A stretch of 60,485 bases of DNA, the filler included. It is 4 parts of 4 records of this genome, joined end to end, with 100 filler letters (N's around TTAATTAATTAA, not from the genome) between each part and the next. Parts side by side here need not be neighbours in the genome. Positions count along the whole stretch, not along the records: positions 29,638 to 53,683 come from SRR2962707_2650; 3 more parts are not named here. One strand, given 5' to 3'. Under the pieces are notes generated by a model. It saw nothing but the letters and a program-made list of their open reading frames with translations, was not told the origin of the DNA and made no database searches. Below, in pieces: positions 1-60,485 of this stretch. Position 1 is the stretch's first letter. Every line of letters starts with the position of its first letter. The translations under genes and the position numbers were made by a program.

Positions 1-61
1 GGGAATTGTGTGCTGTTTGGTTTGGCTTGAATGTGTGACTGGATGCTTTGCGTGCCACCAG

Positions 62-1513
62 GTGCTGCGCCTTTTGCGAAGCTGCAACCTTGTTCGGTTC
101 GAAGACTACGACCGCAGCCTTGGCAAAAGCCTTGCGTTGCCGTCGCTGATGTACTGCGCCAACATCGTGTGCTCCTTGATGTCGCTGGGGGCCCTGAGCA
201 TCCCGGTCTACCAAGTAAGCCAAAAGACGCAGTGCTGATCGTCCTGACTTTTGATTTGGAGACCGCGGTGGGCGAGAACCACGACATGCTCTGCAATGAC
301 GCCTTCTCGAAAATCACTGTTCCACTCGTTGTCTTCAAAGTCCTGCCACTGAACCTGTGCTGTTGGGGAGTTGTGCAACCACTCACCGATGGTGAAACAT
401 TGTATTTCGCAGGTACTGAAGCGCATGACCCCTGTCGCGTGCCTGCTATTGGCTTACTTTGTCCTGGGCAAGGCCCCGTCCAAGGCTGTGATTGCAGCTA
501 TCGCTCTGATTACAGCTGGAACGGTCACCATGGGTTTTGGTGATATCGTTTTCGACGCCTCTGGGTGAGTTGATCCAGACCTCCCTGTCTGGCGAGTGGT
601 GGCTTTGCAGAGATGCTTTTGCTGATTTTGCTGTGCATGCCGTTTTGCCAATGGGATTCGGGTGAAATACCTACGCATGTTTCATCCACAAGATACGCGC
701 TAGGAATCGGTTCCGTTGTGTCCCAGTCATTGTATTTGACGTATGTGCAGAAGCGGGGCTTCAAAATGGACATGCTCACCATCCTCTACGTCAACAGCAT
801 AAACTGCTTGCCGATTTTGGTGACCATTATGCTTGCCATTGGAGAATACCCGCGGCTCCTAGCGTTCGATGGCTGGGAGAACCCGATGGTGTATGTCTCG
901 CTAAGCGGACTTCTCGTTGTTGGTGGTATGTGAGTGATTGACTTAGGCGATGACACCAGCGTGGTGCCCGCTTGAATTCAAGCAGCTTTGAGAGAAGCCC
1001 GCTGCCAAAGCCGGGCTTGAAGTGTTAACTGGAAACTGTGTTGTGTGCTGTGCTGTGTATGTGTTTCTTTATGTTCCAAACAATCGCTTCAATTAGCACT
1101 GCTCAATTACTCGCTTTTCCTCTGCACTCTGGTGAACTCTGCTGTTCTGACGACAGTGGTGGGGGTTATCAAGGTGAAGACTGCGTTGCGTTACGCATTG
1201 ATACCAATGTTCTCTGGCTGTTTCCGCTGCGTTTTTATGCTTTTTTGCGTTCGCAACCCGGGGCGTTCGTAAAATGGGTGTCGTATTGACCGCTGATATT
1301 CAGGCCGTATTTACGACGTTCATTGGTTTTTACACATTCGGCGGACAGCCTTTCACGCCACTGCTGGCCATTGGCGTGGGGCTCAACACCATAGGAGCCA
1401 TTTTTTACTCCATTATAACTTGCCATCGCAAACAGCGCGAAGCTGGCGAAAAGCAGACCAAATCTGAATTACACCATACAGCTCAACGGCCAACACGCGG
1501 GTGCGAAGCGTAG
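62..1513 (+). CDS. Eukaryotic nucleotide-sugar transporter (SLC35D/TPT-like), 5'-partial, intron-containing
   Basis: Exons 62-214, 413-564, 693-925, 1097-1173 and 1304-1513 splice in frame at GT..AG sites (donors GTAAGC 215, GTGAGT 565, GTATGT 926, GTGAAG 1174). The product has SLC35D-type motifs LSIPVYQ|VLKRMTP, LNYSLFLCTLVNSAVLTTVVGVIK and multiple hydrophobic helices. Confidence 0.85.
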
Positions 1514-1702
1514 CACCAGTATCAATTAAGGCGGCAATTTCAAATTGCATGTCGCTCTAAACTATATCTTACTATTATTTTTTTTTAATTGTCGAATCAT
1601 GCAACAATAAAAATCCCAACATCCCTGGTGCAGCCAGGAGTCGGTTTCTTCAAGTGCGGAAACACGATTGTGTCAAGTACTGGCAAAAAACGGCGACGGT
1701 TT

Positions 1703-4700
1703 TCACTCGGCTCGGTCCGCCATTTTCTGTGCAAGCAAAAGCACCAACTTGGTATGTAACTTCGTCGACAGTCCATGTTCTGATGCAAAACGGCCAGCCG
1801 CAGTCTGGGCAGTGTCCCAATCGTAGACCACCTGGCGGCATATCATTTGATGAAAGATAATAATGAACAGTTAGGGGCCCATGCACTCAACGGCTCGAAC
1901 AGCAACATTGCCCGCTGTGCCCAGCAGGCGAATTAGGTCAGGAAGTTGAAACCACGCACCAGCTTGCCCTCGCCATTGTTGGGCAGTTGGATCTCCACAA
2001 TGATACTTTCATGCTCAGGACCGCGCGGATGAACAGCTTCCGCGTCGAAATGAGCATCAACGACAGCCGATGCTGCAACAGCATGGTGGTAATCATTAAC
2101 ATGTAATGTCAAAATTGAAAAAATGGCCAGCTCACGTCAGCAAACTCCCACTGCTGGCAGGAACAATGCAAAACACAGCAAGCGCCATCGAAAAATACAT
2201 ACTCAGTTCGTCAACTGCTGCATCCCCTGACGGTGAGCCAAGCGACTCCAATGCCTCGGAAGGATGTGGACCGTCCTCCCCGTCATCGAGCTCCTCACTG
2301 TCAAGACCGTACACGTCGTCATCGTATTCTTCTTCCTCCTCGTCATCATCGGTCACAGACAGCAACGACGATTCATCCGCCATGACATCCACTGCGGCAT
2401 GGTGATGGCCTTGCAGCTCTGCCTGCTTGGCAGCAGCCGTGCCGTAACTACCGCCCTCGTCGTCAGAGTTCCCACCATGTGCGGCAGCACCTTCGTCATC
2501 GATATAAATACCACTCCTCATGAATTCGCTTCTGGTTCGTAGAAGACCTTTCGACTCGCTGCTGTTGCCGTTGTCGCTCTCGCTCCTGGTTCCGGCCTCA
2601 CCGTCAGGAACATCCTGTTCTTCGTTCGAAGCAAACTCAGTTTGCTCGTGGAGTCGAGTTTGCTCCATTTGGTCCTCTACATTTTGAGCCGGGAAAGCGT
2701 CGTCACTATCGTCAGTGTCTGGTGTACCTGCTGCCTCCTCATGTTTTGATGATGGGCTGTGATCTACCGCACCGGAAGGCCGTGTCGCCCCATTGAGCTG
2801 GGCCGGCTTTTCGCCCCCGATCTGATGTACAACATCTTTGCCATCCACGCTTGTGTTGTCCCTTTCAGAATGTTCACTTTCGCTGCCATCACGGACAGCA
2901 TTTTGAGCTTCCTTGCGACGTGGGGAAATCCCGAGGGCTTCCATTTCATGTGCCGAAAGAATGCGCGAACCCGCCTCGAATTCTGGTTGCATAGGGCGCC
3001 GGGCATGCTGCCCGTGCCGCAGAGTAGAAGCAGAATGAAGATTTGAGGAAAAGCCTGCTCTTCGCTTTGCACGAGCTGCAGCTGCTGCTGTCATGCCCAA
3101 ATCTGCGACTTCCACGCCACGAACTGCAGCTTGCTCGGCATACTGGACGTCTTCCTGCAGCGTGAAAGGCAGGCAAACAGAGTGAAAAGCTCCACCACCA
3201 CCAACAACAACAGTCAACTACACACGCCACAATAGGCATAACAAATAGTAGGGATAGATTCGTACAGCCTCAAGCTGCTGAATCTTTTTTAGCCGTTTTT
3301 CCACGCGCCGCTCGGCGCGTTGAAACGGCTGCTGCAGCACGTTCCCGCTCTCATCAACTTTCCAATTAGAGCGATCCTTCACTCGCCCGAGGTTTTCTAG
3401 TGCCAGAGCGTGCTCCCGACGCTCTTCTCTCGCCTTTTCTTGAAATTCCAAGTGCCGGGAGAATCCGATGATCTGCCATTGCGATCAGTTTGAACGCACG
3501 CACATTGAGAAGCACTCGAGCAAGTGCCGCTTTCGGACGCAAGGCAAATCAGCACAACAAGCAAGGTCGCATGTTGCAGTGTAGCCGACCTGACTTGTAT
3601 CGACATCCGATTTTTCCGGCACTTGAGGAATCTTTGGCTGAAAAGTGCAGGCTTTTTGCAAGACCTCTTCCTCTTCTCGCTTGCGCGCTGCAGCGTCCGC
3701 TCGAAGCTGGCAAAGCAAGAAGACCGGGTACTGTGAGCGCGCACAACTCAAGAGTAGATGGCACGGCATTAAAAGTCATTTGGCTCACAATGAACGGAAC
3801 ACGAACCTGGGCTTGGCGGCTCATTATCTTGCCTGCGCGCGCTTCTTCGATCAGCTTTTGCACCTTGGGTGGAACAGGCTGTAGCTTCGGCTGGAAAGTG
3901 GCCTCCGCCATTCGCTCCTCCTCCACAGTCTGCCCAAGAATTGCCGTAGCACCAGGTAAAACAGTGCCGTATTTCTCAACGGAGCCGACGCAACCATGAG
4001 CGCGCAAGTGGAAGCGCCACAGAAAGAGCAGTCAGGAAGAAAGCATGCACACCTCCGCAATCGCCTTCATGCGCCGCGCCCGAGCCAATTCGTCGTAATA
4101 CAATCTATCGACCATGGAGTGTCTCGACAAACGTCGAGCAAGGTGACGCGACTTAGAGTTGACATGCGGTCGATATCTATGGAAATAACAATGACCCACG
4201 CAAAGATTTATCATGGAATCAGCGAGCGGCAGATCCTGAAGTGTCGCTGCTAAACAACAAAAATGGGAAACAACGCTACATGAGCACATACGTGACCGAT
4301 TCCTCAAATTGCTTCTCAAGTTCTTTCCGCCTCTCTTTGCGTCTTTGGCCTGCGGAGTCGCGATGTCCACCAGCATGATGCGTCGTGGTCCACCGCCTAC
4401 AAACGAATTCAAGCCCGCAACGACGAGGAACGCAACATAATTAACAAATTGGCGATCAAATCCGAAAACGCAACGAAAATCACCTGCAGCAGCCAGCAAC
4501 GCCGCACCTGTTTTGAAACAATTCGTGCATGTGACGGCAAGAAACCCGGACAGGTCGCTTCCGTCGTTGTTGCCGATTCTTCCTGCTTTCATGCTCCCCT
4601 TCAGTCCCAGCAGGTTTGGGTTCGTTCTCGTCGTGTACAGCGTCGCAATGACTGTCACGCACATCCTTGCTTTCACTTTGTCCAACATTGTTACTGTTCT

Positions 4701-7212
4701 CCTCAGCGTGTTGTCCATCAAGCTTCACGTCCTGATTGAGTTGCTGGCGGCGGGCTGCGTCTCGGTGCTCACAAAAGTACCTTTGCGGCCCTAGAGCCAT
4801 CAGGGACGCGAGAAAACGAAGCAACAAGTCTGTCGGGAGAAAGTCACCCTCCACTTCGTGTGCAGCGGCACCTGCCCGAGGCGACCCTAAGTCTCCTTCC
4901 GTATTGCTCGCGGCGAGTCCGCTTGTCTCGCCCACCTCCGCATCAGCGGACTGCTGGGTTTTACCACTACCACCTCCACCACCGCCGTCAACCTGCTCCT
5001 CAGATTCCGCGCTACCATTGTCACAGCTTCTGCCCTCACGCTGCTTGGTTGGCAGAGACACAGCCATGAGATCGTCCCACACACGCTGGCCGAGGTCTGA
5101 GAGCGGAAGAGTCCTTTGCATTGGCGAGGGCAGCTCAAACGCGATGCTTGAAGCGTCCTCTGATTCAAGATCAATAGGTCTTGCCCCATCACTGCTGCGC
5201 GAAACGAGCCCATCATCGTCGGGCAAACCCGAGTAGTTCGCCGAGTTGAAGTGCGAGGGCCCACCCCCAACCCCGCCGACCACGACGCTGCCGGTGCGAA
5301 AAGTAGAAGCCAACGAACCCGGGGCAGTTGTCTCCACATCATTGTTGGCGTTGATGTGGCCACCCTTGAGGCTTCGCGTGGCAATGAAATCATCCACCAG
5401 GAATCCAAGTTCCGTCATTACATCCTCAAACTCGCGACGAGTCATGCGTTCCCCTGCAAACACACTGGAAAGCTCACGGTGCAGCCGACGTCCGATGAGC
5501 TCACGGTTCATCTTCTGGCTGCTAATTTGGTGGTGGGACTGCTGCCGACGGGTGGTTTCTTCGAGCTTGGCAAACCGAGCGCCTCGGGCCGGTCGGTCTT
5601 GCCGCCGCCGCCGCCGATTCTCACGTGACGCGAGGCCACCGCCCCAAGCGCCACGACCGGCACCTCCTCCGCGCGTGACGCGCCGCCTGCTCCGGGAGCT
5701 GGCATGGGATTGGGGTGTAACGGGCGACGACGCGCCTCTCGCCGTGCCGCCACTCCTAGACTCGGCTGCTTCACGCTTGGCACGGTGGGCTTTAAGCTGC
5801 TCGTAGAAGGTCTTGCGGCGTTTTTTCTCCTCATCCGTCAGAAGCGTGGGGGAGAAAGGGTTGCGGCGGAGCGAAGGGGCCAACGCGCCACTGCCACGCC
5901 ACCCTGGCTTATCATTCGTATGGCTCTTCTGGGCGTCTTTTCGGTCTCCCACACGCTGGGTTTGAACAGCCTCCACAGCCCTGCCACTGTTGTTACTGCT
6001 TTCTTGCTTCGGACTACGCACCGGCGGTGCCCTTGGTGACTTTTCTACTGCTGGCGCTGGTGACTGGTACAGCCTATCCCAAAATGGGGCCTCTCGCTCT
6101 CCGTCACCGCTCTTGGGTTCCTCGCCACCACTGTCTTCCCGTCCACCACGGCCACGCTGCACGTTGCGCTGGCGCTTTCCGGCCCCACTGCCCTGCTCAC
6201 CGTGCCCAGCCGGTGCTGCCGCCGCTGTGGTGGCTGCAATGCGGTGGAAACTCCGTGTGCTGGGCGTGGTATCGGGCTGGAAAGTGCACACTTGAGCAGT
6301 TTGTCGTCCCACCTCGCTCTCGATTTCTGCCAAATGGCGCTGGCGCGCAAGGTCGGCATTGCGAAATCTGTCCATCGCTGTCCGACCCCTGGAACTGGCC
6401 ACGTGCGGGTTGCGCGCAAAGTAGTCTGTAATGGCAGGTTTGAGCGTCAACTCTCGCTGTTCCGCCTCCTCGAGCTGTCGACGCAGCGCATCCGTGCGGT
6501 GCTGCCGAGCCGATGCGCGCTCTCTCACAGCAGGTCCATGACCTGACGATGCAGCAAAGGTACTGTCTTGAGACATGCGCGCTTGGTGCTTCTGCACCGC
6601 AAGAGGTGTTGAGCCGCGGCTTCCTGCAATGGCCGCCGCTGCCTTGCGCCTGCCCCCGCCCGGCCCGAACCCGTTGCCGCGGCCACGACTGGAAGCAGCG
6701 GCGGCGCGTCCTCCTGATCTAACGGGTTTGCCGGTCCGTCTGCCCGCGACATGCGTCGCTCGACGAGCCACCACGCTGCGACCAGTTGCAGCGGGTGACG
6801 CCGGCGACCGCAGGGTCGAGGCAAAGTCCTGGAAATCTCCCGCGTCGTACCTGGACGACGCAGCAGCCCGGGTCGACGACAGAGTGGTCGGTGACATGAC
6901 CGTGCTGGCACGCGGCAAATGTGCCCCCCTCCTCTGCCCATCGCGGTAAGTGCTGCCATGCCCGTTGACAACGTCATTCTCAAGGCTATCCTCTTGTTGG
7001 TGTTGTTGCCGCCGTTGTTGCAGTTGGCGCTCAAGTTGCTGCTGCTGGAGGTGTCGCTGCTGTATCTGCTCTCGAGCCGCGTGCTCGACCTCCGCGTTGA
7101 TTGTACCGACTAATGACGCAGCGAATACGATTGGAGTCGAAGCCATTGCTTCCACGCCAGCGCTCACTTCTTCGTCGAACTCGCGAAAATCCATCGGACC
7201 GGCGTCGGCCAT
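1703..7212 (-). CDS. Eukaryotic 9-exon ~1524-aa low-complexity/coiled-coil protein with repeated (C)TFxP motifs and a compact C-terminal domain
   Basis: Exons (minus) 7212-4508, 4396-4292, 4176-4053, 3929-3807, 3706-3590, 3472-3266, 3154-2203, 2072-1960 and 1831-1703. All junctions are GT..AG and phase-consistent; the exons total 4575 nt and end at TGA 1705-1703. Repeats: ELTLKP, VCTFQP, VTYRP, EATFQP, ACTFQP. Confidence 0.75.
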
Positions 7213-7243
7213 TGCGGCGCGCCAGCCGCAGTCGCAGCCGCAA

Positions 7244-7269
7244 CTGCTGCTGCTGCTGCTGCTGCTGCT
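7244..7269. repeat. (CTG/CAG)n microsatellite at contig end
   Basis: ctgctgctg... runs directly into the N spacer, upstream of the minus-strand gene start. Confidence 0.9.
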
Positions 7270-7369
7270 NNNNNNNNNNNNNNNNNNNNNNNNNNNNNNN
7301 NNNNNNNNNNNNNTTAATTAATTAANNNNNNNNNNNNNNNNNNNNNNNNNNNNNNNNNNNNNNNNNNNN
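7270..7369. other. Artificial contig-joining spacer
   Basis: N44-TTAATTAATTAA-N44 (stop codons in all six frames). Confidence 0.99.
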
Positions 7370-8908
7370 GATCACCGACAGCATGGCGTAGTAGACGATA
7401 AAGAAATGCACCGCGACGACGTTCAGCCCACCGATTTCAACGATCGCCGGGGCCAATGTCACCGCGAGGAAAATATAGGCAACGATCGCCAACCCAGCCA
7501 TGCCCATGATGAAACAGGCCAGCACCCCAAGGGCGATGATCAGATACACATTATCCCCGCCCAAAGCGACAAGCCCCGAAGTCATGGACCCGGTCACACC
7601 GGTAATGGTCAAGGCGCTGACAACAAAGGCAATCGGCAAGATGATCGCGGCGGTCTGTGTCACCAGAACGCCCACCTGCCGAAGGGTCGCAAACAGGCGC
7701 GTCGGCGTCATCATCGTGTCACGCTGCAGAAAGCTGAGGGCGATCATCATCGCACTGGCATACCACGGGGCATAATATTCCCACCGCATGTAGAGCAGGC
7801 CCCAGACCAGAAACACCATGACCGACAGGAACGGCCAGCCGCGTTTCATCACCTCGCGGGCCGATGGCAGCTTGTCTTGGGTCATCCCGACCAACCCCTT
7901 GCGCGCCGCATAGGAATCGACCTGCAAAAGCAGGCCGAAATAAAACAACAAGGACGGCAGGATCGCCGCCACCATGATGGTCGCGTAATCCACGCCAATG
8001 GTAATCGCCATCACGAATGCAATCGCCCCCATGACGGGCGGCATCACCACGCCGCCTGTGGATGCGCAGGCCTCGATCGCGGCGGCGTAATGCGGCGGGT
8101 ACCCGACCTTTTTCATGGTCGGAATGGTGATCGACCCGGTGCCCGCAATATTCGAGAAGATCGAGCCAGACAGCGACCCGAAAAACGCGCTGGCCACGAT
8201 GGATACCTTGGCCGGACCGCCCCGGTATTTCCCGAAACCCGCATTGGCCAGATCGATAAAGAACTGCCCTGCCCCCGTCGCAATCAAAACCCCCGCAAAG
8301 ACAAGGAAACCAAGGACAATCTCGGCAACGATCTTGGTGGTGATCCCCATCAACCCTTCGGTGCGGAAAACATGCGCCTCGATCATGCGTTCAAACGTAT
8401 AGGGGATACCCATGAGCAGCCCCGGGAAAAAGTCAGCGACCAGCGGGTAAAGCCCCAGCAGGAACACCACCAGCAAAAACGGGATACCGCCCGCTCGGCG
8501 CGCGAGCTCTAGCATCAGCAGCCATATCACGACGCCAGCGGGGTAATTCGTCCAGCCGGCCTGTACGATGTCCCACGCATGGGTCGAAAACCACATGCAG
8601 ATGCCAAAGCCGATGACAGCCGCGATCACGTCATAGATCGGCACGCTGCGTTGGCCCTTGATGCCGGGCAACGCGATAAATGCCGCCGCCAGAAAAATAC
8701 CGATGAAGAACCAGTAATATTGCCCCTCAATCAGACGTTTGCCGCCAATCGGCACGCCAAACGCATAGGCAAGCCCCATGCCCAAGCCACAGGTGCAAAG
8801 GGCCACAAAGGCGATGCTTGTCCATGAAAAAAGCCCCCCCAAACGCGTCGTTTCCGAGCTGGGTTCGGCATCAATATCCGGTGCTGCATGGGGTTGAGTG
8901 TCTGACAT
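7370..8908 (-). CDS. TRAP transporter fused 4TM/12TM permease (TAXI type), 3'-truncated
   Basis: Motifs RGGPAKVSIVASAFFGSLSGS, AIEACASTGGVVMPPVMGA and HFFIVYYAMLS; lies downstream of a TAXI receptor. Confidence 0.93.
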
Positions 8909-8955
8909 ATGTCGATCCCAAAGAATGAGGTGAATGAAACTGCAAAGATGAGGAT

Positions 8956-8979
8956 GACGGAGCGGGTGACCGCTCCGTC
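8956..8979. other. Intergenic stem-loop between TAXI receptor and permease
   Basis: GACGGAGCGG-GTGA-CCGCTCCGTC, perfect 10-bp stem with no U-tract on the minus strand; likely a differential mRNA-stability element. Confidence 0.65.
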
Positions 8980-9001
8980 TGTTTCAGGTTCAAAGTACCG
9001 C

Positions 9002-10192
9002 TTACAGACGCGAGCGGAAAACCTTCAGGCCTTCGGTGTGCTTGGCCATGATTTCCAAGAATGCTTCGTTCTCGAAATTGATCTCGACACCTTGTTCCAT
9101 CGCGTCTTTCATGCCCGCTTGGCGTGCTGTCATCCACTGATCCATCTGTTCAATGGCTGCGTTGTTCCACGCATCATCCGCGTCGGTCCATTGGCCGATT
9201 TCACGCAGATATTTTACCGTGCCTTCATGGATGGGGATCGGGTTGCTATTCAGATAACCGCGGAACAGATCAACCGACATACGCGCCGCCAATGCGTGCG
9301 ACCCTTTGTAGGCATCATGTGACTGATGCAACCATTTCGCCATGTTATAGGCAAAATCGATATCCGCAGTCGCTGGCACCGCATAGACAAAGTTGGACGT
9401 CATTGAATCGACACCCTGCGCCGTCTTGACCCCCAACGACACCTTTGTCGGGATCGTCATGGGGCGGTGGTTCAGATAGCCGTTCCAGCCGTCCTTGTTT
9501 GCAGGGTCCATCCCCAGCCAACGAATGCTGCCGGGCGCGCCTTCCATTTCGGACAGTACCGATGAAATCGGCGAACAATATGCCACGTCCGATTTGCCTT
9601 CGACCACCGAACGGCAGTTTTCGCCGTAGCTGGACGCGGGAACAAAGGTGATTTTCTCAGCCGCTTCTTCCGGCGTCAGGCCGACAAACGCAGGCAGCGC
9701 CTGTGTCACTGCACGGACAATCGCGGGGGAAAAGACCCCCGATGTGACGCGTACACCGCCCTTGGCAATGTCGCCGATGTCCTGAAGATCGGAATCCCCT
9801 GCCACGACAAAGCCCCATGGCGTGTCGTTGTGGTGCCACAGAATGCGTTGCGGCATCGGTTTCACGGCTGCATAGCCGCCAACACCCTCGGTCTGGGATG
9901 CCATCTCGGAAGCGGACACCGACGAAATCGCGATATCTTCGCGATCGGTCAGACGCTTATAGCGCATGGGTTCGCTGTCTTCGGGCACGATACGCACGGT
10001 GGTGCCCGTTTCTTTTTGCAAGGCAGGGCCCCAGCCGTTTGTCGATGCAAAGCTGCCCGTCGACGTCCCCGGCGTGCCGATCACCAGCAAACGCGGCCAG
10101 TCGTACTCTTGCGCAATGGCAGCGCTTGAAAGACCAAGCGTCACGGCAAGCGCGCCCAAGCCCAGCTTCACGGTATTATTCGATTTCTTCAT
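9002..10192 (-). CDS. TAXI-family TRAP solute-binding protein
   Basis: Sec signal peptide (..SSAAIA-Q), N-terminal IGTPGTSTGS, C-terminal PIHEGTVKYLREIG; strong RBS GGGAGG. Confidence 0.85.
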   Translation of the reverse strand: MKKSNNTVKLGLGALAVTLGLSSAAIAQEYDWPRLLVIGTPGTSTGSFASTNGWGPALQKETGTTVRIVPEDSEPMRYKRLTDREDIAISSVSASEMASQTEGVGGYAAVKPMPQRILWHHNDTPWGFVVAGDSDLQDIGDIAKGGVRVTSGVFSPAIVRAVTQALPAFVGLTPEEAAEKITFVPASSYGENCRSVVEGKSDVAYCSPISSVLSEMEGAPGSIRWLGMDPANKDGWNGYLNHRPMTIPTKVSLGVKTAQGVDSMTSNFVYAVPATADIDFAYNMAKWLHQSHDAYKGSHALAARMSVDLFRGYLNSNPIPIHEGTVKYLREIGQWTDADDAWNNAAIEQMDQWMTARQAGMKDAMEQGVEINFENEAFLEIMAKHTEGLKVFRSRL

Positions 10193-10812
10193 CTTTTATC
10201 CTCCCGGTTTTTTTGCATTTTCGACGGCTTTCGGGCGTTGGTTCTGCACGTGCAGATGTCCGTCAACGGCCCGAAAAGCATGTGGTTTTCCGACATCTGA
10301 ATATCGGTCAATACCCTGATTTTCAGAACAAACCCGGCACCTCCCCTTGCCGGTTACACGTGTCAGACCAAGATGAGACATCTTGGAATGATCACGACAA
10401 ATCTCGCGTTCTGCATCCGTCTCCCAAGGATGCACAACCGATTCACTCAAAAGACTAGGAGCATATTTCCCCTGCGGCAATACCGCAAAGCGGAACATCG
10501 TTTCGCAAGGGCCGACGGCGTCGGGCGAGGTAAATCATGCGCGCCGTGCGTGTATTTTGACACCTAAACATCTTATTTTATTAGTGATCTCGCTCACAGG
10601 AACTCTGCTGAAATGCCCGATCTGCCCTTGCACAGCGTGGGCAATTCACGGCTTTTCCCGCAAGTGACGTTACGTGCCGGTCTTTCGACACCCGTGCCCG
10701 CGATGCCGCGACGGTGCTGCAGGATCACGGCTGATAGCGCTTGCTTACTTATTCGCCGCAATGAGGGTACTGTGTGAAAACAGGAACGCCCGCCACAGCA
10801 AGGACCGAACCC

Positions 10813-11895
10813 ATGACCAAACGTATCGCAATCGTCGGAGGCGGCTATATCGGCGCGGAACTGGCCAAGTCGCTTGAAGGCAAGGCCGACGTGACGCTGA
10901 TCGAACCGCAAAGCCATTTCGTGCATTCGCCCGCGATGATCCGCGCGGTTGTGAACCCGCAGCTGCTGGATCGCGCGTTGATCCCCTATGACAGCCTGCT
11001 GCAGCACGGCAAACTGTGCCGAGCGCGGGCGATTGGCGTTGATGCCCAAGGCGTAACCCTTGAGGGCGGCGAAAGGATTGACGCGGATTATATCGTCGTC
11101 GCCACGGGGTCGGCCAACGCCACACCGTTCAAGGCAAACGGACGCGACATCGAAACCCTGCGCGCCGAAAATGCGCGGGTTCACGACCTGCTTTGCGCGG
11201 CGCAAAGCATTGCCATTGTCGGTGCGGGGGCCGTTGGTATTGAGTTGTCCGGCGAGATTGCGCATTTCATGCCTGACAAGAACGTGACCTTGATCTCAAG
11301 TGAAACAACGTTGTTCCCGACGATGCCAAATCCGCTTGGGGCGGGCTTGCTGGCCAAGCTGAAAAACGCAGGCGTCACCATCATTTTAGGCGCACGGGCG
11401 GAAACCCTCGAAAGCCCGACAGAACCGTTTTCAGGTACCTTGCAGCTCAGCAATGGTCAAAGCGTCACGGCGGATCTGATCTTTCCGGTCATCGGGTCTC
11501 GCGCGACCTCTGACATTCTTGCTGCCCTGCCCGGTGCTGCCAAAACCAGTGCAAACCGCATCAAGACCGACGCATGGCTGCGGCCTTCGACCTTGACCAA
11601 TGTATTTGCGGCTGGGGATGTGGCGGATACGGGCGATGCCATGACCATCGTCGCAACCTCCCGCCAGCTGCCATGGCTGAAAAAGACGCTGCTCGCCCTC
11701 GCTAACGGGGCAAAGACCGAGGATATGAAACCTTACACGCCTTGGGCAAAAGCCCCCATTTTGGTCCCGCTCGGCCCCAAGAAGGGCAATTCGTTTCTTA
11801 TTCTGTTCACAGCGGGCGATCTTGTGACCCGTCTGATGAAGGGCAAAGATCTGTTTTTATCCAAGTATAACAAGCTGTTCAATCGGGCGGTCTAG
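10813..11895 (+). CDS. FAD/NAD(P)H-dependent oxidoreductase, AIFM2/FSP1-like (NDH-2 superfamily)
   Basis: Two Rossmann motifs (IVGGGYIG, IVGAGAVGIELSGEI), VATG, VFAAGD, C-terminal LVPLGPKKG..KGKDLF; start set at ATG 10813 after AGGA. Confidence 0.85.
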   Translation: MTKRIAIVGGGYIGAELAKSLEGKADVTLIEPQSHFVHSPAMIRAVVNPQLLDRALIPYDSLLQHGKLCRARAIGVDAQGVTLEGGERIDADYIVVATGSANATPFKANGRDIETLRAENARVHDLLCAAQSIAIVGAGAVGIELSGEIAHFMPDKNVTLISSETTLFPTMPNPLGAGLLAKLKNAGVTIILGARAETLESPTEPFSGTLQLSNGQSVTADLIFPVIGSRATSDILAALPGAAKTSANRIKTDAWLRPSTLTNVFAAGDVADTGDAMTIVATSRQLPWLKKTLLALANGAKTEDMKPYTPWAKAPILVPLGPKKGNSFLILFTAGDLVTRLMKGKDLFLSKYNKLFNRAV

Positions 11896-11900
11896 CTTTG

Positions 11901-12671
11901 CTATCCGTCGGCCGTGCCGCCGTGGATTTTACGGCGCATGGCGAATTGATACAGACCGGGCGACGCGCGCATCAGCAAGGATGCAATCCGTGCCACGCGG
12001 CCAACCGGGATGAAATCATGCCCCTTCTCCACCCCGTGCAATATGATATCGGCAGCAGCTTCGGCGGTCAGGTGATCAATCCCATCAGCGGCGGAACCGG
12101 GGCGCACGATCCCGTCGTCAGACCGTTCAGGATTGCCGGGATTGGTCGCGACAAAACTGGGTGCCGCGATCAGACATCGCACACCAAATGGGGCTTCCTC
12201 GGACCTTAGCGATGCGAAAAAACCCTGCATCGCGTGTTTAGACGCGGCATAGGCGGTGCGGTTGTGCAGGGGCGCAAAGCCCGCCACCGAAGATATCGCC
12301 AGATGTATGCCGCCGCTTTCACGGATCGGCCCCAAAAACGCCCGCGCCATTTCAATGGCGGCGAAATAATTGATCTCGAACACCCGCCGATGGCTTGCCG
12401 CATCAGACTGCGCGAACGGGCCGATTTGCGACACGCCCGCGTTATAGATCACCAGATCGATTGAGGGACGCGCCGCGATGATCCGCGATGCGGCATCTGC
12501 CAAATCGGCACCATCCGTCAGGTCGACCGCCACCGGGGTTCTGGTATCTGACGCCCTCAGCCCCGCAATGTTGATATCCATCAACACACAATGCCAGCCC
12601 GCCCCCTCAAGCTGCTGGGCCAGCGCGCGGCCCAAACCGCCGTTGCCGCCAGTAATAACTGCCGTCTTCAT
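11901..12671 (-). CDS. Short-chain dehydrogenase/reductase
   Basis: TGGNGGLG, NAG, SS, YAASK; ATGA overlap with the upstream gene at 12668-12671. Confidence 0.92.
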   Translation of the reverse strand: MKTAVITGGNGGLGRALAQQLEGAGWHCVLMDINIAGLRASDTRTPVAVDLTDGADLADAASRIIAARPSIDLVIYNAGVSQIGPFAQSDAASHRRVFEINYFAAIEMARAFLGPIRESGGIHLAISSVAGFAPLHNRTAYAASKHAMQGFFASLRSEEAPFGVRCLIAAPSFVATNPGNPERSDDGIVRPGSAADGIDHLTAEAAADIILHGVEKGHDFIPVGRVARIASLLMRASPGLYQFAMRRKIHGGTADG

Positions 12672-13597
12672 AGCCCCGCCTCTCGTTTCCATAGATCAAA
12701 AACCTCGGCAGAGGTAAGTTCGGGCGTATAGCCGAACACGTGTTTCAAACGGTCATTCGCAAGCACCGGACGGTATTGCAAGAACCGCACCTGTTCAGGC
12801 CCGTATTGCGACAGGCCCAGCGGATGCAGCACAGCCAACGCGGCCTTTACCCCCCATGCAGGCAACCGCAATACCGGTTTGCCCATGGCCCGTGCCAGAT
12901 CGTCGACAGACAGCCAGCCATCACCCGCCACATTGAAAATTCCCGCCGGCGCATCGGTTGCCGCATGTTGAACGATCCGCGCAAGGTCTTGCGTCCAGAT
13001 AAACACGAACGGGCTGTCACTGCCCCGGATCGACAACAGCCGTTTGCGGCGAAACAGCGCGGTGATCTGATTATCGACACCAGCACCCAGCACCGTCCCG
13101 ACGCGCAAGATGACCTGCTCAAGCGCGGGGGTGGTTTTGCGTGCGGTTGCCAGCATTTCTTCGACTTGCCGCTTGTGGTCGGCATAGGCGAATTCAGGGT
13201 TGCCACGGCAGGGCGCATCCTCGGTCAGGGGCACGGGATTGTCAGCGTGATAGCCATAGGCGGCACCGGAACTGGTCACCACCAACCGTTTGACCCCATG
13301 CGCCACGCACGCCGCCAAGACATTGCGCGTGCCTGTCACATCCACGGCAAACGCCTGTTCACGGGTCATGCCCGGCGGCGGGGTCACGATAGACGCAAGA
13401 TGCACAACCACATCGGGGCGTTCATCCCCGATCACCTTATCGGGGTCTGTCCCGGTCACATCCATCCGCCGAAACCGCAAATGGCAGGGCAAACCAGTGT
13501 CAGCAAGGTCGGTCACCACAAGGCCATCGGACGGGAGGGCCTGCGCCAAGGCGCGACCAACCATCCCTGCCCCCCCTGTAATCAGAATACGGGTCAT
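12668..13597 (-). CDS. Extended SDR, NAD-dependent epimerase/dehydratase family
   Basis: ITGGAGMVG, HLAS, TSSGAAYG, YADHK; translationally coupled on both sides. Confidence 0.9.
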   Translation of the reverse strand: MTRILITGGAGMVGRALAQALPSDGLVVTDLADTGLPCHLRFRRMDVTGTDPDKVIGDERPDVVVHLASIVTPPPGMTREQAFAVDVTGTRNVLAACVAHGVKRLVVTSSGAAYGYHADNPVPLTEDAPCRGNPEFAYADHKRQVEEMLATARKTTPALEQVILRVGTVLGAGVDNQITALFRRKRLLSIRGSDSPFVFIWTQDLARIVQHAATDAPAGIFNVAGDGWLSVDDLARAMGKPVLRLPAWGVKAALAVLHPLGLSQYGPEQVRFLQYRPVLANDRLKHVFGYTPELTSAEVFDLWKREAGL

Positions 13598-14490
13598 CGC
13601 GCGGCCACCGTGCGCGACATGATACCGGCCAAGGCAAGGCCGGAAATCGCATGCCAGACGCCCCAGAACGCCGCGACAATCGCCATACCGCCCAGTCCGC
13701 CGAAAAAGCCAAAGATCAGCACCAGCCCAAGGCCCGAGTTCTGGATGCCCGTTTCAATCGTGACGGCCCTGCGATCAAAGGGCGACAGCCGCGAAACGGT
13801 CGCCAGCGCATAGCCGCCCCCAAGGCCAAGCGCGTTATGCACGATCACAAGCCCCGCGATGCCACCGGCAAAGCCAAGGAACAGATCCCAATTGGCGGCA
13901 AGTGCGATGACAATAAAGCCAAGGAAAATCCCCATCGACAGCCATTGCAACGGCGTGCGCAGTTTGCTGGTGATATCGGGCCGTTTGGCATTCAGCACCA
14001 GCCCGAGAACCAGCGGCAGGACCAACATCAACCCCACCGTGATCGCAATGCTTACGGGATCAATGATCGTCGCGCGCAAAATCTCGGCCGAGGGGGCATA
14101 AAGGCTGCCCCAAAAGGCGATATTCAGCGGGGTCAGAACAATTGCGGCAATGGTGGCAAAGGCGGTCATCGACACCGACAAAGCGGCGTTTCCCCCTGCA
14201 CGATGCGTGATAAAGTTCGATATATTGCCCCCCGGACAGGCCGCGACCAAGATCAACCCAAGGGCAACAGATGCCTGTGGCTGCGTCACCAAAACCAGCA
14301 GATATGTCAGCGCAGGCAACAGCAAGAATTGCGACATCAGGCCAACGATTAATGGTTTAGGTGCCTTTGCCAAAACCTTGAAATCACGCGGCTTTAGGTC
14401 AATCGCGATTGAGAACATGACCACCGCCAGAATGGCGTTCAACACCATCAACGACCCGGCAGAAAACGCGAGCACGGCTTCGTCAATCAT
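13594..14490 (-). CDS. Bile acid:sodium symporter (BASS/SBF) family transporter
   Basis: ACPGGNISN, GGNAALSVSMT, ETGIQNSGL; ATGA overlap with the FMO stop. Confidence 0.93.
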   Translation of the reverse strand: MIDEAVLAFSAGSLMVLNAILAVVMFSIAIDLKPRDFKVLAKAPKPLIVGLMSQFLLLPALTYLLVLVTQPQASVALGLILVAACPGGNISNFITHRAGGNAALSVSMTAFATIAAIVLTPLNIAFWGSLYAPSAEILRATIIDPVSIAITVGLMLVLPLVLGLVLNAKRPDITSKLRTPLQWLSMGIFLGFIVIALAANWDLFLGFAGGIAGLVIVHNALGLGGGYALATVSRLSPFDRRAVTIETGIQNSGLGLVLIFGFFGGLGGMAIVAAFWGVWHAISGLALAGIMSRTVAAR

Positions 14491-15803
14491 CTCCGGCCTC
14501 CCGACAGCTTGGCGATCCACTGCCCCACAGAGTTCCGATAGGTTGCCTTGTCGACGTAATAGGCCATCCGCGGCAGATCGATATAGCTCATGCCGCCTGT
14601 GGCCCGCTTGAACCCACGCGCTTTGGTTTCTTTCAGGTCACGCGCGTTGGGCGCTCCGTCGCGCAACCCCTTGATATAACGCACAACCATCTCGGCTTGT
14701 TCGTGCCGCCCTTGCCAGCCTAGGCCCGATGCCTCGACCATGCCCAGCACGAAAATATCGTCGCGTTCGGGATGCATGCAATTGAGGTACAGATGCGGTG
14801 CGTCGCCTTGCCAATTCAGGTGCGCATTGTCGACGAAAGGATAATCCAGCTTATACCCAGTGGCAGCGAGGATCATGTCATACTCCGCGCTGGACCCGTC
14901 TTTGAAATGGACCGTCTTGCCGTCAAAACGGTCGATATCCGGGCGGATCGTAATGTCGCCATGGCCGGCATGGTACAGCACCAGCGAATTGACCACCGGG
15001 TGGCTTTCGTACAGCTTGTAATCCGGTTTCGGGAACCCGTATTTCTGCGGATCGCCCACGAACCACTTCAAAATCGCGCCGTCCACGATCCGCTTGAGCG
15101 CCATGGGCAGCTTGATCGCGCCGCCCATCGTATCGGCGGGTTTGCTAAAGACGTATTTGGGCACAAAATAATACCCGCGCCGCATCGACAGATCGCAGGA
15201 CACCCCATGATGGATCGCATCAACGGCGATGTCACAGCCGGAATTTCCCGCGCCGATGATCAGCACCCTCTTGCCGTCAAACTGGCTGGCATGCCGGTAT
15301 TGCGACGAATGGATAAGCTCTCCGTCGAACTCGCCCTTAAAGCTGGGCATGTTCGGCGTGCTAAGCGTTCCGTTAGCTATCAACAGCCCCGAGAATTCCT
15401 CGGCATGTTCGCCCATATCGTCGCGCCACGTGATGCACCAACCGCCATCGGGGCCATCAAGCGGGGTACAGTCCAGAACCTTGGCCCCGAACCGGTAATG
15501 TTTGTGCAGGTCGAAATGCGCGGCGAATTCCTCGAAGTATCGCTTCATCTCACGGTGCGAGGGGTATTCGGCAACCTCCTCTCGCATCGGAAAATCGGTG
15601 AATTCGGTCATCTTTTTGGATGAGATCAGGTGCGCCGTCTCGTACATGGTCGATAGCGGGCCATCGATGTCCCACAGTCCGCCCACGCCAAAATTCAGCT
15701 CGAATCCCTGAAATTCTATGCCATTTTCCACCAGCAGCTTTGCCGCTGCCAACCCCATCGGCCCCGCCCCTATCAGAGCAAGCCGTTTAACCGCGTCTCC
15801 CAT
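14487..15803 (-). CDS. Flavin-containing monooxygenase (class B FMO)
   Basis: IGAGPMG, GGLW, FDGELIHSSQYR (FxGxxxHxxxY), IGAGNSGCD, ATGY. Confidence 0.93.
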   Translation of the reverse strand: MGDAVKRLALIGAGPMGLAAAKLLVENGIEFQGFELNFGVGGLWDIDGPLSTMYETAHLISSKKMTEFTDFPMREEVAEYPSHREMKRYFEEFAAHFDLHKHYRFGAKVLDCTPLDGPDGGWCITWRDDMGEHAEEFSGLLIANGTLSTPNMPSFKGEFDGELIHSSQYRHASQFDGKRVLIIGAGNSGCDIAVDAIHHGVSCDLSMRRGYYFVPKYVFSKPADTMGGAIKLPMALKRIVDGAILKWFVGDPQKYGFPKPDYKLYESHPVVNSLVLYHAGHGDITIRPDIDRFDGKTVHFKDGSSAEYDMILAATGYKLDYPFVDNAHLNWQGDAPHLYLNCMHPERDDIFVLGMVEASGLGWQGRHEQAEMVVRYIKGLRDGAPNARDLKETKARGFKRATGGMSYIDLPRMAYYVDKATYRNSVGQWIAKLSGGRR

Positions 15804-15829
15804 CGCGTCCTCCCTTGTTAATCCTTAGC

Positions 15830-15845
15830 TTGAACAAATGTTCAA
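15830..15845. promoter_or_regulatory. Palindromic operator, probably bound by the adjacent TetR
   Basis: TTGAACA-AA-TGTTCAA, perfect 7-bp arms in the 61-bp divergent intergenic region. Confidence 0.75.
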
Positions 15846-15864
15846 TTTAAGGCAAGGTCTTTTC

Positions 15865-16512
15865 ATGACAAACGCGCAACCCCTTGGCACCAAGCGAAAA
15901 AGAGCCCCCTCAAAGCGGGCGCTCGAGACGAAAGCCCGTGTTTTTGATGCGGCTGAGAAGATTTTCGCCATCAGCGGATATGACGGCGCAACGATACGCG
16001 ACATCGCAGCTGAGGCAGGCGAGCCTGTAGGCACGATCCACCATCATGGTGGCGGCAAGAACGCTTTGTTTCATCAAACCGTTGCGCGCCGTTCTGATGC
16101 GTTGTCTCGGGCAAGGCTTGCCGCACTTGAACAGGTAAAAGCCGCTGGAACGCCACCGCTTGAGGCCGTCATCGGTGCCTTTATGCGCCCCTTCTTTGAC
16201 CTGTTGGCCGAAGACCCCGCATGGCGCGACTACGCGCGGTTGGTCGCCTTTGTGTCCTCCGACGACCGTTGGCGTGACATTTCGGCGGAATGTTTTGATC
16301 AGACGGCTGGCATATTCTTGGCAGAACTTCAAAAACGGCTCCCCCTCGCATCCAGACAACAGGTTGCCGAAGGGTTTGCGTTTTCCGTCGCGGCCATGAT
16401 TGCGCTGCTCACCTCTCGCGAGCGTATCGGCGCATTGGGTGCTGGCAGTTCGACCGAGGACGCGCAAATCGACCACCTTATCAGGTTTTGCGCGGCTGGC
16501 ATGGTCGTCTGA
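15865..16512 (+). CDS. TetR/AcrR family regulator
   Basis: AAEKIFAISGYDGATIRDIAAEAG..TIHHH HTH; divergent from the FMO operon. Confidence 0.92.
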   Translation: MTNAQPLGTKRKRAPSKRALETKARVFDAAEKIFAISGYDGATIRDIAAEAGEPVGTIHHHGGGKNALFHQTVARRSDALSRARLAALEQVKAAGTPPLEAVIGAFMRPFFDLLAEDPAWRDYARLVAFVSSDDRWRDISAECFDQTAGIFLAELQKRLPLASRQQVAEGFAFSVAAMIALLTSRERIGALGAGSSTEDAQIDHLIRFCAAGMVV

Positions 16513-16587
16513 CCCCGCGTTTTTTTACCCTGCGAAATGCCGCATAGGCACGACGACACACAAGGGATCGCCGTGCCCGATAAGCGT

Positions 16588-17610
16588 TTAGTTTAGGTCA
16601 AAGTGGTCTGCTACGCTGTCGATGATCTTGCCCAGCACTTGGGACCGATCGGTCCCCTCGGGGTCGGTGCAGACGGGGTCGTCTTTCTCCTCAAGCAAAA
16701 TGTCTTTGCCAGCGGGTTTGCAAACCCCAAGCGCAGTAAAGTGCATGGCAGGCGCGATGTCCTGAACCGAGGCTTGCGGCACGAGCGCCTCAAAATTGCT
16801 GCCCCGCGCGCTGGTGTCTGTCGCAGCAAGGCGATCATCGCCCTCGCCCAACCCGATCAGCAACAACGGCGCGTCAAGATCGGCGACATCCTCGGATGTC
16901 AGCTCCCACGTGAGACCGGGGTCAATCGCTGCGATCCGGCTCACCCGCGCGTCCTTGTAGGATGCGTTGTATTTATCCTCGTCGATGGATGCCGGATCAT
17001 GGGCGGACTTGGTCAGTTCAGCACAGAACTGCGACTGCGGTCCGGCTGCCTCGCAATAGGAAAACAGGCCGTCATGGTTGGCCCGCACACCGCCCAGCGA
17101 AAGCGCGGTCCAGCCCCCATAGGAAAAGCCCGCGGCATATATCCGCGTCGCGTCGATCAAGGGGGCAAAGGTAGGGTCCTCTAAAACGTTGTCCAGCGCG
17201 GCTGACAAATCCTCGGCCCGGGTCCAGTGGTTGAATGCCTCGTCCAGATCCAGATCAAAGGTCGTGCTGTTCGGATGATTGACCGCAACAACAATCGCCC
17301 CCCTCTCGGCCAATGCGGCGCTGAGCCACGCCATCCGCGCATAATTACCACCCCATCCGTGAGACATCAGAACAACAGGGTGCTGCCCCGCCAAAGGCAT
17401 CGCGTCTTTCAGAACAGGCGTACCGTAGAACACCGCGTTATCGGCGAACATGATTTCGTCCTGCCCTGTGGCCGGAAACATGACTGACATTTCCATGTCT
17501 TGACTGTGATGTGGTACCGGAATGGTCCGTTCAACCAGCCCCACGTCCTGTGCGAGGGCCTCGAACCCGATTGGCAAAACCAAAGCTGCGGCAAGAAGTG
17601 TATGTTTCAT
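16588..17610 (-). CDS. Secreted alpha/beta hydrolase (predicted dienelactone hydrolase/PAF-AH-like)
   Basis: Signal peptide MKHTLLAAAL..ALA-Q; SHGWGG, GFSYGG nucleophile elbow, MHF. Confidence 0.85.
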   Translation of the reverse strand: MKHTLLAAALVLPIGFEALAQDVGLVERTIPVPHHSQDMEMSVMFPATGQDEIMFADNAVFYGTPVLKDAMPLAGQHPVVLMSHGWGGNYARMAWLSAALAERGAIVVAVNHPNSTTFDLDLDEAFNHWTRAEDLSAALDNVLEDPTFAPLIDATRIYAAGFSYGGWTALSLGGVRANHDGLFSYCEAAGPQSQFCAELTKSAHDPASIDEDKYNASYKDARVSRIAAIDPGLTWELTSEDVADLDAPLLLIGLGEGDDRLAATDTSARGSNFEALVPQASVQDIAPAMHFTALGVCKPAGKDILLEEKDDPVCTDPEGTDRSQVLGKIIDSVADHFDLN

Positions 17611-17751
17611 CTGATAACCTTTCGAAAATATGGTTTGAATGTTGACACCCCCATTCAGCAGCTCGCATGGTTTGTGACGACCCATATCCGGTTTCAGGTC
17701 GTGCAGATCGGGATTTAGGACCTTTAAAACTAGAAAAGCGAACGTTCCCTG

Positions 17752-18762
17752 ATGCCAGTTTTACCCGTTCCGATGATCATCTCTCTGCTGCTGCTGGGCC
17801 TTGTTCTGCATCGCTTTCTGACCGGCAAAACACATGTAACGCTATTGGCCCTGATCGCCATTTGTGCGCTGCAAAGCGCTATCATCGCGCTGGTGCAATA
17901 TTACGGGGTATCAAGCCTACGGATCGTCCAAGGGCTTGTGGCAAGCATCATCCCCGCCATCGCCTGGCTGGCCTTTCGACAGGCATCTGCTGGCCATCTG
18001 CGCACTCAAAAACCATATTTGCATCTGATGATCGGGCCTGCCCTTGCGGTGATTTGCCTGATCATGAACCCCAATTGGCTGGACGTGGTGATCCCCGCGC
18101 TTTTTGCGGGATACGGCCTCGCCATCTTGATTATTCTGCGCCAAGGCGAAGACAGCCTGCCCCACAGTCGGCTGGAAAACGGCTATCTGATCGTACTGGT
18201 CTGGCGAATTCTGGCGCTTGCCTTGATAGGCTCTGCGGCGACCGATATTTTCATCGCCATCCGCCTTGCATCAGGCCATTCGGATATGTTGCTGTGGCTG
18301 CCCAGCCTGATGTCGTCGATCACACTGCTGGTTCTGGGGGCGCTTGGCCTGTCGCATGCGATTGAAAGCCAAAACGACCCCCAATCTGAGCGCAGCCCCG
18401 ACACCGACCAAGACAAGGACCGCGACGCCGCCATCATTGAAAAACTCGAAACATATATTGCTATGCACAAACCCTATCTTGATCCTGATCTGTCACTGTC
18501 CCGCTTGGCCAGAAAATTGCTGATACCGGAAAAGCAGCTTTCAAGTGCGATCAACAAATACAAAGGCGAAAATGTCTCGCGGTATATCAATGCGCATCGG
18601 GTTCAGCATGCCTGTTCAATGATGCAAGACGGCACTTCCGTGACCGAAGCGATGTTCGCCAGCGGATTTAACACCAAGTCGAATTTCAACCGAGAGTTTT
18701 TGAGGGTTGTTGGCACCAATCCACGGCTTTGGCTGAAATCACATGGCCAAATGCAGGATTAG
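17752..18762 (+). CDS. Membrane-anchored AraC-family regulator
   Basis: About 7 N-terminal hydrophobic helices; C-terminal LSLSRLARKL..SGFNTKSNFNREF AraC HTH. Confidence 0.9.
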   Translation: MPVLPVPMIISLLLLGLVLHRFLTGKTHVTLLALIAICALQSAIIALVQYYGVSSLRIVQGLVASIIPAIAWLAFRQASAGHLRTQKPYLHLMIGPALAVICLIMNPNWLDVVIPALFAGYGLAILIILRQGEDSLPHSRLENGYLIVLVWRILALALIGSAATDIFIAIRLASGHSDMLLWLPSLMSSITLLVLGALGLSHAIESQNDPQSERSPDTDQDKDRDAAIIEKLETYIAMHKPYLDPDLSLSRLARKLLIPEKQLSSAINKYKGENVSRYINAHRVQHACSMMQDGTSVTEAMFASGFNTKSNFNREFLRVVGTNPRLWLKSHGQMQD

Positions 18763-18808
18763 AACCGCCCCGTATTCATGGCCATACTTTCCATAACCAA
18801 TGGCAAAA

Positions 18809-19777
18809 TCAGGATTTTTCATCCCCATAGGTCCGGTCTGACACGCCAATGGCGGACAGCTCCGCTTCGATCTTTGCAAGGAATGTTGTTTCCACTTCGG
18901 AGTGCCTGCGCGCCGGATTGCTTAGCAGATAGATGCTGACCAGCGGCAGGTTCTCATAGGGCGGAAGCTGGCGGATATGACCGGCCGCAACGTCCTGTCT
19001 GGCCACGTGAAGCGGCAATGCCCCGATCCCCACATTCGCCATGATCATGCGCCGGATTTCGTTCAGGCTGGACGACACACCGCGCCAGTTCCGCGCCAAA
19101 TTCAGCCGCGCCCGCAGCATCGATACGGCCTCTAGCGGGCCACCTTCGGCTTCTGTTTGAAAGGCCACAAACGGTTCGCCTTCCAAATCCAGCGGCGAGA
19201 TATCTTTTACCCCGAACAAGCGGTGCCGTGCCCCGCAAAAAAGCCCGAAATACTCGTTATACAGCACCATGGTGTCCAGCTTTTTGGGAATTCTCGGCAG
19301 CAGACAGATCCCGAAACTAGAACGGTTCAGGGTCACCATTTTTTCGACTTCGTCGCTCTCGTACACCGAAAAGGAATAGGTCACGTTGGGATGGGCGTTG
19401 GAAAACCGGTTCAGGAACTCATCAAAATGCTCCGAGATCACCGAACTGGTAATCGCGATTGATATATGCCCGCGAAGGTCGGCATTTCCTTCCTCCATGA
19501 TGGCGGGCAGCTGCGACACGGTGCCAAAAATGCTGGCGCATTCGGCATACAGAACCTGCCCCGCGCGGGTGATCGAAAATTCGTTCGGCTTGCGGATGAT
19601 CAGCGTTTTGCCAAACGCCTGTTCCAGCCGCTTTAGCGCCGCCGACACTGTCGGCTGTTTCAGCCCCAAATAGGCCGCTGCTTTTGATATACCGCGCTGC
19701 TCTGCGACCACCATAAAGGTGCGAAGCAGGTTCCAATCAAGGTTCCACGGAAACCTGTTTTGATGAGGAAGTATCAT
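18809..19777 (-). CDS. LysR-family regulator
   Basis: LDWNLLRTF..GISKAAAYLGLKQPTVSAALKRLE HTH; divergent from the ABC operon. Confidence 0.95.
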   Translation of the reverse strand: MILPHQNRFPWNLDWNLLRTFMVVAEQRGISKAAAYLGLKQPTVSAALKRLEQAFGKTLIIRKPNEFSITRAGQVLYAECASIFGTVSQLPAIMEEGNADLRGHISIAITSSVISEHFDEFLNRFSNAHPNVTYSFSVYESDEVEKMVTLNRSSFGICLLPRIPKKLDTMVLYNEYFGLFCGARHRLFGVKDISPLDLEGEPFVAFQTEAEGGPLEAVSMLRARLNLARNWRGVSSSLNEIRRMIMANVGIGALPLHVARQDVAAGHIRQLPPYENLPLVSIYLLSNPARRHSEVETTFLAKIEAELSAIGVSDRTYGDEKS

Positions 19778-19790
19778 AGTTCAAATCTAT
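19776..19790. promoter_or_regulatory. LysR recognition box (T-N11-A)
   Basis: ATAG-TTCAAAT-CTAT inverted repeat overlapping the lysR start codon. Confidence 0.65.
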
Positions 19791-19913
19791 ATTCATGATG
19801 CGTATTATTTATTTGCATGATACATTTCGCCTGTGCAAGTCTTTTTGCAGAGCGGGCAAACCGCCACCGTATCACAGGTGAATTATTCACCTAAAACCAG
19901 CATGGAGACCAAC

Positions 19914-20690
19914 ATGACTTCTCGTCGTACGATCCTGAAAACTGCCGTAGTCGCAGCAGGCTTTGCCGTCGCGGGCCTGAACGCAGCCGTGGCCGAAGAA
20001 CTGAATACCTTAAAGGAAAAAGGTGTTATCCGCATTGCAATGTCCGGTGCCTATCCTCCCTTTAACTTTGTGAACGATCAGAACGAGGTCGTCGGTTTTG
20101 ACCCCGCAGTGGGTACCGAAATCGCCAAGCGTATGGGCCTTGAAGCTGAAATCGTCACCACCGCTTGGGATGGAATCATCGGCGGGTTGCTGGCGAATAA
20201 ATACGATGCGATCGTGGGTTCCATGACCATCACAGCCGAGCGCGACGAGGTTGTCGATTTTGTTGGCCCTTACTATTCGGACAAACGCGCAATTTTTACG
20301 CAGCCCGGTTCCGATATCAAAAGCCTTGCCGATCTTGAGGGCAAGAAAGTTGGTCTGACCTTGGGGGAAACCCACGAAGATTGGGCCCGTGAAAAAGGCT
20401 ATGACATCAACACATACAAAGGCCTGCCCGAGCTGCTGCTTGAGCTGGAAAATGGCCGTGTCGATGCGATTGTGAACGATTCAATCGCGGCCATTCTTGC
20501 GATGACAGCGAAAGAGCAAGAATTCGCAATGTTCGACGATCCTGATACGAAACCTTTCGGTGCTGGCATCGCGATCCGCGAAGGCAGCCCCGAGCTTGCC
20601 GCCGAAATGCAAAAGGCGTTGGATTCCATGATGGAAGACGGCACCTATGTTGCCCTGGCTGAAAAATGGATTGGCGCAGACATCCGCTAA
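19914..20690 (+). CDS. Polar amino-acid ABC transporter substrate-binding protein
   Basis: SBP_bac_3 motifs YPPFNF, GFD, WDGIIGGL, SMTITAER; N-terminal SRRTILK twin-arginine-like signal. Confidence 0.93.
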   Translation: MTSRRTILKTAVVAAGFAVAGLNAAVAEELNTLKEKGVIRIAMSGAYPPFNFVNDQNEVVGFDPAVGTEIAKRMGLEAEIVTTAWDGIIGGLLANKYDAIVGSMTITAERDEVVDFVGPYYSDKRAIFTQPGSDIKSLADLEGKKVGLTLGETHEDWAREKGYDINTYKGLPELLLELENGRVDAIVNDSIAAILAMTAKEQEFAMFDDPDTKPFGAGIAIREGSPELAAEMQKALDSMMEDGTYVALAEKWIGADIR

Positions 20691-20697
20691 ACCTGTC

Positions 20698-20726
20698 GCC
20701 TCTCGCCCTTTCGGGCGGCGAGAGGC
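20698..20726 (+). other. Stem-loop after SBP gene
   Basis: GCCTCTCGCC / GGCGAGAGGC, perfect 10-bp stem; typical SBP mRNA stabiliser or attenuator. Confidence 0.65.
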
Positions 20727-20821
20727 ACATTTGTGCTGCGGACCGACGCGGGCAGAACTGTCCCTGATTGGTCAAGCGGTGCAAAACGTAATGCCAAAAA
20801 AGACTAAAAAGGAGGGGCGAC

Positions 20822-21469
20822 ATGGATATTGACCTGATGCTCAAAGTCTATCCGTTCTTTCTTGAGGCGGCAGGACTGACGATATTGCTGTCGATCCTGA
20901 CGGCGATCCTTGGGCTGATCTGCGGGATACTGGGCGTCGCCGCCCGATTGTCGCGCTTTGCCTTTATCCGTTTTCTGGGCGCGGCTTACGTCAGCGTGTT
21001 TCGCGGTACGCCTGCACTGATCCAGCTTTTCATCCTGTACTTTGGCGGGCCACAAATCGGCATCCAGCTTGACGCGTTTGAGGCTGGGGTAATCGGGCTG
21101 GGCGTCAATGCAGGCGCGTATATGACCGAAACAATCCGCGGCGCGATCATTTCGATCGACAAGGGCCAGCGCGAGGCCGCCCGCACTTTGGGCCTAAGCA
21201 ACTGGCAGGCCATGTATAAAATCATCCTTCCGCAAGCCGCAAGGCTGATGGTCCGCCCGCTTGGGGTTAATCTGAACATGCTGATCAAGGCGACAGCGCT
21301 GGTGGCCGCGATCTCGGTGATTGAACTGACCTACACGGCGCAGCGCTATATCGGATCGACCTACAAGCCCTTTGAAATGTTCCTGCTCGCAGGGGTTCTT
21401 TACATGATCATCATCTATGTCGTCGGCCGGGGCGTTACCTGGCTGGACCGCAAAGTACAGATCACCTGA
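20822..21469 (+). CDS. Amino-acid ABC permease (HisM/GlnP family)
   Basis: FRGTPALIQLF and the EAA loop GQREAARTLG. Confidence 0.95.
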   Translation: MDIDLMLKVYPFFLEAAGLTILLSILTAILGLICGILGVAARLSRFAFIRFLGAAYVSVFRGTPALIQLFILYFGGPQIGIQLDAFEAGVIGLGVNAGAYMTETIRGAIISIDKGQREAARTLGLSNWQAMYKIILPQAARLMVRPLGVNLNMLIKATALVAAISVIELTYTAQRYIGSTYKPFEMFLLAGVLYMIIIYVVGRGVTWLDRKVQIT

Positions 21470-21487
21470 TAGGAATAGGAAAACCAG

Positions 21488-22144
21488 ATGGGCCTAGATT
21501 TTTCGATTATTCCCAAGCACCTGGACATCATCCTGCTGGGGTGTGCCTGGACAATCGGCATCACCGTTGTCGCCGCGATTATCAGTTTCTTCGGTGGCAT
21601 CGTCTTTGCGGTGATCGCGCTCTATGCGCCTTGGATCATCCGGCAGCCGTTTCGCCTGGTTGCGTGGGTTTTCATGGGGACGCCGCTGCTGCTGCAGCTT
21701 TTCCTGATCTATTTCGGCTTGGTGCAAATCGGCATTGACCTGCCCGCCTTTGTGGCCGGGGTCATCGGGCTGGGGCTGCACTTTGCCGTCTATAATTCCG
21801 AACTGATCCAAACCGCCATCTTGTCCGTCGACAAGGGCCAAATGGAGGCCGCACGCACCGTCGGCCTCAGCCGTGGTCAAGCGTTGCGCAAAGTCGTGAT
21901 CCCGCAAGCCGTCCGTGCCGTGATCCCCCCGATTGGCAACAATATGATCGCGCTACTGAAAGACAGCGCCTTGGTGTCGGTGATTGGGGTAAGCGAGCTG
22001 ACGCTGTCGGCCCAGCGCGTGATCGGCAAAACCTACCGCCCCTTCGAATTCTACATTCTTGCCGCGGCATTCTACTATGTCATCAACCTTTGCATGGAAT
22101 GGGTGCAGCGTAAAATCGAACGCCGCATTTCGCTTTCCCGCTGA
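21488..22144 (+). CDS. Amino-acid ABC permease (HisM/GlnP family)
   Basis: [30 protein letters not shown]. Confidence 0.95.
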
Positions 22145-22161
22145 TCCACAAGGCCAAAACT

Positions 22162-22932
22162 ATGACCGATAAAAAAGACTTCGTAGACATCCGTCACGCG
22201 CAAAAATCATATGGCAACCTTGAGGTTCTCAAAGACATCAGCCTGACGGTAGAACGCGGGCAGATCGTCGCCATTATCGGGCCGTCGGGTTCGGGGAAAT
22301 CCACGCTTTTGCGGGCCATCAACGATCTTGATCCGTTGACCAAGGGTGAAATCTGGCTGGACGGCGTTCAGGTCAACAAAAAGCTGCCACACCGGCAATA
22401 TGAAAAGCACATCAACGAGATGCGCCAGCAGATCGGCATGGTGTTCCAACACTTTAACCTGTTCCCGCATATGACCGCCCGCGATAACGTCTCCATGGCC
22501 CCGAAGATGCTCAAGGGATTGTCCAAGGAAGCCGCAGATAAGCTGGCCGAAGAGCAGCTTGATAAGGTGGGTATGCTTGAGCGGATCGATTACTATCCCT
22601 CACAGCTGTCAGGTGGTCAGAAACAGCGTGTTGCCATTGCCCGCGCGCTGGCGATGCACCCCAAGCTGATGCTGTTTGATGAGGCCACATCGGCACTGGA
22701 CCCCGAGTTGGTGGACGAGGTGAACCAGGTCATGAAAAAGCTGGCCGAAGAGGACATGACGATGATCATCGTCACCCATGAAATGGATTTCGCCGCCTCT
22801 GTCTGTGATCGCGTGTTGTTCATGGATCAAGGTGTGGTTGTCGAAGAAGGCCCGCCCGAGGTTCTATTCAAAAACCCCTCCAAGGCGCGCACGCGTGAAT
22901 TCTTGGGTAAACATCTTGGGGCAACGAAATGA
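22162..22932 (+). CDS. Amino-acid ABC ATPase (GlnQ family)
   Basis: [33 protein letters not shown]. Confidence 0.96.
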
Positions 22933-24281
22933 CCGACGCGCCCTCTTATCTGTTTTACCAGTCACGCAATCCCCGCCCCTTTCTGGATTATGGCGAGGGG
23001 ATCTATCTCTTCGATGAAGACGGCAAACGTTATATCGACGGATCGTCCGGCGCGATGGTCTCAAACATCGGTCACTCCAACCCCCGCGTTCTGGCCAAGA
23101 TCAAAGCGCAGATGGACAAGGCGACATTTGGCTACCGGCTGCATTTCCGTACCCACCCGTCAGAGGATCTGGCCGCCAAGACGGTTGCGATGACCCCTGA
23201 CGGGCTGGACCGCGTGTTCTTTGTTTCCGGTGGGTCCGAGGCCGTTGAAAGCGCGGTAAAGCTGGCCCGCCAATATGCCCTCACTCAGGGGCAGCCCAAC
23301 CGGCACAGGGTCATTTCGCGGTTTCCATCCTATCACGGCTGCACCCTTGGGGCGCTTGATCTTACGGGGTATGACCCCTTGCGCGCGCCCTTTGCCCCCA
23401 TGATGGAAGGCATGCCCAAGATCGACGCGCCTGCCACCTATCTGGATCGCGACAACCTGACCGACGAACAGCGCGGCCTGAAATACGCCGAATTGCTGCG
23501 CGACAGGATATTGGAGGAAGGGCCCGAAAACGTGCTGGCCTTTGTGATGGAACCGGTTGGCGGTGCCTCGACCGGTGCCTTGGTCGCACCAGACAGCTAT
23601 TACGGGCGCATCCGCGAGATTTGCGACGAATACGGCGTGCTGTTGATCTATGATGAGGTCATGACCGGCGCGGGCCGCACGGGCAAATTCCTTGCTGCCG
23701 AACATTGGGGCATCACACCAGACATCGTTGCCATGTCCAAGGGGTTTGGCGCGGGCTATGCGCCGCTTGGCGCGATCATCGCTGGGAAACACATCGTGGA
23801 ACCGGTTCTGGATGCGGGCGGGTTCCAACACGGGTTCACCTACGCGGGCAACCCCTTAGCCTGCTCTGCCGGGCTCGCTGTGCTTGAGGAAATGGAAGAT
23901 CAGGGGTTGATCGAAAACGCCGCCAAGATGGGCGAGGTCCTGATGGGTGAATTGCGCGCCTTGATGGACCGGTATCCCTTTATCGGGGATGTGCGCGGCA
24001 AGGGGCTGCTGACCGCCTTTGAATTTGTCTCGGACCGCGCCACCATGGAACCCCTTGACCCAGCGCTGAACGCCTATGACCGGCTGGTCGAGCTGGCCTA
24101 TGCACGCGGTTTGATCATCTATTCGCGCCGCACGCGGGGCGGAACGGCGGGGGATCATTTCCTTTTGGCCCCGCCACTGATCATCACAAAGGCGCAAATT
24201 AGCGAAATGATGGTGATCCTGCGCGACGCACTGGATGCCTTCGCGGCCGAGACCGGCCTACCGATAGAGCACGCCGCATGA
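22929..24281 (+). CDS. Class III PLP aminotransferase
   Basis: [32 protein letters not shown] (PLP lysine), HGFTY. Confidence 0.95.
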
Positions 24282-24970
24282 GGTTCCCGGACAAGACATG
24301 CGCCATGGATACCGCCATCGGCAGGATCAAGGACGGCGATACGGTCATGATCGGGGGCTTTGGTGTGCCCGGCACCCCCATGACCCTGATCCACGCCCTA
24401 GTCGCACATGGCGCAGGTAATCTGACAGTGATTAAGAATGACGCAAACGAACCCGGCATGGGCATCGACCATCTATTACAAAACGGTCAGGTTGCACGGC
24501 TGATCACAACCCATCTGGGGCTGAACAGCCACGCCATTGGGCTAATGAACACAGGTCAGATCGAGGTTGAATTTAACGCGCAAGGAATTCTGGCCGAACG
24601 TATTCGCGCAGGCGGGGCCGGGATCGGCGCGATCCTGAGTGACATCGGGATCGGCACAGAACTTGCCAAGGGTAAACAGGTCGTTGAAATGGCAGGGGTA
24701 TCCTATCTGGTCGAACCCGCATTGCGCGCGGATGTCGCCCTGATCCACGCGGACCGGGCTGATACATTTGGCAACCTCGCCTTTGCCGCAACCGCGCGGA
24801 ACTTCAACCCGCTGATGGCCATGGCAGCAGACTGCGTGATTGTCGAAGCCGAAAGCATTGTTCCCCTTGGTGCGATTGCACCTGACGATGTGCACAGCGC
24901 AGGGGTCTTTGTTGATCACGTGACCCCTTTGGGTGAATTGACTAAGGAATACGCCGTTGTCCAACGCTAG
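24278..24970 (+). CDS. 3-oxoacid CoA-transferase subunit A
   Basis: IGGFGVPGTP, QGILAERIRAGGAG, ARNFNPLMAMAA. Confidence 0.93.
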   Translation: MRFPDKTCAMDTAIGRIKDGDTVMIGGFGVPGTPMTLIHALVAHGAGNLTVIKNDANEPGMGIDHLLQNGQVARLITTHLGLNSHAIGLMNTGQIEVEFNAQGILAERIRAGGAGIGAILSDIGIGTELAKGKQVVEMAGVSYLVEPALRADVALIHADRADTFGNLAFAATARNFNPLMAMAADCVIVEAESIVPLGAIAPDDVHSAGVFVDHVTPLGELTKEYAVVQR

Positions 24971-25610
24971 GGAACGTATGGTTGCCCGCGCCGCGCGCGA
25001 GATTACCCCCGGTACGGTGGTGAATTTGGGCATCGGTCTGCCCACACAGGTGGTGAACCATCTGCCCGCCGATTTCCCCGTGTGCCTGCATACCGAGAAC
25101 GGTCTGACGGGCATTGGGCCGTCGCTGTCACCAGAAGATGCTGACAGAAACCTGATTGATGCGGGCGGGGCCTATGTCTCCACCCTGCCCGGCTCGGCGT
25201 TTATGCACAGCGCCGATAGCTTTGCCATCGTGCGGTCCGGGCGGCTTGATTTGACGATGCTTGGCGCGTTCGAGGTCAGCGCCAATGGTGATCTGGCCAA
25301 CTGGAAAATCCCCGGCAAGTTCAGCCCCGGTGTCGGTGGCGGCATCGAACTGGCACAAAAGGCGCGGCGCGTAATCGTCCTGACCACCCACACGGACCGT
25401 GCGGGCAACCCCAAGCTGAAGCAAACCTGCACCCTACCGCTGACTGCCCACGGCTGTGTGTCACGCATATTCACAGACATGGCCGTGATCGATGTCAGCG
25501 CGCAGGGCTTTGTGCTGGTTGAAACCGCCCAAGGCATCACCGCAGCCGAAGTCGCCGAGGCCACGGATGCACCGCTGATCCTGCCCGATACCCCCCTCCC
25601 CACATTCTGA
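24957..25610 (+). CDS. 3-oxoacid CoA-transferase subunit B
   Basis: VNLGIGLPT, HTENG (catalytic Glu), GDLANW, GVGGGIEL; TTG start overlapping subunit A. Confidence 0.93.
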   Translation: MSNARERMVARAAREITPGTVVNLGIGLPTQVVNHLPADFPVCLHTENGLTGIGPSLSPEDADRNLIDAGGAYVSTLPGSAFMHSADSFAIVRSGRLDLTMLGAFEVSANGDLANWKIPGKFSPGVGGGIELAQKARRVIVLTTHTDRAGNPKLKQTCTLPLTAHGCVSRIFTDMAVIDVSAQGFVLVETAQGITAAEVAEATDAPLILPDTPLPTF

Positions 25611-25620
25611 GGCATTCTTT

Positions 25621-26913
25621 ATGCAAGACGATCTGAATAACCGCATCTGTGCCGCCGTCGACGAAGCGTTTGACCGCCAACTGGCTTTTTTGTCTGACCT
25701 CACCGCCCACCCATCGACCCGCGGCAACGAACAATCTGCGCAGAATTTCATGGCGGATGAACTGACGCAGCGCGGCTACGAGCTTGACCGCTGGCAGATT
25801 GATATCGCTGAAATTCAGCACTTGCCGGGGTTCTCTCCTGTGCTTGGCCCCTATGATGACGCGGTGAATGTTGTCGGCACCCATCGGTCAAAAACTCAGC
25901 AAGGTCGGTCGCTTATTTTAAACGGCCATATCGACGTGGTTCCCGAGGGCCCGCTGGACATGTGGGACAGCCCGCCATTTGAACCCCGTATCGAAGGCGG
26001 TTGGCTCTATGGGCGCGGCGGCGGTGATATGAAGGCCGGGCTGGCCTCGAACCTGTTCGCCCTTGATGCGCTTGCTGCCTGCGGCCTCGCCCCCGGCGCA
26101 GACGTTTATTATCAGTCCGTGGTCGAGGAGGAATGCACCGGCAATGGCGCGCTGGCCTGTCTTGCGCGCGGCTATAATGCGGATGCCGCACTGATCCCCG
26201 AACCGTTTTCCGAACATCTGGCCATCGCGCAGCTTGGGGTGATCTGGTTTCAGGTCCATCTAAAAGGTCGGCCCACACATGTGGCCTATGCAGGCCAAGG
26301 GGCCAATGCGATCGAAGCAGCCTTTCCGCTTATCCGTGCCCTTCACGAGATGGAACACCGCTGGAACGCGGCGGAAAACCGGCCCGATGACTATGCCCAT
26401 ATGGATCATGCGCTGAACCTGAATATCGGCAAGATCGAAGGCGGCGACTGGACCAGCTCTGTCCCGGCGTGGAGCGTCTTTGACGTGCGCATGGCAATCT
26501 TTCCGGGCCAATCCATTGATGCCGCCAAGGCCGAGATCGAACAGGTGATCCTGGATGCAGCCCGTGAAAACGCGTTCCTCAGCAATTCCTTACCCGAAAT
26601 CGTCTATCACGGCTTTCACGCCGAGGGGTATGCCCTGTCGCAAGACAGTTCCGCCAACGCGCTTTCAGCCATCGCGTCACTGGAAACAGCACACCACGAT
26701 GTCACCGGCGAGACACTGGTGCGCGAGGCAATCACCGCGACCACCGATGCGCGGTTCTTTGGGCTGTATGCAGACACCCCTGCGCTTGTTTACGGCCCCC
26801 GTGCCGAGGCGATCCACGGCTTTAACGAACGGGTCGATATTGAAAGCATGCGCCGCGTCACCAAAGCGACGGCACTGTTCATTGCCGATTGGTGCGGCAC
26901 CGAAGAACGATAG
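25621..26913 (+). CDS. ArgE/DapE-family M20 deacylase
   Basis: LNGHIDVVP, GRGGGDMKAG, VEEECTG, PEP, HGFNE. Confidence 0.93.
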   Translation: MQDDLNNRICAAVDEAFDRQLAFLSDLTAHPSTRGNEQSAQNFMADELTQRGYELDRWQIDIAEIQHLPGFSPVLGPYDDAVNVVGTHRSKTQQGRSLILNGHIDVVPEGPLDMWDSPPFEPRIEGGWLYGRGGGDMKAGLASNLFALDALAACGLAPGADVYYQSVVEEECTGNGALACLARGYNADAALIPEPFSEHLAIAQLGVIWFQVHLKGRPTHVAYAGQGANAIEAAFPLIRALHEMEHRWNAAENRPDDYAHMDHALNLNIGKIEGGDWTSSVPAWSVFDVRMAIFPGQSIDAAKAEIEQVILDAARENAFLSNSLPEIVYHGFHAEGYALSQDSSANALSAIASLETAHHDVTGETLVREAITATTDARFFGLYADTPALVYGPRAEAIHGFNERVDIESMRRVTKATALFIADWCGTEER

Positions 26914-26921
26914 GGACCATC

Positions 26922-28079
26922 ATGCAAGCGCTTTCCTCGACACAAATCGAATATCTGACGCAGCTTCGCCATGACCTGCACCGCAGCCCAGAGCTGTCGG
27001 GCCAAGAAGCCGAGACCGCGCAGCGCATCATAGCCGAGCTTACGGCGCTGAACCCCGACCGGATTTGGACAAATTTGGGCGGCCACGGCGTTGCGGCAGA
27101 ATTCAAGGGGGATGCCCCCGGCCCCACCGTTATGTTGCGCTGCGAACTGGACGGGCTGCCCATTCATGAGCAATCCGAACTGCCATATAAATCGCAAGTG
27201 GAAGGCAAAGGGCATCTGTGCGGACATGACGGCCATATGGTCTGCATGTTTGGCGTCGCCATGGCGCTGGAAACGCGGCCTGCCTCGGGGCGGGTTATCT
27301 TGCTGTTCCAACCGGCCGAGGAAACCGGCGCGGGTGCAAAAGCGGTGATCAACGACCAAAGCTGGCCCGAAATCCGGCCCGATTACGCCTTTGCCTATCA
27401 CAATGTGCCGGGCCGCCCCTTGGGCGAGATTGGCCTGCGTCCGGGGCCGGGAAACTGCGCGTCACGTGGCATGCAAATCCTGCTGACGGGGAAAAGCTCG
27501 CACGCCGCAGCGCCGGAGGATGGCATATCGCCCGCTGGCCCCATGGCACGGCTGATGACCTCGCTTGGCGCGCTTGGTCGCGGCACCATTGACGCGGATG
27601 ATTTTGCCCTATCGACCCTGACCCATGCAAAGCTTGGCGAACCCAGCTTTGGTATTGCCCCTGCGGATGGCGAACTGCGCGTGACGCTGCGCACCATGAC
27701 GAACGACCGTATGGACAGCCTGATCGCCACAGCGCTGGCGCATGTTGAACATGAAAAGGGCCAGCTGAAGGTAGATGTTCGGTGGCATGATGTGTTCCGG
27801 TCGGTGATTAACGACCCTGAGGCGACAAAAATCGCGCGTGATGTGGCCGTGGATTTGGGGTTTGCTGTCAACGACATGGCCACCCCCATGCGTTGGTCCG
27901 AAGATTTCGGCCGCATCGGTGACGACGGGGCAAAAGCTGCGATGCTCTATATCGGATCGGGCGAAAACCAGCCCCAATTGCACAACCCTGATTATGATTT
28001 CCCCGATGCCCTGTTGCCGATTGTGACAGACCAGTTCTGCGGCATCGTTGCGCGGCTGCTTGGCCCGCCCAAACCATGA
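26922..28079 (+). CDS. M20D amidohydrolase
   Basis: LHRSPELSGQE, RCELDGLP, HLCGHDGH, FQPAEE, SEDF, LHNPDYDF. Confidence 0.93.
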   Translation: MQALSSTQIEYLTQLRHDLHRSPELSGQEAETAQRIIAELTALNPDRIWTNLGGHGVAAEFKGDAPGPTVMLRCELDGLPIHEQSELPYKSQVEGKGHLCGHDGHMVCMFGVAMALETRPASGRVILLFQPAEETGAGAKAVINDQSWPEIRPDYAFAYHNVPGRPLGEIGLRPGPGNCASRGMQILLTGKSSHAAAPEDGISPAGPMARLMTSLGALGRGTIDADDFALSTLTHAKLGEPSFGIAPADGELRVTLRTMTNDRMDSLIATALAHVEHEKGQLKVDVRWHDVFRSVINDPEATKIARDVAVDLGFAVNDMATPMRWSEDFGRIGDDGAKAAMLYIGSGENQPQLHNPDYDFPDALLPIVTDQFCGIVARLLGPPKP

Positions 28080-29191
28080 CACAGGAACGATGCCCTGGCT
28101 CGTGGTGTGAAATTCACCGCGATAGGATATCCAACAACCTCTCGCTCGCCCTTGGGCTGGTCCCCAAAGGGCGCAGGTTCTGTGCGGTGCTAAAGGCCGA
28201 TGCCTATGGCCATGGCATCGAGCAGGTCGCGCCCCTGATCCAAGCGCAGGGTGTTAACTGTATCGGCATCACCTCAAACACCGAAGCCTACGCCGTGCGC
28301 ACCGCGGGCTTTACCGGCACGTTGATCCGCGTCCGTGCCGCCACCCCGCCCGAGATCGAGGACGCGCTGGATGCACGGGTCGAGGAACAAGTAGGCTCGC
28401 TCGAGGTTGCAGAAATGCTGTGGGGGCTGAAAAACGCGGGCCGCCCCGTACGTGCCCATCTGGCGCTAAACGCGTTGGGGATGTCGCGCGACGGCCTTGA
28501 GATTTCGACCACACAAGGCCGGGCAACCTGTCTTGCCATCTTGGAAATGCTCGGCAAAGACATCGTGGGCATCTGCACCCATTTCCCCGACAACACCCCT
28601 GAAAGCCTGCGCAGCGCGTCAGAGCTGTTCCAGCATCAGGTGGCTTGGATCATTGAAAACAGCACCCTCGATAGGTCGCGCATTCTTGTGCATGCCGGAA
28701 GCTCGCTGACCTTGGTGGCGGATGTACCCGTCGAGACCGATATGTACCGCTGCGGGGCGATCCTTTACGGGATATTAAAGCCCGAGCTGGGGTTCCAGAC
28801 GACAATGGAGCTGAAGGCGCGCGTCGTAAGCCTTGGGGATTACCCCAAGGGGGCCACTGTCGGCTATGACGGGGCCTGCCGATTGGACAGGGACCGGCGG
28901 CTTGCTTGCGTATCAATCGGATATGCGAACGGGTTCCGGCGGGAATTGCATGACGCCGCCGCCGTGGCGATTGGCACCCAGATAGCACCGGTTTTGGGCA
29001 AGGTTTCTATGAACACCATCGTCGTGGACGCCACCCACCTAGACGACGTGCAAATCGGCGACGAAACGACGGTCTTTGGCGAAATCGGCGGCGCAAGGAC
29101 GGCGCTAAGCGCGACCGAACAACAATTCCGGACGATTATCGCTGATCTGTACTCTGACTGGGGTCTGCGCAATCCACGCGTCTTTTGCTGA
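28076..29191 (+). CDS. PLP alanine-racemase-family protein, broad-spectrum (Bsr)-like, no signal peptide
   Basis: CAVLKADAYGHG (PLP Lys), LIRVR, GMSRDGLE, VGYD (catalytic Tyr), GKVSMNT. Confidence 0.88.
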   Translation: MTQERCPGSWCEIHRDRISNNLSLALGLVPKGRRFCAVLKADAYGHGIEQVAPLIQAQGVNCIGITSNTEAYAVRTAGFTGTLIRVRAATPPEIEDALDARVEEQVGSLEVAEMLWGLKNAGRPVRAHLALNALGMSRDGLEISTTQGRATCLAILEMLGKDIVGICTHFPDNTPESLRSASELFQHQVAWIIENSTLDRSRILVHAGSSLTLVADVPVETDMYRCGAILYGILKPELGFQTTMELKARVVSLGDYPKGATVGYDGACRLDRDRRLACVSIGYANGFRRELHDAAAVAIGTQIAPVLGKVSMNTIVVDATHLDDVQIGDETTVFGEIGGARTALSATEQQFRTIIADLYSDWGLRNPRVFC

Positions 29192-29509
29192 CCGGGATCA
29201 TCGCCCGCGCGCATGACAGCACAAACATCCGCGACACCGCCATATCACTGCTGTTTTAAGCGGGTTAAAGACCGTCTCAATCGCGAAATTGCTGCTTAGT
29301 TCGCGATTTTCCGCTCATAAAGACCGATCAACCATAGCGGGTAACGTATTTTTGATCGCCAGAACCGCGTCGCGAAGCGTAATTTCACCAGCGCACACAA
29401 TCCCTGCGCGGATGCCGTAGGCCAACGGCCACATCAAACGCACAAACCATCTGAAACAAAGAAAAAAAACAAACGGCTCTGGTGGTTGTCGAACATAGCT
29501 AAGGAAGAG

Positions 29510-29537
29510 TGGTGCGGGTGAAGGGACTCGAACCCCC
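29510..29537 (-). tRNA. 3' end of a tRNA, probably tRNA-Leu (partial, cut by contig end)
   Basis: Minus strand reads GGGGGTTCGAGTCCCTTCACCCGCACCA: T-arm GTTCGA, acceptor strand and encoded CCA. Anticodon not visible; Leu is inferred from the CACCCGCA acceptor end. Confidence 0.8.
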
Positions 29538-29637
29538 NNNNNNNNNNNNNNNNNNNNNNNNNNNNNNNNNNNNNNNNNNNNTTAATTAATTAANNNNNNN
29601 NNNNNNNNNNNNNNNNNNNNNNNNNNNNNNNNNNNNN
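29538..29637. other. Artificial contig-joining spacer
   Basis: N44-TTAATTAATTAA-N44. Confidence 0.99.
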
Positions 29638-30096
29638 CTGGTTCACCGGCCAGTTCCACGGCGTGATAAGCGCGCAGACCCCGATGGGTTCGCGCAGGAG
29701 CCGCACGTTCCCCTCCATCGCGCGTTCGAAGTCGAAAACCTTCAGCGCCTCGATGACAGCATAGAGATGCTCCGATCCCGCAGCCGCCTGCGCCTCGCGC
29801 GATAACGTCACCGGCGCGCCCATTTCCAGCGTGATCGCCGCCACGAATTCCGCGTAGCGCCGCCGGTAGATGTCGAGAATCCGGTTGAGAAGATCGAGAC
29901 GTTCCTGCTTGCCCGTCGCGGCGAAGGCGGGAAAGGCGTTGCGCGCGGCGGCAATGGCGGCGTCCACATCCGCCGCCGTCCCGAGCGCAACCGACCCATA
30001 CGTTTCGCCGGTCGCCGGGTTGTAAAGCGGCTGGGCGGGGCGGGCCGAAGCGTCGGCCCAGGCGCCGCCGATGTAATATTTGTCGAAACTTTTCAT
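29638..30096 (-). CDS. Aldehyde dehydrogenase, 3'-truncated
   Basis: YIGGAW, NPATGE, REPIGVCALITPWNWP. Confidence 0.93.
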
Positions 30097-30183
30097 GCCG
30101 CTCCGGCCTCGATGGTTGCGCGGGGGAGTTTAGCCCTGCGCGCAACCCCGCACCAATAACCCCGAAAGGCTAACGGCTGGGCT

Positions 30184-30801
30184 TCAGCGCGGCGCGAGCC
30201 CGTTCACGAGCAGGTTGATATATTCGTCGACGAGCTTCTTGTCCGCAGCGCCGTTCGCCTGCTGGTGCCAGTGGCCGATGGAGTTGAGCGCGCCCGCCAG
30301 CGCGAAGGCCGTGATCTTCGGGTCCGACGAGGCGACCGATCCGTCCGCGATCCCGTCTGCCACGAGCTGCCTTATCTTGCGGTCGATTTCACTCTTGATC
30401 CGGCGGACCTTCTTCCGGCTCGCCTCGGACAGTTCGCCGTCGCCGATGCGCGCCGCGCAGCGTCCGAAATCCGTTTCGATCACCGCCGCATAACCTTGGA
30501 GATAGGCGACGAGCCGCGCCATCCCGTCGCCCCCTTCCGGCGTCCCATCCGCCGCTTCCAGCATGTCGAGCCCGTGCTGCACGCAGGCAAACAGCATCGC
30601 CTCCTTGTTCTTGAAATAATAATAGAGCGTCGGCTTGGTGACGTTCAGCACCTGCGCCACCTCGTCCAGCGAGGCCCGGTGATAGCCCCTTTCCGCAAAA
30701 ACATGCGCCGCCGCCGCCAGAACCGCCTCGCGCTTCAGCGCCCGGTCGGTCTTGCGTTCGGTCTCGTTCTTCCAGGGCGATGCGATTGCCGCTTTGGCCA
30801 T
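30184..30801 (-). CDS. TetR-family regulator (PaaR/KstR2-like acyl-CoA sensor type)
   Basis: AAAHVFAERGYHRASLDEVAQVLNVTKPTLYYYFKNKE; divergent from the acyl-CoA operon. Confidence 0.92.
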   Translation of the reverse strand: MAKAAIASPWKNETERKTDRALKREAVLAAAAHVFAERGYHRASLDEVAQVLNVTKPTLYYYFKNKEAMLFACVQHGLDMLEAADGTPEGGDGMARLVAYLQGYAAVIETDFGRCAARIGDGELSEASRKKVRRIKSEIDRKIRQLVADGIADGSVASSDPKITAFALAGALNSIGHWHQQANGAADKKLVDEYINLLVNGLAPR

Positions 30802-30849
30802 TCCAGCTCTCCGGATTCGGAAACGCCGAGCATAGGCGCTATGCCGCCT

Positions 30850-30878
30850 TTGACAAGATACCAAACAGAAACTATGTT
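30850..30878 (+). promoter_or_regulatory. Sigma70 promoter of acyl-CoA catabolic operon
   Basis: TTGACA (30850-30855), 17-nt spacer, TATGTT (30873-30878). Confidence 0.7.
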
Positions 30879-30931
30879 ACTCAAAAGTAGAAAACGGATC
30901 CGGGAAAGCCGGACCGGCAGGGGAGGGAACC

Positions 30932-32494
30932 TTGTATCTCACGCAATCCATTCACCGCGCGGCAGCGGCCTCGCCGCAAACCATCGCCACGATCTGCGGC
31001 GACAGGGTCCGCACCTGGGTCGAACTGCGCGACCGTGTCGCCCGTCTCGCGGGCGCGCTGCACGGCATGGGGGTGCGCGCCGGTGATCGCATCGCCGTGC
31101 TGTCGATGAACTCGGACCGCTATTTCGAAACCTGCTACGCCGCATATTGGGCCGATGCCGTCATCGTGCCCATGAACACGCGCTGGTCGGTCGCCGAGCA
31201 CGTCTATTCGATCGAGGATGCGGGCGCGACGGTGCTTCTGCTGGACGACACCTTCCTTGAAGCAGGGCTCGCTGTGCGCGATGCCTGCCCGCAAATCGCT
31301 CGCGTCATCTACATGGGCGATGGCGTCGCGCCCGATCGCTGCCTTTCCTATGAAGAACTGATCGAAACGGGCCCTGCGCTCGAGGATGCCCGGCGCGGCG
31401 GCGACGAACTCGCCGGCATTTTCTATACCGGCGGCACCACGGGTTTTCCCAAAGGCGTCATGCTTTCGCACAAGGCGCTCTGGTCGAGTTCGCTTTCCGT
31501 CGGCGCGGGAACGGATGGCTTCAATCCCGGCATGCGCTATCTCCATGCCGCACCGATGTTCCATCTCGCGGACTTCGCCATGTCGAATGCCGCCTCGCTC
31601 TTCGGCGCCTCCCACGTCTTCATGCCCTTCTTCGAGCCAGCCTCCCTCCTGAAGATCATGGAAGAACATCGCGTGAGCTACACATTGCTCGTGCCGACCA
31701 TGATCCGGATGCTGCTCGATTGCCCGGCCTTCGATAAGCACGACCTCTCCTCATGGAAGGGTCTCTTCTACGGTGCCTCGCCCATGCCGGAATCGGTTCT
31801 GCGCGAGGCGCTCTCGAAGCTGCCGCAGGTCGCCTTCACGCAAGGCTACGGCCAAACGGAGCTTGCTCCCATCGCGACATTGCTCGGCCCGGAGTTTCAC
31901 GTCCTTGAAGGACCGAACGCGGGGAAGCTCCGTTCCGCCGGTCGCCCCGGCCTCTGCGTCGAACTGCGCGTCGTCGGCCCCGATGGCAAGGAAGTGCCGC
32001 GCGGCAAAGTCGGCGAAGTCGCCGTATACGGACCGAACACCATGCTCGGCTACTGGAATAAGCCGGAACAGACGGCGGCAACGCTTGTCGACGGCTGGGT
32101 GCTCACCGGCGACGGCGGCTACATGGACGAGGACGGCTTCCTCTACATTGTCGACCGCCTCAAGGACATGATCGTCTCCGGCGGCGAAAACGTCTTCTCG
32201 GCGGAAGTCGAGAACGCGCTCATGCAGCATGACGCGGTCGCCGAATGCGCCGTCATCGGCGTGCCGGACCCGAAATGGGGCGAGCGCGTGCATGCCGTGG
32301 TCGTGCCGAAGGCAGGGCGAAGCATTGCGGAAGAAGACCTCTTCGCGCACTGCAAGTCGCTCATCGCCGGATACAAATGCCCCCGCAGCGCCGACATCCG
32401 GCAGGAGCCGTTGCCGAAATCCGCCGCCGGGAAAATTCTCAAAACCGATCTGCGCCGTCCCTATTGGGAAGGCCAGAGCCGAAACGTCAGCTGA
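30932..32494 (+). CDS. Long-chain fatty acid-CoA ligase
   Basis: YTGGTTGFPKG, QGYGQTE, TGD, DRLKDMIVSGGENV, PKSAAGK; TTG start with GGGAGGG RBS. Confidence 0.95.
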   Translation: MYLTQSIHRAAAASPQTIATICGDRVRTWVELRDRVARLAGALHGMGVRAGDRIAVLSMNSDRYFETCYAAYWADAVIVPMNTRWSVAEHVYSIEDAGATVLLLDDTFLEAGLAVRDACPQIARVIYMGDGVAPDRCLSYEELIETGPALEDARRGGDELAGIFYTGGTTGFPKGVMLSHKALWSSSLSVGAGTDGFNPGMRYLHAAPMFHLADFAMSNAASLFGASHVFMPFFEPASLLKIMEEHRVSYTLLVPTMIRMLLDCPAFDKHDLSSWKGLFYGASPMPESVLREALSKLPQVAFTQGYGQTELAPIATLLGPEFHVLEGPNAGKLRSAGRPGLCVELRVVGPDGKEVPRGKVGEVAVYGPNTMLGYWNKPEQTAATLVDGWVLTGDGGYMDEDGFLYIVDRLKDMIVSGGENVFSAEVENALMQHDAVAECAVIGVPDPKWGERVHAVVVPKAGRSIAEEDLFAHCKSLIAGYKCPRSADIRQEPLPKSAAGKILKTDLRRPYWEGQSRNVS

Positions 32495-32510
32495 CAAAGG
32501 AGTGACGACG

Positions 32511-33698
32511 ATGGGAAATCGTGTGGTTGTTGCAGGCGTCGGGATGCTTCCCTTCGTGAAGCCCGGCGCCAGCGCCTCTTACGACGAGATGGGCGCCGCC
32601 GCCGCGCGCCTTGCGCTGAAAGACGCAGGCATCGCTTACGACAAGGTGGAACAGGCCTATGTCGGCTGGGTCTATGGCGACTCGACCTCGGGCCAGGCCG
32701 CGCTCTACAAGGTCGGCCTTTCCGGCATCCCCGTTGTCAACGTGAACAACAACTGCTCCACCGGCTCTTCCGCGCTCTTCCTCGCGCGGCAGGCGGTGGA
32801 GGCGGGTGTCGTTGAATGCGCCATTGCGCTCGGCTTCGAGCAGATGACGCCCGGCGCGCTCGGAACGATGTTCAGCGACCGGCCCAATCCGCTCGGCGAC
32901 TTCCTGAAGATCGCCGACGACAGTTTCCAGGGCGCAAGCGAAGTGCCGATGGCGCTGCGCCTCTTCGGCGGCGCGGGCTACGAGTATCAGGAGAAGTTCG
33001 GCGCAAAGAGCGAGACCTTCGCCAAGGTCCGCGAAAAGGCCAGCCGCCACGCCGAACACAATGAGCGCGCGATCTTCCGCACGCCCGTCAGCGTCGACGA
33101 TGTGATGCAGTCGCCGAAAATGTTCCTGAACCTGACACGCCTTCAGTGCTGCCCGCCGAGCTGCGGCGCCGCCGCCGCGATCCTCTGCACGGAAGATTTC
33201 GCGCGCAAACATGGCCTCGATGCCAGCATCGTCATCGCCGGTCAGGCCATGACGACCGACTATCCCTCGACCTTTGCCGAAAAGAGCCTCATCAAGGTCG
33301 TCGGCTCCGACATGACGAAGGAGGCCGCGCGCCTCGTCTACGAACAGGCGGGCATCGGCCCGGACGATGTCGATGTCGTCGAGCTGCATGACTGCTTCAC
33401 GACGAACGAAGTCATCACCTATGAAGGCCTCGGCCTCTGTCCCGAGGGCGGCGCCGAAAAATTCGTCTGGGACGGCGACAACACCTATGGCGGCAAGGTC
33501 GTGACGAACCCGTCGGGCGGCCTTCTTTCCAAGGGTCATCCGCTCGGCGCAACAGGCCTCGGCCAGTGCGCGGAACTCACATGGCAGTTGCGCGGCCAGT
33601 CCGGCAAGCGTCAGGTCGAGGGCGCGCGCGTCGCTCTCCAGCACAATCTCGGCCTCGGCGGCGCTTGCGTCGTCACCATGTATGAGCGCGCGGAGTAA
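32511..33698 (+). CDS. SCP2/SCPx-type thiolase (lipid-transfer protein family)
   Basis: NNNCSTG, ELHDCF, GGLLSKGHPLGATG, HNLGLGGAC. Confidence 0.93.
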   Translation: MGNRVVVAGVGMLPFVKPGASASYDEMGAAAARLALKDAGIAYDKVEQAYVGWVYGDSTSGQAALYKVGLSGIPVVNVNNNCSTGSSALFLARQAVEAGVVECAIALGFEQMTPGALGTMFSDRPNPLGDFLKIADDSFQGASEVPMALRLFGGAGYEYQEKFGAKSETFAKVREKASRHAEHNERAIFRTPVSVDDVMQSPKMFLNLTRLQCCPPSCGAAAAILCTEDFARKHGLDASIVIAGQAMTTDYPSTFAEKSLIKVVGSDMTKEAARLVYEQAGIGPDDVDVVELHDCFTTNEVITYEGLGLCPEGGAEKFVWDGDNTYGGKVVTNPSGGLLSKGHPLGATGLGQCAELTWQLRGQSGKRQVEGARVALQHNLGLGGACVVTMYERAE

Positions 33699-33703
33699 GC
33701 CTG

Positions 33704-34147
33704 ATGATCGATCGCTCCTTCATCGGCCATGAGTTCGCGCCCGTCACCACCGAACTCGAAAAGGGCCGCCTGCGCTTCTTCGCCAAGGCGACCGGCAACG
33801 CCGACCCCGTTTACTCCGACGAGTCGGCCGCGGCGGCCGCGGGTTATCCCTCCCTTCCCGCGCCGCCCACCTTTCTCTTCTGCCTGGAGATGGACCGCGA
33901 CGATCCGATGGATTTTCTCGACATGCTGAAGGTGGATCTCGGCCGCGTGCTTCACGGCGAGCAAAACTTCACCTATCGCGCGCCGGTCTGTGCGGGTGAC
34001 AGCGTCACCTTCCGCACCCGCATCTCCGACATCTACGACAAGAAGAACGGCGCTCTCGAATTCATCGTCATGGACACCGAATGCCGCAATCAGAACGGTG
34101 TCCATGTCGCGGACATGCGCCGCTCCATCGTCGTGCGCAACGGCTGA
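33704..34147 (+). CDS. MaoC-like dehydratase, N-terminal-type subunit
   Basis: FAKATG..PVY, APPTF, VLHGEQ hot-dog motifs. Confidence 0.88.
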   Translation: MIDRSFIGHEFAPVTTELEKGRLRFFAKATGNADPVYSDESAAAAAGYPSLPAPPTFLFCLEMDRDDPMDFLDMLKVDLGRVLHGEQNFTYRAPVCAGDSVTFRTRISDIYDKKNGALEFIVMDTECRNQNGVHVADMRRSIVVRNG

Positions 34148-34166
34148 GAATAGTCAGAGGACAATC

Positions 34167-34586
34167 ATGACGGATATCGCAACCACCGCCCCCGGCGCCG
34201 AGATCGGCCGTTTGACGGCAGACCCCATCACCCGCCACATGCTCGCGCTTTATTGCGGTGCATCCGGCGACCACAACCCGATCCATGTCGATCTCGACTT
34301 CGCGAAGGCGGCCGGCATGCCGGATGTCTTCGCCCACGGCATGCTGTCGATGGCCTTTCTCGGCCGCCTCGTCACAAAGCTCGCGCCGCAGACGTCGCTC
34401 CGCAGCTTCGGCGCTCGCTTCACCTCGATCACGCCGCTCGGCGCGGAAATAAACTGCGCCGCAAAACTGGTCGAACGCTTCCACGAAGACGGCGAGGAGC
34501 GTGCAAGGCTCGAACTCGTCGCCATGGACCGAAACGGTGGAGACGTGAAGCTCATGGGCGAAGCCGTCGTCGCACTCGATAAGTGA
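34167..34586 (+). CDS. MaoC (R)-specific enoyl-CoA hydratase subunit
   Basis: Hydratase-2 motif SGDHNPIH, FAHGM. Confidence 0.92.
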   Translation: MTDIATTAPGAEIGRLTADPITRHMLALYCGASGDHNPIHVDLDFAKAAGMPDVFAHGMLSMAFLGRLVTKLAPQTSLRSFGARFTSITPLGAEINCAAKLVERFHEDGEERARLELVAMDRNGGDVKLMGEAVVALDK

Positions 34587-34609
34587 GGAAATACCCCCTG
34601 AATAAGGAA

Positions 34610-35446
34610 ATGAAAGTGTCGAAACTCGAAGGAAAAACAGCCCTCATCTCCGGCTCCGGCCGTGGCATCGGCCGCGCCCTCGCGCTGAAGCTCGCCTCCG
34701 AAGGCGCCCGCGTCGTCGTCAACGACATGGATGAGGAACCCGCCTCGGAAACGGTCGAGACAATCCGCAATGCGGGCGGCGAAGCGACCGCCTGTGTCGG
34801 CAGCGTCACCGAAGCCGATTTCGCAGACCGTTTCGTCAAAACCGCGCTCGACACATGGGGCGGCCTCGACATCATCGTGAACAACGCCGGCTACACCTGG
34901 GACAACGTCATTCAGAAAATGACCGACGAACAGTTCCAGGCGATGCTCGACGTCCACCTCGCCGCGCCTTTCCGCATCCTGCGCGCGGCGGCAGAGCCGA
35001 TCCGCGTTTTTGCCAAGAAGGAAGCGCAGGAAGGCCGCGAGGTCTTCCGCAAGATCGTGAACATCTCTTCCGTCGCCGGTCTCGGCGGCAACACGGGCCA
35101 GGTGAGTTATTCCTCCGCGAAGGCCGGTCTCGTCGGCATGACCAAAACCATGTCGAAGGAGTGGGGCCGCTACAAGGTCAACGTGAACTGCGTCGCCTTC
35201 GGCTTCATCAAGACGCGCCTCACCCAGCCCTTGACGGAAGCAGGCGCCAGCATCGACGTCGAAGGCCGCAAGATCGCGGTCGGCGTCCAGCCCGCCTTCA
35301 TCGACGCAATGGAAAAGCAGATGATCCCGCTTGGCCGCGCCGGTACGCCGGAAGAGGCCGCCGATGGCGTCTATCTCTTCTGTGCGCCGGAATCGAACTA
35401 TGTCAGCGGCCAGGTGATCGTGGTCGGCGGCGGCGTTTCCCTTTAG
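34610..35446 (+). CDS. SDR, FabG/3-hydroxyacyl-CoA dehydrogenase-like
   Basis: SGSGRGIG, NNAG, NISS, YSSAK; the start could also be GTG 34616. Confidence 0.92.
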   Translation: MKVSKLEGKTALISGSGRGIGRALALKLASEGARVVVNDMDEEPASETVETIRNAGGEATACVGSVTEADFADRFVKTALDTWGGLDIIVNNAGYTWDNVIQKMTDEQFQAMLDVHLAAPFRILRAAAEPIRVFAKKEAQEGREVFRKIVNISSVAGLGGNTGQVSYSSAKAGLVGMTKTMSKEWGRYKVNVNCVAFGFIKTRLTQPLTEAGASIDVEGRKIAVGVQPAFIDAMEKQMIPLGRAGTPEEAADGVYLFCAPESNYVSGQVIVVGGGVSL

Positions 35447-35472
35447 CGCGTCCGCCGCCTCGCCCCCGCCGC

Positions 35473-36813
35473 TCAGCTCATAGAGCCGAGCTTCTTCGCC
35501 ACGCGCTTCACTGCCGTCGTGATGACGACAAAGGAAACATAGAGCGTGATCGGAATATTGAGCAGCCCGATGGCGAGGAAGATGCCGGGAATCGAGTATC
35601 CCTCATCCGAAAGCCAGAAGATGAAGCCGGACGCTCCCACCATCGCAAGCGCGTTCAGCACATTGTTGACCGCGATCAGCCGCGAGCGATATTGCGGCTC
35701 GCTCCGCGCCTGCAGGATCGCATAGAGCGGCACGATATAGAGCCCGCCGCAAACCGCGATGCCGAACAGGTCGCCGACGATGCGCCAGTTCTCGGCAACG
35801 CTCAGAAAAGCGGCGATGCCGATGAACTCGCCCGTCCCGGTGGTCAGCAGCGGTTCGCTCGCGAAAAACAGGTCGGCCGAAAAGATCGTGATACCGAGCG
35901 CGCCCACCGGCACGTAATAGTCCCGCACCTTGCCACCCAGCAGCTTGTCGCAAAGCAGCGAGCCGATGCCGATGCCGATGGAAAAGATCGTCAGCAGCAT
36001 CGCGACGATCTGCTCGTTCCCGCTCAGCACATCGCGCGAGAAAACCGGGAACAGGATGATGAAGACCGAACCCACCAGCCAGAACCACGAAATCCCGATG
36101 ATCGAGCGGAAGATCGGCAGGTCGCGATATCCGAAGGCGATCATGCGAAACGTCTCGGACACGAAGTTGTAGTTGATGGTCATGCCGGGGCTCGCCGCCG
36201 GGCGGTCGGGAATGCGCCGCGATGTCAGCCAGCCAAGGGCGGCGACGGCGATGCAGAGGATCGAAACCGCCGTTAGCCCATAGGTCCGCAGCACCAGCAG
36301 GCTGCCGAGCAGCGTGCCCACAAGGATCACGAGAAAAGTCGCCGTCTCGATCAGCGCATTGCCGCCCACCAGCTCTTCTTCTTCCAGAAGCTCCGGCAGG
36401 ATGCCGTATTTCAGCGGCCCGAAAACCGCCGATTGCGCGCCCATGAAAAACAGCACCGTCAGCAGCATCACCGGGTTTTCAAGCGCGAAGCCGATAGCCG
36501 CCGCAATCATGATGACGATCTCGAAGAGCTTCACTTTTCTGATGAGGCCGGCCTTCGGCAGCTTGTCGGCAAACTGGCCGGCCGTCGTCGAGAACAGAAA
36601 GAACGGCAGGATGAAAATGCCGCCCGCCAGCGCGACCAGTGTCTGCGTGTCGATCCCGTCCAGGCTCGCCGCCGCCGAATAGGTGATGAGGATGACGAGC
36701 GCGTTCTTGAAGACATTGTCGTTGAACGCGCCCAGCGCCTGCGTCACGAAGAGCGGCAGGAAGCGCGGCGAAGCGAGCAGCCTGAACTGCGAATAATGCT
36801 TGTGATCGCTCAT
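35473..36813 (-). CDS. LplT-like MFS transporter (stand-alone MFS domain of Aas-type acyltransferases)
   Basis: RFLPLFVTQALGAFNDNVFKNA, FGPLKYGILPE, GGNALIE, IVPLYAILQ..RSRLIAVNN; ATGA-coupled to the upstream acyltransferase. Confidence 0.88.
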   Translation of the reverse strand: MSDHKHYSQFRLLASPRFLPLFVTQALGAFNDNVFKNALVILITYSAAASLDGIDTQTLVALAGGIFILPFFLFSTTAGQFADKLPKAGLIRKVKLFEIVIMIAAAIGFALENPVMLLTVLFFMGAQSAVFGPLKYGILPELLEEEELVGGNALIETATFLVILVGTLLGSLLVLRTYGLTAVSILCIAVAALGWLTSRRIPDRPAASPGMTINYNFVSETFRMIAFGYRDLPIFRSIIGISWFWLVGSVFIILFPVFSRDVLSGNEQIVAMLLTIFSIGIGIGSLLCDKLLGGKVRDYYVPVGALGITIFSADLFFASEPLLTTGTGEFIGIAAFLSVAENWRIVGDLFGIAVCGGLYIVPLYAILQARSEPQYRSRLIAVNNVLNALAMVGASGFIFWLSDEGYSIPGIFLAIGLLNIPITLYVSFVVITTAVKRVAKKLGSMS

Positions 36814-37520
36814 GCTCCCTCTCCCACCAGCCGCGCGGTTTCCGCCTCGATCGTGTCTTCGAGCACGCGCATGAAAGTATCCTTGTCGAGGCCCGTGCGG
36901 ATCGGCTCCAGGAACGAAAGTACCACCTTCCCCGGCGTCTTGCGCCACGCCCGGCACTGCCAGCAGAGCCCCACATTGGTTGCCACCGGCGTCACCGGCA
37001 GGTTGAGATCGGTATAGAGGTGATAGACGCCGATCTTGTAGCGTTCGCGGTCGCCGACCGGCACGAGCTGCCCCTCTGGGTAAATGAGAATGTGACGGCC
37101 ATTGTCATAGGCGCGCTGCGCCGCCGTGCTCAGCTTGTTCCGCTCCGTGCCGCCGCCGCATGTGTCGACCATGATCATGTCGAGCTTGGTGAGAATGCGG
37201 CCGATGGCCGGATAGTCGAGCAGGTCTTTCATGGCGACGGTCGCGATCTGCGGCAGCAGCGACATCACGAGAATGCCGTCGGAAAAGCTCTGATGCTTCG
37301 AGGCGATGAGGCTCGGCCCTTGCGTCGGAATATTCTCGCGCCCGCGCACTTCCATGCTTATGCCGGCCACATGCCTGAGCAGCCACACGATCCCCTTCGC
37401 CCACCAGTGCAGCACCGCCGCCAGCGGCTTCGGCGAGGGGAGATAGGTAAGCGGCAAGCAGGCAATCGCGACAAGCGCCGTGAAGCCGTAAAAGGCGATG
37501 TTGAACAGGAAGGATCGCAT
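36810..37520 (-). CDS. plsC: 1-acyl-sn-glycerol-3-phosphate/lysophospholipid acyltransferase (PlsC family)
   Basis: KHQSFSD (HX4D), IYPEG, PVATN; start ATG 37520. Confidence 0.88.
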   Translation of the reverse strand: MRSFLFNIAFYGFTALVAIACLPLTYLPSPKPLAAVLHWWAKGIVWLLRHVAGISMEVRGRENIPTQGPSLIASKHQSFSDGILVMSLLPQIATVAMKDLLDYPAIGRILTKLDMIMVDTCGGGTERNKLSTAAQRAYDNGRHILIYPEGQLVPVGDRERYKIGVYHLYTDLNLPVTPVATNVGLCWQCRAWRKTPGKVVLSFLEPIRTGLDKDTFMRVLEDTIEAETARLVGEGA

Positions 37521-37531
37521 GGGGTTTTCCC

Positions 37532-38113
37532 TTATTTTCCGGCCGGTTCGAGATGCAGAATGTCGATTACGCTTTTCGCAAAGAGATCGCGATGCTTGAT
37601 GAGCGGTCCCTTTATCCGGCCGAATGCCTTGAAGGTAACGGCCTGGAGCACGATGCCGAGCGCCATGGCGGCGCGCACATTCGGGTCGTCCTTCGGAATT
37701 TCCTTCCGCTTCATCGCCGCTTCGATGACGTCGACAACGACGCTCACGGGGTTCGGCAGCGTCGGATCGAAATAGCGCAGCAGCGTGTATTGATTGACCT
37801 GGTGATAGCGGAAGAGAAGCCAGTCCCCGTCGGCCATGTTGCAATAGACGGTAACGATGGCGCGCGCCTGCTCGTCGATATGGTCGTGCTGCGTCGCCGC
37901 CGTCTTGATCGCTTCTGCGAGGCTCGCATGCTGCCGCTTGAAGAGGTCGCGGGCGAGTGCGTCCTTGCTCTCGAAGTGGCGATAGATCGTGCCTTCGGAA
38001 ATCTTTACCGCCTCGGCGATCTGCTTCGTCCGCGTTTCCATGATTCCCTGGGAAACGAAAAGCTCCAGGGCGGCGCGTTCGATGTCGGTCTTTGTGTTGG
38101 GGCCGCGGGGCAT
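37532..38113 (-). CDS. TetR-family regulator
   Basis: AALELFVSQGIMETRTKQIAEAVKISEGTIYRHFESKD HTH. Confidence 0.93.
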   Translation of the reverse strand: MPRGPNTKTDIERAALELFVSQGIMETRTKQIAEAVKISEGTIYRHFESKDALARDLFKRQHASLAEAIKTAATQHDHIDEQARAIVTVYCNMADGDWLLFRYHQVNQYTLLRYFDPTLPNPVSVVVDVIEAAMKRKEIPKDDPNVRAAMALGIVLQAVTFKAFGRIKGPLIKHRDLFAKSVIDILHLEPAGK

Positions 38114-38162
38114 TCGGATCTCGCTCTTCTCTGGTCAAGTGAGTCGGCTGCGGAAAATCGTA

Positions 38163-38816
38163 TCAGGTTCCCTGTAGCTTGGGCGCACCCGCATTGAGGG
38201 TCAGAAGCAGCCGCACTTCGCCGAGCCCGATCCACCCGCGGCCGCTGTGCAGCCGGCGCAATTGCGCCAGCGGCGCGGAAAGGTCGCGTCCGTCATAGAG
38301 CAGGGCGCTTTTCGTCATCATTGCCGCCACGCGCTTGCGCTCGGCGGCCATGGCACCCATCAGCTTCTCGCTCATCCGGCGCGCGGCGTCCGCCCAGACC
38401 GGCCTTGCGCCGGTCAGCGTGTCGCGCAGGCGCTGGCCGAGCTGCTTCGCGTCCTTCTCGATCTTCGCCCAGCCGTGCCGGGACGTATTGATCCGTTTGC
38501 GGACGAGATTGAGTTCCGTCTCGCAGGCGAGCTTGCGGGCTTCCCACCGGGCAACCGTCTCCGCCAGCTCTCCCGCCGTCTTCGCCGCGAACGGGATGGC
38601 CGTCAGTTCGAGCAGCCGCGCATCGATCCGCGCCAGCGCCGCCTTGTAGCGAAGCTCGCTTTCAAACTGCCGGTCGAGCGCCTTTGTCCCGTCCGCGATC
38701 TTCTGGTGCGCGCTCCGCAGTTCGGCAAGCGCCTTGCTTGCGCGCGCCTTCAGCAGCGCGCGCTTCGATGCGCTCATGCTCGCGATCAGGTTCCTCAGGC
38801 TGCGAAGGGTGAACAT
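38163..38816 (-). CDS. Coiled-coil protein, probable divergent PspA/IM30 (YjfJ-like)
   Basis: 217 aa, AAGGAG RBS, N-terminal amphipathic helix and long heptads. Segments ARIDARLLE..ELAETVARWE, SRHG and DGRDL..LA recall YjfJ-type PspA paralogues (from memory, unverified). Confidence 0.55.
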   Translation of the reverse strand: MFTLRSLRNLIASMSASKRALLKARASKALAELRSAHQKIADGTKALDRQFESELRYKAALARIDARLLELTAIPFAAKTAGELAETVARWEARKLACETELNLVRKRINTSRHGWAKIEKDAKQLGQRLRDTLTGARPVWADAARRMSEKLMGAMAAERKRVAAMMTKSALLYDGRDLSAPLAQLRRLHSGRGWIGLGEVRLLLTLNAGAPKLQGT

Positions 38817-38863
38817 CTCTGCTGCTCCTTTAAACGGGCGCTCCCTCGCGCCCCGATATCCCT

Positions 38864-38892
38864 AAAGTAAGTGAGCACACACTTTCTGTCAA
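38864..38892 (-). promoter_or_regulatory. Sigma70 promoter with overlapping palindromic operator
   Basis: Minus strand TTGACA (38892-38887), 17 nt, TACTTT (38869-38864); operator AAGTAAGTG-AGCACA-CACTTTCTG at 38865-38888 fills the spacer. Confidence 0.75.
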
Positions 38893-38944
38893 GACGGAAA
38901 TCGCGCTGGCAGCGGATTTTCCTGCCCTGGTTAATTTATTGTTT

Positions 38945-39598
38945 TTACGGGAGTTTCAGGGGAGGGCGTCCCGGCCGGCGCCGGTCGCGCAGCCGGGGCA
39001 GCAGGCGCTCCGCCGCCAGAAAGAGCAGTCCCGCTAGCGCGCCGCCCGCATGTCCCTCGAAGGCGGCGGGCCAAGGCGTATAGAAAAAAAGCGTCTCCGC
39101 CGTCACCGCCTCATAGGCGATCTTCATCAGCGAGAGGAGGCCGATCAGCGCAATGAAGCCGCTCCGTTTCTGCCACCATGCCTCCACGATCATTACCGCC
39201 CAGAGCGCGTTCAGCACGCCCGAGAAGCCCGCATAATAGGAAAGCTGCGTCGGGCTCAGAAAGATCGCCGCGTCGATTGCGACGATCCCGGCGGCGATGA
39301 TCCCAGCCTGCCGCGAATAGGAAATGCCCTCATCGTGCCGCGCCATCACCGCGAGGATGAGATAGGCGAGCGCGTTCCAGATCAGATGCTGGAAATTCAG
39401 ATGGACGAGATGTCCGGTCACGAGCCGCCACAATTCGCCATCCATGATCTTCGCGCGGTCGAAGATCAGCAGCTCGCTTGCCGCCGCACCGATGTAGTGG
39501 ATGAGCGCCATCGCGCCCGTCAGCAGAAGCGGAAACCATGGCAGGGAGACCCCGCCATGGTTCCGTTCTTTCGCGTTGCATGCGCGCGGCATGGTCAC
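38945..39598 (-). CDS. rrtA: Rhombosortase (rhomboid intramembrane protease)
   Basis: GELWRLVTGHLVHLNFQHLIWN, catalytic GFSG and HAGG; GTGA-coupled to a GlyGly-CTERM protein gene. Confidence 0.9.
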   Translation of the reverse strand: MTMPRACNAKERNHGGVSLPWFPLLLTGAMALIHYIGAAASELLIFDRAKIMDGELWRLVTGHLVHLNFQHLIWNALAYLILAVMARHDEGISYSRQAGIIAAGIVAIDAAIFLSPTQLSYYAGFSGVLNALWAVMIVEAWWQKRSGFIALIGLLSLMKIAYEAVTAETLFFYTPWPAAFEGHAGGALAGLLFLAAERLLPRLRDRRRPGRPPLKLP

Positions 39599-41694
39599 GC
39601 CTTGGCGGCCCGCTGGCGCACCCGCGCCAGATGGAACAGGCCAAGCAGCGGCAGAAGCGCCGGTCCCGCCGCGCCGCCACCGCCGCCACCGCCAAGCCGC
39701 ACGCCGCCACCGTTGCTCTGGTGCGCGCCTGTCGAGGCAACATGCGTGCGCGGGCCGTTGCCCACCGGCGCCGAGGCGAAAGACGGTGCCGTGCTCTCCC
39801 GCGCATTGCGCGCATCGGCTTCCGTCGTCAGCCTCTGCTGGTTGTTCCGGGCAATGCCTTCCTGCGCGAAGATTTCCTCGCGCACCACCACCATCGAGGT
39901 GTAGGGCGTCAACAGCCCGAACTCGAGCGCCGTGTCCGTCACCGCCTGTTCGGAGTCCGGGTCCGTTCCGATGACGGCCATCTGGCGCATTTCGTCCTCG
40001 ATGCGCGAGAATGCCCAGAGCCGTTCGATTTCCGGGTGCTGGCTCGCGACGTCGGGCATGTCGAGCGTGGCTTCGTAGCTTTTCTCCCTGCCGTTCAACT
40101 TGCCGGTCACGCGAAAGGTCGCCGGGCCGGAGTCCCAGTAATGGCCGAACACCACGAGCTGTTCGCCGCGGAAAAGCCCGCCCTTCAATTCCGGCGTCAC
40201 ATCCGCCGTCCGCACGCCATCGACCTCGACTTCAATGTCGCTCAGTGCGTGATGCGAAAGCCGCGTCACGGCGGTCATCAGCCGTCCGGCGATGTCGTCG
40301 CTGTTCGAAACGCTCATCGACGTGCCGCCCGAGATCGCGGCGAGATGTTCGAGCATCGGCCGGTCGGCACCGTTGCCCATCACCACCGTGAAGAGCCGCA
40401 CATCCTGCGCCGAGGCGAGATCGATAAAGTCCTTCCGCTGAAGCGGTCCGACATTGGCAACGCCGTCCGTGATCACAACGACGCCGCTCGGCCGGTCCGG
40501 GTCGAGCTCGTCGAAACCTTCCGCCAGTCCCGCATAGAGATTGGTGCCGCCATCGGCGCGCATCGGCCGGAGTTCCGCAAGCGTCTGGTCGATCTCGTTC
40601 TGCGAAGCGCCGCGATAGCCGCTGAAGAGTTCATGCGCCCTGTCGTTGAAGAGCACGATGCGAAAGCGGTCCTGCGGCGGCAGGCTCGCAAGCGTGCGGC
40701 CGATGCCTTCGGTCAGCGTCGCGAACTTCGTCTCCATGGAGCCTGAGCGGTCGAGAACGAAAGTCCAGTCGCGCCCGCTCGTGATGGCGTTGGTGTCTTC
40801 GCCCGGCGTCAGCACCGCCATGAAAGTCCCGCGCGCGCCCGGCGCCGCCTTGTAGCTCAGCACATCGAGGGAGCCCGACAGTCCCGGCGTCTGCCGCCAG
40901 TAGAGCGCGACATCCTTGTTGAGCGCCGCCATGGAGACCCGCGCAACCGCGCTGGAAACGTCGTCTGCCCCGCTGTTGCTTCCGCGCGCGAGCGCGACAT
41001 GCCAGGCACCGTCCGCGCTTTGCGTGATCTGCGCATCGGGATGCGCTGGCAGGCGCAGCGCCTCCACCGGGTAGGCAGTGCGCAGCGTCATGTCGAGGCT
41101 GAAAGTCCCGGTCACCGTGTCGTTCATCTGCCAGAAGGAAGAGACCGCAGGATCGTCCGTGCCGCCTTCCTCCAGCGGATAGACATAGCGGCCCATGCCG
41201 GCATCGAGCTTCGCCGGCTGCACATAGCTCAGCCGGATGCGCACATCGGAGTTCGCTCGCACCGGCCAGACCGACATCTGGAAGCGCATGAAGTCTTCCT
41301 GTTCGGCCAGCGCCGTTTCACGGTTTGCCGTCTTCTCCCTTTCGTAGAGCGTCCGCGCGTCCTTGCGCTTCAGCACTTCGGCCGTCACCGGCTTGCCGTC
41401 GATCCAGTAGGTGAATTCGCCGACCGCCGCATGCTGCGGCACCGGAAAGGCGTAGACCGCCTCCACGTCACTCCCGCCTGCATTGCGGAACGTCTGCTCG
41501 ATGGTCGTGGTCGCGTAGCCATCCTCGATCAGCACGTCGACATGATGGTCTTCGATGGCGAGCGGGATGGAGGAATTCGCCGGGGTCAGCAGCCCGGCGG
41601 CGTCCGCCGGGGCCGTGGCCCAGATTAGCGCGGGCAGGGCGAGCGCCGGAAGCAGGCCCGCCTTGCGGATGAAACCGCCTGAAAGACTTCGCAT
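39595..41694 (-). CDS. Secreted VIT + vWA domain protein with GlyGly-CTERM tail
   Basis: Signal peptide (..ADA-A); VIT segment TIEQTFRN..EAVYAFPVP; MIDAS DRSGS, ITDG; LLTPYTSMVVV; C-terminus GGGGGGGAAG-PALLPLLGLFHL-ARVRQRAAKA (Gly motif, TM, basic cluster). Confidence 0.92.
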   Translation of the reverse strand: MRSLSGGFIRKAGLLPALALPALIWATAPADAAGLLTPANSSIPLAIEDHHVDVLIEDGYATTTIEQTFRNAGGSDVEAVYAFPVPQHAAVGEFTYWIDGKPVTAEVLKRKDARTLYEREKTANRETALAEQEDFMRFQMSVWPVRANSDVRIRLSYVQPAKLDAGMGRYVYPLEEGGTDDPAVSSFWQMNDTVTGTFSLDMTLRTAYPVEALRLPAHPDAQITQSADGAWHVALARGSNSGADDVSSAVARVSMAALNKDVALYWRQTPGLSGSLDVLSYKAAPGARGTFMAVLTPGEDTNAITSGRDWTFVLDRSGSMETKFATLTEGIGRTLASLPPQDRFRIVLFNDRAHELFSGYRGASQNEIDQTLAELRPMRADGGTNLYAGLAEGFDELDPDRPSGVVVITDGVANVGPLQRKDFIDLASAQDVRLFTVVMGNGADRPMLEHLAAISGGTSMSVSNSDDIAGRLMTAVTRLSHHALSDIEVEVDGVRTADVTPELKGGLFRGEQLVVFGHYWDSGPATFRVTGKLNGREKSYEATLDMPDVASQHPEIERLWAFSRIEDEMRQMAVIGTDPDSEQAVTDTALEFGLLTPYTSMVVVREEIFAQEGIARNNQQRLTTEADARNARESTAPSFASAPVGNGPRTHVASTGAHQSNGGGVRLGGGGGGGAAGPALLPLLGLFHLARVRQRAAKA

Positions 41695-41735
41695 GTTCGT
41701 CTCCTCTGGTTGAGCGGTGTCGGGGTAGATGATCC

Positions 41736-41790
41736 ATGTAAGTGGTTACACACTTACATTTCGGTAATGTAAGCGAGCACCCGCTTTCTT
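41736..41790. promoter_or_regulatory. Tandem palindromic operators upstream of the VIT/vWA gene
   Basis: ATGTAAGTG-GTTACA-CACTTACAT (41736-41759, perfect 9-bp arms) and ATGTAAGCG-AGCACC-CGCTTTCTT (41767-41790); same motif as at 38865. Confidence 0.8.
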
Positions 41791-41980
41791 CAAGAGAAAA
41801 TGCCCGGCAACGGCGCGCTGATGCTGAAAAGGGCGGCTTTCCGCTAGGAATCCGGCCGAAAAAGATCGAATGGAAAAGCGAAGCTGAGGAAAGCCGCGAA
41901 CATATCGGGCGGATGGATGAAATCCTCGCGAGCGCCTATATAGGACCCATCGCCATTCTCTTTCATCTTCGAGGTTCTCA

Positions 41981-43090
41981 ATGCTGACGACGGAAAAACT
42001 CTCCGAGCCGCTTTCGCTTGCACGCGGTCCCGCCATGAAAAACCGCTTCATGCTCGCCCCGCTCACCAACACGCAAAGCCACTCCGATGGCCGCCTGTCG
42101 GATGAAGAATTCCGCTGGCTGACCAAGCGCGCCGAAGGCGGCTTCGGCCTCACCATGACCTGCGCCGCCCATGTCCAGGCGGGCGGGCAGGGCTTCCCCG
42201 GCCAGCTCGGCGTCTGGGACGACCGTCACCTCGAAGGATTGACGCGGCTCGCCACGGCGATCAACGCGCAGGACTCCGTTTCCTCCGTGCAGCTTCACCA
42301 CGCGGGCATCCGTTCGCCGAAGGATCTGGTGGGCGATGTCGTCGGCGCTTCGGATGACAAGGACACGGGCGGCCGCGCGCTCACCACCGCCGAAGTCGAA
42401 AAGCTCCGCGACGACTTCATTGCCGCCGCGAAGCGCGCCGAGAAGGCGGGCTTCGACGGTGTCGAGGTTCACGGCGCGCATGGCTACATCCTCGCGCAGT
42501 TCCTCTCGCCGGAACTCAACCGGCGCGACGACGCTTACGGCGGCTCGCTCGAAAACCGCGCCCGCCTGATCTTCGAGATCGTCAACGGCATCCGCGCCGC
42601 CTGCCGCCCGGATTTCCAGCTCGGCATTCGTCTGTCCCCGGAACGCTTCGGCCTGAAGCTCGCCGAAGTGCGCGACGTCGCCGCCGAACTTCTTGCCGAT
42701 GCGAAGATCGACTTCCTCGATATGTCGCTCTGGGATGTGAAGAAGGAGCCGGTGGAAGAGGAATTCCATGGCCGCTCGCTGATGAGCGTCTTCACGGAAC
42801 TGCCGCGTGGGAACGTGCGCCTCGGCGCCGCGGGCAAGATCGCAAGTGCCGCTGACGCTGCCGCTGTGCTGGAAGCGGGCTGCGACTTCGCGGTGATCGG
42901 CCGCGCCGCGATTCTCCGCCACGATTTCCCGCGCCGCGTGGTTGCCGATCCTGCTTACACCTCGCCCGCGCTCCCGGTCACGGAACAACATCTCCGCGAC
43001 GAGGGCCTGAGCCCCGCCTTCGTCACCTACATGCGCAACTGGAAGGGCTTCGTCGCGGAAGAGGAGCAGAAGCGCGAAGAAGTAGCCTGA
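41981..43090 (+). CDS. NADH:flavin oxidoreductase (Old Yellow Enzyme family)
   Basis: KNRFMLAPLT, QLHHAG, GFDGVEVHGAHGYILAQFLSP, RRDDAYGGSLENR. Confidence 0.95.
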   Translation: MLTTEKLSEPLSLARGPAMKNRFMLAPLTNTQSHSDGRLSDEEFRWLTKRAEGGFGLTMTCAAHVQAGGQGFPGQLGVWDDRHLEGLTRLATAINAQDSVSSVQLHHAGIRSPKDLVGDVVGASDDKDTGGRALTTAEVEKLRDDFIAAAKRAEKAGFDGVEVHGAHGYILAQFLSPELNRRDDAYGGSLENRARLIFEIVNGIRAACRPDFQLGIRLSPERFGLKLAEVRDVAAELLADAKIDFLDMSLWDVKKEPVEEEFHGRSLMSVFTELPRGNVRLGAAGKIASAADAAAVLEAGCDFAVIGRAAILRHDFPRRVVADPAYTSPALPVTEQHLRDEGLSPAFVTYMRNWKGFVAEEEQKREEVA

Positions 43091-43093
43091 GCC

Positions 43094-46000
43094 TCACCAC
43101 GTATCGATGAACGCGCGGGTGGGTTTCGCTTCCATCGGCGGCAGCGATTTCAGCCCGCGCGTTATCCAGTGCCGCGTCTCCGCCGGATCGATCACCGCAT
43201 CGATTTCGAGGAACGACGCCATGTTGGTCGCCTTCCCGTTCTCGTAATAGCGGTCGACCATCTTGCGGTAGAAGGCGTCGCGCTCTTCGAGGTCTTCGAT
43301 CGCCTCCATCTCCCGGCGATAGCCGAGCCGGACCGCACCTTCGAGCCCCATCCCGCCGAACTCGCCCGTCGGCCAGGAGATGTTGAAGAACGGCGCGTGA
43401 AAACTCCCCGCCGTCATCGCCTGCGCGCCGAGCCCGTAGCCCTTGCGCAACACCACCGCAAACAGCGGCACGCTCATATTCGCCGCCGTCACGAACATGC
43501 GGCTGACGTGGCGCACCTGCGCTTCCTTCTCGATCTCCGGTCCCACCATGAAGCCCGGCGTGTCGCAGAGCGACAGGATCGGCAGCCCGAACGCATCGCA
43601 AAGCTGCATGAAGCGCGCCGCCTTGTCCGCCGCCTCCGCGTCGATGGCGCCGCCGAGATGATACGGGTTGTTCGCCATCAGCCCCATCGGGCGGCCTTCC
43701 ATGCGAATGAGCGCCGTCTTGATGCCAATGCCGAAATCCTTGCGCAGCTCCAGCACCGAGCCCTTGTCCGCCAGCCCCTCGATCACCTTGTCGACGTCAT
43801 AGGCGCGCAGCCGGTTCTCCGGGATCGCGTGGCGCAGCTCCCGCTGGTCGCCCGCCTCCCACTGCTCCACCGGCCCCTGGAAATACGACAGATACTTCTG
43901 GCAGGCGTCGATCGCCTCTTCCTCGTCCTTCACGAAAATATCGATCACGCCGTTCTTGCGGTGAACCTCCGCCGGGCCGACTTCCTCCGGCGTGTAAACG
44001 CCGAGCCCGCCGCCCTCGATCATCGCGGGCCCGCCCATGCCGATATTGGAATCCGCCGTCGCGATGATGACGTCGCAGCAGCCGAGCAGCGCCGCATTGC
44101 CCGCAAAGCACCGCCCCGCCGTCATGCCGACAAGCGGCACCTTGCCCGATAGCGTCGCAAACGTATGGAAGCTCGGCGTGTCGAGCCCGGCAACGCCCGC
44201 CGTGTCCGTGTCGCCCGGCCGTCCGCCGCCGCCTTCCGCGAGCAGCACGATGGGCAGCTTCTGGTCCCGCGCCAGAAACAGCATGCGGTCCATCTTCTTG
44301 TGGTTCATCGCGCCCTGCGTGCCCGCGAACACGGTGAAGTCGTAGCCCATCACCATCGCGCGCGCCTTCTCCTCGCCGAAGAGCGAGGCGTTGACGGTAC
44401 CGATGCCGGAAACAAGCCCGTCCGCCGGGCTCATTTTCACAAGCTCCTCCATTGAGCGCCGCCTGCGCTGCGCGGCCAGCGCCAGCGCGCCATATTCGAT
44501 GAAGCTCCCCTCGTCGCAGAGATGGTCGATGTTCTCGCGCACGGTCCGCTGGTTGCGCTTGCGCCGCCGCGCGACAGCATCGGGCCTGTTCTCGTCGAGC
44601 CCCACCGCGTGCCGGTCGATGACGTGCTGCAGGTCGGGGCGGATGTAATCGGGATCGACCGCTTCTTCGCTCACCGCCGCCGCGTCGTCGCCCGCGCCCT
44701 CTTCGATGAAGAGGATCGGCTCCCCCTCCATCAGCGTCGCGTTCTGAACCGCCGCAATCTTCCGCACCGTGCCGCCGAAAGGTGCCGCGATGGTGTGCTC
44801 CATCTTCATCGCTTCAAGCACGGCGATCTGCTGCCCCTTCGCCACGCGCGCGCCTTCCGCCACATCGACGGAAATGACCTTCCCCTGCATCGACGAGGGA
44901 ACGGGCGTCGTCCCCGCCGGTCCTTCCACATGCTTCGCCGCCGCTGCGCCCGCGCCGTTGCCGCCGGTGAAGTAGCGTCCGGGCGTCGCCTCCGCCTTCG
45001 CGAGTTCGCCCGCATGGTCGGCGATGAAGCCCGTGCTCACCTCGTTTGCCTGCACGTCGTCCCGCGCCAGCAGCGCCTGCAGGAACGAAAGGTTCGTCGT
45101 CACGCCCTCAATCTGGAATTCGCTCAGCGCGCGCCGCGCCCGCGCGACCGCGTCGCCATAGGAAGGCGAGGGCGAATGCGCAATCAGCTTCGCCAGCAGC
45201 GAGTCATAGTTCGGGCTCGTGCGATATCCGGCATAGCCGAACGTGTCGACGCGAATGCCCGGTCCTGATGGCGGCGCGAAACTGTTGAGCACGCCCCCCG
45301 TCGGCACCGCTTCTCCCGTCTCGCTCATCCGCTCCATGTTGACGCGAAGCTGGATTGCATAGCCGCGGGGGCTCGGCGTCTCCGTCAGCCCGACCTCCTT
45401 CAGCGTCGCACCCGCCGCGATCCGAAGCTGCGTCTTCACAAGATCGACGCCCGTCACTTCTTCGGTAACGGTATGCTCCACCTGCAATCGCGGGTTCGCC
45501 TCCATGAAGGCAATCGCCGCATCTGCCGACTTCGCTTCCATGTCGATCAGAAACTCGAACGTGCCGAGCCCCTTGTAGGCCGCAGCCCTCGCGAGCTTCC
45601 GCGCCGCCTCCACCAGCCGCTTGCGCATCGCGCCGTCCAGCGTCGGGCTCGGCGCGATTTCCACCACCTTCTGGTTCCGCCGCTGCAGCGTGCATTCGCG
45701 CTCGCCGAGATCGATCACGTCTTTCCCGTCGCCCACGATCTGGATTTCGATGTGCCGCGCTTTCCGCACCAGCTTCTCGGCATAAAGGTCGCCGCTGCCG
45801 AATGCCGCCGTCGCTTCCGAGCGGCATCGTTCATAGGCTTCTGCCAGATCCTTCGCGTCGCTCACCGGCCGCATGCCGCGCCCGCCGCCGCCCGCCAGCG
45901 CCTTCAGCATGATCGGCGCGCCGCCGAGCTTTTCCATAAAGGCCCGCGCTTCGTCGAGGCTTGTCGCCCCGTTGGTGCCCGGAAAAAGCGCCACGCCCTC

Positions 46001-46369
46001 TTTCTCCGCCAGCGCTCGTGCCGCGGCCTTGTCGCCGAACAGTCTCAGCGCCTCGGGCGAAGGTCCGACAAAGGTAATCCCTGCCTTCGCACACGCGTCG
46101 GCAAAGTCCGCATTCTCGCTCAGGAAGCCGTATCCCGGATGGATCGCGTCGCATCCGGCTTGCCTCGCCTCCGCCACGATCTGCGCAATGTCGAGATAAG
46201 CCGCCGCCCCCGTTCCGGTCAGCGGCAGCGCCTCGTCGGCAGCGCGCACATGCAGCGACAGCGCATCATCCTCCGCATAGACGGCGACGGTACGCAATCC
46301 GAGTTCGGAACCCGCGCGCGCGATGCGCACGGCAATCTCGCCGCGATTGGCGATCAACAGGCTTTTCAT
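43094..46369 (-). CDS. Single-chain biotin-dependent acyl-CoA carboxylase (BC-BCCP-CT, LCC-like)
   Basis: LIANRGEIA, HPGYGFLSE, GGGGRGMR, EANPRLQVEH (BC); EAMKME (biotinyl Lys); DFTVFAGT, CDTPGFMVG (CT). Confidence 0.93.
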   Translation of the reverse strand: MKSLLIANRGEIAVRIARAGSELGLRTVAVYAEDDALSLHVRAADEALPLTGTGAAAYLDIAQIVAEARQAGCDAIHPGYGFLSENADFADACAKAGITFVGPSPEALRLFGDKAAARALAEKEGVALFPGTNGATSLDEARAFMEKLGGAPIMLKALAGGGGRGMRPVSDAKDLAEAYERCRSEATAAFGSGDLYAEKLVRKARHIEIQIVGDGKDVIDLGERECTLQRRNQKVVEIAPSPTLDGAMRKRLVEAARKLARAAAYKGLGTFEFLIDMEAKSADAAIAFMEANPRLQVEHTVTEEVTGVDLVKTQLRIAAGATLKEVGLTETPSPRGYAIQLRVNMERMSETGEAVPTGGVLNSFAPPSGPGIRVDTFGYAGYRTSPNYDSLLAKLIAHSPSPSYGDAVARARRALSEFQIEGVTTNLSFLQALLARDDVQANEVSTGFIADHAGELAKAEATPGRYFTGGNGAGAAAAKHVEGPAGTTPVPSSMQGKVISVDVAEGARVAKGQQIAVLEAMKMEHTIAAPFGGTVRKIAAVQNATLMEGEPILFIEEGAGDDAAAVSEEAVDPDYIRPDLQHVIDRHAVGLDENRPDAVARRRKRNQRTVRENIDHLCDEGSFIEYGALALAAQRRRRSMEELVKMSPADGLVSGIGTVNASLFGEEKARAMVMGYDFTVFAGTQGAMNHKKMDRMLFLARDQKLPIVLLAEGGGGRPGDTDTAGVAGLDTPSFHTFATLSGKVPLVGMTAGRCFAGNAALLGCCDVIIATADSNIGMGGPAMIEGGGLGVYTPEEVGPAEVHRKNGVIDIFVKDEEEAIDACQKYLSYFQGPVEQWEAGDQRELRHAIPENRLRAYDVDKVIEGLADKGSVLELRKDFGIGIKTALIRMEGRPMGLMANNPYHLGGAIDAEAADKAARFMQLCDAFGLPILSLCDTPGFMVGPEIEKEAQVRHVSRMFVTAANMSVPLFAVVLRKGYGLGAQAMTAGSFHAPFFNISWPTGEFGGMGLEGAVRLGYRREMEAIEDLEERDAFYRKMVDRYYENGKATNMASFLEIDAVIDPAETRHWITRGLKSLPPMEAKPTRAFIDTW

Positions 46370-46513
46370 GGGATAGGGCCTCCCTTGCCCCGGAATTTCT
46401 TTTATCAATTTGAGTAGGGAGGTCGGCGGGGCCTGTCAAATCCTCGCGGCGCCGATAGCCGGCCGGGAGGCCGCCGGAAACGGACAGCTCCTTCGAATCT
46501 TTCTCCGTTCATT

Positions 46514-46538
46514 GGAACAACTCAAAGCTGGGCCGGTT
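46514..46538 (+). promoter_or_regulatory. Putative EcfG (general stress sigma) promoter of katE
   Basis: GGAAC-N17-GTT about 80 nt upstream of the katE start. Confidence 0.55.
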
Positions 46539-46616
46539 AAAGAACTGCAGTATCCACGGCAAGGGCCCCGCCTCATCGCGCGGGGCAGGGGCGTTCCCAG
46601 TGCAAGAGAGGGTCTT

Positions 46617-48734
46617 ATGGTGAACCGCAGCAAGAACGAAGGCTTCAACGACGCGACTTTCGCGGACCAGACGGTAAAGCGCGGAGCGGGCGGCGAAACG
46701 CACCAGACGAGCGAAGGCGACACGCCCGTGCTCACGACGCAGCAGGGTACCCCCGTTTCCGACGACCAGAATTCACTGAGGGCCGGCAGCCGGGGACCGA
46801 CGCTCCTCGAAGATCAGCACTTTCGCGAGAAAATCTTCCACTTCGATCACGAGCGCATTCCCGAACGCGTGGTTCACGCGCGCGGCTTCGGCGCGCGCGG
46901 CTATTTCGAGACCTACGAGTCGCTCTCCGACATCACCAGCGCCGACATCTTTCAGCGCGCGGGCGAGAAAACCGAGGCTTTCGTCCGCTTTTCCACCGTG
47001 GCGGGCAACAAGGGTTCGGCCGATCTCGCGCGCGATGTGCGCGGCTTCGCGGTGAAGCTCTACACGAAGGAAGGAAACTGGGACATCGTCGGCAACAACA
47101 TCCCTGTTTTCTTCATTCAGGACGCCATCAAGTTCCCGGATCTGATCCACGCCGCAAAACAGGAGCCGGATCGCGGCTTTCCCCAGGCGCAGACCGCGCA
47201 TGACAATTTCTGGGACTTCATATCCTTGACGCCCGAAGCGATGAACATGGCGCTCTGGATTATGTCGGACCGCACCATCCCGCGTTCCTTCCGCTTCATG
47301 GAAGGCTTCGGCGTGCATACTTTCCGCCTGGTCAATGCCAAGGGAAAATCGACCTTCGTCAAATTCCACTGGAAGCCGAAGCAGGGTCTTCAGTCCGTCG
47401 TCTGGAACGAGGCGCTGAAGCTCAATGGTGCCGACCCGGACTTTCACCGCCGGGATCTCTGGGACGCGATCCAGTCCGGTGACTATCCCGAATGGGAACT
47501 CGGCCTTCAGCTCTTCGATGAGGATTTCGCGGACAGTTTCGACTTCGACGTGCTCGACGCAACCAAGATCATCCCCGAGGAGGAAGTGCCGATCCGCATC
47601 ATTGGCCGGCTTGTGCTCGACAGCTGCGTCGATAATTTCTTCGCCGAGACGGAGCAGGTCGCCTTCCAGACAGGCAGCATCGTGCCGGGCATCGACTTCA
47701 CCGACGATCCACTCCTGCAGGGCCGCAACTTCTCCTACCTCGATACACAGCTGAAGCGGCTCGGCAGCACGAACTTCACGCATCTGCCGGTCAATGCGCC
47801 GCGCTGTCCCTTCCATCACTTCCAGCAGGACGGCCATATGGCCTTCCATAATCCCGTCGGCCGCGCCAATTATGAGCCGAACTCATGGGGCGAGGAGGGC
47901 GGTCCCCGCGAAAGCCCGGAAAAGGGCTTCCGTTCATACCCGGAACAGGTTGAAGGCGAGAAGCGGCGCGTGCGCTCCGAAACCTTCGCGGATCACTACA
48001 GCCAGGCGCGCCAGTTCTATCTCTCGCAGACCGAGGTCGAACAGGGCCACATCGCCGCCGCCTTCACCTTCGAACTCTCCAAGGTCGAGACCCCGGCGAT
48101 CCGCGCGCGCATGGTCTCTCACCTCCGCAATGTTGATGAAGATCTCGCGCAGTCGGTCGCGGATGGGTTGAGGTTGAAGGAAATGCCGGATGCAGCCGAT
48201 CCGGCAATGCCCGTGAAGGAGCTCGAGCAGTCGCCGAAGCTTTCGATCCTGCTTAACGGGCCGGAGAGCTTCGCGGGCCGCAAGATCGGCGTCCTCGTCA
48301 CCGATGGTGTCGATGCTTCCGTCCTCGAAGAGCTGAAGAGCGAAGCGGAGAACGAAGGCGCGATGGTCGAGATCGTTGCGCCCATGGTCGGCGGCGTCGA
48401 AGCGAGCGACGGCAGCTGGATCGAGGCGAAGCAGAAGGTCGATGGCGGCCCCTCGGTCCTCTATGACGCCGTCGCCGTGCTTACCTCCGAGGAAGGCGCG
48501 AAACTTCTTTCGAAGTTGCCGCCCGCCCGCGACTTCGTCACCGACGCTTTCGCCCATGTGAAGTTCATCGCCTATTCGCCCGAGGCGATGCCGCTCTTCG
48601 AGGCGACAGGTATCGCGCCGGAAATGGACGAGGGTTTCGTCGAATTGACGCCGGAATCCGGTGCGCGGGCTTTCCTTGAGGCCTGCCGGGACCTGCGCTA
48701 CTGGGCCCGCGAACCGCGCATCACGCTGGGCTGA
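46617..48734 (+). CDS. katE: Large-subunit monofunctional catalase HPII
   Basis: [34 protein letters not shown]-terminal GATase-like domain. Confidence 0.97.
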
Positions 48735-48865
48735 GACCGTGTGATGACCGCTTGCCTTCCCCCTCCGGGTCTCTCCCGGAGGCGGGAAAGGAAGCGGACG
48801 AAGCTTGCCCTGAAAATCGATCGCGATTGTAGCCGGTCGAGAGCCGCCCCATCTCAACTTCGCGC

Positions 48866-49483
48866 TCAGGCTGCGCTGGCGAGCTTGCGCGCCTTTGCCG
48901 GGCTCATGCCCAGCAGCCGCAGGATGCTTTCGCATGTCTCCCGGTTCACGTCAGCGTTTCCCCCGCTCTGAAGCCGTGTCCGCAGCGCCACGCCGATCAG
49001 CGCCGCCACCTGGTCGAGCATGAAAACCGTCACCGCGACATCGAGCTTCCCTTGCTCGACGCCGCGCTCGATGTCGCTCCGGAGATAGTGATAGATGTCG
49101 CGCCGCACATCGGGCAGGTGTTCGGCGCTGCCGAGCAGCACATGCGCCCAGTCGGGCTCTCCCGTCACGATCTCGATGAAGCGCGTGGTCGCCGTCACGA
49201 CGCGCCGGGCCCCGTCCTCGATCCCGCTCATTTCCTCGTCGAGCTGCCGGCTCACCGCCAGCGCAATCCCGTAGGCCGCCTCGCGGAGAATTTCTTCCTT
49301 GTCCTTGAAGTAGTTGTAGAAAGTCCCGTTCGCGAGCCCCGCGGCCTCCGTAATGTCGAGGATTTTCGCGGCCTCCATCCCCTTCGCCGCCACCACGCTG
49401 ACAGTCGCGTCGAGCAGCGCCGAGCGTGTCCGCTCGCGCTTGCCGCCGCCCATCGTCTGCTCCTGGAAGTGTCCTTGCCGCAC
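48866..49483 (-). CDS. TetR-family regulator
   Basis: KRERTRSALLDA..ITEAAGLANGTFYNYFKDKE; GTG start after GAGGAGG (alternative ATG 49453). Confidence 0.9.
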   Translation of the reverse strand: MRQGHFQEQTMGGGKRERTRSALLDATVSVVAAKGMEAAKILDITEAAGLANGTFYNYFKDKEEILREAAYGIALAVSRQLDEEMSGIEDGARRVVTATTRFIEIVTGEPDWAHVLLGSAEHLPDVRRDIYHYLRSDIERGVEQGKLDVAVTVFMLDQVAALIGVALRTRLQSGGNADVNRETCESILRLLGMSPAKARKLASAA

Positions 49484-49526
49484 GTCTGCCTCCTCTCGCA
49501 CGGCGCAGGATAGCGCGGGGCCGGGC

Positions 49527-49576
49527 TTGACAAAAGCCATTTCTGAGATGTATCTCAAATATGAGAGTAATCTCAT
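49527..49576. promoter_or_regulatory. Sigma70 -35 element and tandem TetR-type operators
   Basis: TTGACA 49527-49532; TGAGAT-GT-ATCTCA (49544-49557) and ATGAGA-GTAA-TCTCAT (49561-49576). Confidence 0.75.
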
Positions 49577-49590
49577 TTTATGGAGCGCGC

Positions 49591-51264
49591 ATGTCCCGCC
49601 TTCCCGTTCTCATTGCCGGCGCCGGTCCGGTCGGCTGCCTCGCCGCCCTTCTCCTCGCCCGCCAGGGGATCGTGTCCCGTCTGGTCGACAGGCGGCCGAG
49701 GCCCTCCTCGGCGCCGAAGGCCCATGCGGTGAACCCGCGCACGCTCGAAATCTGCGAGAGCGCGGGTGTTTCCGCCGCTGCCCTTCGCCGCGCGGGCGCA
49801 AGCGCCAACGATGCCGGTTTCGTCCGCTTCATGGGCACGCTGGCAGGCCCCGAATTCGGCGCCCTGCCATATGAGCGGCAGGACGATGCGGCGCTCGCCC
49901 ACACGCCCTTTCCGCTGACCAACATCCCCCAGCCGAAATTCGAGGCCGCCTTGTTCAAGGCGGTGGAAGCCGAGCCGCTCATCTCGTTTGAACGCGGGGT
50001 CGCCTGTACGGCGGTGGAGGAACATCCCGAAGGCATCGTCGCAACGCTTGCAGGCGAGCGCGAAACCTCGCAGCTCGATTGCAGCTATGTCGTCGCCGCC
50101 GATGGCGCGGGCTCGCGGCTCCGCGAAGCGCTGGGCATCGTGATGGAAGGCCCCGAAGCCCTCCAGCACTACATCATGATCCATTTCGAGGCCGATCTGC
50201 GCGAACTCACCGCCGCGCGTCCCGGCGTTCTCTACTTTCTCTTCGACCCGGCCACGAGCGGCGTCCTCATCGCTTATGATCGCGCGAATACCTGGGTGAT
50301 GATGCATCCCTTCGATCCGGCGGTGGAAGCGCCGGAAACTTTCGATGACGCGAAATGCAGCCCGCTGGTCGAAGCCGCGATCGCCAACCCGGCGCCTTTC
50401 ACCATCCGCAACATCAGCCCATGGGCCATGTCGGCGCAGATCGCGGCGCGTTATCGCAAGGGCCGCGTCTTCCTCGCGGGCGACGCCGCGCATCGTTTTC
50501 CGCCGACCGGCGGCCTCGGCCTCAACACCGGCGCGGTCGATGCACAAAACCTCGCCTGGAAACTCGCCGCTGTTCTGAAGGGTGAGGCGGGTGCAGCTCT
50601 TCTCGACACTTACGAGACAGAGCGCCGCCCCGTCGCCATCGCGAACAGCGAACAGAGCCTCATGAATGCGGCAAAGCTCTTCGATCTTTTCGGCGTTCTC
50701 TACGGTGCGGACCCCGCCCGCGTGATGGAACATTACGGCGCGCTCGCGGCAGACCCCGCCGCGAGCGCGGAGCTTCCCGCCGCCATCGAGGCGCAGCGTC
50801 CGCATTTCGACAGCTTCAATCTCCAGCTCGGTTATCGCTATGCGTCAGCCGCGCTCGCCGATGCGCCGCCGCTGATCCCGGCTTCAGAAATCGACATCAG
50901 CGATTACCGGCCCTCATGGGATGTCGGCGCGTATCTGCCGCATCGCTGGGTCTCGCGCGGTGGCGAAGAAGTGTCGCTTCTTTCCCTGCGGGATCCCGCC
51001 CGCTTCACCTTGCTTGCCGGTCCCGCCGCTTCCGCCTGGCGCAAGGCCGCGGAAGGTCTCGGTCTCGCCACGATCTCCTCCGGCTGCCATTTCACGGATG
51101 AAGAGGACTGGCCCGCGCTCACCGGCTTGCCCGGCGAAGGCGCATTGCTCATCCGGCCGGACGGTCACATCGCCTGCCGCTTCGGCGCGGCGGAAGACGC
51201 GCCGCGCCATCTCGCGCGCGTCATGGGTTCTCTTCTCGCTCTTTCGCATTTCGCACTCGCCTGA
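49591..51264 (+). CDS. FAD-dependent aromatic monooxygenase (PheA/TfdB family)
   Basis: IAGAGPVG, AADGAGS, GRVFLAGDAAHRFPPTGGLGLNTG, C-terminal LIRPDGH. Confidence 0.93.
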   Translation: MSRLPVLIAGAGPVGCLAALLLARQGIVSRLVDRRPRPSSAPKAHAVNPRTLEICESAGVSAAALRRAGASANDAGFVRFMGTLAGPEFGALPYERQDDAALAHTPFPLTNIPQPKFEAALFKAVEAEPLISFERGVACTAVEEHPEGIVATLAGERETSQLDCSYVVAADGAGSRLREALGIVMEGPEALQHYIMIHFEADLRELTAARPGVLYFLFDPATSGVLIAYDRANTWVMMHPFDPAVEAPETFDDAKCSPLVEAAIANPAPFTIRNISPWAMSAQIAARYRKGRVFLAGDAAHRFPPTGGLGLNTGAVDAQNLAWKLAAVLKGEAGAALLDTYETERRPVAIANSEQSLMNAAKLFDLFGVLYGADPARVMEHYGALAADPAASAELPAAIEAQRPHFDSFNLQLGYRYASAALADAPPLIPASEIDISDYRPSWDVGAYLPHRWVSRGGEEVSLLSLRDPARFTLLAGPAASAWRKAAEGLGLATISSGCHFTDEEDWPALTGLPGEGALLIRPDGHIACRFGAAEDAPRHLARVMGSLLALSHFALA

Positions 51265-51277
51265 CAGGAAGCGTTTC

Positions 51278-52057
51278 ATGGATCTCGGATTGACGGACAG
51301 GACGGCAATCGTTTGTGCCTCCTCGCGCGGCCTCGGCAAGGCTTGCGCCACCGCGCTCGCGCGCGAAGGCGTGCATGTCGTCGTCAACGGGCGCAGCGCC
51401 GAAAGTCTCGACAAGGCGGCTTATGAAATTTCGTCGGGGGCGAAAGGCTCGGTCACGCCCATCGTCGCCGACCTCAACACGGAGGAGGGCAGGGCGAAGC
51501 TCATCGCCGCCTGTCCCGACGCCGACATTCTCGTGAACAATAATGACGGTCCGCCGCCCGGCAATTTCGCTCAATGGGGCGAGGCCGAATGGCGCGCCGC
51601 GCTCGACGCCAACATGCTGGCGCCGCTCTTCATGATAAAGGCGCTGATGGAAGGCATGAAGGAGCGGCGCTTCGGCCGCATCGTCAATATCACCTCGGCC
51701 ATGGTGAAGGCGCCGCGCTCCGTCATGGGGCTCTCGACCGCCGCGCGTTCCGGCCTCACCGCCATGTGCAAGGGGCTCTCGGTCGATCTTGCGCCCTTCA
51801 ACATCACGATCAACAACATGCTGCCCGAGCGGTTCGACACGGATCGCCAGAAAAAAATGGCCGAGCTCGCCATGGCCTTCAAGAAAATCACGATGGAAGA
51901 AGCGCGCGCCGAAATCGAAGCGTCGATTGCGGCTAAGCGCATGGGCGATCCTTCGGAGTTCGGCGATGCCTGCGCCTTTCTCTGCAGTGCGCAGGCAGGC
52001 TTCATCACCGGACAGAACCTCCAGCTCGATGGCGGCACCTATCCCGGTCTCATCTGA
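51278..52057 (+). CDS. SDR oxidoreductase (atypical active site)
   Basis: CASSRGLG, NNDGPPPG, NITS, STAARSGL, GQNLQLDGG. Confidence 0.9.
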   Translation: MDLGLTDRTAIVCASSRGLGKACATALAREGVHVVVNGRSAESLDKAAYEISSGAKGSVTPIVADLNTEEGRAKLIAACPDADILVNNNDGPPPGNFAQWGEAEWRAALDANMLAPLFMIKALMEGMKERRFGRIVNITSAMVKAPRSVMGLSTAARSGLTAMCKGLSVDLAPFNITINNMLPERFDTDRQKKMAELAMAFKKITMEEARAEIEASIAAKRMGDPSEFGDACAFLCSAQAGFITGQNLQLDGGTYPGLI

Positions 52058-52068
52058 GGAAACGGAAA

Positions 52069-52518
52069 ATGGAAACCAGTTTCGACGCGCTTCTCGTTCC
52101 CCGGCTGCTTTTCTCTCTCGTCGCGGTCATGATCTTCGCCGGCCCGATCGTCGCCGACTTCAACAAGACCCATGCGACGAATCCGCTCTGGCCGCCCCAT
52201 GCCCGCTTTCACGTCGTCTGGCAGGTGCTGAGCCAGTCGGGCGTCTCCCTCGTCATCCTCTGGCTGCTCTGGACGGATGCGGCGGACTACACGACCCATA
52301 TCTGGGTCGCCGCCATCCTCAACTATGTCTGGGGCGCGAGCTTCTATGCGACGCTCGCCTCCATGCCGCTTTATGGCGGCGCTCTGAAAGATGTGAACGG
52401 CATCAAGCCTTTCCGCTTCAACATCTTCGGCAAGATTTATCTCGTGGACACCAATCTCTTCGGTGGCACCATACTGATGCTTGTGAACACCATTGGCGTG
52501 TTCCTGCTCGTGAACTGA
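52069..52518 (+). CDS. Small membrane protein with WPPHARFH motif (DUF6640-like)
   Basis: About 4 hydrophobic helices; DFNKTHATNPLWPPHARFH. Confidence 0.65.
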   Translation: METSFDALLVPRLLFSLVAVMIFAGPIVADFNKTHATNPLWPPHARFHVVWQVLSQSGVSLVILWLLWTDAADYTTHIWVAAILNYVWGASFYATLASMPLYGGALKDVNGIKPFRFNIFGKIYLVDTNLFGGTILMLVNTIGVFLLVN

Positions 52519-52530
52519 AATGGAGTCGAA

Positions 52531-53637
52531 ATGCTTGCGCGCTTTGCCGGAGTTCTGCTGATGGCCATGACGATCTCGCACGCGGCGCATGCCGCACCCT
52601 TCGGCACCGTCGAAATCGCACCCGTCGAAGAGGCGCTCACCTTCGCGCGCGACAAGACGGGCACGCGCCTCATCCTCGTCTCATCCTATGAGGGAGGGCA
52701 GGTCACGGGCATCGACCTCACCGCGGCCTTCGGAGCCTCCGATCCGATAGCGCTCTACAATGCGAAAGGCTATGACGCGATTGCCGCCGCATCGGGCGAG
52801 AAGGTGACGCTCCCGCGCGCCGAACTCGGCATCCCCGTGGACCTCACCGCTTCCCACATCGCGGCCGGCACCAACTTCCCCGAACACGCAGAGGAGTCGT
52901 CTGTCGAGGACGGCCCCTTCCTCTTCGCAAAGGAAGTCGAACCCACAGCTTTCGATGCGCCCATCCCGGCGGACGATGCGCTGCTCGACTATGAAGTCGA
53001 GCTCTGCTTCGTCGCTCTCGATGCTTTCGACATTTCGCAGGCGCCTGCGCAAGCAGGGCTCATCCTCTGCACCGACGTCACCGACCGCGCGAAACTGATG
53101 CGCAACATCGACGCCTCCGACGTCACCTCCGGCAAGGGCTTCACCACCGGCAAGAGCGCGCCGGGCTTCTTTCCTGTCGGCAACCTCTTCGTCATCCCGC
53201 GCGATGTCCGCGCCTTCGCTTCCGCCGTCGAACTGCGTCTCTGGCGTGGCGACGAGTTGAAACAGTCCGCCCGCCAGTCGGAAGCGATCTGGGATTTCGA
53301 CGAACTCGTCCGTCAGTCCGCCGCCCGTCAGGAGGTGCTGTGGGATTTCGAGGGCCGCGAAGTTGGCCTTCCGATCAAGGGCGGCACCGTCCCCGCCCGC
53401 ACCGCCATTCTCGCGGGCACGCCGGACGGCACCGTCTTTCGAGGCGTGGATAAGTCGGCCATGGCGCTCGGTGTCTGGGACTGGCTCGCAGGCGGTTGGG
53501 ACAAGACCGTCATCGCCCGCATCGTCGAACGTCAGATCGCAAAGGAGCGTGACGCTCTGCGCTACCTCCAGCCCGGCGAACATGTCGTCATCTCGGTCAA
53601 TCTGATGGGCGAGCTCGACAACCTCATCGTCGAGTAG
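52531..53637 (+). CDS. Fumarylacetoacetate hydrolase-family protein with predicted signal peptide
   Basis: GTNFPEH, FLFAK, LDYEVEL, DVTDR, GKS..F.PVG, ILAGTPDG; N-terminus MLARFAGVLLMAMTISHAAHA. Confidence 0.85.
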   Translation: MLARFAGVLLMAMTISHAAHAAPFGTVEIAPVEEALTFARDKTGTRLILVSSYEGGQVTGIDLTAAFGASDPIALYNAKGYDAIAAASGEKVTLPRAELGIPVDLTASHIAAGTNFPEHAEESSVEDGPFLFAKEVEPTAFDAPIPADDALLDYEVELCFVALDAFDISQAPAQAGLILCTDVTDRAKLMRNIDASDVTSGKGFTTGKSAPGFFPVGNLFVIPRDVRAFASAVELRLWRGDELKQSARQSEAIWDFDELVRQSAARQEVLWDFEGREVGLPIKGGTVPARTAILAGTPDGTVFRGVDKSAMALGVWDWLAGGWDKTVIARIVERQIAKERDALRYLQPGEHVVISVNLMGELDNLIVE

Positions 53638-53642
53638 TTTTT

Positions 53643-53675
53643 GTTTATGACAGTTCGGTGACAGTTCGATGACAG
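53643..53675 (-). promoter_or_regulatory. Pho-box-like triple direct repeat (11-bp period)
   Basis: Minus strand CTGTCATCGAA-CTGTCACCGAA-CTGTCATAAAC. Confidence 0.7.
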
Positions 53676-53683
53676 CCACCCGC

Positions 53684-53783
53684 NNNNNNNNNNNNNNNNN
53701 NNNNNNNNNNNNNNNNNNNNNNNNNNNTTAATTAATTAANNNNNNNNNNNNNNNNNNNNNNNNNNNNNNNNNNNNNNNNNNNN
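53684..53783. other. Artificial contig-joining spacer
   Basis: N44-TTAATTAATTAA-N44. Confidence 0.99.
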
Positions 53784-55412
53784 GGTGAGGAAGTCGCAGC
53801 CGGCGCCAATGGCCACAGCCAGCAGGAAGGCTTCGGGCTGATAGCCCAGTTCGGTGGCGAAGGTCGCCGCGATCGGGGCCATGACCAGCACGGTGGCGGC
53901 GTTGTTGAGGAAAGGCGTCACGGCCATGGCGGCAACCATGATCAGCGCCAGCGCGCCCCAGCCGGGCAGGGTGCTGGCGGTCAGTGAGAGCCAGCCGGCG
54001 ATAATTTCGGTGCCGCCGGTGGTGCGCAGGGAGTCCGCGACCGGGATCAGACAGGCCAGCATGATCAGGATGGGCGCGTCGAGCTGGTTATAGACATCGC
54101 GCAGCGGGATGGCACGGCTGAGGACCATGGCGACGGCCGCAGCGAAGAAGGCGGGCGCCACGGGCACCAAACCCAGCGCCGATGCGCTCATGGCGATGGC
54201 CAGAATGACCAGTGGCACAAGGCCATTGCGAATGCTGCCAAGGCGCAGACCGCGTTCGACCAGCGGCAGGCAATCCCACTCGCGCAGCAGTTCGGGCAGC
54301 CGCTTGATGTGCCCTTGGATCAGGATCACGTCGCCGTTCTGAAAGCGGATCTGGCCAAGTCGTTCGGTGAAGCGCTCTTCGCGGCGGCTGACGGCCAGCA
54401 GGTTCAGCCCGGTGCGATCAAACAGGGTCAGTTCCTGTGCCGTTGCGCCGATCAGTCCCGAGCTTTCACCGATCACCGCTTCGATCACGCCGAAATCGGC
54501 CGCGTCCTTGGTGGCCGCACCGCGCCGCTCGGAGAACACCAGGCCGGACTGGTTGACCATCTTGTCGAGTGCTTCGGGCTCGCCGGCGATCAGCAGGATG
54601 TCGCCGGCCCGAAGCTTGGCGTCGGGCAGGGGTGTGCGGGGGCGGCCCCCGGCACCGACGATGCGGGTTACCATGCCACGCCCATCAGCGAGTGCCTGAA
54701 TCTCGCCAATCGTGCGGCCAATGGCCGAGGAATCCTCGGTGACGCGCGCTTCGGTGGTGTAGTTCTTGATCTCGACTGCGCTATCCAGGCCCTGGGTCTC
54801 GCGCTGGCGCACGGGCAGGAGCTTGTAGAACAGGGCCAGAAAAATCACTCCAACCACGGTCAGGGCCAGTCCCACGGGGGTGTAGTCGAACATCGAAAAG
54901 GCTTCGCCGGTCAGTTCCATGCGCACGCGCGAGACGATGATATTGGGTGACGTGCCGATCTGCGTCATCAGCCCGCCCAGTAGCGAAGCAAAGGCCATGG
55001 GCATCAGAAACAGCGAGGGCGATACGCCGGAGCGGCGGGCCATCTGGAAGGCAATTGGCATCATGATGGCCAGCGCGCCGATATTCTTGACGAAGGCGCT
55101 GAGCACGGCGACCACAGTGACCAGCAGGATCAGCTGCGCGCGCGGTCCTGATATATTGGGCGCAAAGCGGCGCACTGCCACTTCCATGATACCCGAGCGC
55201 GATACGGCAGCGCTGACGATCAGCGCGCTGCCGACAATGATGACGATATCGTCGGAGAAGCCGGAAAACGCTTCGGCGGGCGAGACGACGCCGATGGCGA
55301 GGGACGCAAGCAGGGCGGCCACGGCCACCACGTCATAGCGCCAGCGGCCCCAGATAAACGCCACCATCATGGCGCCGATCAGCAGGAAGGCCAAGGATTG
55401 CTGAAGTGTCAT
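53784..55412 (-). CDS. SLC13/CitMHS-type permease with TrkA-C domains, 3'-truncated
   Basis: RYDVVA, SAFVKNIGA, LGGLMTQIGTSPNI, two TrkA-C-like segments, FLNNAAT. Confidence 0.92.
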
Positions 55413-55534
55413 TGCGGTTCCATAGCAGCCTGTCAGCGCACAACTCAACCCAGAGCGAACGCGTAGACAAGAGACAAAATCGACATGGGCGACTATAATT
55501 GGCGGAACGGATTTGAAACTGCGGCGGATTGGAC

Positions 55535-56461
55535 ATGTCGATGCACCCAAAACAGCTTTTCACCACGCTGGGGCCGTTAACGCGGGATCAGCTGGGTAAG
55601 ATCCTGCCGCACGAACATGTTTTTGTGGATTTGCGGACGCCGGACCAGCCGGGCTATGCGCAGGCCGATACCGCGGCTGTGGTGGCGCTGATGGCCCCGC
55701 AGATCGAAGCCATCAAGACGCAGGGCATCACGGCGCTGGTCGAGTGTTCTACCGGTGGTGTCGGGCGGCGTGCCGATCTGGATCTGGCCGTGTCGCTGGC
55801 CACAGATTTCCCCATTGTGGTGCCCACTGGCAATTACCGTGAGCCATGGATACCCGACTGGGTTGCGACCGCCAGCGAGGCGGCGCTGGAAAGCTGGATG
55901 CTCAAGGAACTCAATGAGGGCATCGAGGATACCGGGGTGCAGGCGGCGTGGATCAAGATCAGTGCCGGCGATGACGGCATAACGCCCCTTGAAGCGCGTA
56001 TATTGCGGGCGGCGGCGCGTGCGGCCAAGGCAACGGGGGCGGTGATCGGCTCGCATACGATCAAGGGGCGGGTGGTAATGGATCAGCTCGACATCATCGA
56101 GGCCGAAGGTGGTCGAGCCGACCGGTTCATCTCCATCCATACCCAGGCCGAACCTGATTTTGACATGCACAGGGCAGTTGCGGCGCGCGGCGCCTGGATT
56201 GAGTATGACCATGTCGGGCGGGCGCCCGATGACGAGGTGGTGGCGCTGATCCTGCGGGCGCTGGAGGCAGGATTGGGCAGGCAATTGCTGCTTAGTCACG
56301 ACCGGGGCTGGTTTGACCCGGCCAAGCCTGGTGGTGGAGAGCCGCAGCCCTATACGCATCTGGTGGCGCACCTATTGCCCCGATTGCGGTCAGCGGGGGT
56401 GGACGACGACATGATCGTGCAATTGACCGAAACCAATCCGTTCGAGGCCTATGCCCGCTAG
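55535..56461 (+). CDS. Phosphotriesterase-like amidohydrolase (PHP/PTE family)
   Basis: HEH, WIK (carboxylated Lys), SHT, IHT, LSHD, NP metal-site pattern. Confidence 0.9.
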   Translation: MSMHPKQLFTTLGPLTRDQLGKILPHEHVFVDLRTPDQPGYAQADTAAVVALMAPQIEAIKTQGITALVECSTGGVGRRADLDLAVSLATDFPIVVPTGNYREPWIPDWVATASEAALESWMLKELNEGIEDTGVQAAWIKISAGDDGITPLEARILRAAARAAKATGAVIGSHTIKGRVVMDQLDIIEAEGGRADRFISIHTQAEPDFDMHRAVAARGAWIEYDHVGRAPDDEVVALILRALEAGLGRQLLLSHDRGWFDPAKPGGGEPQPYTHLVAHLLPRLRSAGVDDDMIVQLTETNPFEAYAR

Positions 56462-57312
56462 GCGAAGGCGGCGCGATACTGGCTGGGCGTGGTGCCTTTA
56501 AGCGCCTTGAACTGGCGGTTGAAATTGGCCAGCGAGTCGTAGCCCACCAGCCCTGCGATCTGACCGACAGGCTGGCTGGTGGAGGAGAGCAGGGCACAGG
56601 CCCGACCTATGCGCAGGCGGATCAGATACTGGCTGACGGTCTGCCTTGTGTGGCGCAAGAAGGTGCGGTGAAGGCCAGACGGGCTGAGCGCAGCAATATC
56701 GGCCAGCTGGGGCACGGTGAGTGGCTCGGCGAAATGGTCGTGGATATGGCTGAGCACCCGATCGATGCGGCCGCGATCGGTTGCCGCAGGGGCCAGTTCC
56801 GGCGCGGTGGCCGAAAGCGGCGTGGCCGCCCGATCCTGTGCCAGCACAGTCAGCACTCGGACCAGACTGAGAAAGCGATCCACCGCCGGCTGGGTGAACA
56901 GGGTCTGGATGAGCGGACGGGCGGTACGGGCCGTTTCAGGCGAGAACTGCAGCCCTGTTGCGGCTCGGTTGAGCATGGCGGCAACGCTGCGCAACTCGGT
57001 ATTGGCTGTCAGCCGCTCGGCCCATTCGGGCAGGAACCACATGACAAGGGCAGTGTGCGGGGCGCTGCAATCAGCGCGATCAAGAGAATGCCAGGTGTGC
57101 GGCAGGTAGGGCCCGATCAGCACCAGATCGCCATCGTCATAGCGCCCGATATGGTCACCGATAAACCGTTGCCCTTTGGAGTTCAGCGTTAGGGTCAGTT
57201 CGAATTCGGGGTGGTGGTGCCACTGAAACGGAATGCCGTCGTCGAGGCGCCGGTTCAGTGTGGCCCAGGACGCGTCATCATCGGGTGAAACATGTTCCAA
57301 ATAGGGCTTCAT
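56458..57312 (-). CDS. AraC-family regulator with cupin domain
   Basis: WHHHPEFEL, GDLVLIG..LPH, GYDSLANFNRQFK. Confidence 0.93.
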   Translation of the reverse strand: MKPYLEHVSPDDDASWATLNRRLDDGIPFQWHHHPEFELTLTLNSKGQRFIGDHIGRYDDGDLVLIGPYLPHTWHSLDRADCSAPHTALVMWFLPEWAERLTANTELRSVAAMLNRAATGLQFSPETARTARPLIQTLFTQPAVDRFLSLVRVLTVLAQDRAATPLSATAPELAPAATDRGRIDRVLSHIHDHFAEPLTVPQLADIAALSPSGLHRTFLRHTRQTVSQYLIRLRIGRACALLSSTSQPVGQIAGLVGYDSLANFNRQFKALKGTTPSQYRAAFA

Positions 57313-57445
57313 TTGGCGCTCTGTCCCCTCGATACGCCAGAATAGTATCAGTATTGGCCTGCTGGGGGCAAGCGAACCCCAGCTTGAGGGGCTAGGCTTC
57401 TTCTACAAGCCAAACCCGAATGGGGACAGGACATGGGAGACCGAC

Positions 57446-58387
57446 ATGCAAGCAGCAGCAACCAAGCGCGACAGCCATCCAACCACGCAGGTGGTGACGA
57501 CCCAGCTCAAGGACATCGTCAAGAAGCTGCCCCTGCGGGTGCTGAGCCCGGCGGATTGGGAGCACTGGGTAACCAAGGGCTATGTGATTGTTCGCAATGC
57601 GGTTCCACAGGAAAATGTCGAGCGGCTCAAGGCTTTGCTCTGGGAATTTGAAGAAAAGAATCCGGTAGATCCGGACACCTGGTACACCCCGCAGCGGCGT
57701 GATCACATCATGAAGGAGCTCAACGGCACCGGCATGGTGGAGATCTACAACCACCAGTTGCTCTGGGATAACCGGATGGAGCAGCGCGTCTATGACGCCT
57801 TTGTCGATATCTGGGATATCGAGGAGCTCTGGACCAGTATCGACCGCGCCAATCTCAATGTCCCCAAAAAGGTCAAGGGTAACCCCAATGGCTTCATCCA
57901 CTGGGATAGCGACACCTCGCTCGATCCGCTGCCCATCGGCGTGCAGGGCGTGCTCAGCCTAGTCAAGCAGGATGGCGATGTGGGTGGTTTCCAGTGCATT
58001 CCCGAGCTGTTCTATAATTTCGACGAGTGGGTGAAGACCCAGCCGGCTGATCGCGATCCGATGCATCCGGACACCACCGGGCTGACCATCACCAATATCG
58101 AGATGGAGCCCGGCGATCTGATGATCTTCAATACGCTGCTGGCTCATGGCGTGCGGCCCAACCATTCCGATGGGCGGGTACGCATGGCGCAGTACATTTC
58201 CATGTTCCCCGCTGATGAGGACAATGCCGCCGAGCGCGCCGAACGGGTGCGGTTGTGGCGTGAACTGGATCACCCGCAGCGCGATGCATTTCCCGGTGAT
58301 CCGCGCGAATGGGAAAAGAAGAATGCCGCGGTCGCCAAACTGACGCCGTTGGGCGAAAAACTGCTCGGCGCGCAGAGCTGGCGCTGA
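57446..58387 (+). CDS. Phytanoyl-CoA dioxygenase-family Fe(II)/2OG oxygenase
   Basis: KGYVIV, IHWD (HxD), GDLMIF..LAHG, R.AQY. Confidence 0.88.
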   Translation: MQAAATKRDSHPTTQVVTTQLKDIVKKLPLRVLSPADWEHWVTKGYVIVRNAVPQENVERLKALLWEFEEKNPVDPDTWYTPQRRDHIMKELNGTGMVEIYNHQLLWDNRMEQRVYDAFVDIWDIEELWTSIDRANLNVPKKVKGNPNGFIHWDSDTSLDPLPIGVQGVLSLVKQDGDVGGFQCIPELFYNFDEWVKTQPADRDPMHPDTTGLTITNIEMEPGDLMIFNTLLAHGVRPNHSDGRVRMAQYISMFPADEDNAAERAERVRLWRELDHPQRDAFPGDPREWEKKNAAVAKLTPLGEKLLGAQSWR

Positions 58388-58492
58388 GCTAAACGACGCG
58401 GATGGAATAGTTTTTCTGCCGTGTCGCCAATTGCGCAATAGCAGGCCTGTCCGAAGCGTTGGTGCTTCTGGAGGGGCCTGCTACATGACGCC

Positions 58493-59719
58493 ATGTCCAG
58501 CGTCATCCCGTTTTTCATGCGCTTCGTGCCCGGTCTCGCCCCTGTCAGTCTGGGCGAGCGGTTGCGGGCGTCCCTTGGTGCCGTCATCGGTATCGTTATT
58601 ACCGGTGCGGTCGCGACCCTGGCGCTGAGCAGCAGTGATGTGCCGCTGCTGATTGCGCCCATGGGCGCCTCCGCCGTGCTGCTGTTTGCCGTTCCGATGA
58701 GCCCGCTGGCGCAGCCTTGGTCCATCATTGGCGGCAATACTATCGCGGCCCTGATCGGTGTCACCTGCGCCCGCTATATCTCAGATCCCATGCTCGCGGC
58801 AGGTTTGGCCGTGGGCGCGGCCATCGCGATTATGATGGCGATGCGGTGCCTGCATCCGCCTAGTGGGGCGGTGGCACTGACAGCTGTGCTGGGCGGGCCT
58901 GCCATCACCGCGGCTGGTTATGGGTTCGTCATCTGGCCCGTGCTGATCAACTCATTGCTGCTGCTGGCGGTGGCTTTGGCCTTCAATAATCTGACGGGTC
59001 GCCACTATCCGCATCTCACCCCAGCGCCTGCAGTCAATCCGCATAAGACGGCTGATGCGCTGCCCAGCGGCCGGCTCGGTGTGTCGACGGCCGATATCCG
59101 TGCCGTGTTGGCACAGCATGACGTGGTGCTGCCGGTGGCGACCGATCAGCTTGAGGACATCCTGCACCGCGCCGAGATGCGCGCGTATGACCGCCGCTCG
59201 GCCGGGGTAACCTGTGCGCAGGTGATGAGCCGCGATGTGCTCTCGATTGGCCCCAAGACCAGTCTACGCGAGGCGCTGCGGCATCTGCGTGAGCATCACA
59301 TCAAGGCATTGCCCGTGGTTGATCACGACAATCGGGTGATCGGCATCCTGACCCAGACCGATCTGCTCGACAAAGCCGATTGGGGCATGTCGGCGACGGG
59401 TTCTGGTCTGGGGTGGCGCCTGCGCGCGATAAGCAATTCAGATCGCTCGCTCAAGGGACGGGTGGAGGACGTTATGAGTACGCCGGTCAAGGCTGCTCAT
59501 CCTGATACTCATATCGCCCAGGTAGTGCCTTATATGGCCGATGCCGGGCTGCATCATTTGCCCGTCACCGATGATGATCAGCGGTTGGTTGGCATGCTGA
59601 CCCAGTCCGATGTGATGGCCGCCATGTATGCAGTGTCGGTCGGCGAGACCGCTTTGGCCGTAGCGCAGACCCCCGTGCGACCGGCCAGAAAAAAGGCGCT
59701 GCCCGTGAGCAGCGCCTGA
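58493..59719 (+). CDS. HPP-family membrane protein with CBS domains
   Basis: APMGASAVLLF..SPLAQP, LHPPSGA; two CBS pairs (MSRDV..LPVV..GILTQTD; MSTPV..LPV..GMLTQSD). Confidence 0.93.
   Translation: MSSVIPFFMRFVPGLAPVSLGERLRASLGAVIGIVITGAVATLALSSSDVPLLIAPMGASAVLLFAVPMSPLAQPWSIIGGNTIAALIGVTCARYISDPMLAAGLAVGAAIAIMMAMRCLHPPSGAVALTAVLGGPAITAAGYGFVIWPVLINSLLLLAVALAFNNLTGRHYPHLTPAPAVNPHKTADALPSGRLGVSTADIRAVLAQHDVVLPVATDQLEDILHRAEMRAYDRRSAGVTCAQVMSRDVLSIGPKTSLREALRHLREHHIKALPVVDHDNRVIGILTQTDLLDKADWGMSATGSGLGWRLRAISNSDRSLKGRVEDVMSTPVKAAHPDTHIAQVVPYMADAGLHHLPVTDDDQRLVGMLTQSDVMAAMYAVSVGETALAVAQTPVRPARKKALPVSSA
59689..59717 (-). terminator. Rho-independent terminator for rimO, overlapping the 3' end of the HPP gene
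   Basis: AGGCGCTGC-CCGTGA-GCAGCGCCT stem preceded by an A-run (T-run on the minus strand). Confidence 0.75.
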
Positions 59720-59762
59720 TAATTTGAGTCCGGAAACACCGCCAAGGTGTTGAAACTGAATC

Positions 59763-60485
59763 CTAGTTCAGAGTCGCGCTGGGCGTGGCGAACAGGTCGT
59801 ATTCATCGCTGTCAGTCACCAGAACGTCGATCATGTCGCCGGGCTTGATGCCGGTGGCATTGGCGATGATGACCTGGCCGTCGATCTCGGGCGCATCCCA
59901 TTTGGAGCGGGCAATCGCCTTGTTCTGTTCGGGCTGCACATCGTCCACCAGCACCTGAATGGTGCGGCCGACCTTCTTGGCCAGCTGGCCGGTCGAGACG
60001 TTCTGCGCCACTTCCATCAGCCGCTCGAAGCGATCCTGCATGACATCGTCGGGCACAATGCCTTCGAGTTCATTGGCAGGGGCGCCGGTGACGGGCTCAT
60101 ATTTGAAGCAGCCGGCGCGGTCGATTTCGGCTTCCTCAATGAAGTCGAGCATCATCTCGAAGTCTTCTTCGGTCTCGCCGGGAAAGCCAACGATGAAGTT
60201 CGAACGCACGGTGAGGTCCGGAACCTGCTCGCGCCACTTCAGGATGCGGTTGAGCGTCTTGTCCTGATGGGCGGGACGACGCATGGCCTTGAGCACCTTT
60301 GGCGAGGCGTGCTGGAACGGAATGTCGAGATAGGGCAGCACCAGGCCTTCGGCCATCAGCTCCATGATCGAATCCACATGGGGGTAGGGGTAGACGTAGT
60401 GTAGACGCACCCAGGCACCCAACTGGCCCAGTTCCTTGGCCAGATCGTAGAACTTTGCCTTGACGGGGCGGCCACGGTAATTGGA
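59763..60485 (-). CDS. rimO: Ribosomal protein S12 methylthiotransferase, 5'-partial
   Basis: [44 protein letters not shown] domain; frame stays open to the window end. Confidence 0.96.

Follow-up and report, generated by a model that had tools for sequence, protein, structure and literature searches.

We observe in the window (the whole 60,485-bp stretch of DNA that was analyzed) two adjacent operons which, on balance, are probably controlled by one TetR-type repressor whose release would jointly induce an anchored protein and lysophospholipid retrieval. This explanation builds on what we observe, namely the genes and their couplings, a conserved palindromic operator, and a second lineage in which TetR, operator, VIT, rhombosortase, and LplT-type genes come together again. 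As the preliminary description had set out, six co-directional minus-strand genes form two units, with a VIT-vWA gene coupled to a rhombosortase gene in one and a TetR gene and an ATGA-coupled acyltransferase/MFS pair in the other. All six are present by Pfam and NCBIfam matches and coordinates, and are listed here with the three operators:

39595-41694, minus strand, VIT-vWA gene (Pfam VIT 97 bits, VWA 56 bits)
38945-39598, minus strand, rhombosortase gene (TIGR03902, 105.3 bits against a cutoff of 84)
38163-38816, minus strand, helical-protein (CC) gene, first gene of the TetR operon
37532-38113, minus strand, TetR gene (PF00440, 52.1 bits against a cutoff of 24)
36810-37523, minus strand, acyltransferase gene (PF01553, 61.2 bits against a cutoff of 23)
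35473-36816, minus strand, MFS gene (PRK06814, 448.8 bits, MFS part of the fused model)
41769..41788, no strand, operator O1 (core AAGCG-N6-CGCTT), 75-94 nt before the VIT-vWA ATG
41736..41759, no strand, operator O2 (ATGTAAGTG-N6-CACTTACAT), 44-63 nt before the VIT-vWA ATG, 0 mismatches
38867..38886, no strand, operator O3, 51-70 nt before the helical-protein gene ATG

The GTG start codon of the rhombosortase gene overlaps the VIT-vWA stop, with an ATG 3 nt beyond; the alternative start, at the ATG at 39592, gives a 215-aa form, as in the protein database. In the second unit, the TetR TAA stop is followed after 11 nt by the acyltransferase ATG, and the ATGA overlap joins the acyltransferase and MFS genes in that order. 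A promoter/terminator scan placed no terminator in the spacer that separates the rhombosortase gene from the helical-protein gene, and we saw no secretion genes in the window. At least four further TetR genes and a divergent OYE flavin-oxidoreductase gene are also present in the window.

The 699-aa VIT-vWA protein has a signal-peptide-like N-terminus, a vWA DxSxS motif, and a C-terminal tail, GGGGGGGAAGPALLPLLGLFHLARVRQRAAKA, whose Gly-rich, hydrophobic, and basic parts resemble GlyGly-CTERM. The last 50 residues gave no match to TIGR03501, the curated GlyGly-CTERM model, even at E values up to 10; the orthologous tail of locus L024 scores 15.4 with this model (cutoff, 15.5). By a crude heuristic for three-part tails, 69 of 75 VIT tails pass, and the window tail has a hydrophobicity of 1.6 where >1.6 is required. 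Ser S124 (GFSGVLN) and His H181 (HAGG) of the rhombosortase, which from the rhomboid literature we take to be its catalytic residues, are invariant in 19 aligned sequences. For the comparison of loci we used 80 of 336 rhombosortase relatives, with Pfam annotation of neighbor genes covering 147 of 209 cluster representatives, and in 78 of the 80 loci fetched a VIT homologue immediately precedes the rhombosortase gene. The VIT-vWA and rhombosortase genes are a widespread and conserved dedicated sorting cassette, of a kind already described, which by analogy probably lipid-anchors an adhesin-like envelope protein. We rejected membership in the TIGR03788 sortase-target family, since residues 52-622 score 221.3 bits against a cutoff of 551.65, the tail has no LPXTG, and the adjoining enzyme is a rhombosortase. 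Further lipid genes occur near cassettes: Acyl_transf_3 genes directly after the rhombosortase gene in six loci, with a seventh carrying one at 1.4 kb upstream of VIT, as well as alpha/beta hydrolases, a PLD-like gene, and PlsY.

The same palindrome had been described before each unit, and both promoter regions do carry it, although with two copies, not one, on the VIT-vWA side. O2 is perfectly palindromic, its 9-nt arms flanking a spacer of 6 nt. The pattern AAGYG-N6-CRCTT has exactly three matches in the 60,485 bp (38869-38884, 41740-41755, and 41771-41786), against a mean of 0.42 in shuffled sequence and three matches reached in 1 of 100 shuffles, and GTAAGTG-N6-CACTTAC with up to three mismatches finds the same three sites, a number reached by 0 of 100 shuffles; these counts are partly circular because the sites themselves supplied both patterns. 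All three fall in the two promoter regions, two before the VIT-vWA gene and one before the helical-protein gene. Independent support for the operator comes from its conservation at the same places in two related loci, L001 and L002, which answers a check on orthologue upstream regions that the preliminary description had proposed. Each has three sites at equivalent places, the O2 core being identical in L001 and differing by one mismatch in L002, and the operators stand out as conserved blocks amid otherwise diverged spacers, O3 being a conserved island. L002 lacks the OYE flavin-oxidoreductase gene, yet keeps both VIT-side operators.

Outside these loci, the operator is observed in L018, from a distant proteobacterium, with one mismatch just before the TetR ATG and with three mismatches 17-21 nt before the VIT start. 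Across 1.35 Mb, 12 of 21 matches to GTAAGTG-N6-CACTTAC with up to three mismatches are promoter sites of the window, L001, L002, and L018. The operator accompanies this TetR subfamily in four of the four loci that have it. The remaining 77 loci hold weak matches (two to three mismatches) in nine cases and none within 450 bp upstream of the VIT start. O1 sits between the hexamers TTGAAG and TACATT, while O3 has TTGACA directly 5' and TACTTT at its 3' end; this -35/-10 reading is by eye only, because the promoter scan called no promoters at the operators.

The TetR protein contains a TetR_N helix-turn-helix domain, and its C-terminal ligand domain matched no Pfam TetR_C family. Its full-length homologue in L018 is 27% identical over 179 aa (E, 3e-16), with a similar recognition-helix stretch (EGALYRHY in L018 against EGTIYRHF in the window). 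Matches to the closest solved TetR structures run mostly via the DNA-binding domain, and the few that extend further, including Bacillus FadR, are too weak for naming a ligand. From the co-occurrence of motif and TetR subfamily, the window TetR is a candidate binder of O1-O3. The proposal that one TetR governs both units gains from an operator that is common to the two, kept in three genomes, and found again in L018, whereas it does not carry over to most other cassettes, which use other repressors (among the 80 loci, a TetR_C_33-type TetR in 19 and an XRE-type protein in 26). VIT-vWA/rhombosortase cassettes usually appear to have their own dedicated repressor and more than one or two operators for it, and the VIT-vWA product would therefore be made only under a specific condition.

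The acyltransferase scores 55.7 bits with TIGR00530 (PlsC), whose cutoff is 102.95, and lies above the cutoff of PF01553; we therefore class it, at the family level only, as an LPLAT/PlsC-family acyltransferase and not as PlsC proper. It resembles TIGR00530 (56 bits) and the acyltransferase part of PRK08633, a model of fused Aas-type proteins (51 bits), about equally. The stretch HQSFSD, which we read as an HX4D-like motif, and a YPEG motif are discernible. The 447-aa MFS protein aligns with positions 4-432 of PRK06814, a fused model 1140 positions long, and over its full length with PRK11195 (LplT; 19-426 against 5-391 of 414), at 109.7 bits against a cutoff of 297. Given also its ATGA overlap with a lysophospholipid-acyltransferase-type partner, it is LplT-like at the family level and a putative flippase. 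The pair has no acyl-ACP synthetase domain. The earlier labels "PlsC" and "LplT" therefore hold as family-level matches and not at the level of the curated models, both of which score below cutoff.

In 7 of the 80 loci, an LplT-type gene is located no more than 10 kb from the cassette, compared with a chance expectation of 0.21-0.35 for the 1.06 Mb of flank examined, and the trait requires five changes on the VIT tree. In the other 73 no such gene is present in the fetched DNA, and the cassette thus needs no nearby LplT-type gene. The gammaproteobacterial cases comprise four lineages and five loci (L013, L018, L026, and L024/L033), all within one 17-row clade, so that the independent juxtapositions are possibly as few as two (Poisson P, 0.02-0.05). 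Two LplT/Aas subfamilies are involved, one PRK06814-like and split, as in the window, and one fused and of the PRK08633 type in Gammaproteobacteria, with fused LplT-Aas genes adjoining the cassette in L013, L018, L024, L026, and L033. L018 combines the same TetR subfamily, the same operator, VIT, rhombosortase, and LplT-Aas, the fused gene starting 80 bp after the rhombosortase gene. In L013, a TetR-LplT-Aas operon and VIT-rhombosortase are arranged divergently around one common control region, and in L026, as in L013, the combination of TetR, VIT, rhombosortase, and LplT-type genes recurs in a different architecture. In the Sedimenticola loci L024/L033 no operator common to the VIT promoter and the PlsC/LplT-Aas operon was found, the region taken as PlsC upstream looking like coding sequence. 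The nearest outgroup, L003, has neither TetR nor LplT. Operator conservation, L018, and the LplT adjacency in 7 of 80 loci support the predicted TetR co-regulation of both operons via a common operator, as well as a recurrent link of the cassette to lysophospholipid recycling. As for the six genes as one conserved system, the neighborhood comparison bears out the pairing of VIT with rhombosortase and the nearby LplT-type genes, but the complete set is found in 2 of the 80 loci only, L001 and L002, and the helical protein is restricted to one lineage.

In the mechanism that we propose, operon 1 would provide a secreted VIT-vWA protein whose tail resembles GlyGly-CTERM, together with the translationally coupled rhombosortase; in analogy to VesB of Vibrio cholerae, this enzyme would cleave the tail at its glycines, and the protein would remain attached to a glycerophosphoethanolamine-type lipid. 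Operon 2 would provide the lineage-specific basic helical protein, the TetR, the LPLAT acyltransferase, and the LplT-like flippase, the latter two acting as a split, ligase-less counterpart of LplT-Aas for the inward flipping and re-acylation of lysophospholipids. The TetR would repress its own operon via one GTAAGTG-N6-CACTTAC operator and operon 1 via two, until a ligand, most plausibly a lipid, frees both operons together and leads to their simultaneous expression. Here we infer the binding of TetR to the motif, its action as a repressor, the identity of the ligand, and any dependence of anchoring on the lipid genes. Against such a dependence, the transamidation suggested for VesB yields no lysolipid as a by-product in the accessible part of PMC6219818, which leaves the coupling without an obvious chemical rationale.

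It is possible, though we lean against it, that co-regulation is all that links the two operons and that their products act in separate processes, a mobile cassette having settled in this lineage beside a lipid operon under TetR control and taken over its operators. This would fit the 73 of 80 cassettes that have no LplT-type gene nearby, the repeated regulator swaps on the VIT tree (10 changes for TetR33 and 5 for XRE), and an outgroup without TetR and LplT. TetR orthologues, among them those of Parvibaculum, Maricaulis, and Dongia, moreover form 18 clusters at ≥62% identity and rhombosortases 7 at ≥57%, which suggests that the lipid operon also exists without the cassette. Such chance neighbors would nevertheless have to come together again in L018, which repeats the four-part combination with the same operator, and in the other architectures of L013 and L026, and other lipid genes (Acyl_transf_3, hydrolases, PLD-like, PlsY) also gather near cassettes. 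We consider it quite improbable that the palindrome is the site of another regulator, or a shared promoter architecture, instead of the operator of the encoded TetR. Their pairing rests on co-occurrence, the window offers at least four other TetR genes, and O1 and O3 overlap the -35/-10-like hexamers seen by eye; the motif is, however, a dyad, O2 lies as a perfect 9+6+9 palindrome downstream of the putative -10, and the motif is present in all four loci with this TetR, while in the other 77 it is weak where present and absent from the 450 bp upstream of VIT.

The preliminary description had gone further and presented an envelope-stress regulon with PspA/ESCRT-III-like membrane repair, which appears very improbable. 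It agrees with the first gene of operon 2 encoding a long-helix protein (217 aa, all-helical, and very basic, with a pI of 11.0), for which the AlphaFold model (pLDDT, 73.7) gives a bundle of three long helices and CdvB, an archaeal ESCRT-III protein, is among the weak Foldseek matches (E, 0.087; TM, 0.24). This protein nonetheless has no Pfam match to PF04012 at E values up to 0.01, and NCBIfam returns SMC only (E, 0.0015). A profile search of PDB sequences at E values up to 10 gave no PspA or Vipp1 chains, the best match being XseB (E, 0.16), Foldseek gave no match at E ≤0.001 and listed no PspA or Vipp1, and the best ESM Atlas score, 0.82, is below the useful range. The profile of the family finds 11 matches in 1.84 billion representative proteins. 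With these searches all negative we rejected a PspA-like identity; the protein is an orphan that occurs almost only in Parvibaculum-like genomes and is absent from L018 and 77 other loci outside its lineage. Next to the six-gene cluster we saw neither a stress sigma factor nor a sensor gene, and nothing points to an envelope-stress signal.

A closer tie would have rhombosortase anchoring depend chemically on lysophospholipid metabolism, with a lyso-glycerophosphoethanolamine species as the lipid acceptor or maturation product, which LplT and the acyltransferase (or Acyl_transf_3 and alpha/beta hydrolases) would supply, remove, or re-acylate. We regard this as unlikely. If true, it would constitute a bacterial counterpart of GPI-anchor lipid remodeling, switched as a unit by a lipid-sensing TetR. 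With subscription journals outside the coverage of our literature search, we found no paper treating both rhombosortase and lysophospholipid, and the only one on LplT and rhomboid, to judge from its title and the opening of its abstract, surveys and compares the transport proteins of two other bacteria.

Autoregulated TetR repressors that bind palindromic operators overlapping promoters are known. The window shares with them the TetR_N domain, a 20-bp dyad, more than one operator, and a regulator within a putatively controlled operon, and differs in a C-terminal domain outside the Pfam TetR_C families.

GlyGly-CTERM tails on bacterial VIT/vWA ("vault protein") homologues have been shown, and in 16 of 21 single-target genomes the rhombosortase adjoins its target (Haft & Varghese 2011, PMC3237569, as far as available). 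Like these dedicated cassettes, that of the window encodes the rhombosortase beside its only apparent target; unlike them, it shares an operator with a lipid operon, and the accessible text of PMC3237569 mentions no TetR operator, LplT/Aas, or acyltransferase neighbors. The same source, in the portion consulted, also contains a proteobacterial sortase with a VIT-vWA LPXTG target (TIGR03788). The window has the same cargo architecture and likewise one enzyme for one target, but neither LPXTG nor sortase; rhombosortase and sortase VIT-vWA cassettes stand side by side in L028. In V. cholerae, the exposed Gly of VesB bears a glycerophosphoethanolamine-containing moiety, possibly PE, while the transamidase step and the lipid identity are still to be established according to the available part of PMC6219818. 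The window resembles this system in its rhomboid-family enzyme and its Gly-rich, hydrophobic, and basic tail. It differs from it, as described in that part of PMC6219818, in having one predicted VIT-vWA target instead of many targets, protease cargo, and dependence on type II secretion, as well as in showing no secretion genes and in a tail missed by TIGR03501.

Finally, fused LplT-Aas forms exist and are described as uncharacterized in the accessible part of PMC11416262. As in the LplT-Aas system presented there, the window MFS gene is translationally coupled to a PF01553 acyltransferase gene; unlike in that system, the pair is ordered acyltransferase-MFS, is without an acyl-ACP synthetase domain, falls short of the cutoffs for LplT and PlsC, and is probably under a TetR shared with the cassette. 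A one-target cassette with a simple switch, repeatedly found by LplT/Aas-type genes, offers concrete candidates for how rhombosortase substrates acquire their lipid and a tractable, non-pathogenic model, and the common operator gives a lead on how anchoring relates to membrane lipid turnover.

Six genes with high third-position GC lie on the minus strand between positions 35473 and 41793 of the window, flanked by ordinary metabolic genes. They form a cassette (VIT-vWA and rhombosortase genes) and a lipid operon (genes for a helical protein, CC, a TetR regulator, an acyltransferase, and an MFS protein):

39595-41694, minus: VIT-vWA protein, 699 aa (Pfam VIT 97 bits, VWA 56 bits)
38945-39598, minus: rhombosortase (TIGR03902, 105.3 bits; cutoff 84)
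38163-38816, minus: CC, 217 aa
37532-38113, minus: TetR regulator (TetR_N domain only)
36810-37523, minus: acyltransferase (PF01553)
35473-36816, minus: MFS protein (PRK06814 and PRK11195 matches)

The couplings read in the preliminary description hold: the VIT stop overlaps a GTG, with an ATG 3 nt further on, the acyltransferase ATG lies 11 nt after the TetR stop, and the acyltransferase and MFS genes overlap at ATGA. The MFS protein scores 448.8 bits against the opening 432 positions of PRK06814, a model for the MFS-acyltransferase-ligase fusion, and, over its full length but under the model cutoff, 109.7 bits against the LplT model PRK11195. Named homologues of CC, rhombosortase, and TetR come from Parvibaculum sp. 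Compared with the fetched loci L001 and L002, the TetR, acyltransferase, and MFS proteins show 82-95% identity; divergence is greater for CC (65-67% identity), rhombosortase (69-84%), and VIT (78%).

Elsewhere in the window, a single 1104-aa ORF (43094-46408, minus) fuses biotin carboxylase, biotinyl carrier, and carboxyltransferase domains, and a 168-aa ORF (29590-30096, minus) matching only positions 1-142 of a 461-position aldehyde dehydrogenase model may be a truncated gene. GC is 0.51-0.59 over positions 1-8000, lower than the 0.60-0.67 of most of the right half, and left-end ORFs of 910 aa (4480-7212, minus) and 361 aa (2132-3217, minus) have no Pfam match.

The palindromic operator that had been described as common to both units is borne out: a dyad of consensus GTAAGTG-N6-CACTTAC occurs three times in 60 kb, every copy in one of the two upstream regions:

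38867-38886: O3, 51-70 nt before the CC gene ATG
41736-41759: O2, a perfect 9+6+9 palindrome
41769-41788: O1, upstream of VIT-vWA

Together, O1 and O2 occupy the stretch 44-94 nt ahead of the VIT ATG. Shuffles averaged 0.4-0.5 matches and reached three in 1/100 cases with a short pattern and 0/100 with a long one, counts that are partly circular because the patterns derive from the sites themselves. When read by eye, TTGACA and TACTTT flank O3, and TTGAAG and TACATT flank O1; a consensus promoter scan called no promoter at either pair of hexamers. Comparison provides independent evidence: conservation of the motif upstream of orthologues, which had been proposed as a check, is seen in L001 and L002, with three sites each at positions equivalent to those in the window. 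In spacer alignments the operator blocks stand out as conserved islands, the remainder of the L002 spacer having diverged. A divergent OYE flavin-oxidoreductase gene shares the VIT upstream region in the window and L001; since L002 lacks this gene yet keeps both VIT-side operators, O1 and O2 belong to the VIT promoter. Sites with up to three mismatches number 21 in 1.35 Mb, of which 12 are the promoter sites of the window, L001, L002, and the distant proteobacterium L018; the other nine are scattered, and no VIT start has one of them in the 450 bp before it. Co-regulation of the cassette and the lipid operon is thus likely.

The cassette itself is already known. VIT/vWA "vault" homologues with GlyGly-CTERM, LPXTG, or PEP-CTERM tails were described by Haft and Varghese (PMC3237569), who report rhombosortase-target adjacency in 16 of 21 single-target genomes. 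Searching one-genome-per-species contigs with an alignment of 19 rhombosortases gave 336 relatives, and we examined the best 80, which are the most query-like and do not represent the many-target Vibrio type. These 80 loci are drawn from Acidobacteriota, Opitutaceae, and Alpha-, Gamma-, and Deltaproteobacteria. In 78 of them the rhombosortase gene is immediately preceded by a VIT-vWA homologue (split over two ORFs in L030 and L076); the exceptions are L068, cut by a contig end, and L074, which has none. At L028 (4704-7422), the divergent neighbours of the cassette are a sortase and another VIT-vWA protein, placing two sorting systems for one cargo architecture side by side. The tail of the window protein, GGGGGGGAAGPALLPLLGLFHLARVRQRAAKA, resembles a GlyGly-CTERM signal in combining a Gly-rich, a hydrophobic, and a basic part, but the curated model TIGR03501 does not match it. 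In a crude three-part test, 69 of 75 VIT proteins passed and the window tail fell narrowly below threshold.

Across these relatives the cassette usually has other regulators, as seen after clustering neighbouring ORFs and annotating 147 of 209 cluster representatives with Pfam. Among the best 80 of 336, 19 loci have a divergent TetR (TetR_N plus TetR_C_33) just ahead of VIT. Another 26 have an XRE-type HTH_26 protein of ~250 aa upstream, separated from the VIT ORF by 53-220 bp in 22 cases. This protein, which in Gammaproteobacteria is the most frequent gene product encoded next to VIT on its upstream side (e.g., L008:6972-7712 and L063:7039-7785), has an N-terminal Cro/C1-type HTH_26, an otherwise unannotated sequence, and no NCBIfam match. 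The TetR_C_33 loci (among L004-L079) carry two to four copies of TTGAAC-N3-GTTCAA upstream of VIT. In the intervals from -400 to +100 bp around VIT ORF starts, 36.6 kb in all, this motif has 85 sites; the other 1.22 Mb contains 34. At least one site is present in 19/19 TetR_C_33 loci versus 11/57 others. Judged on sequence, it looks like the usual cassette operator, distinct from the window palindrome; similarity between the window TetR and the TetR_C_33 type is confined to the helix-turn-helix region. Dedicated upstream regulators and repeated motif copies suggest that the cassette is, as a rule, kept under tight repression.

Only three genomes, all close relatives, have the complete set of six genes: those of the window, L001, and L002, the last two being the only ones among the 80 fetched loci, so the six genes are not a conserved set. 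We rejected the labelling of CC as PspA-like: it has no Pfam match and no PDB sequence relative, and its AlphaFold model (pLDDT 73.7; three long helices and a disordered tail) found no fold match at an E value of 0.001 or better (CdvB, TM 0.24). CC is very basic (pI 11.0), and its relatives form 12 clusters, its own included, in 5.8 billion proteins, the named ones all Parvibaculum; a family profile gave 11 matches in 1.84 billion representatives, and CC was not found in L018 or any other fetched locus outside the Parvibaculum-like lineage. Nor is there any indication of envelope-stress control in or beside the cluster. The preliminary observation is real apart from the PspA label, and its interpretation survives in part, in a likely co-regulation and in a suggestive recurrent association of the cassette with LplT, without the PspA and envelope-stress parts and with a biochemical link as a hypothesis.

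That association is seen in L018 ("Proteobacteria bacterium"), whose VIT groups with gammaproteobacterial VIT proteins. TetR, VIT, rhombosortase, and a 1157-aa MFS-acyltransferase-ligase fusion (1474 bits; PRK08633 cutoff 1221) follow one another on a single strand. Its TetR shares 27% identity with the window TetR over 179 residues (E 3e-16), with a similar recognition-helix stretch. Just before the TetR ATG stands GTAAGTGAACGCTCACATAC, one mismatch from the operator consensus, and 17-21 nt before the VIT start stands ATAAGTATGTAAACATTTAC, with three mismatches. Between rhombosortase and the fusion (L018:10560-10625), an inverted repeat read by eye, AACAACTCTTTT ... AAAAGTTGTT with a T-run after it, may act as a terminator or an attenuator.

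Seven of the best 80 loci have an LplT-type gene near the cassette:

L001, L002: split acyltransferase and MFS genes, window-like
L018, L026: fusion gene 80-91 bp downstream, same strand
L013: TetR-fusion operon divergent from VIT
L024, L033: fusion gene 1.7-2 kb downstream, convergent; PF01553 gene separate

With one such gene per genome at a random position, 0.21-0.35 would be expected by chance in the 1.06 Mb of flank examined. A quick LG+G4 tree built from 75 VIT proteins requires five changes of the trait; because the four gammaproteobacterial lineages all fall inside one 17-row clade, the number of origins is cautiously put at two. P(≥2) is ~0.02-0.05 for two origins and the corresponding value for five is ~1e-5. 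The different LplT/Aas subfamilies in the two groups argue for independent recruitment. Some other neighbours are also lipid-related. Acyl_transf_3 genes (PF01757) occur in seven loci. In L034 the gene is 1.4 kb ahead of VIT; in six Halieaceae-like loci (L044, L062, L070, L072, L075, and L080) a membrane acyltransferase of ~440 aa directly follows rhombosortase, abutting or overlapping its stop, an arrangement that takes two changes on the VIT tree. Alpha/beta hydrolases lie near the cassette in L002, L023, L062, and L070; L065 has a PLD-like gene and L011 has PlsY. The remaining neighbours are heterogeneous.

We found no printed description of the cassette wired to a lysophospholipid-recycling operon. 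In the mechanism we propose, TetR would repress both promoters, through two operators at VIT and one at its own operon, until released by a lipid-like ligand. The VIT-vWA protein would be exported, cut at its glycines, and left on a PE-type lipid, and the MFS/acyltransferase pair may flip and re-acylate lysophospholipids, by analogy with LplT-Aas (PMC11416262). In V. cholerae VesB, the Gly exposed by the rhombosortase cut bears a moiety that contains glycerophosphoethanolamine and may be PE; a transamidase step is described as unproven, and the transamidation proposed gives no lysolipid (PMC6219818). Lnt and PagP, by contrast, produce lyso-PE from PE (PMC11416262). On a bolder view, a lyso species would take part in forming or maturing the anchor. 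Among solved structures, the inter-alpha-trypsin inhibitor heavy chains come closest to the VIT-vWA protein. These eukaryotic proteins are cleaved near the C-terminus and covalently moved to a carrier, a processing that is possibly a deep parallel to that of VIT-vWA.
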